A stretch of 63,795 bases of DNA, the filler included, from Octopus bimaculoides (lineage: Eukaryota): assembly GCF_001194135.2 (NCBI RefSeq). It is 4 parts of 3 records of this genome, joined end to end, with 100 filler letters (N's around TTAATTAATTAA, not from the genome) between each part and the next. Parts side by side here need not be neighbours in the genome. Positions count along the whole stretch, not along the records: positions 1 to 25,687 come from NC_068984.1; 3 more parts are not named here. One strand, 5' to 3'. Each line of letters starts with the position of its first letter. The stretch's first letter is position 1. Positions 1-63,795 of the stretch are shown here, one piece after another. The translations under genes and the position numbers were made by a program. The notes under the pieces are model-generated. The model had not been told where the DNA came from, did not search any database, and worked only from the letters and a program-made list of their open reading frames with translations.

Positions 1-39
<39 letters not shown>

Positions 40-44
40 ACTAA

Positions 45-490
45 TAGAAACAGTAGAGCGCATAAAATAAATTCAACCGTCACTAAGTGTTACTAAGGGT
101 ACCAAGACACCTACAGTGCTACAAATAAGAGTTAAAATACTCTTACTGCTGTAGGAAGCCCACAAATGCTAACAGGGGTTGTAACTACCCATCACCAACT
201 CGGGAATCATTCAGACTAAACGTTGTTTCGACTATTTCCGTAGGATTCATGAGTGAGGACCTCGGGCAATTCTGTCTGTCATCATGTATGTATTTTACCA
301 TAGAAGTCTATAGATGAATTAGCGGAATGCTAATGCATATACAAAATATCAATATAAATGGCAGAGAGCAATGCGATACCATAAAGAAAAATTCGATCGT
401 CACTAAATGTGACTAAGCGTACCAAGACACCTACACCTAGATATAAGAGTTGAAATACTCTTAATGTTGTAGGATGCCAACAAATGAATA
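45..490. repeat. Diverged ~125-bp direct repeat pair (about 45-175 and 360-490)
   Basis: Shared cgtcactaa.tgt.actaag.gtaccaagacacctaca...ataagagtt.aaatactctta...gtagga.gcc.acaaatg. Confidence 0.8.
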
Positions 491-829
491 CACACACACA
501 CACATACACACACAAACACGCACACACACACACACACACACGCTTACGCACACGCACACACACATAATTTAGAGAAAAGAACCAAAGTTCATGAACTCAT
601 CCATGAAAATCCATAGTCACATATAGAAAAATTTAATAAGTAAATACACTAAAAAGAACTATAATAAAATACATAGTAATAATCAATAAAATAATAAAAC
701 GACTACACGTGTTTCATAACCAAAATTTAAAATAGAAAATGAAACCTAATCAAATCGATTAAATGAAATCGATCGAAAATCAATTCTATTAAAGAATATA
801 ACAATAATAATAATAAAATGAAGGTATAT

Positions 830-2160
830 ATATCAACCAACAATAAATAACAAATGATTTTATATAAAAATACTTATTATATCAAGAATTAAAAGTACTT
901 ATTTTACTAATAAAAAAAAGAAAAATGTTTAACGATATTATACTTATCGAAGCTTTAGTTTAAACTAAAATTAAACTGTATTCTATTAACATATCGTTTA
1001 TTAGAATATCAGCTAACAATATATAACAAATGAATTTCTATAAAAATACTTATTTTAACAATAAATAAAAGAAAAATGTTTAACAATATTATTAAAAATA
1101 AATGTAATACTTATCTTATCGAAGTTTTAGGTTAAACTAAAATTATAAACGTGACATTATTAACTTTACCTTTTTGGAATATAAACTAACAGAAATATTA
1201 AATGAATTTATATAAAAATACTTATTTCACCAATAAATAAAAGAAAAAACATTTAACAATATTATTGAAAATAAATGCAAAGCTTATCTTAACGAATCTT
1301 TCGTTTGAAATACAATTAAAATGTTATACTATTAACTTAGCGTTTTACTAGAATATAAACTAACAATACATGAACTTATATAAAAATACTTATTTTACCA
1401 ATAAATCAAAGAGAAATATTAAACAATATTATTGAAAAAATTCAAAACTAATCTCATTGCAGTTTTGGTTTAAACTAAAATTTTAAACGTTATGCTATTA
1501 ACTTAGCATTAAATAGTATATCAACTAACAATAAATAACAAGTGAATTTATATAAAAATACTTATTTTACCAATAAATAAAAGAAAAACATTTAATAATA
1601 GTATTGAAAAGATAAATGCAATATTTATCTTATCGAAGTTTTAGGTTAAACTAAAATTATGAACGTTATATTATTAACTTTACGTTTATTATAATATAAA
1701 CTAATAAAAATAATAAATTAATTTATATAAAAATATTTATATCACCAATAAATAAAAGAAAAAACATATAACAAAATTATTGAAAAAAAATGCAAAACTT
1801 ATCTAATCGAATTTTTAGATTAAATAAAATTTTAAATGTTATACTATTAACATAACCTTAATTAGAATATTAACTAATAATAAATGAAATTATATAAAAA
1901 TACTTATTTTACCAATAAATCAAAAAGAAACATTAAACAATATTATTGAAAATAAATGCAACACTAATCTAATCGAAGTTTTGGTTTAAACTAAAATGTT
2001 AAACGTTATACTATTAACTTAGTGTTAAATAGGTTATCAACTAACATTAAATAACAAGTGAATTTATATAAAGATACTTATTTTACCAACAAATAAGAGA
2101 AAATCATTTAACAATATTATTGAAAATAAAAGCAATACTTATCTCAACGAAGCTATTTAA
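830..2160. repeat. AT-rich satellite, ~170-180-bp unit, about 7.5 copies
   Basis: The motif aatgaatttatataaaaatacttattttaccaataaataaaagaaaa recurs at about 852, 1028, 1201, 1371, 1543, 1720, 1883 and 2058. Confidence 0.95.
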
Positions 2161-2461
2161 ATTCATTTGTTATTTATTGTTGTTTGATATATATACATTC
2201 ATTTCATTATTATTATTGTTGTATTTTAACCNNNNNNNNNNNNNNNNNNNNNNNNNNNNNNNNNNNNNNNNNNNNNNNNNNNNNNNNNNNNNNNNNNNNN
2301 NNNNNNNNNNNNNNNNNNNNNNNNNNNNNNNNNNNNNNNNNNNNNNNNNNNNNNNNNNNNNNNNNNNNNNNNNNNNNNNNNNNNNNNNNNNNNNNNNNNN
2401 NNNNNNNNNNNNNNNNNNNNNNNNNNNNNCCTAATATTATTATTATTATTATCATTATTAC

Positions 2462-2518
<57 letters not shown>

Positions 2519-2574
2519 CACACACACAGAGTTTTTTTATTCACTCATTAATTACTCCTTCCTTTCTTTTCCAG

Positions 2575-2712
2575 GCTTTATATTTCAAAGATAGACTAGC
2601 TGGTGTGGCTATATGGAATCTGACACTCGGTGATCCGAAAGGGAAAATAAATGGTACTAAGTTTCCAATTGTACAAGCCGTGAAGACAGCCTTATTGTCC
2701 AAAGATAAATGA
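2575..2712 (+). CDS. Terminal exon of a GH18 chitinase / chitinase-like gene (upstream exons lie outside the window or in a gap)
   Basis: Strong acceptor (ctccttcctttcttttccag|G), phase 0. Encodes ALYFKDRLAGVAIWNLTLGDPKGKINGTKFPIVQAVKTALLSKDK*, matching the GH18 C-terminal pattern xxYxKxxxLGGxxxWxxDxDDFxG...xYPLxxxxxxxL. Same exon start position as recalled for animal chitinases. Missing from the ORF track because it is <60 aa. Confidence 0.75.
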   Translation, partial: ALYFKDRLAGVAIWNLTLGDPKGKINGTKFPIVQAVKTALLSKDK

Positions 2713-3151
2713 AGACTTCTTTTCCATCCCATACTCTCTCTTTCTCTCCCTCTCTCTCTCCCTCTTCCCCTTCTTTCTCTCTACCACACAAAATCCTCTC
2801 TTCTTCATTCTGTTACTCCAGTCTGATGAACACGCGTACACGCAGTCACATACACTTACGCTCGCATACACATACATATAATACAGTTATATATATATCT
2901 ACATGCATGCATACATGGACGCAATACAGAGATAGATAGATAAATAGATAGTGGCAGATAGATAGATAAAGAGAGAGAGCGAAAAGGAGAGATAGATGGG
3001 GAGACAGGGAGAGAGAGAGTAATGGAGATAATGAAGGAGATAGGGCTATACATATTTCAAAATAACGTTTGCATGTGCGCGTATGTTTGCGTACACATCT
3101 GTATATTTATTATGTATTCTGGTTGGATAATAGAATGAATATCAGAGACAT

Positions 3152-3167
3152 TAATAAAGCTTTATTA
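3152..3167. terminator. Palindromic bidirectional poly(A) signal TAATAAAGCTTTATTA
   Basis: Perfect 16-bp palindrome with AATAAA on + (3153-3158) and on - (3161-3166). It is the first AATAAA after the stop codon of each of the two convergent genes. Confidence 0.55.
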
Positions 3168-3257
3168 GTGAACCATTATCGACATGCAACCAATGGTGTC
3201 TAGCGGTGTTCGTATCGGTTGATGATGTTACTGTCACGTGAAGGTGCCACTGTTGGT

Positions 3258-3309
3258 TCATTGCGTCGTTAGCGGTTGATTAGGAGTGGGTAGTAAACAA
3301 GGCACGCCT
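3258..3309 (-). CDS. Gene A probable terminal exon (alternative acceptor at 3318 adds PNR)
   Basis: Acceptor ccaaacag| (or ccataag| 9 nt upstream, same frame). Phase 2 compatible, (L)GVPCLLPTPNQPLTTQ*, AATAAA ~90 nt after the stop. The true last exon could instead be hidden in the 3731-4078 gap. Confidence 0.5.
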
Positions 3310-4078
3310 CTGTTTGGGCTTATGGAATTAGGAATTGTGAATGCGTGCGCGTGTTGGTATGTGTGTGTGTGTGTGTGTGCGCGTTTGTGAGTGTATCTAC
3401 GTGTGCTGTGAAGGTATATGAGTCGTGGTAATGCGGGAAAAATAGTTTTCTTTCTGCACCAACGAAAACTACATACGTCTAAATTAAGTGCAAGGTTTAG
3501 CGGGTATTATTGCCTCACTTTATTAAACTTGACTGGTATTTATTTTATGGATCCTGAATGGCGTAAGGGAAAGGTGACCCTGATAAGATTTCAACTCAAA
3601 TAGAAAGGTAGTCAACTGAGTTATTCGAATATTTCCACTTTTAATAATATAGGAATGTGTAGCTTTTTTCTTCCTCGCATACAATGCTTTGGAACTGAAT
3701 TTTGCAAGGTGAGAGTCATGTGGAAGCGCANNNNNNNNNNNNNNNNNNNNNNNNNNNNNNNNNNNNNNNNNNNNNNNNNNNNNNNNNNNNNNNNNNNNNN
3801 NNNNNNNNNNNNNNNNNNNNNNNNNNNNNNNNNNNNNNNNNNNNNNNNNNNNNNNNNNNNNNNNNNNNNNNNNNNNNNNNNNNNNNNNNNNNNNNNNNNN
3901 NNNNNNNNNNNNNNNNNNNNNNNNNNNNNNNNNNNNNNNNNNNNNNNNNNNNNNNNNNNNNNNNNNNNNNNNNNNNNNNNNNNNNNNNNNNNNNNNNNNN
4001 NNNNNNNNNNNNNNNNNNNNNNNNNNNNNNNNNNNNNNNNNNNNNNNNNNNNNNNNNNNNNNNNNNNNNNNNNNNNNN

Positions 4079-4125
<47 letters not shown>

Positions 4126-4407
4126 ATGTATGTATGTATGTATATGTATGTATGTAAATGTGCGTGCGTGTGTATATATATTTATGAATGTATGTGTGTG
4201 TGTGTATCTGTGTGCATATAATACTTCTGTTTCTATTTGAAGTTCGCAAAGAACCGGAGTATAAGGCAGAAAACTTAGTGAACTGTTTCGAGAATTCTAA
4301 AATGAAGTCTTGTAGGAATATATATATATATATATAAAATTTGGATATGTAATATCAAAAGATACACACATTGAGTAATATTTTCAATCCGTGTTACATA
4401 GACATAC

Positions 4408-4483
4408 AATCCATTATCACTTTTGCCATCGGGAAACGCAGCGAACCGGTCATTGTCATATTGGAAACCCCATATCCACGACG
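4408..4483 (-). CDS. Gene A exon 4
   Basis: Long T-rich tract then aacaatag|, donor GGATT|gtatgt. 76 nt, phase 1 to 2. (S)SWIWGFQYDNDRFAAFPDGKSDNG. Confidence 0.7.
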
Positions 4484-5018
4484 CTATTGTTCACAGAATG
4501 ATAGAAAATAAAAAAATAAATAAAATAAATAAATAAAATAAATACAGTGTTATTCTTGTTTATCACGGATTTGTTCTTTTCTTAATCGAAATCTCAATAG
4601 TATTATTCCTGTTTATCTTGGATTTCCAGTAAATGAAAATGTCAGCTTGATAAGAGTTCATTACTCTGTGTCTATACAGAAGTGTTCTCGATCGTTAAAA
4701 GGGGGAGAAAGTATCATCAGCTCCATTGTATTTAGATCAGCTGAAATGAAATCGAGGTCTTCCGTGATAACGCATGGAATGATCTGGTAGCTTGTTTTGG
4801 GTATTATTTTAATCGTTGCAAAATAAAGGAGGAGTAAATGAAATATTAGGGAAAATATGAACTTGTAGTAAAAGAAGTGACAATGAATATTAACTATGGT
4901 TTTCTAATTAATTGCTCTAAGCTGACAATAATATAAACACCAGCCATTACACACACGCACAAACTGCGATACACACTCACTTTAGTTGAACACTCAAATG
5001 TTAAACACCAAGCTTAAT

Positions 5019-5345
5019 TCTGTTATCAATAGCCATATATAAGCCTTTGTTGTAAACAGTCAGAGCTATTATAAATAGCCATATACGGGTCTTTATTTTC
5101 AACTGCCAGAGCCTCTGTTATCAATAGCCATATATAGACTTTTGTTGCCAACAGCCAGAGCTTCTGTTATAAATAGCAATATATGGGCCTTTGCTGTTAG
5201 CAGCCAGAGCCTCTGTTATCACTAGCCATATATGGTCCTTTGTTGCCAACAGCCAAAGCCTCTATTATCAATAGCCATATATGCGTCTTTGTTGTCAGCA
5301 GCCAATGCCTATGATATCAATAGCCATATATGGGCCTTTATCGTC
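5019..5345. repeat. 49-bp minisatellite, about 7 copies
   Basis: Unit tctgttatcaatagccatatatgggcctttgttgccaacagccagagcc. Confidence 0.95.
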
Positions 5346-6452
5346 AACTTTTTCGGACTACATTCCTAGTGTTCCCCACCACTCACAACAAACATAGATG
5401 TAATTCTAATGGAAATTCAAAACGTATTTCACAAATAAAACTTAACAACATGAAAGAGAAAATTTACATCCCGCTTGTCACTACGTTGCTTTCCCTTTTT
5501 TTTACTGCAATGGGTGTACTTTGTGCAGGGATATCAGCTTTTCAACATCAAGCTGAAAAACACTAAGAAGTAGTCATAACCTCGCGTTCAATAATTTTCA
5601 GCTTAATTTTACTTTGCGTAGAAAGAATTTGGGCAGCTGTACTCTACTGAATATGATGTTGGGAGAGCAATAAAGTACATCTTGACTTTGTGCCACAGGG
5701 CAGAGTACCAGTCAGAAATGCATATGATTTTTTGAACTTTGGCCTCAGCTCAGTATCATTTTAAAGTGAAACCAATTCTTTATCTGCTATTCTTGTTTAC
5801 TCATTACAGATATCTAGGAATCACTCGGACTGGTATTTCAAGCAAAAGTAAATATACTGAAGTCTGTCAGATATATCTTTGTGCAGCTCATATTTGCACA
5901 GAGACATATGTATGTGAACAATATACTTAAGCAACACAAGTGTGAACAATACACGTGAATGTTATCTTCTGGTATGCGCTTTTCCATTTCCAAATCAGAA
6001 AGGCTCTGAAACTAAAAGAACTCACGACGGCTTATGTTACATTTGAATAACTTTAACTTGAAGAGAAACGTGGAGAGGACTAATTTTACCTCGAAAAGTT
6101 TAACCCCATCTCCTTGCAGTGGCAAATTAATTTCATTGAGCTTTGTGATTCCTGCTTGATACTTTTTAGTTCATCACAAAAACAAAAAGCAAAAAACACA
6201 AACAAAACAAAAACAGAATTCGAGTCTTGCAAGAATTCAACAACTGTTTTAAAAAGGGGATAGAAACTTTCTGGCGGTTTCCCATTATCCTCCATCAAAC
6301 TACTGTATGCAACAACAGTAATTCAAAATCTTTATCATTCCTAATGTAGAACTGTTGAATCAGTAAGGAATCAATTTTATCAAACATGTGCCTTGATTTT
6401 ATTTACTTCTGTGATAACAGTGCTCAACAATTTGTTAAGTCCACCACCAAAG

Positions 6453-6641
6453 TTATTTGGTTTCTTCTCTTTCTTCTTTTTTGCCTTCTTCCTCGTTTGT
6501 TGTCGAGGGAGTTGCCTCTGTGTTGGGAGGGCCACATTCTACTCGCAAGTGGCCCTTCTGCCCACACTTCAAACAGCGTGGTTTCCTCCCCTCGACTTGT
6601 ACTTTTAAAACGACGTCCTCTCCTAAACACAGAATTACTTC
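6453..6641 (-). mobile_element. Retroelement ORF1/gag remnant with CCHC zinc knuckle
   Basis: Unlisted frame reads EVILCLGEDVVLKVQVEGRKPRCLKCGQKGHLRVECGPPNTEATPSTTNEEEGKKEEREETK* (CX2CX4HX4C). Flanks (about 6050-6900) are probably the same decayed non-LTR element. Confidence 0.6.
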
Positions 6642-7339
6642 TCATCAAGAGAAAAACAAGAAATTTTTTAAGCAAATTCTCCCAAAGGAGAACTCAAAAG
6701 TTCAAAGGTTCAATCCCTTCCCCCATAGGATGAAGGATACAGTTCAAAAAGTTTCAACAAGTTTCAATAACAATGTTCTTTCCCCCGTAGGGGAAAGCAC
6801 AACATTTCAACAACGGCCACTCAAGCAGGTAACAATTTTAACAAAAAACAATCACAAGCAGCAATACACAACAGGTTCAACAACGATTTTAACAATAACT
6901 CCGCAAATAAAAACACGGCGCTTTGTACCTTACAATTTCTACGTCACATACCTCATTGCACATCACACTGTCAGTACGCATGCGCCTTTATAAGTTTTAG
7001 GACAGCTCACTTGCTATCCCACAGGGGGTATCAGGATTCCACCACAACTCCATGTGCCCTCTATATGCTTTTTAAAAGTCATGCCGTTGTTCTCTTCAAT
7101 TTTTTTTCATATAAGTTTTGTTCCAAGTATCCCAATACTGAGTTCACGAAGACTGGAGCAAATTGCGTCCACATAGCTGTGCCTCGAATTTGGAGGTAGT
7201 TTTTTTTTTTCCATTGAAAAGGAATGTATTGCTTTCGAGGATGAGGCTGACCGCGTCTAGTATGTAGGTTACAGTAAATCTACTGAGGATCGCTTCTCTA
7301 TATTTTTCGACCCAATATTTTATGGCAGTAAGTCCTAAA

Positions 7340-9200
7340 TCATGTGGAATGTTTGTATATAAGTTTGTTACATCAAAACTAACAGCGATTGTTTCCTAAT
7401 TTGGACCAAATCCCTAGAAAATCTGGAAGAATTCAGCACCTTCCTCAATAATCTACACCCTAGACTCAAATTCACAAGACAAATTACCATTTATTGACAT
7501 AACGCACCTTACCCTCAGCAAGCNNNNNNNNNNNNNNNNNNNNNNNNNNNNNNNNNNNNNNNNNNNNNNNNNNNNNNNNNNNNNNNNNNNNNNNNNNNNN
7601 NNNNNNNNNNNNNNNNNNNNNNNNNNNNNNNNNNNNNNNNNNNNNNNNNNNNNNNNNNNNNNNNNNNNNNNNNNNNNNNNNNNNNNNNNNNNNNNNNNNN
7701 NNNNNNNNNNNNNNNNNNNNNNNNNNNNNNNNNNNNNNNNNNNNNNNNNNNNNNNNNNNNNNNNNNNNNNNNNNNNNNNNNNNNNNNNNNNNNNNNNNNN
7801 NNNNNNNNNNNNNNNNNNNNNNNNNNNNNNNNNNNNNNNNNNNNNNNNNNNNNNNNNNNNNNNNNNNNNNNNNNNNNNNNNNNNNNNNNNNNNNNNNNNN
7901 NNNNNNNNNNNNNNNNNNNNNNNNNNNNNNNNNNNNNNNNNNNNNNNNNNNNNNNNNNNNNNNNNNNNNNNNNNNNNNNNNNNNNNNNNNNNNNNNNNNN
8001 NNNNNNNNNNNNNNNNNNNNNNNNNNNNNNNNNNNNNNNNNNNNNNNNNNNNNNNNNNNNNNNNNNNNNNNNNNNNNNNNNNNNNNNNNNNNNNNNNNNN
8101 NNNNNNNNNNNNNNNNNNNNNNNNNNNNNNNNNNNNNNNNNNNNNNNNNNNNNNNNNNNNNNNNNNNNNNNNNNNNNNNNNNNNNNNNNNNNNNNNNNNN
8201 NNNNNNNNNNNNNNNNNNNNNNNNNNNNNNNNNNNNNNNNNNNNNNNNNNNNNNNNNNNNNNNNNNNNNNNNNNNNNNNNNNNNNNNNNNNNTCCTACTT
8301 ATAGAAAATAGCATACAACGCGAAAAAGAGATGGAACAGCTTAGAGCAACACGAAAAAGACGAACCCATCAAAGGAACACAATACCATTTCTAGTAATAC
8401 ACAATCCGCATCACCAAAACATATTTAATATCATCAAAATTTGCCAATCATGAAACAAAGTGAAAAATTAAAAAAACATAATAACTAATCAAACACTTAT
8501 CTTAAGCAAAAGAAACTATAAACAAAGGCAAAATTCAACATGAAAAACGGAATAACGCACTCACAGTATCCAAGTATAATGATAACAGATGTTGAATGTG
8601 TCAATACTTGCATACGGGTAGAACAAACAATAGACAGATTTTCGCAAATGCAGATATGAACGGCAGAAGCAGAAATTTGGTCTACTGCATTAAATGACCG
8701 AATTGCGAGGAATTATATATAGGCGAGACAGGGAATGCCTTATAGCAATGCTCACGAGTCCACAGACAACAAATCCGGAACACTAATGTTCGTCAAATTC
8801 CATTCAGCGAACATCTAGACATGTTTCTAATTTTTCCTTTCCACAAACTACATGACACAAGTGGGGCTGGAAGAAAGATAAAAGAAAAATGGTTTATTAA
8901 AATGTTCAAACCTGTTCTTAACGGAAATAACAGCGATAATATAACAACCAGTTAATGATGTGGATTGATAAATATAAACAAGTTAGATAATATATCGGTA
9001 CTCCTGGCAAACCGTGATGTTTAAGAGCATGTGGATTGGTCAAAAAGGTATTCTAAAAATTCAGCTGGCTGTAGCGTTCTATAAAGTACTAAAGTTGTCA
9101 ATAATTCGACTGTCAGTTAAACACATTTGAAATCTGATGAGTACACTATGTATGAAAGCGCTAATTTTATTATAAAAACCGAAGTACAAAACGTAATTTC
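7340..9200 (+). mobile_element. Decayed Penelope-like element (Neptune-like): RT C-terminus and GIY-YIG endonuclease, split by an N gap
   Basis: DCFLIWTKSLENLEEFSTFLNNLHPRLKFT..LPFIDI (RT); IPFLVIHNP (thumb); NLVYCIK*PNCEELYIGETG...RVHRQQIR...FSEHL (GIY-YIG). Multiple stops and frameshifts. Confidence 0.85.
9129..9200 (+). ncRNA. Minimal type I hammerhead ribozyme in the PLE 3' repeat
   Basis: gaaat-CTGATGA-gtaca/cta/tgtat-GAAA-gcg...c-GTA-atttc. Stem I (gaaat/atttc) and stem II pair; the base after GAAA deviates from the consensus C. Confidence 0.65.
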
Positions 9201-9654
9201 TTGAGAGTATTTAGTTACTGTCCCTCTTTTTTTAACGAACACAATCAACAAGGACTCAAAGTCAACTATTTTTGTGAGTTGGAAAAATAGACGATTGCAT
9301 TAATAACTTCCTTCTTACACTGCTCCTTCATTACCTGTTTTTCTTGGGTTATACTGGCGTTGGGTGTCAGGCTTATGTTGTACGTAGTGCTATATTCTTT
9401 TTAATTTCCTTAGAAGATTTCTTGCGTCACATACAGTAGAATCTAGGTCTGTTATGTCCCGGTTCATTACCACTGCAAATGGTAAATTACTCATATTCTT
9501 ACTGCATACTTTCACGACATAACCGTACGAATAACATGTGTCTTGGCTTTGTGCGGAGAAACAGATGCAGATAAACAGACAGAGAAAGAGGCAGAGACAG
9601 ACAGAGAGACTGGATAGCTAGCTAGTTAGATAGATAGATTGATAAAAAGACTGA

Positions 9655-9698
<44 letters not shown>

Positions 9699-9757
9699 AA
9701 TAAAGATAGATAGATAGATAGATAGCTAGATAGATAGATAGATAGATAGATAGATAT
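9655..9757. repeat. (GAAA)n(GATA)n microsatellite
   Basis: Visible directly. Confidence 0.95.
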
Positions 9758-10920
9758 AATTACACGCACATATACAAACACAGACACATAGACATATAAA
9801 CATTGATAAACTCAGAAACTAAGAGGTTAGGTTAAACANNNNNNNNNNNNNNNNNNNNNNNNNNNNNNNNNNNNNNNNNNNNNNNNNNNNNNNNNNNNNN
9901 NNNNNNNNNNNNNNNNNNNNNNNNNNNNNNNNNNNNNNNNNNNNNNNNNNNNNNNNNNNNNNNNNNNNNNNNNNNNNNNNNNNNNNNNNNNNNNNNNNNN
10001 NNNNNNNNNNNNNNNNNNNNNNNNNNNNNNNNNNNNNNNNNNNNNNNNNNNNNNNNNNNNNNNNNNNNNNNNNNNNNNNNNNNNNNNNNNNNNNNNNNNN
10101 NNNNNNNNNNNNNNNNNNNNNNNNNNNNNNNNNNNNNNNNNNNNNNNNNNNNNNNNNNNNNNNNNNNNNNNNNNNNNNNNNNNNNNNNNNNNNNNNNNNN
10201 NNNNNNNNNNNNNNNNNNNNNNNNNNNNNNNNNNNNNNNNNNNNNNNNNNNNNNNNNNNNNNNNNNNNNNNNNNNNNNNNNNNNNNNNNNNNNNNNNNNN
10301 NNNNNNNNNNNNNNNNNNNNNNNNNNNNNNNNNNNNNNNNNNNNNNNNNNNNNNNNNNNNNNNNNNNNNNNNNNNNNNNNNNNNNNNNNNNNNNNNNNNN
10401 NNNNNNNNNNNNNNNNNNNNNNNNNNNNNNNNNNNNNNNNNNNNNNNNNNNNNNNNNNNNNNNNNNNNNNNNNNNNNNNNNNNNNNNNNNNNNNNNNNNN
10501 NNNNNNNNNNNNNNNNNNNNNNNNNNNNNNNNNNNNNNNNNNNNNNNNNNNNNNNNNNNNNNNNNNNNNNNNNNNNNNNNNNNNNNNNNNNNNNNNTATA
10601 TATATATATATATATATATATGAAACACTTATACGCCGGTGATGTTGCCAGTTTCAATGTTCTTCTGAATTTCTTTGAGTACCAATTTGGTAGCACACTC
10701 CACGGCGTTTTTCTGACTTGACTTTACACAGTGACGGCTGGTTAGCGTAATGATTTCAGTCACATCAGCTGGACATCTCACTTCAACTGAAAGTTGACAA
10801 AACATTATATATATTTAGATATACATGCACATATACATATACGTATAATAGTTGCAAGTAAGTGATTCTCAAAAAACAACGAATATAGGACTCAGTTCAC
10901 AAATTCACAAATTTCACCTG

Positions 10921-11130
10921 TAACTGCCCCACAGAACACATTTCCAAATACCTTGACCTCATCCTTTCCCCTTTAGTCGCTGCCTTCAGTCTCAGATTCA
11001 TGACACCAACCACTCCCTTCGTATCTACCATTCCTTTTCTTTCCCTCCCGGTTCCTCACGTCTCCTCTTCCCCATGGACATTGAATCTTTATTCATAGTG
11101 TTCACCTACAACGACGGTCTCTTAGTATAG
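10921..11130 (+). mobile_element. Penelope-like RT fragment
   Basis: NCPTEHISKYLDLILSPLV, frameshift, then HDTNHSLRIYHSFSFPPGSSRLLFPMDIESLF...NDGL, matching the PLE PTE.IS..LD..L.PLV / DT / LxTMDV.SLYT motifs. Confidence 0.75.
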
Positions 11131-11199
11131 GCCAGGTCGATACAATTTGGCAGCAGTGATGTCATGGACAGTGCCGTCAGAATCCAGTGAACTGGAACA

Positions 11200-11660
11200 G
11201 ATGTTGCGTGGCATTCATCTATAACAATGCCGGTGGTCAAAACAGACGACAATTATGCGCGTCAACAGATAGATGCGAATTACAGTTGGAAGAATGCGAA
11301 TAACACGTCTTTCAATGTCGTGAAATCATTCTCTCTGTTACGTAAAAAGGAACTCCAACGAATGAACCATATCCAAGACGTGAAGATAATTCAAAACTCA
11401 TTCGTTTACCTGGGTATTTCGATGCCCTCAAATATAAAACTGCTTCACGAAATGTTTGCGTAAATCTGATCAAACATTTCTGAAATGTTTGCGTAAACTG
11501 ATCAAACATTTCTGAGGACTTCAAAGGATATGGAGAAGCATTTTACACCAGTTTGTTGCATCAACCGTCTTCATCCCATACGCCTCATCCAAAGCAGAGA
11601 ATAGCTACCAGTTCTTGGCTCCATCATCTAAAATCTCACATATATTAACAAAGCTAACAA
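11200..11660 (-). mobile_element. Possible Helitron Rep-helicase remnant
   Basis: Stop-riddled frame ICEILDDGAKNW*LFSALDEAYG...LLHIL loosely resembles the Helitron LLxDDxxW..L.EA linker. A 29-bp tandem duplication lies at 11450-11515. Confidence 0.25.
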
Positions 11661-12386
11661 AAATATTTGGCCCATAATATGTAAATAGAGATACGAAGGA
11701 AAAACATTTTATACTGAAAGCGATGTTTCAGCTCTCCAAAGAATCAAAGAACACAAACTAAAATAAAATACGTATAGACTGGCAGTTGTGGTTTAGCATA
11801 CATACATAATATATGCCCCTACCATATATTTATAGTCGTAAACCTTCGTTGTATTATGCTTTCGCTAACTGTTTTAGTTGCCTATATAATCACGAGGAGA
11901 TTTAGAAACATTCTCGGCCCTTTCAACTTGACTCTAGATGAGACAGTTGGATGAAGAGGGCTCTTCTCTGCAATTGGTCTTATACACATTTTCAGGTGAA
12001 GTGACCGGAGCAACATGCAAATCAAAACGACTGTTAATGTTATACTTTTGGAAGCTACTGTTACAGTGATTTCGATTCAAAGTTCCCGAGGTAGCCAACG
12101 AATTTTAGTACACTTCTGAAGGGGGCCAATCATTCCGAAATATATCCATAAGAAGATTCCCAGTACTTTTACCTGCTTGCTTTTGAAAAGCAGGTTGTTT
12201 CAATATCTTTTTTAACCGTTAAAGCTAAGGCTTTTGAATAAATAAATGCAATTGAGCACGACATACCATATTTCAGGTATTCTGAATTAGTATTCTGGGT
12301 GTCAATCTGTTTCTCTCTCCCCCTCTGTGTGTGTCCGGGTCAGTGCGTGTCAGCGTGTGTGTGTAGGTCAGTGTTTGTGTCAGTGT

Positions 12387-12423
<37 letters not shown>

Positions 12424-12594
12424 CGTGCGCGTGTGTGTGTGTGTGTGGGCGTGCGGTTGTGTATTTGTGTAGTGGAAAGAGAGGGAGATGTAGACAGGAC
12501 TGCATTAAATGATATCTCTTGCTATGTATGCATGGTACCAATTATAAAATTGCATGTGTGTCTAATAATTCGCAATAAACCAAATAAGACTTAC

Positions 12595-12676
12595 ATGGAT
12601 TTCGTTTTCCAACAATCTTCACTTCACAGTTGTCTGCAAAGAAGGTAATTACCAGCGGTGTTCCATCGATTTGAAA
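12595..12676 (-). CDS. Gene A exon 3
   Basis: Acceptor tcttccttactatctctatccaag|, donor CCAT|gtaagt. 82 nt, phase 0 to 1. FQIDGTPLVITFFADNCEVKIVGKRNP. Confidence 0.75.
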
Positions 12677-13875
12677 CTTGGATAGAGATAGTAAGGAAGA
12701 TATGTTGAAAATTGTTACTGTATACAAACTCATGCACTCATACACATGTGCAAACATTCACGCGCACACACACGCACAGATGCACACACACATGCGCGCG
12801 TAAAGGTAACCTTTGTAGCCAATATGCCGGATATATTTAAACATTTTTCTTTAAACGTAAATGACCTATTGCAAGTTTTTATGTAATACTATTTGTTTCA
12901 AAATATATTTGGATATATATATTTTTGTGGTGCTAAGATATGTCTGAAGTTGCTCTTTTCTTGGTGTCTATGATGTGTAAAGCTTTTGACATTCTGTTTA
13001 TTGATAATTTTAATTTTGTGATCGAAGAAAATCCCTTCTTTATGTTTTACTTAATATATTTTCGTGTAATTCCAAAATTGATATGCAATACATCAAAAAG
13101 GAACATGGCCAAAAGAAATGGGGTTTATTCATGAAGAGGACTGGTACAGGATAATATAGCTTGTATTGTGGTTTAATACTCTGGAGGAAAGATAGTTAAT
13201 GCGACATAGCATCGTCAATTGGAAGCTGTAATTAAGACAGAATAAACATTTGTTTCCCTCCTTGAAATCAGAAAAGACTTTCTTTTCAACCTCCTGTTAC
13301 CACTAACAATTCCAGACATATATATATAGAGAGAGAGATTCAACTCCTACAACATTTAAAATAAATACAACAGCCACACTAACGCACTTAGTAATCCGAA
13401 TATATGAAAATTAGATCAGCTCTCTGGAAATGCATTTAAGAGTTCATATAGTATCTAAGGCTAAGTCTTCCATACTGGATCTTTACATTCTATCGCTTTA
13501 TGATTTGTTTTCTATATCTTCTTGAATTCTGTACTTTATTCACATCATAATTATTTACCATCTCAACCTTTACCATTTCCTCAAATTTTATCAAATTTTG
13601 CTGTTACTATTCTTAGGCTAAAGAATAACAATAACAAAAACAACAAATTTTAAACTTATATGAAGGACTAATTTTGTCGTTAGTCTCATGATTGTATCAA
13701 GGTATAAATAAAATTTCAGCATTATTGTTGTAATGTATTACAGAACATGTCCATAAATTTATTAGCCAAAACTGTGTTACGATGAGTGTAAAGATCTTCA
13801 CAATATGATCGTAGACAGATAGATCGAGCGATAGAATGAGAGATAGAAAGAAAGTAAGTGAGAGAGAGAGAGAGG

Positions 13876-13924
<49 letters not shown>

Positions 13925-14049
13925 TTGTACATGTGTATTGGAATCTTCACCAGCAAACGTATACCCTCTCTATCTGACAGTTGTCTATAACCCACACAAA
14001 TTAAATCAAGCATGTATAATTGCTGTTTGTTTTTATATCCACCAGAATA

Positions 14050-14265
14050 TTCTTTTCTACTCTAGGTACAAGGCTCGAAATTTTTGGGGAGGGGGCCAGT
14101 CGGTTAGATCGATCCCAGTACGCAACTGATACTTAATTTAGCGACCCCGAAAGGATGAAAGGCAAAGTTGACCTCGGCGGAATTTGAACTCAGAACGTAA
14201 AGACAGACGAAATACCGCCAAGTATTTCACCCGACGTGCTAACGTTTCTGCCAGCTCCCCGCCTT
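14050..14265 (-). mobile_element. tRNA-derived SINE, family A (near complete; in gene A intron 2)
   Basis: A-box tggcagaaacgttag and B-box gagttcaaattcc, followed by gtcaactttgcctttcatcctttcggggtc..taagta.cagtt. Related copies at about 3500-3600, 32885-33075, 35180-35330 and 37490-37570 (-), and 45255-45440 and 59440-59680 (+). Confidence 0.85.
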
Positions 14266-14457
14266 ATATCCACAAAAATATTGTATAAACGTGTTGGTTG
14301 CAATTGTCATAACACAAAGTATTGGCTGATGCACAAATAGTTATGTTCAATCGTACACAGCAGTACCGAAACAAAACGTTTGTTACATATCTGAGATTTC
14401 GGATTTTTGTATCAGAAGCCCATTCAGGGAGAGGGATAAACAAGACATTTTACATAC

Positions 14458-14618
14458 CTGCCCACTTTCCGGGAAAATCAATTTGAAGAATTTTTTAAGT
14501 TTATCTCCAAGTCCTTTCTCTAGAACTTCTTTTATTTTGGTAAGTGTTTGCTGTACATCAAAGCCTTCACAGAAATCGAACTGGCAGTAGGCAGTGACCA
14601 ACACAAGTAAAAAGACAA
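14458..14618 (-). CDS. Gene A exon 2: signal peptide h/c regions and amphipathic helix
   Basis: Acceptor tatttacag|, donor CAG|gtatgt. 161 nt, phase 1 to 0. VFLLVLVTAYCQFDFCEGFDVQQTLTKIKEVLEKGLGDKLKKFFKLIFPESGQ. Confidence 0.75.
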
Positions 14619-14932
14619 CTGTAAATATATATATATATATATGACTGTGTATATGTATATATGCATGTATGTATATCTATCTATCCATCTACATACATAC
14701 ATACATAAACATACACACACACGCTCACGCTCACACACACGTACACATATAAATATATATATATGTATAGAGAAAATAAGAAAAACATGGAAAATAAATG
14801 GATGTAATTACTGATTTATTTGCATGTTATAAAAAGATAACGTTTTTTTAAAAAAAAAACATAAATAAATTGATTGAAAATTGAAAGCTTGAAGAAAAAT
14901 AAATTAAGATGAAAATAGAAAAAAGAACCTAC

Positions 14933-14954
14933 ATTTATGTTTCAGTCGTACCAT
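14933..14954 (-). CDS. Gene A exon 1 (start of an unrecognised secreted protein)
   Basis: ATG GTA CGA CTG AAA CAT AAA T|gtaggt = MVRLKHK + phase 1. Joins exon 2 to give a canonical signal peptide MVRLKHKFVFLLVLVTAYCQFDFCEG. Confidence 0.6.
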
Positions 14955-15234
14955 CGAGCTGATGGGAATCTACAAGCATATCGTTTAATGCTAAGGAAGT
15001 TGCCATATTCAAGGTATATGTGGTAGGACTTCGTCAGGGTTCAAAAAGAGCTAACGCAACTTTTGAGGGAAGTGTATAATATTGGCAGGTTAAAAGTTAA
15101 AACTACGTATTGAGATTTTATTTGATTGGTAGATTTTGAATATTTGTGAATATACCATATATAATATATTATAGCTAGGAAACAAATAAATAAATAGAAA
15201 AAAAAAGATGAATGAAGTATACAAATATAGAGTT

Positions 15235-16950
15235 GGCTCTGTTGGTGTTGCTGTTGCTGTCGTTGATGCCGGTAAGGCTGTTCGCTGTGGTGGTGGTGTC
15301 AGTGTTGCTGGTTCTGCCCTCGTGTCTGCAGCTACTATGGCTGCTATAGTTTCTGCTTCTAGAACTGGCTGGGTTCGTCCGCACCTCGGCTTGATAGACG
15401 ACACCTTTGGTTTCGCAGCGGCCTTCTATTGGGCAACTGTTGCGGATCCTGCATGAACAACCCGCTTCTTCCCGTTGCTTAGGGGCTCTAACTAAAATTC
15501 TCTAAATACTAGTTGCACAACTAAACGAGACCCTAATGTTGTGCCTGTTGAAAATGGGAGCGTACCTATGAGAGTTTGTAAAATGTTTGTCTATTAATTT
15601 TAGGAAAAGTCTATCCACGTTATAGTATTAAAGGAGAAGGGTGGGTTGGGTGGATGAACCAAATTGTATTTCTGCGGCGTTTCCTTCTGCGAGTGTTGGG
15701 TTCCGGCATATAGGAGATGCTGTCCTTGAACCCGCTGGCGGCTAGGGCGTCGAAGACCTCTGGGTTAGAGAAAAGTCTCGAAATCCTCTTACTAACACCC
15801 TTTACCAGGTTCTTAAACACGATGGGTGGGTAGCATGAGGCTGTGTTGATGTACGTTAGTCTCTCGTTTGGTTTGCGGTAGGGCCTGTAGGTACCGGAAC
15901 CCAAGTCCAGCGTGACATCTAAGAAGTCTGCTGTGGTGAGGTTAGTCTCTATGGTGATCTTCAATCCCATGAAGTCAAGCGTGCTGATTCAAAGGAGCCC
16001 GTGGGGTCCTATTGCTTGACCCACGCCAAACCTTTGTTAAACAGTACTGTATTCCTATCGTGAATAATAATTTCTATATCCCTGTCGCTAATGTTAGTTA
16101 GGCTCCTAGCGAAAGAAAGCGCTTTGGTCCGTAACCCTTTCGATATAGACGGGTACGAATCGACTATATCGAATTGGGTTGAACCTTGCTCTGCCTCTAC
16201 CCTTGTTGACGTTAAACCATGCGGCCACTTCGCTGGTGCTGCGCCACAAGGAGATGTTACTGACCCTTCTTATGGTGTTGCTGATATCTTGCAAAATATG
16301 TTTGCTCGCCAGACCGATCTCGGATTTGGCTGGGTTGATCAGGCGGCACTTAAGGTCAGAGGCAAAGTTTGGTTTGTGATCATTCATGGTAATGAAAGCG
16401 TTTCTTTTAGCTAGGATTTCTATCCTGTCTCCTGTCTCTAAATTGTAAGCTAATTTTTTAACCTCACTGTTGATGTCCCTATATGTAAGCGGGAGTGGGG
16501 GTGGCGTCTGTAAGTCTGTGTAATATTATTTTCTAGTAGCCTATTTATTGTATTCTATGGTGTCTAGCCTATATAAGTTTTTCGTCTTATCGCAGAAAAT
16601 TAGGGACCTATCCGAGTTTTTTAATGATCTAAAGTCGGCACGGAGTTTACGTTGGAATTTCAGTTTTGGGATAATTCCTAGGAGGTCCGCTTCAAAGGGT
16701 TCGAGGTCTTTAATTCTGGGCGGGTATTTCCTCGATCTAATGCCGTAGTTGTATCCCTCCGGGCCTGGTGCGGTTAGGTCGCAGTGGAAATCTTTCCATC
16801 TAATACGCCTAATCACGTCCATGATCTTCTCCAGAATCATTCGGGTATATAGTTCGTTGGACGCGTGGGGATGTTTTTGTTGGAGTATCCAAGGTCGAAT
16901 CGTTCCATATTTAAGGGGCTTGTGGCCTCCGTAAAAATGTAGAAGCATTG
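15235..16950 (-). mobile_element. Penelope-like element (Hydra-clade-like), inverted 5' part: N-terminus, RT, Cys linker and GIY half
   Basis: YSNKNIP; IRRIRWK; CDKTKNLY; KCRLINPAKSEIG; GLKITIETN..DFLDVTLDL..GTYRPYRKPN; RNTIWF; FLKLIDKHF..IFNRHNIRVSFSC; CSCRIRNSCPIEGRCETKGVVYQAEV, then a Ser/Asn/Thr run. The RT YxDD region is deleted near 15990. Confidence 0.85.
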
Positions 16951-17004
16951 CGCTGGTCAGCTATTTGGCGGAGACCACGTGGACACTGCGAAAAACTCCG
17001 GCTA

Positions 17005-17255
17005 GGTAACATCGACAGCACCCCCTCCACATCCGGCAATAACATTACCACCTCTACTACCAACCCCACCTTCACCAAAACCAACACCAATGGCCGCAGC
17101 AACCTCATCGTCGACCACAGCGTCAGCAACAACAGCATCACATTGGTCGACCCCAGTAACATCATCGTCGGCAGCACCGGCAACGACAATGACAGCGGTA
17201 GCAACATCATTGTCGACAGCAGTGGCAGCAGCAGCAACAGCAGCAGAAACAGCAA

Positions 17256-17287
<32 letters not shown>

Positions 17288-18500
17288 GCAGAAACAGCAG
17301 CAGCAGCAACAGCAGCAGCAGCAACAGCAGCAGAAACAGCAGCAGCAACAGCAGCAACAGCAGCAACAGCAGCAGAAACNNNNNNNNNNAAACAGCAGCA
17401 GCAACAGCAGCAACAGCAGCAACAACAGCAGAAACAGCAGCAGCAGCAACAGCAGCAGCAGCAACGGCAGCAGAAACAGCAGCAGCAGCAGCAACAGCAG
17501 CAACAACAGCAGCAGCAACAGCAGCAGCAATAACGGCAGCAGCACCAACACATGCACCACCGGCAACACACGCGGGCGAAGTAACACTACCGAAGCATCC
17601 ACAATCTCCAGTGGTAGCTCCACCAACAGCCCCAGCTCCAGCACCATCTGAATCAGTACCATTAGTAGCACCAACAGCAGCAGCAGCAACAGCAACAATA
17701 GCGGCACCGACGGCGGCAACAATATCGGAAACTACAACCACAACAGCACCGATAGCAGCAAAAACAACAGCGAAAGTAGGTACGACACCGACTCCACGCA
17801 TCCAAGAAAATACATTGGATGCATGGAAATTTCCGTTAAGAAACGTCTTTCCAGCCATAGATCCTCCTTCAGGGTCCTGGAAAGGAGATATGTAACATCG
17901 CTGACCAGCCATTTCTGGCAACTGAATGAAGATGGAATTCCATACTCGATATCATCGAAAACCCTCCACCGTCCGGGTTCGTACATAAATGTAACGAAAC
18001 GCTGCAAGCTATGAATAGCCGAACGCATGGAAATCCTGAAAAACTCGCACGTACCAGGGACCATACCGAACCCCGAACGGAGATTTTGGGACCGATCTTG
18101 CATTTCAGGAGATTCCTATTAATGTTTTGGGACCCGCATAATAACGATAATATCAGTATTAACGATAATTACACCACAGCTGGAAATTGATTGCTGATGA
18201 GAGTACTCTACCTTTTACCCTCCTAGCCGACAGGTAGCGTGACTGAAGGAGGACGACGCAGCCGGAAGCCGATGACCAGCTCCAATGGGAGATAATCCCC
18301 ATTGTTTACATCTGTATCGTTTTCCCCCCTCCATATTTTAAAGAGGCCATATGCCAACAGGTCTTAAGGTCTGAAAATATGTCAGAAAGGTACCCTTTAT
18401 GGCGAGAAATCCAGGGTGACCCTATAAACTGGCCTTCACCAGTAATTAATATATATATCATATTGTGTCTTGAGGGAGGGTCATTACGCCAATAATGATA
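17005..18500 (+). mobile_element. Same PLE, forward 3' part: Ser/Asn-rich insert, YIG half of the endonuclease and 3' UTR
   Basis: (AGC/AAC)-rich frame leads into PRKYIGCMEISVKKRLSSHRSSF...TSLTSHFWQL...RCKL*IAERMEIL..., frameshift, TEILGPILHFRRFLL. The 3' end position is approximate. Confidence 0.8.
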
Positions 18501-18903
18501 ATAATACTCACACTAGTTCAATGCCACTTCGTTATTGTTAATCAATTGATTAAACATCTGGTCAGCTATCTAATCGATTGTTTGTTTATTATGCTGGATA
18601 AACAATTAATCAGTTGTTTTTTCGTCATCATTTCCGACCTTTTTAGTGACTTAGTGACTTCTCCTCTCTCTCCTGGGTTTGCTGTGAGTCTGTCTGATAA
18701 TCGGTCTCATACCTGTGTACCTGCATACTCGCTTGTGTGTTTGCTTAAAAGAGGATGTAAGGCTGAAAGTAAACGAAAAGTCTGTGTGTAGATAGAGGGG
18801 GCGGGCATGCACTCGTGTGTGTGGTTGTGTGTGTACATCCGCATGGCTGCTTGTATGTGTGAGTGTGTGTGTGCGTGTGTGCGCGCGCGTTCATGTGTTG
18901 ATG

Positions 18904-18959
<56 letters not shown>

Positions 18960-18966
<7 letters not shown>

Positions 18967-20480
18967 GAAACCAAAAATATATTTAAAGTGAGCTACTTGG
19001 TCAGCCAATTGATCGCAAAAGCGGGTAAGCCGCATACAATTGGTGAAAGTTTGGTGAAACCAGCTATGGTTATCTGTGCAAGTGAACTCAAAACGCCGTA
19101 ACCGTCTCACAAAAAGTCCCCCTTCCGAATGATACTTTCAAGCACAGACAAGGTGAGATGGCGGAAGACCTCGATAAACAGCTAGTTGAGACACTAAGAA
19201 TCTCGAAGTTTTCTTTCCAAATCGACGAGACAAACATCAGGAACTCCTCGCTGCTATTGGCATATGCTCGATATTTTGACGAAGAAATGCTGGAAGAAAT
19301 GCTCTTCCTGAAGAAACTGCCGGATACAAAAAGTGAAACTATATTTTCGGCTGTTCACAGATATCTTCAACAGAAGGGAATACCCCTGGAAAAGCTTTTT
19401 CAAATCGCGACAGATGGTTCTTGTGCGATGACCGGCAAACACAATGGTTTCATAGCAAAATTCAAAGAAGTTGCTCCGCACTTGTCCATTCATTGAATCA
19501 TTCATCGGGTACATCTGACTGCAAAATCCCTAGGTGGCGATATGGAGATGGCATTACAGGTTGTTGTTTCAGCTGTCAATTTCATTAAAGCCAATGCCTT
19601 TCACGACCGAATTTTTCAAAAACTATGCGAAAACGATCATCAGACACTACTAATGCACACCGAGGTTCGATGGCTTTCCAAAGGCGATTCCCTTCTTCGT
19701 CTAGCTGAAATGTGGACCATGGCTCTTTCCTTTGTCAATCTTATGAAATCGCAAGCCTGCCCAAAAAAACAGATAGATAAGGCTAATGCCCTATTTTCGG
19801 CCATGAATGAAGATGACACAAAGGCTAAAATTTTCTATTTGGCTGATCTGTTTTCGCATGTCAACCAACTGAATAAAACCTTGCAATAGCGGGATACCAC
19901 TGCTGTGGAATGCGTGGAAAAAATTCGTCCTTTCGTTATCAAATTGAACCTTTGGCAGCTGCACCTTCAGAAGAGGGTCTTCACGTTCTTTGGCAACTTA
20001 GTAAAAGCCTCTTCTTCCTCCGATGTCATTGCAAGCTTTACAAATCATTTGGAAAGCTTAAGAGAAGGTATCAATCGATGGTTTAAGGATGTCATCGAAA
20101 TAAAACCCACTAAATCGATTTCTGATGTTGCTCATTTTGATGTTTTAAGCGAGGATAGCATCGATCCTATCATTGCCACAGATTTGGTCGAACTTAAAGA
20201 AAACAATCATTTGACACCAAAAAGGAGGATTGATGGCATGGTTGGAAGTGAAATCCTCATTTCCTGTCCTCTTCGAAAAGGTGTTGCCCTTTCTTTAATG
20301 GTTTCCTATAACGTGTTTGGGTAAAGTTGGATTTTCTGCAGCAAATCATATTCCAACAACTAAAAGAAATGTACGACAAATTGAGAAGAGACGTGATTTA
20401 CAGTTTAAGCTGAACCAAGATATGAAGGTGGACCTGGACAAATTGATTGGAAGACACCAAGTACACTGCTGTCATTGAAC
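18960..20480 (+). mobile_element. Decayed hAT transposase (Buster/Charlie/ZBED5-like)
   Basis: SYLVSQLIAKAGKPHTIGESLVKPA; FSFQIDET; ATDGSCAMTGKHNG; H*IIHR; LLMHTEVRWLSKG; LADLFSHVNQLNKTLQ. Stops and frameshifts present. Confidence 0.95.
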
Positions 20481-20627
20481 TTAATTCATATTTTCCGATT
20501 TATTTCATTAATAATTATTTCGCTGTTTTTTTTTTTATCTGTCTTTTTGAGTGAGAATAAGTAAAGTAAATATCCTATACTTGCATTTTTTGGTAGTGTC
20601 AATAAGTGTCAAATGGATGCATTAGGA

Positions 20628-20857
20628 CAGTGGTTCTTAATCTGTGTTCAGTTGAACCCCGGGGGTTCGGTGAGCCAAATCTATAGGTTCGGCAGAAGGC
20701 CTCTGACATAAATTTATGTATTCATTTTGATATAAGTTGCGATGTAAGAGGTTCGGTAATTGGTCGGTGGATTGGATAAAGGTTGGGTTTGTGGTCGGTG
20801 GGCGTGATTGGGGTTCGGCACCTCTAAAAAGGTTATAATCACTTACAAGAACCACTA
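20628..20857. mobile_element. hAT-type MITE
   Basis: TIRs cagtggttctt... / ...aagaaccact(a), with the internal gggttcggc motifs typical of Charlie-like MITEs. Confidence 0.7.
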
Positions 20858-21099
20858 AATAATAGTCCAGGTAAATTGGTATAAATGGGTGTTGGACTAC
20901 ATGAAAGAGGAGTTAAATTTGTTTCAAATCCAGGCCACATGCAAGCTGTTGCAAAAATTCGAAATTTCTATAAAAGAGACAAAATTTAACTCTTTAGGGA
21001 CAAAAGGATTTATGCAGTATGCCGGATTTGTACGTCTTTCTCTACATTAATCTTTTCAAGGCAACATAAAATTAGCTACTTATATTATATCAATAGTGC

Positions 21100-21184
21100 T
21101 AATATGGTCTTCATTCCAGTGGGCCCCGGAATTATTGGGGGTAAGAAAAGTGGGTCCCGGATACAAAAAGTTTGAGAACAACTG
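21100..21184. mobile_element. hAT right terminus (possibly belonging to the 19-20 kb element)
   Basis: Ends in aaaaagtttgagaacaactg, the reverse complement of a CAGTGGTTCTCAAACTTTTT-type TIR. Confidence 0.6.
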
Positions 21185-22643
21185 GGTTATATGCATTCTG
21201 CTGTCGTTAACCCTACCCTTTATATATATATGTCTATACCATCATATATATGCTCAACTAGCCACAGGAAAGCACCAATGTATGCATATTGCGTGAGTGA
21301 TAACATTGGTGTTGAAGATCTACAACCTCTTATGTAAATTTTCTCTTCAATTTTCATAATGTCTCATTTATAAGAACAGACTTGTGTATTTGTCTTAACC
21401 ACGGGTTTTCAATGTTTTTTTTTTTATCAATGGATCTCTTTGACTGCTATTATATTTTGATAAACTCCCATAGCCATTGAATGTATAAAAACTAGTTTTA
21501 TAGATACTTCTTTCAAAATTCCTATTTTGTTTTTCACACATTAACTTGTGTAGGTTGAACGATATAAAATGTAAGAGAAAGGACCCTAGCTGTTTCTCGC
21601 AATACATGCCAATACATACATCTAAAACGAAGGATAGATTGTAATGATAAAGTCAGCTTCCATTTTAAGATTTTATTTTAAATAAAATGTTAAACAAGTA
21701 TTCGCAATAGACATAAATTCACTTTAGATAAATGTGGATATTCTATACCGTAGATAGCATATAACATCTATTTTCAATTTTGTGGAGTTTAAACATCTTT
21801 AGACAGCGTTCAGTGACTGTTCGTAATGCATCCAGTCCCATAGCTTTGTTTTTTTTTCTCGTCGTATTTTATTCTTCGTGTTTGGGCCCAAAATAAATCT
21901 ATGTATATATGTAAAAGTCATGACAGATCCAAGAAAAGGTTTATAATTTTTACATAAACTATATATTTAGTAGCGAACAGTAAAAAACATTTTCGCAATG
22001 CTATATCAATTCCCAATGAGATTTAACAGCAATAATGCATAAAACTTTTTAAAAAACACCTCGAAATAATCATACTGGATCAGGGCAGTCCAGGTTTCAA
22101 AGACCAACAACAAAAGTAATCCTATATGTTCTATACCTGAAACAAAAATATGCATAATAATGATGGCTTGAGTGGCTTTCAGCAGATGTAGGGCTACTGA
22201 TCTTGGAGAGAGCAAGGGTTAACACACAGCAGCATAAAAATAAAATTGAAAAAAAAAAAACTACAGCAGACGTTGATGATTTGAAAATATGATGAAAGTC
22301 AAGAGAAAGAAAGATTAAAAGATTCCATCTTACTTACTGGAAAGTCTCATTGTTGTTGTTTAGCGGTAAATTATCGAGGACCAACTGTTGAAGTGTCCTA
22401 CGTATCTCTTATCTATATATGCAGGAATATAAACTCACTGCTATACATACATGTGTGCGTGTGTATATGGGCATGTGTGTCTGAGTATGTATGTATGTAT
22501 GTATGTATGTATGTATGTATGTATGTATGCATGCATGCAAGTATATATGCATGTGTGTATGAATATATAAACGTACATACTAACACGCACACATGTAAGT
22601 ATGTATTTATATATGTATGTATTGTGTGTGCAGATAATTATAT

Positions 22644-22682
<39 letters not shown>

Positions 22683-23248
22683 CATACCAAGTCACATACA
22701 CACACACACACACACACACGCTAAAACGCATAATTACTTATAAGCACTTCATATTTTATCAACATCTCTCGATTGTGTGATGTAGTAATCATTTTCTGCA
22801 GTTTTATCAAACATACTTTCTTTCCCACAAATCCCGATAAACAAACACGATTTTATCAATCAGAACCAACAAAACATTGATAGTTATATAAACACCAAAA
22901 AGCTAGGTTGTGTTACATTTGGTACACCACAACGAGGAGTTAGTTGGAAGCGTCGTGAAATTTCTTTCTGTTGTGTATATTCCGAGGGNNNNNNNNNNNN
23001 NNNNNNNNNNNNNNNNNNNNNNNNNNNNNNNNNNNNNNNNNNNNNNNNNNNNNNNNNNNNNNNNNNNNNNNNNNNNNNNNNNNNNNNNNNNNNNNNNNNN
23101 NNNNNNNNNNNNNNNNNNNNNNNNNNNNNNNNNNNNNNNNNNNNNNNNNNNNNNNNNNNNNNNNNNNNNNNNNNNNNNNNNNNNNNNNNNNNNNNNNNNN
23201 NNNNNNNNNNNNNNNNNNNNNNNNNNNNNNNNNNNNNNNNNNNNNNNN

Positions 23249-23311
<63 letters not shown>

Positions 23312-23683
23312 ATATAACACATGAATACATTTGTCTATGTGAGTGAGTGTGTATATGTGGGTGTGCATTAGCTATTTACGATGGAAGCAACATTTATAAT
23401 GAACGTTAATTAGTATATCCAAGTTGATTTGGATACGTTCTTTTGAACGCTGTAGACTGCGGTTGTTATTCTGAGATATCATCTAGTACAGAGGTTAAGC
23501 GCTGTAAAAAGCAGAGTTTATGTCGGCGGACAAAATTTCATCAGAACCGGCGGATGGGAGTGTTATATGACGGAATTTCATCGGAAATTGCGAATAATCA
23601 GCAACAGTATCCAAGTATCGAAGAATGGAATTTTGCGATAGCATTTTTAATACGTTATTTACAATCGTTTCAGCAATTCACAT

Positions 23684-23896
23684 TTACTCTTTTACTCTTT
23701 TACTTGTTTCAGTCATTTGACTGCGGCCATGCTGGAGCACCGCCTTTAGTCGAGGAAATCGACCCCAGGACTTATTCTTTGTAAGCCTAGTACTTATTCT
23801 ATCGGTCTCTTTTTGCCGAACCGCTAAGTTACGGGGACGTAAACACACCAGCATCGGTTGTCAAGCGATGGTGGGGGGACAAACACAGACACACAA

Positions 23897-23939
<43 letters not shown>

Positions 23940-24105
23940 TACGAAGGGCTTCTTTCGGTTTCCGTCTACCAAATCCACTCACAAGGCTTTGGTCGGCCCG
24001 AGGCTATAGTAGAAGACACTTGCCCAAAGTGCCACGCAGTGGGACTGAACGCGGAACCATGTGGTTGGTAAGCAAACTACTTACCACACAGCCACTCCTG
24101 CGCCT
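23684..24105 (-). mobile_element. tRNA-derived SINE, family B, with an internal (TA)/(CA) microsatellite
   Basis: Head gagtggctgtgtggtaagtag...gttcagtccc, core gggcaagtgtcttctactatagcc..., internal microsatellite, tail gtcaaatgactgaaacaagtaaaagagtaaaagag. Confidence 0.9.
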
Positions 24106-24589
24106 ATCTACATTTTTAACTAATGTTTCTTCGTGTTCATTAAAATGTAAGCAATTATTGATCTAGTTCTATGGACTGCGTAAGTGATCCTTTCCAGCGC
24201 CTATAGAAGCTGATTCCTCAGATCATCAAGCAAATAATATGCTGGCGAGTTTGGCGATCTCGTCAGTAAGAATAATTGTTATCACTTAGAATTAGGCGGT
24301 TCCAAATAGTCTTATTCGATCAAAGGGAGGTCGTAAAGAGAGGAATAAGAAGTAAGAACAATTTGGCAAAATATATATTTCCATTCAAACTTGATCACTC
24401 GATTTATCAATACAAGAATATTTCCCGCTTAGTAAGATAATTATCTTTTCAAATTCTTCCTGCTTCTTTAACTCTTCTTTTCACTTCTTTCACATGACTG
24501 AACAAGATTATTGATACCGTTCACATTTAAAAAATGACGAGTGTACTTATTGATGAGATGGCTAAATTGGCCAGTATATTATTATTATT

Positions 24590-24817
24590 ATTTATTGTCT
24601 TTGTACATCTTCTAACGCTGGAGATGTACTACAGTGCCAGCTGTTCACTACCAGTGAACTAAAGTAACACCCCTTATTTTTCGAGCACCATCCGGAGTAT
24701 TCGAGCGGTTCCAAGCAGTGCTGTTTTCTGCAAGTGCTCCACCCATATTGTAGCTCCTGTCTGTTCCATGTACTTCTCAAGATTTTTACTCACTGTTCCG
24801 AGGACTCCGACAATTAT
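24590..24817 (-). mobile_element. 3' end of an R4/Dong-clade RLE non-LTR retrotransposon, embedded in TAA/TTG repeats
   Basis: Unlisted frame IIVGVLGTVSKNLEKYMEQTGATIWVEHLQKTALLGTARILRMVLEK* (24817-24674), 3' UTR ending in (TAA)n. Dong-like elements are known to target TAA repeats. Confidence 0.8.
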
Positions 24818-24823
24818 TGGATT

Positions 24824-24927
<104 letters not shown>

Positions 24928-24928
<1 letters not shown>

Positions 24929-25405
24929 AGTGGGATAGCAGTGCATGCCATCAAAGTGAAACTGGGGTAAAATATACGAAGCCCAGTGCATCCATCAGGA
25001 CTACCCATCTGATAAGGGTACACCAGGCACATTCATCACATCTATATGTGCGTGACATTGTGATCTCATATTAAGATAAACAGCACATGACCTTGCAGTT
25101 TGGGCCCAGTTAGAATTTTCTTCAGGTCGAGTAGTTCATTCCGCTCAAAAATATCCCTGAATAAGGGTTGTATAAGGATGATAAACAAAACACCCATGTT
25201 TCCAAAGGTGAATTATCCAAACCCCAAAGAATTCCTTTCAACACATGGCTATGATGCTCCTTCACTACTTCTGCTCGTGATCAGAGATGCACATATCGTC
25301 AGCTACTAAGGGACATGCTCAACTGGTTAAGGTTAGTCAACTGATAAACAAATTTGTGTTATTGAGCTGAATATTGCTGTAGCCCATCTTTTATACCACG
25401 AGAAC
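24928..25405. repeat. Interspersed non-autonomous repeat following the (TTA)n tract
   Basis: Non-coding sequence resembling a common cephalopod dispersed repeat as I recall it. Family not assigned. Confidence 0.35.
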
Positions 25406-25413
25406 ACAATGTA

Positions 25414-25687
25414 TCAGGTCATCCCATAAGTTCTGTCCGATTTTACCTTTTTTAAAATTCAATGAAATTTAATAGTATTTTAGAATGTCTAAGGGAATTA
25501 AAAATTATTTTTATGCATTTGTGTAAACTAATTAGATATTATTTTACAGAATAATAGAATTAAAATTTCTTTGATTAAAACCCTTTCTAACATGGAAGTA
25601 TCCAAAGAGCATTTGAGGCACATAATGCTTTATGAGTACAAAAAAGGAAACTCTGCAGCCGAAGCGACACGAAACATACACTCAGTT
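25414..25687 (+). mobile_element. Mariner (Tc1/mariner) 5' end with transposase N-terminus, cut by a gap
   Basis: TA + TIR tcaggtcatcccataagttctgtccgatttt. ATG at 25592 gives MEVSKEHLRHIMLYEYKKGNSAAEATRNIHSV (mariner HTH). Confidence 0.85.
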
Positions 25688-25730
25688 NNNNNNNNNNNNN
25701 NNNNNNNNNNNNNNNNNNNNNNNNNNNNNN

Positions 25731-25742
25731 NTTAATTAATTA
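25731..25742. other. Assembly gap marker TTAATTAATTAA (also at 56571-56582 and 62659-62670)
   Basis: An identical 12-mer centred in N runs of about 100 nt at three sites. Confidence 0.85.
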
Positions 25743-25907
25743 ANNNNNNNNNNNNNNNNNNNNNNNNNNNNNNNNNNNNNNNNNNNNCCACCACTTTCTA
25801 TAACTAGCTAGCTGTATTGCCTTGCTAGTGGAGATATATTGATTATGATGCTTAATTACATAGTTCCTTTGGTTCGGTCTGCGTCTGGACGACGTCAGCT
25901 TGTCTAT

Positions 25908-25952
<45 letters not shown>

Positions 25953-26067
25953 TAGTGTTTATAGTTTAGAGTGAAAGATAAAGAGACAGAGAGATTGGAA
26001 ATAAGAGAGATGATTATGAAGAAGAGACAGACGAGTTGGAAGTTGAGAGGGTTGATTTTTGACAAAC

Positions 26068-26152
26068 GCTCTTAGGTCTCGTGGAAACAGAAATAACGTA
26101 TTTCCAGAAATTCGATACGTGAGTGGATATGATTGGCCATTGATAGTGGAGT
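26068..26152 (-). CDS. Gene B exon 2 (3' boundary uncertain)
   Basis: Acceptor cattctttctctag|, phase 1, in frame with exon 1 across a 195-bp intron: (H)STINGQSYPLTYRISGNTLFLFPRDLR. Donor GC|gtttgt is assumed. Confidence 0.5.
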
Positions 26153-26347
26153 CTAGAGAAAGAATGTCTGTCTTGCTCTTGACAACATGCAGAATCGTCA
26201 AAGTTGCATTAAAACGGTTGGTATGAAAGGGGAATTGATTAAGAAGATAATCTGATCTTTCACACTTGATTAAAACTTCCTGCTATATCCAAATAGCATG
26301 CAAGCCTGCCAACCATTGCCTTCGGTCAAATGTTAGGATTCACTTAC

Positions 26348-26525
26348 GTGCGAACAGCTTTTCGTTTGTTTGACTCAAAGGAAATTTGCACTTTGAATTT
26401 GATGGCGGAATTTTCTGAATAAAAGCAGGAAGCTTCATTTGTCCAATTGTTATGCGAACTGTAAAGAAACTAATGAAAAACGCGCAGCTGCAGAATAAAC
26501 TCAGTAAAACCAGTGGTTGTTTCAT
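26348..26525 (-). CDS. Gene B first coding exon: secreted or membrane protein of unknown family
   Basis: MKQPLVLLSLFCSCAFFISFFTVRITIGQMKLPAFIQKIPPSNSKCKFPLSQTNEKLFA, hydrophobic N-terminus, then a consensus donor C|gtaagt (phase 1). Confidence 0.6.
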
Positions 26526-26589
26526 CTTCGTTCTCAAGTCGTCTTGTTTGATATTTACTCAAGTCGTGTCTCCACATACACAAACACAA

Positions 26590-26656
<67 letters not shown>

Positions 26657-27285
26657 TGTGTGAGAGAGAGAAAGAAAGAGAGGAAGAGCGTGCGTGTTTG
26701 TGTTGATATTTTCTATTCATTTATCATTCTATTTCGAGAACAGAAAGTGACCTACGATCTTTACCAAGATTCTGTTCTGAACTTTATTTTTCTCTAACAA
26801 GTAATTTCCTCTTTGTGGTATATGTGAGACAGATTTATAATTTAATTCATATCTATTTACGTACTTACTTGTTTGTTTAAAGTTTGAAACTCAGAAGACA
26901 ATAATTAGGTTTTTTGACAGAAACAACGTTTACTAACTAAATCGTCAGAAGCTGTAACTTGCTTATTCAAGTTCACACATCAGTAACACGTACACACACA
27001 CATATCTACATAGTATATATATATATATATATATATANNNNNNNNNNNNNNNNNNNNNNNNNNNNNNNNNNNNNNNNNNNNNNNNNNNNNNNNNNNNNNN
27101 NNNNNNNNNNNNNNNNNNNNNNNNNNNNNNNNNNNNNNNNNNNNNNNNNNNNNNNNNNNNNNNNNNNNNNNNNNNNNNNNNNNNNNNNNNNNNNNNNNNN
27201 NNNNNNNNNNNNNNNNNNNNNNNNNNNNNNNNNNNNNNNNNNNNNNNNNNNNNNNNNNNNNNNNNNNNNNNNNNNNNNNNNNNNN

Positions 27286-27342
<57 letters not shown>

Positions 27343-28908
27343 TACATGCACACCATGCATATGTATATGCATATATGTAGGGAATATACATTGTAGTTTT
27401 GATTCTCGTTCTTTTATGTGCACTTAATAAATTATTGATTGGCAGACATCAGCATGCATCAGCAAGTTATTTATTTGCTGAATTCTATAGACGAGAACAA
27501 CCATTCTTGCTTAGATTCATTGATCCAGCAGTAGCTTTGACTGAAAAGACACATGCAAATCGAAACACCGGTGTCTCAAAGTAAGCCCAACTTAGTGAAT
27601 CTCATGAGTTGTCAACTCAAATTCGCTGAAAGGGGAAGATATTCTTTGAAGACAAAATACAACATATATGTATGTTTTTATAAGCATAAAAGTGACAACG
27701 AACATTACCTAAATAAAGAGTTTACAACAGATATTGAGACTGAAATTTTTAATAAGTTTACTGACAGTGACATCGAAATTTCGATGTTTGACAAGGTCGA
27801 TAATGGGCGAAATTCAGAAGTCACTCACAATAAATTTGTGTGTTGTTAAGCACGCGCATATTTCGCTGTGGTGTAGCAGCGAAGAGGAAAATCGACAAGA
27901 AAGCTGTAAAAGTGGTACATTTGAAGAAGTTTCTTTTTAGCACTATATGTTCAGCACAAAATTTCACACACATCTTCTAATCATTCTTGTTGTCAGAAAC
28001 GGCAGTAAACCAGTGATTAACTTATATCTAACATCACTATTTTTGACTATATGCGACATGGCATAAATAAATTTCTACCCTATGACAAAAATAAATTTCT
28101 ACCCGACCATACTCATAGTTATAAATTACTGTTATTTTCTTATGTATATAGGATAATGTAAGAACATTGAAATGAATCTGTAAAGATAATCGGCAAACGT
28201 ATGTAGTTTTATAAATCAACAGTTATCGTTTACTTTATCATCACTAAAGACAACTGCTCCCGTATTATGTAAATTTGTATATCTATAAAATATGCTTTAT
28301 AAGTTCAGTGTCTCCTCCACAACCACTCATGATGTATAATAGTCATAGGAAAAACGACCAAATGATTCAAAAAGCTTTTGATCAACAGTCTGCTTGGTCA
28401 AAACTCACTTAGGATTAAACAACAAACACCAAAAAAAAAAAAAAAACACTCAATTCAGGGTGAGTGCTTTCTATTTTTAATTTCTTAACTAAGTACCAAA
28501 TTTTGGATTTTAGAAGCGAGAGTTCTCAAAAATTGCAAATATTTGTTTTAACTATGCACAATGTCTATGTCTGTGGAGTAAGTAAGTGTACAATCAATAC
28601 ATGATTAATTATTATATAAAAATTCTGAAGTCGACTTCCATGTGATCTGAACTCAGAACATAGATAATATTATCTACCGAGACACGGTAGATAATCTATT
28701 TAATGCTAGCATTCAAGTAAGTTGACTAAGTCAACCACCTTCAAGCAATGACAACATTAAAACTTTTTACAAAACATAGGAAATCTTTTTAAAATGGTTG
28801 ACAATGAACATTTTGTCAAATAGAAAATAACATGAACCCACATGCAACATGTCAATTTTGTTCAGTTTTAATTTACACTTTAAGTAACTTAAAGAAACTC
28901 GATAGAGA

Positions 28909-28945
<37 letters not shown>

Positions 28946-29085
28946 TTCCCTTCTTTCTCTTATTTTCTATCTTTTACCAATTTAGTAATATCTGTGTGTG
29001 TATGTACGTATGCATGTATGCATATATATATTTGTATGTATGCACGTATATACACATATGGATGTGTGTGTGTGTGAAAGAAAGA

Positions 29086-29135
<50 letters not shown>

Positions 29136-29174
29136 AAGAGAGAGAGAGAGAGAAAGAAAGAGAGAGAGAAAGAA

Positions 29175-29207
<33 letters not shown>

Positions 29208-30094
29208 TGCATATATACATTTCACTACATTCTTCTCTTCATGCCATTTTATGCTATGGCACTTAATACTAAAAAACGGAAAAACAAAAAACGAAACTAA
29301 GCTGTACCTTATCATTACAAAGTAAATACACTGCCAATTCACCCTGAAGTTACTAGATTCTAATAATGTGTTTTTCATGTTTTATCAATAATGGCAATAT
29401 TCTGTTTGTACGCTGTTTTATTTGTTTGTTCGTTCGTTGGTTGGTTTATTGAGATTTATTGAGATTGAAGAGTTAGAGGAACTTTTTTCTCTAAATAAAA
29501 GGCTTTATCTGTATTTATTTTTCTATTTCTTCCTTAAACTATTGACTCAAGACTTACAAAAGTACAAAAAGGGTTGCATTAACTACTGAGCTAGGTAAAC
29601 ACGTACTTAGAGTACAACCTCGATGCCACCAATGGTTTTACAACGAGGCAAATGGTGCCACTAAACCAGTGCCCTACAATGCATCAAATGGTGTAAAAGA
29701 AACTCGCATTTTTTTTGTTGATGCCCCTATCTTCAAGTAAATAATTTGCCGTTCATTTTTTATTCCCATTCAACGTTAATTTGAATAAAATTTAAAATAC
29801 GGTTACATTTAATTGTATGGTTCTGCCAAGGGAAATGGCTCAGGAAGAAAATGAATTATCTCGCATTCAACATACGTTATTAATGCTTTGTCAGTCGATG
29901 GGAAGGCCAAGCGAGAACCATTGGTGGGCTCTAAAAATCCCTCCGCACGTTTTCCCTTCAAAAACCACTTATAGATGTTTTAGCAGAATAGAAGCATCAA
30001 TACTACCAGTCACGGACGGTCTTATAAATGGCATGGGTATAGGCTCCTTCAGTATAGCTAAGCTATAAAAAGCTGCAGCCACACTCTTTCTAAC

Positions 30095-30445
30095 TCTTTT
30101 ACTTGTTTCAGTCATTGAACTGTGGCCACGCTAGAGCACTACCCTTGTAAGTTTAGTTGAACAAATCCCCCCTACGACTAATTGACTTTAAATCTGGTAC
30201 TTATCCTATAGGTCACTTTTGCCGAATCGTTAAGTTACGGAACCCTCACCGGTCGTCAAGCGTGAGTAGGGGGGGGGGTAACAAGCCCAATCCCTACACA
30301 CACTTATATATATGCATGTCTACCAAATTCACTCTCAAACCCGGGAGTTTTAGTAGAAGATATTTGACCAAGGTGCTGAGCAGTGGAACTGAACACGAAC
30401 CATATAATTGCAAAGCGAAATTCTTACCCACACAGCTATGCCTGC
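30095..30445 (-). mobile_element. SINE family B, degraded copy
   Basis: Homologous to 23684-24105 along its length. Confidence 0.75.
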
Positions 30446-31099
30446 ATAAGAAAAGACAAAATGAAATTTAAAAAAAAAAACAAAAAAAAAACGATGATAT
30501 CAAGGATAAGACACTTGATTATAGAGCTGCTTGGTCAGATGAGACATAGATCTAAACAACAACAACAAACCTTCACCAACAGCAGATTTGAACTCATCCT
30601 GTATGTGCATGCAGTCCATTACCTTACACATTCAGCTATCTCACATCCACTCGAATTTGTTGTCATGCTTCAAAGACAAAGTGGCTGTCTCATTGGCTTC
30701 ACATTTCATTGAAAAGCTATTATTTCACATTATTTACGCTATCAATACCTTTGAGGAAAGGCACGAATGTCACAACATTACATTTCTTTTGCCCATTAAC
30801 CATACGGCGGAATCAGTGGGCTTTGTGACTTGTCAAAATGGGACGAATATTTCATCTGACTCCCATCCTCTAAAACCACCACCACCACTAACAACAACAG
30901 CAATAACAACATCTTTCTTATCTAGTTTACAGCTATTTTAGTTTGTTTTTAAGGCTATTTTTCTCTGACGATTTGCATTAGTTATTCTTTCGCTTCAAAT
31001 GAAGCAGTGAAAGCAAAATCATAAAACGATAGGAAGAGAGAGAGAAAGAGATAGAGACGAATAAAGGAAATATGTGGATTATAAAAATAGATAAATAAA

Positions 31100-31207
31100 C
31101 AAATAACAACAACAACAACAATAATAATGATGATGATGATGATAATAATAATAATGATAATAATAATGATAATAATAATGATAATAATAATAATAATAAT
31201 AATGATG

Positions 31208-31260
<53 letters not shown>
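31100..31260. repeat. Compound (AAC)(AAT)(GAT) microsatellite
   Basis: Visible directly; source of the poly-I/L/Y pseudo-ORFs. Confidence 0.95.
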
Positions 31261-31261
<1 letters not shown>

Positions 31262-32247
31262 GCAGGGGGGAAAGAGAGTGAGAGAGTAAAAGAGAGACGA
31301 ATATAACAAGATTGATATAAATGAAGACATTTGACACTTCTCATGTCCCTTCTTACCCTCCAACTTGTCCCCTAGCCACTTAAAAGGATTTAATTACCGC
31401 TAGCATGACGTTATCTCTGCGAGATTTTCTACGACCATAAATTAAGAAAATTGATTGATATTATTTAGCATTGCTCAGATAGCTTTGAGATTGTCTCCTT
31501 AAATTTGAAAATGACTCAATTAATTGATGCTAATGTTGTTGTTGTTGTTGTTGTCCTTCTGATTGCTTCGTTTTTGAAAAGCGAAGGGTATTCTTCCGTG
31601 TATTCTGGAAGTCATGAAGACCTGCAAACGACGATTATGATGATGGCAATGATGATGATTCGTTTAAATTGCTACAAAGGGAACTAACCGAGGAACACTG
31701 CGATACAATATTATACAATACAAACAGTGGAACACACACACACACACACACACACAAAAAAATGTCTTTACTAATTCTATCATCTCGCAGTGGAGTACGG
31801 TTTACACGCACTCAATCACGCCTTGAAATAATCCTCCAGTCCCTCTTATTCAGTTAGTCTCACGCACACAATGATAAAAGCCTACTCAAGGAAACAGGAG
31901 CATTGTCGAATAGCAAATATTCAGTACACGAGAAGTGTAGAGTAAAAGGTTCTTTCCTTCGTCGTCTTTTTTTATATTTACTCATTGATCATACAATTTC
32001 ATTGATATTCTTCAGCGCGTGTGCGTGTATATCTACACCAACCCATCACCATCGCCTGACAACCGACAGCGACCGATCGAATAAGTACTTGGGTTAAAAA
32101 TAAGGCGGTGACCTAGCATGGTCGGCCGCAGTCCAAGATTGAAACAAGTAATACATAAAAGAAAAAAGATATGGTTTTATCATAGAAGAGCTCATACTGT
32201 TGTAAAATACTCTGGTGTGTGTGTGTATATATATATTTATTAGTAAA

Positions 32248-32492
32248 TTAAATGCTATGGCCGGTCATAGAGTAACCATTGGATTTTGCAGCTATAAAGC
32301 GCTTAGCAGTATAGGCAACTCGTCAGGATCAAATGACCAAAAGCGCATAACCTCTCCACAACTGAAGGAAGAAATACGTCATGGTCGGTTAGTTTTGTAA
32401 GAAAACATTTGAGTATCACGAGTCGCCTAAACTGTTAAGTGTTTTATAAGTGCGAAACCAATGATCACTCTATGACCGGCCATAACATTTAA
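32248..32492. mobile_element. MITE with ~85-bp imperfect TIRs flanked by TTAA
   Basis: ttaaatgctatggccggtcatagagtaaccattgg... / ...ccaatgatcactctatgaccggccataacatttaa. Confidence 0.85.
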
Positions 32493-34330
32493 CTTCCTAA
32501 AAAATGTATATTACTACTCTAATGCTTTTGAGAGTGCTTGTTTTTCGGATACATAAACTACTGATTATATATATATATATATATNNNNNNNNNNNNNNNN
32601 NNNNNNNNNNNNNNNNNNNNNNNNNNNNNNNNNNNNNNNNNNNNNNNNNNNNNNNNNNNNNNNNNNNNNNNNNNNNNNNNNNNNNNNNNNNNNNNNNNNN
32701 NNNNNNNNNNNNNNNNNNNNNNNNNNNNNNNNNNNNNNNNNNNNNNNNNNNNNNNNNNNNNNNNNNNNNNNNNNNNNNNNNNNNNNNNNNNNNNNNNNNN
32801 NNNNNNNNNNNNNNNNNNNNNNNNNNNATATATATATATATATATATATATATAATTCAGTAAATAATCCTTTCTTATTTTGATACAAAGCCAGCAAATA
32901 TGAGGGGTGGGGAAGTCGATTACAGCGTTCAACTAGTACTAATTTTATCTACCTCGAAAGAATGAAAGGTAAAGTCGACCTCGGCAGAATTTGAACTCAC
33001 AACGTAAAGAGGGATGGAATGCCACTAAGCATTTTTGCCCAGCATACTAACGATTCTGCCAGCTCGATACCTTATAAGGAGATATTAATAAATCATTCAT
33101 TTGTGTGCCGCATTTATTTGTATGCCTCAGCCGTCATGTGTGTGTGTTAACGTAACCATTTGTACAGAAAGGCATGTATACGTTTGCATGCAACACACAA
33201 ATAAACTTGTGTTTTCCTGTTACATGTAAATACACATTTTCGTATCTTATTGTGTACATAGGTGTGTATAAACGCATGATTATATACGCTACAAATAAAT
33301 ACGGACATATATCAAGAGAAAATACAAACTGATACGTAGAAAATACAAAAAGTCGCAGGCGATATAGAAAGTATGAGCATGAACAGGGTTCATCTGTTTT
33401 CTGAATTCCAAACCTATATAGTGAGTAACAATGAAACTATAAGCAGTTAATCTACATTCATTTGGCTTAATATAAATATGAAGATGACATTTTGTTAGGA
33501 CATACACAATTTTGGCAATTATAAAGCTGTCAGGATTACTGCAAAAATTACTGCAATCATAAAGATGTCGGGATTACTGCCAAGCCCCAAGCAATCCAAT
33601 GTAATCCTAGTTATGATTGGTAAGTTAGAAGAATGCAGTCTGATTACATAGTGTTTAAGGATAAATAAAGGGAATTCTCTGGATGTCTTAAGTGGAAAAT
33701 GATCCCACAATGCATGTTGCCTCCTTCAAAACCAGAAACGTTGAGATGAATTCCACATAGCAATAGTTTTAAATTAATATTCCACGGAGTACATTAATTT
33801 AGCCAAGTTTAAGAAATTTCAAAATAAATATGTTTTATACCGTATTTTCAATGCAAAGCAATTTTGTTGTTCGCTTTTATCAAAATTAAAAAGATTATTA
33901 TTATTATTATTGATTGGTGGTCCTTACCGACGTGTATTTTTCGTGCTGCTCTTCGTGGTTCAGAATTTTAACAAGTTTAAACTGTATCAAATAATAATTT
34001 TTATGGAATTATTTTTATACAGCAAGTTTTGAAATGTTTTGGAAATATGCCCATACAGGGTTAAGACAAATTTCATTTTCTTCTTGTTTCGACTATATGC
34101 ATGTGTAATATGGCCGAACGCCAAATAAAACATATATTCTGAAAGCGAATGTAATTCTACGGAATTTAAACGCACGAGGGGGAAAAAAACTAAAAAGAAC
34201 ATCTTGCAACAAAATATATACGTTGTGAAAGAAAAATAAATCTGTGGACAACAGCACTGTTGTGAGCGATTCTTGTGTCAGGGTTGATAAAAACAATGAA
34301 AACAAGCATATTCTCTCTCTCTCACTCACT

Positions 34331-34362
<32 letters not shown>

Positions 34363-35598
34363 TACATACATACAGACATACATACATACGCACAAATACA
34401 CACATATAAATTATGCTAAACGAAAATACCTTTGTATCTTTTGATGTTTTATGTTAGGAATTTAAGCGGAAAACCAGTCTTGTCTTTTGCAAGTGCTCTA
34501 TGCCATAGACGAATATGGACACAGAAAATTTAGATCAAAGAAACACGACATAGTAGCAAATATTATTAAAAAAAAAATTGACTGTATCTCCATCTGAAGA
34601 TGTCATATAGGTGCGCGAGAGAAAGAGGATACTCAGATAAGTATTGATAAATTCAGAGAAACTCTCCTTGTATTAGCCAAAGATCAGTTGGAAACAATCC
34701 TCGTCAATATGTGGAGTGATATCAAACACAAATGGCGGGAAAGGACTTATCATACAACAGATTTTCTTTTTTGAAACTGAGAACGTAGCGAGGAGACAAA
34801 CTGGGTATGACACACGTCTGCACAAAGACAACTTTTGGGACTAAGAAATACGAGTATCACCGTAAAAGACATCGATAACGGCGTTTACCCCTGTTTTGTA
34901 GTTTGTTTCAGGACATAGAATGGGCAGGCGACTACAAACCACAAATAATTCTAGAGTTATGCTTCGTAGAGGCTTGCTGAGAGAAAGGCTTTATGACTGG
35001 TCATGAATCAGAAAATCCGAATGTTACATATGTGACAGTAAAAGTAATTTAAGGACTTTTTTCCTTAGAAGAGTTGAAAAACTTTAATTATTGCGTGATT
35101 CTTTCCAAAATAATTATACACCTATTATGTTTTATTTAATTCATCCTTTCTTCTGTTGGCACAAGACCTGAACATTTTCCTTTGTCGAGTGGTACTTATT
35201 TTATCGATCTCGAAAGGATGAAAAGCAAAAATCAACCTCAGCGGAATTTCGGAATTTAAACCCAGAACATAAGGACAGATGAAATGCCGCTAAACATATT
35301 GTTCGGCGCGCTAACGATTCTGCCAGCTCAGATTTTTTTATCGTTCGTTGTATAATGTTCTTAGCACTTCAATACGTTTGCCTATAATTTTACCACTTTT
35401 TTATTACAACTCTTACAATGTAAGTTTTCTCTGTTGTATGTATAAATAGGTCTTTGGTGGCAAATAAACGAAACAGTTATTATCACAATTGCTATTATTA
35501 TTGTCATTGATCTTTGCCATGGACAGAGGTATCTAACATAACGCTCAAGGGGCTAGAATATGACCACGTTTTATTTCATGTTCAATTCTTCACCGCTC

Positions 35599-35650
<52 letters not shown>

Positions 35651-38600
35651 TTAGGCAGTGGAACTCTTGACTCTGATCCGAATACTTTGGAAAAATTAAG
35701 GTGCTGCTTTTGAATATTTTTTAAATACATTATTATGTAACTTTCTTCGTCTGAAGCATCAACAAGAAGTGCTAACCGCCTAGGTGATAGTTATGTACAT
35801 GCCCTTAGGAGAAAAAAAAACTGCAGAAGAAAATTTTTTTTAAAAGATGAAAAAAACAACAACATTGAACATAGGCAAACAGGCGTTAACTATTAATGAT
35901 AAAACAATGCCACTTATAAGGTTAATAGCAGTGACGACAGCCTTCCCAGTATTCCTTGTTGTATTACGTAACGTCACGGCTTTTTACCATTTCATGGCCG
36001 ATAAAATAGTAGCAATCAACGATAGGTCGATGTGATTAACTATGTCAGAGCGTACAATTTGTGACTTTGGTCTCCGTAAGAAATCACTAACACTGTAGCC
36101 ATCATCATCATCATCAGTTTCTCGAGTTGACGACACGAACTGATATTTGTTCAGCTCCATGACATCACCGATCACGGAAACTTATATTCAAGGACGTTCC
36201 AGCAGAAACAGTTTCAAGACATCAGGCATTTGAGGGAGTTTGGCTACTAGTTTTCAAAAGAACAAGCGACCGCGTAAAGCTTATCTCGTCGACTCTTCCC
36301 CACTGACAGCTGTTAATAATAGCATCAAATAAGCTAATTAAAACACTGAATCATTGTGATAAGAACTAAATAAGTAAAGTCCTTATCTACTGTTTCCATA
36401 GCTTTCAGCTGATGAGCGGTAATTACCCAGCTGGTTAGGATGCTAGTTAAGCACAAACACTGTTCGAGCTGGAAATTCTGAACTCATTAATGGAAGCCAA
36501 CAAAATATTCTTCAGTTTCACACTGCTATCTTAACTTACGGCAGTGGATCATACGCACTCTGCCATTGAATTATATCACCCCCATCCAAGGTGCCTATTT
36601 AAAGCTAATTCGAGAGAGTCTACCGAATCACTCAAGCTGCAAGAAATGGTAGCCAAATTTCCCACAAACCACTCCCTACAGTCTTAACTGAGGGAAGGCC
36701 ATATTAGATAATGTAGTCCTATGTACTTCTACAAAGATGGGATGGCTACGGATGGACTGCCATTAATTATTGTTATGCTTGATTAGGGTTGTTCAAGGAC
36801 TAAACAGCTTAAAGCTTCGTAGAATTGGTCTGGATTTCTATCAATAAAACGCAGTGTCGGTGACGAAATACGAACCTCAGACCTTTTCTTTTTCTTTATA
36901 TGCACTTTCAACCACTCTGTCTATTACATGGTATTAAAAAGTGCGCAACGAGAGAAAACGAAACTAGAAATATATGACGAAAGTATCTTCTGTAGGACTG
37001 AAGTCATTTAAATATATCGAGAATGTCGGTAAGAAATGGATTAAGTAAGAAATGCACGAAGTAAGAAAAGAAAAAAAAAGAAGAAAGATTTATGAAATCC
37101 ATATGAAATATTCAACTGAACAAGGATTATTCGAGGAGAAAGAAAAAAAAACGAAATTTAAAGAAACTGAAATCGTTAACCTGCAAGTATCTTTCAATGT
37201 ATATAAAATGTTTGGTTCAATTCAGAGAATCAGATTTAACTAATAATGAGTGTAAACATTGATAACATAAATAACGGGAATATTTTCATTATCATACAGA
37301 TTAATTGCCATGCTTTGCTTTGGCGGTGGGGGTCCTAAACTTCTGATAAAGTAGTGATGCTTTGTGATATGCAGTGTGTCCTGGGGATTTTTAAACCCGG
37401 GGGAACCCATTCCACTCCAAGTCAGACAGTAGCCGATTTCTAACACACTTTCAGACACACACACAAAAACTAAGAGAGAGTGGGAGGGAAAAAGATTGAT
37501 ACTTTATTTATCGACCCCTGAAAAAAATGAAATGCAAAGTTGACTTTGATGGTATTTGAAGTCAATGCAAGGAAATCAGTTTGATTCTCTAATGGCTCAG
37601 CTAAAATTCACCTTCTAGAAGAAGCCTTATAAAAGCTTTTACAGGGCAGCTAAGAAGAAGAATATTAAGAAAGTGATGCCAGCAATGAACAAGGAAACGA
37701 AAGTAAACGTATGATGCTACGGCAATGGTAATGTTAATCCAGTCTTCATAGAATAGAAGAATAACAGAAAATACAACATACTCACTTTGGTGATGGAAGA
37801 GATTAGATGGGACGGAATATGGTAGGAATTAAACAACCAAGAAAATTAACATATAACTGTCATCACTACAGTATTTATTTATATGGATTGCAGTAATATA
37901 ATGGCGGTATATTCATGGCTATCTATACACTACCTTTTTCAAACTTTTCATCTTTTGCCCCTCAGTAAAGTTACCTACCGTATTTATTCGTGTATAATGC
38001 AAGAAATTTCATAGAAAACCAGTATCAAAATTGGGGAGTAGCATTATAGTTGAGTGGACATAGAGAGAAAGAAGCTAGAATAGATTATATTGCTAATTTC
38101 TAGATAAAAAAAAAATAAGCGTGTGTTACATTATATTCGATTCGGTATTGTACTTGAGTAAATGCGGTTATATATTTTGAACAGAATGTTGTCGTAAATC
38201 TTTTATGACATTCCAGTGAATACTGTGAATGTTTTCTCCTCTTGTGTATAGATTATTATAAAGTAAGATAAAGAAGACAGAACACCGACATTTTTTTTAT
38301 TTTTAACTCAGAGCTGGTCGTATTGAAATTATTAGTTATATGATCTATACGATAGACTAAATGTCTTGGTGGCTAAGAGCTGCTTCAGGCTGAAGAAGAA
38401 TGAAAATGTCGTTTTTCTCTTTCTACATTTCATTATTCTAGTAATTCTTGTTTTTCTTTATACATAAAGAGAGCGTAGCCAGCTAGTATAGAGTTCTTTG
38501 TTGCTGTTTCTTTTTAGTATTATATATTTTTACTACTTGGTGGCTATAGTGATAAAAAGTGATAGGTTGTTTCAATGAAATAATCATCACTTGCTAAAGA

Positions 38601-39289
38601 CTGGAGTGAATGAAGAGAAAACGACAGCCTTCGGGTAAGTTTCACAAAAAGTGGGTTCCTAAGAAGAAGAAATGATATAGGTGAATGAACCGAGTCTACA
38701 GCTTCATCTAAATTGCATACCTTACAATTTGTATCATACATCTTAGAAATTGTTATAGCTTTTTCATAAAATCGTTTTAGTTTCTTTGCTCTTGGCATAA
38801 TTATGGTGCTAGTTGAAAGTTCGATCCTACTGCGTAACACCTCACGCAAGTGTCTTCTGTAGCTTTCACTCAGGTTTGACCAATTCATTGGAAGTATTAT
38901 TCGATAACAAAATTTGTAAGAAAGCTCATAGTTTATGTGTGTGTGGGCGTGCACAGGTGTGTGTGCGTGTTTATTATACACTGGTAGAAAACAGTGCGTC
39001 AAGTTGTGCTCTTTTTTTTTTTATCGAGAGTTAACTTAACTTCATGCTAAATAGAGATCAATAAAATAAGTATCATACTGAGATGAGTACTGCGTTGATA
39101 ACTTCAACTAAAAATAATTGAAGGTTTTCCTATTCATGTTTAAAACACGTCTCCCCTCCCTCTTCTCTCTGTATCTTCCTTCATTCACCATTACCAACAC
39201 CTCCATCAGCACAACCACTTACATAACAGCTTACTTCTAATTTTATTTGATTTAGTTCCCTTTGAATTACGCAAAGGTTGGAACGTACT

Positions 39290-39560
39290 AATGTATTAAT
39301 ATAAGCTGACTCTCCGTCAGTTACAACGATACGTGTTCCAGTTGATTCGATCAACGAAACAGCTTGCTCGTGATATTAACATGAATGTGACTGAACACTC
39401 CACAGACCTGCATCCATCTCCTTAATTTACTTCTCAAGGAGATTCAGCGTGACACAGAATGCTACAAGGCCGGCCCTTTGAAATACAGATATCACTCATT
39501 TTTACCAGCTAAGTGAACTTCAGAAACGTAAAATAAAGTACCTTGCTCAAGGACACAGCA
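39290..39560. mobile_element. CORE-like SINE remnant
   Basis: Contains aaataaagtaccttgctcaaggacacagc, resembling the CORE/MIR aagtg.cttgcccaagg.cac motif. Confidence 0.45.
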
Positions 39561-39763
39561 TGTATCGAATGTATTAATATATAATAAAAGAAAACACATC
39601 AAATTGGTTGTCGCTTGAGCGCTGATTAGATATGCCTTCTGAAATTTCTTCTGACTGCGTTCAAATTTCTCTCTCTCTCTCTCTCTCTCTCTNNNNNNNN
39701 NNNNNNNNNNNNNNNNNNNNNNNNNNNNNNNNNNNNNNNNNNNNNNNNNNNNNNNNNNNNNNN

Positions 39764-39789
<26 letters not shown>

Positions 39790-39800
<11 letters not shown>

Positions 39801-40750
39801 ACTGAGAAATGTGTGTCTGTCTGTGTAAATCCCTAAAACTCGAAAAGTACCCCACCGATTTCATTCAAATTTTACACATGCATTACTTAGGGTCCATGGA
39901 GTGTCATGGGCCAAAACAATTTTCAACTTCTTGCCTAATGCAAGCCCGAAACAATCTTTTAAACTGGTTCCGTATTACGTGTCTAAAGTGAATATTGTTT
40001 CACTTTTAATTCTAATGTCCAAGGTATATAAAAATCCACATTTACCGTTCAATTACCAGTTTATAATTAGCGCAGCAGTTGCAAGGTATTTACAGTTACA
40101 TATTAACCCTTAAATTAACATTTAATACATGTGCTTAACCCATTAGTGCCCATGGTCTTGTTTTTTTTTTTTTTGAGGATTAGAAGGATAATCCATCATA
40201 TTCCTGCAACACCTGTATTTTTCTGAGATATCTTTAATCAGTCATCAAGATTTTTTTATATATATTTAGTATCAGATAAAGTTGTATAAAAAAAAAAAAG
40301 AATTTTGGTAATAAATTAAAGAAAAAAATTTGGCACTAATGGGTTAATATATATATATTATCTATAATAATTATTGTGGCATTTACCGTTAAATTAGTTG
40401 TTCGTACATGTGCTTCTATTTGGTTAATATCTCTATATAAAATTCTTTTTCTTTCTGTCTGTCTGTTCCTAATGCATTCTCAAACGGCTCCACCAAAACA
40501 AATCAAACTTTACACGAGTGTTAACATGTATTTTTTTAAATTTCGACTAAAACAACATAACGTTTTATAGAGATAATCTTTCTATAGTCAAATATAGTAC
40601 AGGACATATTTCCATTAAAACAATATAACATTTTAAAGACATAATCTTTCCATAGTCAGCTATAATACAGGACATTTTATATGTGTATGTTCGTGTTTAG
40701 GCATTCGATACGTACGAGATAGTAAAGGACATTTTATACCACGACGACGA
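39790..40750 (+). mobile_element. Two Helitron-like non-autonomous 5' ends (39790-40115 and 40428-40750)
   Basis: (TC)TATATA(A) start followed by (TCTG)n and ccaccgatttc / ccaccaaaac..aaa.tttaca motifs. The 40040-40110 segment recurs at 41160-41230. Confidence 0.4.
40139..40343. mobile_element. piggyBac-type MITE
   Basis: TTAA | CCCATTAGTGCC ... GGCACTAATGGG | TTAA. Confidence 0.9.
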
Positions 40751-41927
40751 TGACATAACATTTTCTGATTGAGTGTATATGTGTCAGTGTGTGTGTGTAT
40801 GAGTGTGTATATGTCTGTGACATTTCCACGTTAGGCACGTTATTAAACATACACACACATCTACACATACATATATATATATTAGTGACGACTGACATAC
40901 GTGAATGTATGTCTGTACGTGTGTCTCTCTTACTATAGGTATGTAACTGTATGTGAGAGTGTGTGTATCGTCACAATTTGTATATAAATGTGTATGTGTC
41001 TTTGAGTGAGTGGCCGTTTGCGCGTTCGTCACTTACACACATACTTAAACATACACACATACATCCGCACATACATATACATATGTGACGAGAACGGCTG
41101 GATGCGAAACTCTTGACAAAAAACAATTAGGTGGCATGTCCAAGGTATATAAAATACACATCTACCATTACCAGTTCATAATTATCGCAGCAGTTGCTAG
41201 GTTGCAAGGTATTTATAATTTGCTTAATTTGTACTGCATATAAAAATACAGACATACTACTGCTTACAAAATAGAGATTAATGGCACCAAAGAAAAAAAC
41301 GTAATCTCTCCAGAAACACCTATCAAGTAAGGAGGATTGCAGAAAACCGAAAGTGAGAGTCTCAAGAGGCAAGAGACATGAGACTTTCTCAAGATCTGTA
41401 AAGGCATGCTGCAGTACATCAGATGGAGTCTCAAGACAGAAGAGAGATGCGACTGATCTCAAGATCAGCAAAGGCAAGATGAGGACAGCATTCCGATTGA
41501 TATATAATATAAAAATTCCTCATCTCAGAAACACAGAATTTTGACATATTATTATTGTGTAGATTCTATACTGTAGAAAGTAAAAGGGATGAGTTTGTTT
41601 TGCTCTTTTTAATTAACCATACTCCAACACACACACACTCACAAAGGCAAATAAACTAACACTCGATTTCATTTGTTTCTTGGTGACAATGGTGATGACC
41701 CACCTATAACGATGATTCGCTATGCAGATGACATTGACGATATTATGACGGTAATAGTAAATAATGATGAAGGTGGTGATGATAGCTGATGAGGTGGAGG
41801 AGGAGGACAGCGACAGACGGGTGATGATATGTCTCTCTTTGCCTAAACTTCTTCAATCCACGAGAAATCACTTACTTTATTTAAACATCAAGATTAATGG
41901 CAGCAGTTTATTGGAACTTACGGCAGA

Positions 41928-41995
<68 letters not shown>

Positions 41996-43093
41996 AGAGA
42001 GAGAAGTACATTTAAATTTATATACATTTAAATGTACTTCCAAACTATTAACTCTCAAAAGAAGCCTAAAACGCGAAATACACTCATATATATATATATC
42101 TATTACATGCACACGATCAATAGAATATAATACGTTTTTAACTTGCCTCGCTTTAAAATATTCTTCACAACAATACACACACACACGCACACACATACAC
42201 AGGCATTATATGAAGAAGCACACACACACATGTATATACAAACGTATTTATCCATGTATATGCATAGATATAATAATCATTTTTATCTTCTTTTTTATTT
42301 TAAGCACAAGATGTTTTCTTTTAAAGGTAGTTTTCTGTCGCAAAGAAGATATTTTCCATCTATTCAGTGAAAATGCATTAGAAATAGATAAATATTATGT
42401 AATACGGTCGTTTTACAGTATTTGTCGTTTCTTAACACAAGATCCCTACCCAAGAAATCTCTTTTTTAACCATCTTATTTTTAATATCACATGCACATAT
42501 GTAGATAGATACATAGATACGTATATGCACACATACACTCTCACTGACATGCCTATCTATGTATACATGTAATGTATGTATCTGTTTTTCTCAATAAATT
42601 ACTTCTCAATAGCAACACATTTATTTATTCACGCACGCGCGCTTGCACAAATAAACAGTTTGAGTTTCAAATGCGAAATGTATCCTTAGATCTCAGTAAC
42701 CATATCACTGGAGGAACGTGAATAATATCGGACCAGGCGCTCGCGTGTGTGTGTGAGTGAGAGAGAGTGTNNNNNNNNNNNNNNNNNNNNNNNNNNNNNN
42801 NNNNNNNNNNNNNNNNNNNNNNNNNNNNNNNNNNNNNNNNNNNNNNNNNNNNNNNNNNNNNNNNNNNNNNNNNNNNNNNNNNNNNNNNNNNNNNNNNNNN
42901 NNNNNNNNNNNNNCAAGCAGTGTTTAGGCATAACCGAGCTTTAGGTTAGTTAAAATATGTTTCTGACATTGCCTTTAGAATTTGAAATATGTCACTAATA
43001 TGTTTTAACTAACTTAATGTTCATAAAATATATATCGTTCGAAGAAATATATAGATCCGGGGGAGAAGCACACTCTAAAGTGTAGAGCAGTTA

Positions 43094-43236
43094 ATATCAT
43101 AGTGGGATAGGCCGGTTTATGGGGTAACCCTGGATTTCTCGCTCATAAGGGGTTTAGCCTTATGGGGTATCTTCAGACCCCAAACACTGCTCTATTTGGG
43201 GTTACCCCCATAAACCGGACTATCACAATATGATAT
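43094..43236. mobile_element. Short foldback MITE (~37-bp TIRs)
   Basis: atatcatagtgggataggccggtttatggggtaaccc / ggggttacccccataaaccggactatcacaatatgatat. A related end (aggccggtttatggg) occurs near 56900. Confidence 0.8.
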
Positions 43237-43351
43237 ATATATTCATATATTAATTATAATAATAAAGGGAAAAATGAATAATTTTACCATTGCAGAAATA
43301 AAAACCTTATAGTTAAATTCTACAAAATCTTTTATGTATTATGTATATAAT

Positions 43352-43531
43352 TATAACAAGGAATCGGTTTTATGCCTCACCACGCACCGCAAGAAATAGA
43401 CGCTAAAATCCTTTTTACCACCTTAAATACAATATAGCGTGTTATTCTCAGAGATTTTACGGTGGTAAAAAGGACTTTAGCGTCTATTTCTTGCAGTGCG
43501 TGGTGGGGCATAAAGCTGATCCCTAGTTATA
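43352..43531. mobile_element. Foldback element with ~75-bp arms and ~28-bp spacer
   Basis: tataacaaggaatcggttttatgcctcaccacgcaccgcaagaaatagacgctaaaatcctttttaccacc and its near-perfect reverse complement. Confidence 0.85.
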
Positions 43532-44115
43532 AATATGTATATGATTATAAAATTATATATATATATATATNNNNNNNNNNNNNNNNNNNNNNNNNNNNNN
43601 NNNNNNNNNNNNNNNNNNNNNNNNNNNNNNNNNNNNNNNNNNNNNNNNNNNNNNNNNNNNNNNNNNNNNNNNNNNNNNNNNNNNNNNNNNNNNNNNNNNN
43701 NNNNNNNNNNNNNNNNNNNNNNNNNNNNNNNNNNNNNNNNNNNNNNNNNNNNNNNNNNNNNNNNNNNNNNNNNNNNNNNNNNNNNNNNNNNNNNNNNNNN
43801 NNNNNNNNNNNNNNNNNNNNNNNNNNNNNNNNNNNNNNNNNNNNNNNNNNNNNNNNNNNNNNNNNNNNNNNNNNNNNNNNNNNNNNNNNNNNNNNNNNNN
43901 NNNNNNNNNNNNNNNNNNNNNNNNNNNNNNNNNNNNNNNNNNNNNNNNNNNNNNNNNNNNNNNNNNNNNNNNNNNNNNNNNNNNNNNNNNNNNNNNNNNN
44001 NNNNNNNNNNNNNNNNNNNNNNNNNNNNNNNNNNNNNNNNNNNNNNNNNNNNNNNNNNNNNNNNNNNNNNNNNNNNNNNNNNNNNNNNNNNNNNNNNNNN
44101 NNNNNNNNNNNNNNN

Positions 44116-44235
44116 TAAGAGATACTAAAGTTATCAAGAACTTGACTGTCAGATAAACACATTTGAAATCTGATGAGTACTCTATGTATGAAAGTGCTAA
44201 TTTTGTTAAAATACCATAATAAAAACGTGAAAACC
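44116..44235 (+). mobile_element. Second copy of the same PLE 3' end with a degraded hammerhead core
   Basis: tactaaagtt.tcaa.aa.t.gactgtcag.taaacacatttgaaatCTGATGAgtac.ctatgtatGAAAg matches 9085-9160. The cleavage-side arm has decayed. Confidence 0.7.
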
Positions 44236-44261
44236 AGACTATGTTTTAACTTTATTCAACT

Positions 44262-44292
<31 letters not shown>

Positions 44293-44654
44293 TTAAATTT
44301 AATCAAAGGTTTTAAACTATGATTATTTTTTTTAGTATGATGTATTCTGGACAACATTATTCAAGATACCAAATCCCTTCCAGGTTTGAGTCAGTGGAAT
44401 GTGATTTGATGAACAACTAGCTGCCTTTCTTAGCATTTCAAGTAACTGTATAGCAGCTCTCTTGTAGGTGTATGTGTGGCTGTTCAGCTCTCCATGGTGT
44501 TTCTTACCACTTGTTAGTTCTCCACCATTTAGTGTGTTTGAAACAGTTTATCCTTTCATTTCTATATAAATATATATATATGGGGGAAGCGTGTCTATGT
44601 GCTTTCCTCCCCACACCACTTGACAACCGGTGTTAGTTTCTTTACATCCTGTCA

Positions 44655-45200
44655 CTTTACCATTTAGCAAAAGAAACTGATAATAGGAGTACTAGACCGA
44701 AAAAAGTACAGAAGTACAGGGTTAGAGTGATCCAAGTAAACCCTTCAGGTTGGTGCTCTAGTATGGCCACAGTCCAATGACTGAAACACAAAAGAATTAA
44801 AGGCAGAGTCATGGATGTGTGGTTCAGAAACTCGCTTTGCAAACACAGGGTTCTGGGTTCAATCCCACTGTTTAGCACTTTGGTCAAATGTCTTGTACCA
44901 TAGCTCCAGGATGATCAAGGCCTTGCAAGTGAATTAAATAGATGGAAACTGTGTGGAAGCTCATCTTATATGTGCGAGTGTGTGTATGTGTCTCTGAATC
45001 TGTCCTCCCAATGGCTTATCGGTTTGTTTGTGTCCCAGTAGCGTAAAGGTTGAGCAAAATAACCAATAGAATAAATACTAGAGTTGTAAAAGTATTTTAA
45101 AAAGTACGGTAGGGATGGAGGCATTTTGTTACCCTAAACCCTACAAGGCAAGTACTTCAGTCTGACCAGAGTCTAATGACTGAAACAAAAAGGTAAAACA
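44655..45200 (+). mobile_element. Two degraded SINE family B pieces in tandem
   Basis: Tail (ccagtatggccacagtccaatgactgaaac) followed by a new head (gggttctgggttcaatcccact). Confidence 0.65.
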
Positions 45201-45211
45201 ATAAAAGGTGA

Positions 45212-45243
<32 letters not shown>

Positions 45244-45441
45244 GCTATTATTATTGCAGCGAGCAGGTAGAATTGTTAGCATTTTGTCCATCTTTACATT
45301 CTAAGTTCAAATTTCACCAATGTCGACTTTGCCTTTCATCCTTTCAGGGCTGATAAATTAAGTACCAGTTATGTACTGGAGTCAATGTAATCAACTTACC
45401 CCTCCCTGTAAATTTCATGCCTTGTAACTATAGTAGAAACG

Positions 45442-45481
<40 letters not shown>

Positions 45482-46703
45482 GTGATGTTACTAATTTTCA
45501 TTTTTAGAATTAACATCCTTATTTAAATAGAACAATTAGATATATATTTTTAGCCATAATTGTGAGCTGAGAATTTTCACACATTCTTTTTTCCTTCTTA
45601 TTTTTTTATATTTTTTTATGCCTAAATCTAATGTTTTAAAATAGTTACAAGTTTTTTTTTTATATTTTTGCTTTAATTTTTTTAATATTTAAAATGCTAT
45701 TTTTGCTTTTAATTTTACTTGACCCACAAAGAACTTTGATCAAATAATACACAATCAAATGAGAATAAATCAGAATAAAAATGTTAATGAAGATAGCTTT
45801 TGCAGCTTGGTTGAATTCCTTGATAAATATTTTAAGAACAAATTTGTGTAGTTTAATTTTATTTTATTTAATTTCTTTATATATATAATTATAAAATACT
45901 TAGTAAAATATGACAAATGTCTGCACAGTAATTCTGATATAAAAAAAAAGAGTAAAAAATAAAAATATTTCTTTGTTTCTGATTTATTTTTTATAAAATT
46001 ATTTCAGTTTTCCATGTCCCTCTTGATTGTTATCTATTGTATGGTAAGCTGAACATTAGAGATAGAGAGGGAGAGAGTAGAAAAGAATAGCATCTATAGT
46101 GTAACCTGTATTTTAGAATCAGTGTCTATATCCATTACGAACCCAGAGTATCAGTAACAAATACAAGATATATATTGGGCACTGTGATTCTATGGATATC
46201 CCTGGCTTAGATATAGCTGCTATCTCCAGCAGTCAGGTGTCTACTATTGACAGGGCCAGAGAGGGCCGAAATCATAAGATCTGGTGGTCTTAACAGTGGT
46301 GATGTCAATCATTTGTCTATTGATATTGATATAAACAAGAGTGCTTATATGCACCAGAAGACCGTACAAGAGGTTCTGCATGATAAATATCACAGTATCC
46401 TGTGTTCTAATACAACAAACACTTTTAAGTGGGTTAAATATTACCTTTTGGTATTAATACTGCTTCTGTCGTTACTGATTACTTTTGAAGACATATATAT
46501 CAGAATTAACATCCTTATCTAAAAACAGTTAGGTATATATTTTTAGCCATAATTCTTAGTTGAGATACATTTTATGAATATTTTTTATGCCTAAATATAA
46601 TATTCCAAAATACTTACTATTTCTTTTTTTACCTGACCCATATATATTATATTTAATAGGAAAATGAAACAAAAATTAGAAGACACAAAGAGTGAAAGAT
46701 AAA

Positions 46704-47350
46704 GAGTGGCTGTGTGGTAAGTAGCTTGTTTACCAACCACATGGTTCCGGGTTCAGTCCCACTGTGTGGCACCTTCATCAAGTGAATTCTACTATAGTCT
46801 CGGGCCGACCAAAGCCTTGTGAGTGGATTTGGTAGACGGAAACTGAAAGAAGCCCATCATATATATGTATATATATATATATATATATATNNNNNNNNNN
46901 NNNNNNNNNNNNNNNNNNNNNNNNNNNNNNNNNNNNNNNNNNNNNNNNNNNNNNNNNNNNNNNNNNNNNNNNNNNNNNNNNNNNNNNNNNNNNNNNNNNN
47001 NNNNNNNNNNNNNNNNNNNNNNNNNNNNNNNNNNNNNNNNNNNNNNNNNNNNNNNNNNNNNNNNNNNNNNNNNNNNNNNNNNNNNNNNNNNNNNNNNNNN
47101 NNNNNNNNNNNNNNNNNNNNNNNNNNNNNNNNNNNNNNNNNNNNNNNNNNNNNNNNNNNNNNNNNNNNNNNNNNNNNNNNNNNNNNNNNNNNNGTTTACA
47201 TGCCCGTAACTTAGCGGTTCGGCAAAAGAGACCGATAGAATAAGTACTAGGTTTCCAAAGAATAAGTCCTGGGGTCGATTTGCTCGAATAAAGGCGGTGC
47301 TCCAGCTTGGCCGCAGTCAAATGACTGAAACTAGTAAAAGAGTAAAGAGA
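46704..47350 (+). mobile_element. SINE family B, young copy whose internal microsatellite is an N gap
   Basis: Head and tail are close to the 23684 copy. Gap 46891-47193 starts in the internal (TA)n. Confidence 0.9.
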
Positions 47351-47711
47351 GAGTATGTGTGGGGGTGTGTGCATGTGCATGTGTGTGTGTGTGCGAAGGT
47401 GCATGACCTTGCAGTTAGGGTATTATACTCACGATCACAAAATTTTGGTCTCAGTTCTCAGACCAAGCTGTGTCATGTGTTCTTCAGCTAAACACTTCAG
47501 TTCATGTTGCTCTGTGACCACTCTGACATCTGACATGTGGCACTCTGTGCACCTGTACAGGTAATGTTGACTTGATGGAGGGAGTGACCTAATGTTTGGC
47601 ACAAACATTTTATCACTATAAGTGAGTTATTTGGGCATTTTGTTCAGTAAGAAATTGCGGAATGCTCATTTGTTATCTATGATAAAAGTTCACCAAATAT
47701 ATATATATCTT

Positions 47712-48090
47712 TGATCTTTTACCTGTTTCATTCATTAGACAGTGACCATGCTGGGGCACCACTTTGAATTCTTAGTCGAATGAATCGACCCCAGTACTTA
47801 TTTTTTAAGTATGGTACTTATTCTATTGATCTCTTTTGCCAAACCGCTAAGTAACAGGGACATAAACACATCAACAAGTGGTGATGGGGGGACAAACACA
47901 GACACACACACATAGATATATATACATATATATATATCAGTTTCCATCTACCAAATCCACTCACAAGGCTTTGGTTGGCTCTAGGCTATAGTAGAAGGCA
48001 CACACCCAAGGTGCCACACAGTGGGACTGGACCTAGAACCATGTGGTTGGGAAGCAAGTTTCTTACCATACAGTCACTCCTGTGCCTATA
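47712..48090 (-). mobile_element. SINE family B copy
   Basis: Homologous head, core and tail. Confidence 0.85.
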
Positions 48091-49067
48091 TATATGAAGG
48101 AAAAAAGAAGTCCAGAAACTTGCTAGTTTGACTGCTATGACCAGTTTAAATCTTGTCAAAAGCAACCTAAACTTGGTATTCTCCACAGGACTTCAAATAT
48201 ATTCAATGATTTCCCATTCATATTAGCATGCTGTTAATTTGTATTGGAGAAGTATAGTGAATTGACTTGACATCAGTACATTCCTGGTACTTATTTTATT
48301 AACTTCAAATCTTTTCAGTTTACATCAAAGTTTAAGAGGCATAACACAAACATATCACATATAGTAAACTTCTACCAGCCTTGGCCACTCTAATATGTTA
48401 TTTACATAATTGGAATAGGTAATAATGTCTGGTTTAACAATTTCTATATTGTACACTTCTGCTATATCTATAATTCTAATGATTCTGTCTGGCTAAAGAT
48501 GACAAACTGTTCAACCTAATGGTAATGATGAAGACATCAATTTAATAACTTGTTTACTAGAAACAAATGAGGTAAATATACACAAAATTTCATTAAATAA
48601 TTGCAAACTTGTATGAAATCTATTTAAATGATAGTAAAATGTATTTTTAAATAGTGAATAGAATACCAAAACAATTGAAATTATCTACACATATATTGAT
48701 AGCATACTTAGAATATACACTCTCCGGTTGAATACATTTATTAGAAATCAGCAAAACACAAATGGACCACAAATGGTCAAATTAAAAGTGATGTCAGTTA
48801 TCTTTTCTAAAAGCAATCTAAAATCAAGTAGCAATAAGGTATAAGTTGGCTGTATCTTTTGGTTGTCCTAATATTTTTTTTCAAATTAAATCTCTGTATT
48901 CATTTTCTCATGGTAAAAAACAAAATCAAGAACAAAAAAAAAACCAAAAACATGTCTATCTGAAAAATTAATACTATTTACAATTTATAACTAGTGTACT
49001 TATTGGTTTGAAATAATCACCCTGAATTACAAATTTAGGTTGCTTTTGACACACTAACCCTAACCCA

Positions 49068-49560
49068 ACCACATGGTTCTGGGTTCAGTCCTATTGTGTG
49101 GTACCTTGAGTAAATGCCTTCTACTATAGCCCAGAGCCAACCAAAGTCTTATGAGAAGATTTGGCAGTTGGAAACTGAAAGAAGCCTGTTGTGTGTTATC
49201 ATCACCATCGTCATCATTTAATGTCTGCTTTCCATGCTGGCATGGGTTGGACGGTTTGACTGAAACAGGTAAGCAGGAGGGCTGTACCAGGTTCTAATCT
49301 GATTTGGCATAGTTTGTATGGCTGGATGCCCTTCTTAACACCAACCACTGTGTGTGTGTGTGTGTATTTGTTGTATTTATTCTCTACCACCACTACTTGA
49401 CAGCAGGTATTGGTTTGTTTATGTTTCTGTATCTGAGTGGTTCAGAAAAGTACCAGACTTTAAAAAAATAAGTAGAGGAGTTAATTTGCTCACCTAAAAC
49501 CCCATCAAGGTGTTGCCCCAGCATGGCCACAACCCGATGACTGAAAACAAGTAAAAAGTT
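49068..49560 (+). mobile_element. SINE family B with a nested inverted RTE-associated tail fragment (49198-49348)
   Basis: SINE head/core, then catcatttaatgtctgctttccatgctggcatgggttgg...ggatgcccttc, then the SINE tail. Confidence 0.75.
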
Positions 49561-63794: not shown

Positions 63795-63795
63795 A
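63565..63795. repeat. (TCCA)n(TCTA)n(TC)n microsatellite
   Basis: Visible directly. Confidence 0.95.

Follow-up and report, generated by a model that had tools for sequence, protein, structure and literature searches.

LOC106870724 and its product

The locus examined in the window, by which we mean the whole 63,795-nucleotide stretch of Octopus bimaculoides DNA that was analysed, is the already annotated gene LOC106870724, which has four coding exons on the minus strand and codes for a secreted protein of 137 amino acids. The protein is a member of an orphan family of molluscs, with representatives in octopods and a chiton, that is small, evolves fairly fast and has been duplicated in tandem. 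The best overall explanation, and the one towards which we lean, is that it is a secreted pro-protein that is cleaved by prohormone convertases and acts outside the cell. The gene model and the secretion of the product are, in our judgement, close to certain.

The coding sequence of LOC106870724 spans 11.7 kb, and the four exons together code for 137 residues identical to P0001, that is RefSeq XP_014772380.1, "uncharacterized protein LOC106870724" (UniProt A0A0L8HI86); the exon structure and the intron phases are common to all the relatives examined. The first coding exon (22338-22350, minus strand), which was located by pattern search, reads ATGAGACTTTCCA and codes for Met-Arg-Leu-Ser plus one base before the donor GTAAGT. 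Such a 13-nt first coding exon is also present in the O. sinensis, O. vulgaris and chiton genes. Exon 2 (14458-14618, minus strand) was found by tblastn of P0001-P0004, and its acceptor TTTACAG and donor GTATGT are kept in the relatives; the remainder of the signal peptide is coded by 14563-14618 and an amphipathic helical segment by 14473-14562. Exon 3 (12595-12676, minus strand), FQIDGTPLVITFFADNCEVKIVGKRNP, is supported by tblastn and by the identity of the coding sequence to P0001. It carries the invariant IDGTPL motif, Cys75 and Gly81-Lys82-Arg83, whose codons GGA AAA CGA lie at 12602-12610 (minus strand) and correspond to the family-invariant G-(R)-K-R, a candidate convertase and amidation site, and from octopus to chiton the exon measures 79-82 nt with its phase unchanged. 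The terminal coding exon (10629-10786, minus strand) has the acceptor TTTCAG followed by TTGAAG, codes for (F)EVRCPADVTEIITLTSRHCVKSSQKNAVECATKLVLKEIQKNIETGNITGV and ends with TAA at 10629-10631; in tblastn it was 98% identical to P0001 and 68-85% identical to the relatives, and it holds three of the four invariant cysteines. The family genes of O. sinensis and O. vulgaris have exons of 13/170-173/82/158-164 nt, those of the window being 13/161/82/158 nt, in canonical, near-identical splice contexts, and positions 8595 to 25413 of the window are collinear with the orthologous O. sinensis locus.

The window is identical to GCA_001194135.2 and has the same gaps. All three gaps lie downstream of the true stop codon, inside what the initial annotation had supposed to be introns 3 and 4, and hence no reading frame depends on them. 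In gap-free O. vulgaris loci the gap at 9839-10596 corresponds to 722 nt, that at 7524-8292 to 211 nt, and that at 3731-4078, taken with 57 further bases, to 1024 nt; the flanks of the gaps are collinear with these loci, which supports continuity. Because the gap at 9839-10596 begins 33 nt past the true stop, the 3' UTR and the poly(A) site of LOC106870724 are probably hidden in it.

The five-exon model

The initial annotation had described a hidden gene of five exons on the minus strand. Its five segments, with their GT/AG sites and phases, were reproduced and gave 393 nt, stop-free, coding for exactly the 130-amino-acid sequence reported. [quoted passage not shown] Exons 2 and 3 of that model are the true exons 2 and 3 and are backed by homology, whereas its exons 1, 4 and 5 are chance open frames and the terminal exon at 10629-10786 was missed. 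The opening residues MVRLKHKF of that product are artefacts, and so are its final 45 (SSWIWGF...TTQ), the "aromatic-rich region" among them.

The first exon proposed in that model (14933-14954, minus strand) is inside true intron 1, the true exon 1 falling beyond the span of the model altogether; the open frame there is just 63 nt, its ATG is GTG at the orthologous position in O. sinensis, and no homologue starting MVRLKHK was found in protein searches. The proposed exon 4 (4408-4483, minus strand) is intergenic, 6.1 kb past the true stop codon, and within a block (82-6459) whose syntenic counterpart in O. vulgaris lies downstream of another paralogue, P0004; the acceptor of the proposed exon has a weak pyrimidine tract and protein searches found no homologue of it. 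The proposed exon 5 (3258-3309, minus strand) is, like exon 4, in intergenic DNA next to a convergent GH18 (chitinase-like) gene and lies about 550 nt past the end of that gene; its conservation of 96% is about that of its flanks (94%), and its TGA is TCA in O. vulgaris. Could the five-exon transcript nevertheless exist in this form, perhaps as an alternative isoform in which exon 3 is spliced to 4408-4483 and on to 3258-3309? No stop interrupts it, all its junctions have GT-AG, and over the exon 4 region identity to O. vulgaris is 98.7%, the regional background being 92-95%. However, the flanks of this exon are conserved alike (128 of 131 bases identical over 4380-4510), so that the conservation is not exon-specific. 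The DNA downstream of the exon 3 donor offers 627 open AG..GT segments of 40-300 nt that keep the right phase, and that upstream of exon 2 offers 321 candidate first exons (ATG..GT, phase 1), ten of which have strong donors, the proposed and the true one included; with hundreds of equally valid paths, a stop-free five-exon path is no more than what chance would give. Such an isoform would also require the conserved true exon 4 to be skipped. Its start codon is lost in O. sinensis and its stop codon in O. vulgaris, where moreover the exon 4 and 5 DNA is about 24 kb away from the orthologous gene, with all of the P0004 gene in between, and the proposed C-terminus has no matching protein among 1.84 billion representatives. 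We regard the five-exon isoform as effectively refuted.

An orphan family of octopods and a chiton

An exhaustive search of the 1.84 billion representatives returned six clusters, five from octopods (Octopus and Argonauta) and one from a chiton. The relatives are LOC115210997, LOC115211078 and LOC115210761 of O. sinensis, GAB1610283.1 of Argonauta hians and XP_064596543.1 of the chiton Liolophura sinensis. P0001 was similar over its full length to the Octopus relatives (E = 7e-37 to 2.7e-22) and matched the Argonauta protein at E = 7.4e-31 and the chiton protein at E = 1.2e-21. Members of the family can be told by a signal peptide, an IDGTPL or (I/L)(D/E)GT motif, four invariant cysteines and, between the first and second of these, G-(R)-K-R; in the alignment of seven distinct sequences the invariant positions include C75, C90, C105, C116, Gly57, G63-T64 and K82-R83. 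The Liolophura gene, with exons of 13/239/79/302/79/302/79/170 nt, likewise begins with a first coding exon of 13 nt and agrees with the window gene in intron positions and phases (1, 0, 1). That LOC106870724 belongs to this family and that the family is ancient is very likely. Coding constraint shows in dN/dS values of 0.38-0.55 among family members. The amino acid sequence of the signal peptide is strongly conserved whereas its dS is normal; between P0001 and P0003 its dN is 0.019 and its dS 0.233. The family entries are without name, domain, structure or publication: for P0001-P0003 Pfam gave no match at E <= 10, and its matches for the others were weak and unrelated, the PDB sequence search found no solved relative, and in the literature no paper names any member.

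As read from the sequence, the signal peptide consists of M-R followed by a 12-residue hydrophobic core in all family members; in LOC106870724 it is about 23 residues long and leaves a mature part of about 114 amino acids. Next in order would come the amphipathic helical segment, a beta-hairpin region with IDGTPL and the invariant Gly-Lys-Arg, and a C-terminal beta-strand and helix with three of the four invariant cysteines. AlphaFold models of low confidence (pLDDT 65.6; above 60 in one of five in the first run and in two of five in the second) predict that G-K-R, between Cys75 and Cys90, sits at the turn of a hairpin whose strands are 76-80 and 84-96. Since the models are of low confidence, this placement and any disulfide pairing are tentative.

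Processing of the predicted pro-protein

Gly-Lys-Arg is a classical cleavage-plus-amidation signal. The protein has a signal peptide and a conserved dibasic site with a preceding glycine, as a prohormone-like protein should, and in all seven distinct members glycine stands directly before the basic cluster (VGKR, IGKR, TGKR, FGRKR, IGRKR, FGKR) in a loop that is otherwise variable. The chiton protein consists of three complete units joined by ...AKPKR|QLVTG... (KPKR|Q), and as the joint is coded within single 302-nt exons the units must be separated post-translationally at Lys-Arg. The likeliest course of events is that the LOC106870724 protein would enter the secretory pathway as a pro-protein and that an enzyme of the prohormone-convertase type would cut it after the invariant G-(R)-K-R, giving an N-chain of about 57 amino acids, possibly ending in ...KIV-amide, and a C-chain of about 54 amino acids, the two probably still joined by a disulfide; the product would then act extracellularly as a signalling or defence factor. 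For the cut at G-(R)-K-R itself, which is predicted from the motif, we see slightly less than an even chance. The products would be unusually large, folded fragments in comparison with classical short neuropeptides. There is a parallel in the sex-pheromone precursors of Sepia, where dibasic cuts give Cys-containing products of 1-8 kDa, one predicted product is a 64-residue C-terminally amidated peptide, and several products were detected by mass spectrometry, in the authors' view a demonstration of dibasic processing (PMC3484142). A signal peptide and a motif of the Gly-Lys-Arg type are common to the LOC106870724 family, the Sepia officinalis SP-alpha/beta precursors and the GKR-punctuated FMRFamide precursor; the products expected here resemble the Cys-containing 5-8 kDa products of SP-alpha/beta, among them the amidated one predicted there, and the chiton member has Lys-Arg joints between repeated units like other dibasic-processed precursors of molluscs. 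The Sepia precursors nevertheless have no sequence similarity to the family, and the LOC106870724 protein has just one internal site, within a folded domain of some 114 amino acids, and would not yield many short peptides.

Alternative readings of the protein

The initial annotation had proposed a cytolysin or antimicrobial protein with a cationic amphipathic helix, a reading for which the analysis found no support. It correctly counted seven Lys and four acidic residues among the first 30 of the mature protein, and the Lys-rich helical segment coded by exon 2 is real, but its cationic character does not seem to extend to the whole family. Applied to the true protein, the proposal becomes that of a membrane-active host-defence or venom factor whose N-terminal Lys-rich amphipathic helix inserts into membranes, which we think improbable. 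The hydrophobic moment is 0.52 for residues 35-52 of P0001, cationic stretches of very high amphipathicity occur in the paralogues P0003 and P0004 (GNKFKKFFHGITKFFKEI, moment 0.70), and residues of about 40-57 of the Octopus paralogues (KFKKFFHGITKFFKE) are amphipathic and rich in Lys, Phe and His as in piscidin, pleurocidin and magainin. The mature proteins are mildly basic (pI 7.6-9.1), and a conserved signal peptide with a faster-diverging mature region and tandem duplicates is common in toxin and antimicrobial gene families. Against this, the helix of P0008 is not cationic (moment 0.38), unlike the locally cationic segment of P0001, P0003 and P0004, and five of the seven members have a net charge of about 0 over the whole N-terminal part, the range being -1 to +2. 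Unlike linear cationic antimicrobial helices, the segment is embedded in a larger disulfide-containing protein, and no site was found that would free a short peptide of under 50 amino acids: the only conserved basic site, G-(R)-K-R at 81-83, comes after the beta-hairpin, and Lys46-Lys47 is unconserved. In the models the helix precedes a beta-sheet, and helices packed on a sheet would be amphipathic anyway. Actinoporins are likewise small secreted proteins with an N-terminal amphipathic helix before a beta-rich region, but they are Cys-free beta-sandwiches of about 175 amino acids, whereas the LOC106870724 protein has about 114 mature residues and four conserved cysteines. Pfam, PDB-sequence and Foldseek searches gave no similarity to actinoporins, saposin-like proteins or other pore-formers: neither P0001 nor its relatives matched Anemone_cytotox, and the best Foldseek matches of the low-confidence models to the PDB had E = 0.11 and 0.078, with no actinoporin among the 50 best of each search. 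The UniProt accessions of the family are also absent from three O. vulgaris proteome supplements, two of skin mucus and one of ink, which tells against the pro-protein explanation as well.

A stronger competitor of the pro-protein explanation, although still an unlikely one, is a small globular secreted alpha/beta protein, such as a carrier of hydrophobic ligands, that stays uncleaved except at the inter-unit Lys-Arg of the chiton; in such a protein the invariant G-K-R might just as well serve as a binding motif or form a structural turn. In the low-confidence models the chain is compact and arranged alpha-beta-alpha, its strands being very hydrophobic (TPLVITFFA) and its helices amphipathic, and the units of about 14 kDa freed from the chiton polyprotein recall carrier polyproteins, of which the nematode polyprotein allergens are an example. 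UniProt labels the paralogue A0A0L8HGV6 as of the lipocalin/FABP type, and the Argonauta protein P0006 had a weak match to Lipocalin_4 (E = 0.14), which is below threshold. No lipocalin or FABP match passed the threshold in Pfam or Foldseek, however, no calycin was among the Foldseek matches listed, and the lipocalin and FABP PROSITE patterns match no family member. What speaks for cleavage of a pro-protein here is that the glycine and the dibasic pair are the only invariant feature of their otherwise variable loop, a pattern more in keeping with a processing signal than with a structural core.

Gene structure of the LOC106870724 locus

When the 130-aa product of the initial annotation, which had proposed a hidden five-exon gene on the minus strand, was used in a protein search, four Octopus proteins were matched over just 64-68% of the query. 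The best match, P0001, is RefSeq XP_014772380.1, "uncharacterized protein LOC106870724 [Octopus bimaculoides]", of 137 aa. Its C-terminal 52 residues were placed by tblastn at 10632-10787, a segment absent from the five-exon model, and its first 13 coding bases were found by pattern search at 22338-22350, followed by GTAAGT. Joining 22338-22350, 14458-14618, 12595-12676, and 10629-10786 (minus strand) gave 414 nt whose translation is identical to P0001, and thus, of the five proposed exons, just 2 and 3 are real. The locus is therefore a real gene that was not hidden but already annotated, as RefSeq LOC106870724, and the proposed model is wrong in three of its five exons.

The five proposed exons do have GT/AG dinucleotides, sum to 393 nt, and translate exactly to the 130 residues, but exons 1, 4, and 5 are chance open frames. 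A count of open AG..GT segments (40-300 nt, correct phase) downstream of the exon 3 donor gave 627. For the first exon, the sequence upstream of exon 2 offers 321 ATG..GT phase-1 candidates, 10 of them with strong donors, and both the proposed and the true first exon are among these 10. The stop-free path is no more than chance, and this case shows that chance stop-free GT-AG paths are plentiful over AT-rich, 10-kb octopus introns. Proposed exon 1 starts with an ATG for which the O. sinensis orthologue has GTG, and its open frame is just 63 nt. Proposed exons 4 and 5 fall in a block, 82-6459, outside the segment that is collinear with the locus of the O. sinensis orthologue (8595-25413). In O. 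vulgaris the block matches DNA that follows another paralogue, P0004, beside a convergent GH18 gene; in O. vulgaris about 24 kb, including the whole P0004 gene, separates the orthologue P0005 from this DNA. O. bimaculoides and O. vulgaris are 92-95% identical over 2500-6500, and 98.7% and 96% identical in proposed exons 4 and 5, respectively, but since the immediate flanks are similarly conserved (128 of 131 bases identical over 4380-4510, which is exon 4 with its flanks) there is no exon-specific signal. The TGA of exon 5 is TCA in O. vulgaris. Pfam on the 130-aa chimera returned DUF6882 alone, at E = 0.073, below threshold.

The four-exon structure recurs in O. sinensis LOC115210997 and LOC115211078 and in O. 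vulgaris P0004, with canonical and almost identical splice contexts. Identity to the orthologues is 91-95% in the true exons compared to 85-92% in the introns, and pairwise dN/dS among family members, 0.38-0.55, indicates purifying but relaxed selection. The signal peptide is nearly invariant at the protein level while its synonymous divergence is normal; its candidate cleavage sites are those after Ala14, Cys16, and Gly23.

Intron 1 of the true gene holds consecutive ORFs of 93-139 aa at 15620-16948 (minus strand) and 19158-20324 (plus strand), which resemble decayed mobile-element genes and had no Pfam match at E <= 0.1. The segment 18963-20427 recurs in the intron of the O. vulgaris orthologue but gave no match in the O. 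sinensis locus. At 17217-17544, around a 10-N gap, lies a (CAG)n-like array with about 109 units, which gives rise to long poly-Ala/Gln/Leu/Cys ORFs, all artefacts, in both directions.

Neighbouring DNA and assembly gaps

The 3' part of the convergent GH18 (chitinase-like) gene lies at 629-2712 on the plus strand, with 2712 as the end of its last coding exon (...FPIVQAVKTALLSKDK*), and the same neighbour is seen after P0004 in O. vulgaris. Proposed exon 5 lies about 550 nt past the end of this gene on the opposite strand and is possibly antisense to its 3' UTR. Two tandem repeats were seen, one AT-rich in the GH18 region at 830-2152 (174-176 bp, about 7.7 copies, 78% identity) and one of 49 bp in the intergenic block at 5019-5348 (6.8 copies), which is also present in O. 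vulgaris (about 24670-24990 of L004, the locus with P0004). At 6459-7183, which is gap-free, O. bimaculoides has about 720 nt of unrelated sequence, with a 178-aa ORF at 6457-6993, where O. vulgaris has about 24 kb (from 18257 of L005, the locus with P0005, to L004 23523) including the entire P0004 gene. Either one family member was deleted or inserted in one of the lineages, or the assembly is collapsed here.

The first part of the window has 25,687 bases, a G+C content of 36.7%, and six runs of N, and it is identical, gaps included, to sequence of chromosome CM046604.1 of O. bimaculoides GCA_001194135.2. The three gaps in the span of the five-exon model, 9839-10596, 7524-8292, and 3731-4078 (+57 nt), all lie past the true stop codon (10629-10631) and within supposed introns, so that no frame depends on them. 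Their O. vulgaris equivalents are 722, 211, and 1024 nt, respectively, each gap being flanked by DNA collinear with an O. vulgaris stretch free of gaps, which supports continuity across the gaps. Within the true gene the sole gap is 10 N at 17380-17389 in intron 1. Because the gap at 9839-10596 starts 33 nt past the stop, the 3' UTR is mostly hidden; poly(A)-signal hexamers in the relatives lie 97-1000 nt past the stop and are not decisive, and the equivalent region of the window falls in a gap. Rfam and tRNA scans found no RNA genes in the window.

Domain, fold, and literature searches

Pfam gave nothing significant on the true family members, and the family profile, searched against PDB sequences, found no solved relative, just bS20 at E = 0.08. 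TSP1_ADAMTS was rejected as a family assignment, as its 28.5 bits on the chiton protein are the sum of three partial 24-residue matches (profile positions 7-30 of 55). For one paralogue, the UniProt label "lipocalin/FABP domain" found no confirmation in Pfam or in the lipocalin and FABP PROSITE patterns, which no family member matches. Two AlphaFold2 runs (pLDDT 65.6 in both, pTM 0.53-0.58) agreed on the succession of elements: helix 26-39, then a short helix, five strands, and helix 110-130, with G-K-R at the turn that links strands 3 and 4. The protein carries a predicted secretory signal and, as modelled, is a small Cys-containing alpha/beta protein. Two Foldseek searches of these models against PDB gave no match at E <= 0.001, and the top matches were generic alpha-beta-alpha domains, such as dsRBD, at TM 0.3-0.46. 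No family member was named in the literature under LOC numbers, accessions, or literal peptide strings, and no family accession was present in the O. vulgaris proteome supplements of two skin-mucus papers and one ink paper.

A mollusc-restricted family with a chiton polyprotein

A search of all 1.84 billion representative proteins found six clusters, five from octopods and one from a chiton, Liolophura sinensis XP_064596543.1 (E = 1.2e-21); a profile search and a chiton-seeded search of a 5.8-billion-protein index found no new members. P0012 is simply a read-through of exon 2 in a P0008 orthologue. The chiton protein has a signal peptide and a short propeptide ending in EKR, followed by three units, almost identical and each about 127 aa long, with joints ...AKPKR|QLVTG.... 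Its gene has exons of 13/239/79/302/79/302/79/170 nt in phases 1,0,1,0,1,0,1 and has the 13-nt first coding exon and the intron positions in common with the octopus genes. As the unit joints fall inside the 302-nt exons and the structure is octopus-like, the polyprotein is real at the level of the genome and the family arose before chitons and cephalopods split. The columns invariant across octopods and chiton include Cys 75, 90, 105, and 116, Gly63-Thr64, and Lys82-Arg83, and Gly directly precedes the basic cluster in every family sequence aligned. Two members lie in tandem about 14 kb apart in O. sinensis, and two are adjacent in O. vulgaris as well.

The family is thus one of uncharacterised, mollusc-restricted secreted proteins without domain, structure, or literature. 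Its modest interest lies in its restricted taxa, a gene structure kept since the chiton-cephalopod ancestor, an invariant amidation/cleavage-type motif, and the chiton polyprotein. Two more adjacent members, P0009 and P0014 (CAI9721795.1 and CAI9721796.1), were seen in O. vulgaris, which may therefore have two sub-clusters; no signal peptide is present in their annotated N-termini, which seem to come from wrongly predicted first exons.

Possible processing and alternative roles

The G-(R)-K-R motif is invariant within an otherwise variable loop, and the chiton units are parted by Lys-Arg. A prohormone convertase would cleave after Arg83, carboxypeptidase trimming and amidation of Val80 could follow, and the products would be two chains, probably disulfide-linked since the N-chain has one Cys and the C-chain three. 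Such convertase processing is plausible, if somewhat short of probable. A cephalopod precedent for it is found in the Sepia sex-pheromone precursors, in which cleavage at dibasic sites gives Cys-containing products of 1-8 kDa, one of them predicted to be a 64-aa amidated peptide, and several products were detected by mass spectrometry (PMC3484142).

That the protein stays uncleaved and acts as a globular binding protein is, in our judgement, unlikely. The initial annotation had favoured a cytolysin or antimicrobial, a reading left without support as there is no Pfam family and no Foldseek match at E <= 0.001. Its cationic amphipathic helix is real, is encoded by exon 2, has a hydrophobic moment of 0.52, and was correctly counted at 7 Lys and 4 acidic residues. 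However, the cationic character is not conserved across the family, the net charge of the N-terminal part ranging from -1 to +2 and the paralogue P0008 having a moment of 0.38 and a net charge of -1, and there is no conserved site at which the helix would be released as a short peptide. A helix lying on a sheet is expected to be amphipathic. A membrane-active defence or venom role for the true protein is thus quite improbable.

Returning to convertase processing, we tentatively propose a fuller and rather doubtful scheme in which an ancient and hitherto unrecognised molluscan secreted pro-protein, older than the chiton-cephalopod split, would be cut by prohormone convertases at the invariant G-(R)-K-R into an N-chain with an amidated C-terminus and a Cys-rich C-chain. 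The two chains would make up a peptide hormone, pheromone, or host-defence factor of a new kind, one tandem-duplicated in octopods and multiplied as a polyprotein in chitons. If the processing is true, a new family would join the molluscan repertoire of processed secreted peptides.

In the O. vulgaris orthologue P0005 (CAI9721111.1; L005 12677-13084) a 39-nt minisatellite repeats the exon 3 end and donor region ten times, with the donor disabled in these copies (CTAAGT; CTGAGT in the last) and GTAAGT retained in the eleventh. The array is in frame, and the predicted protein has ten 13-aa units (SKSYSEIIGKRSP) with Gly-Lys-Arg in each. It resembles intron sequence that has recently become exonic and imitates a precursor with many copies of an amidated peptide. 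The 39-nt unit is single copy in the O. bimaculoides window.
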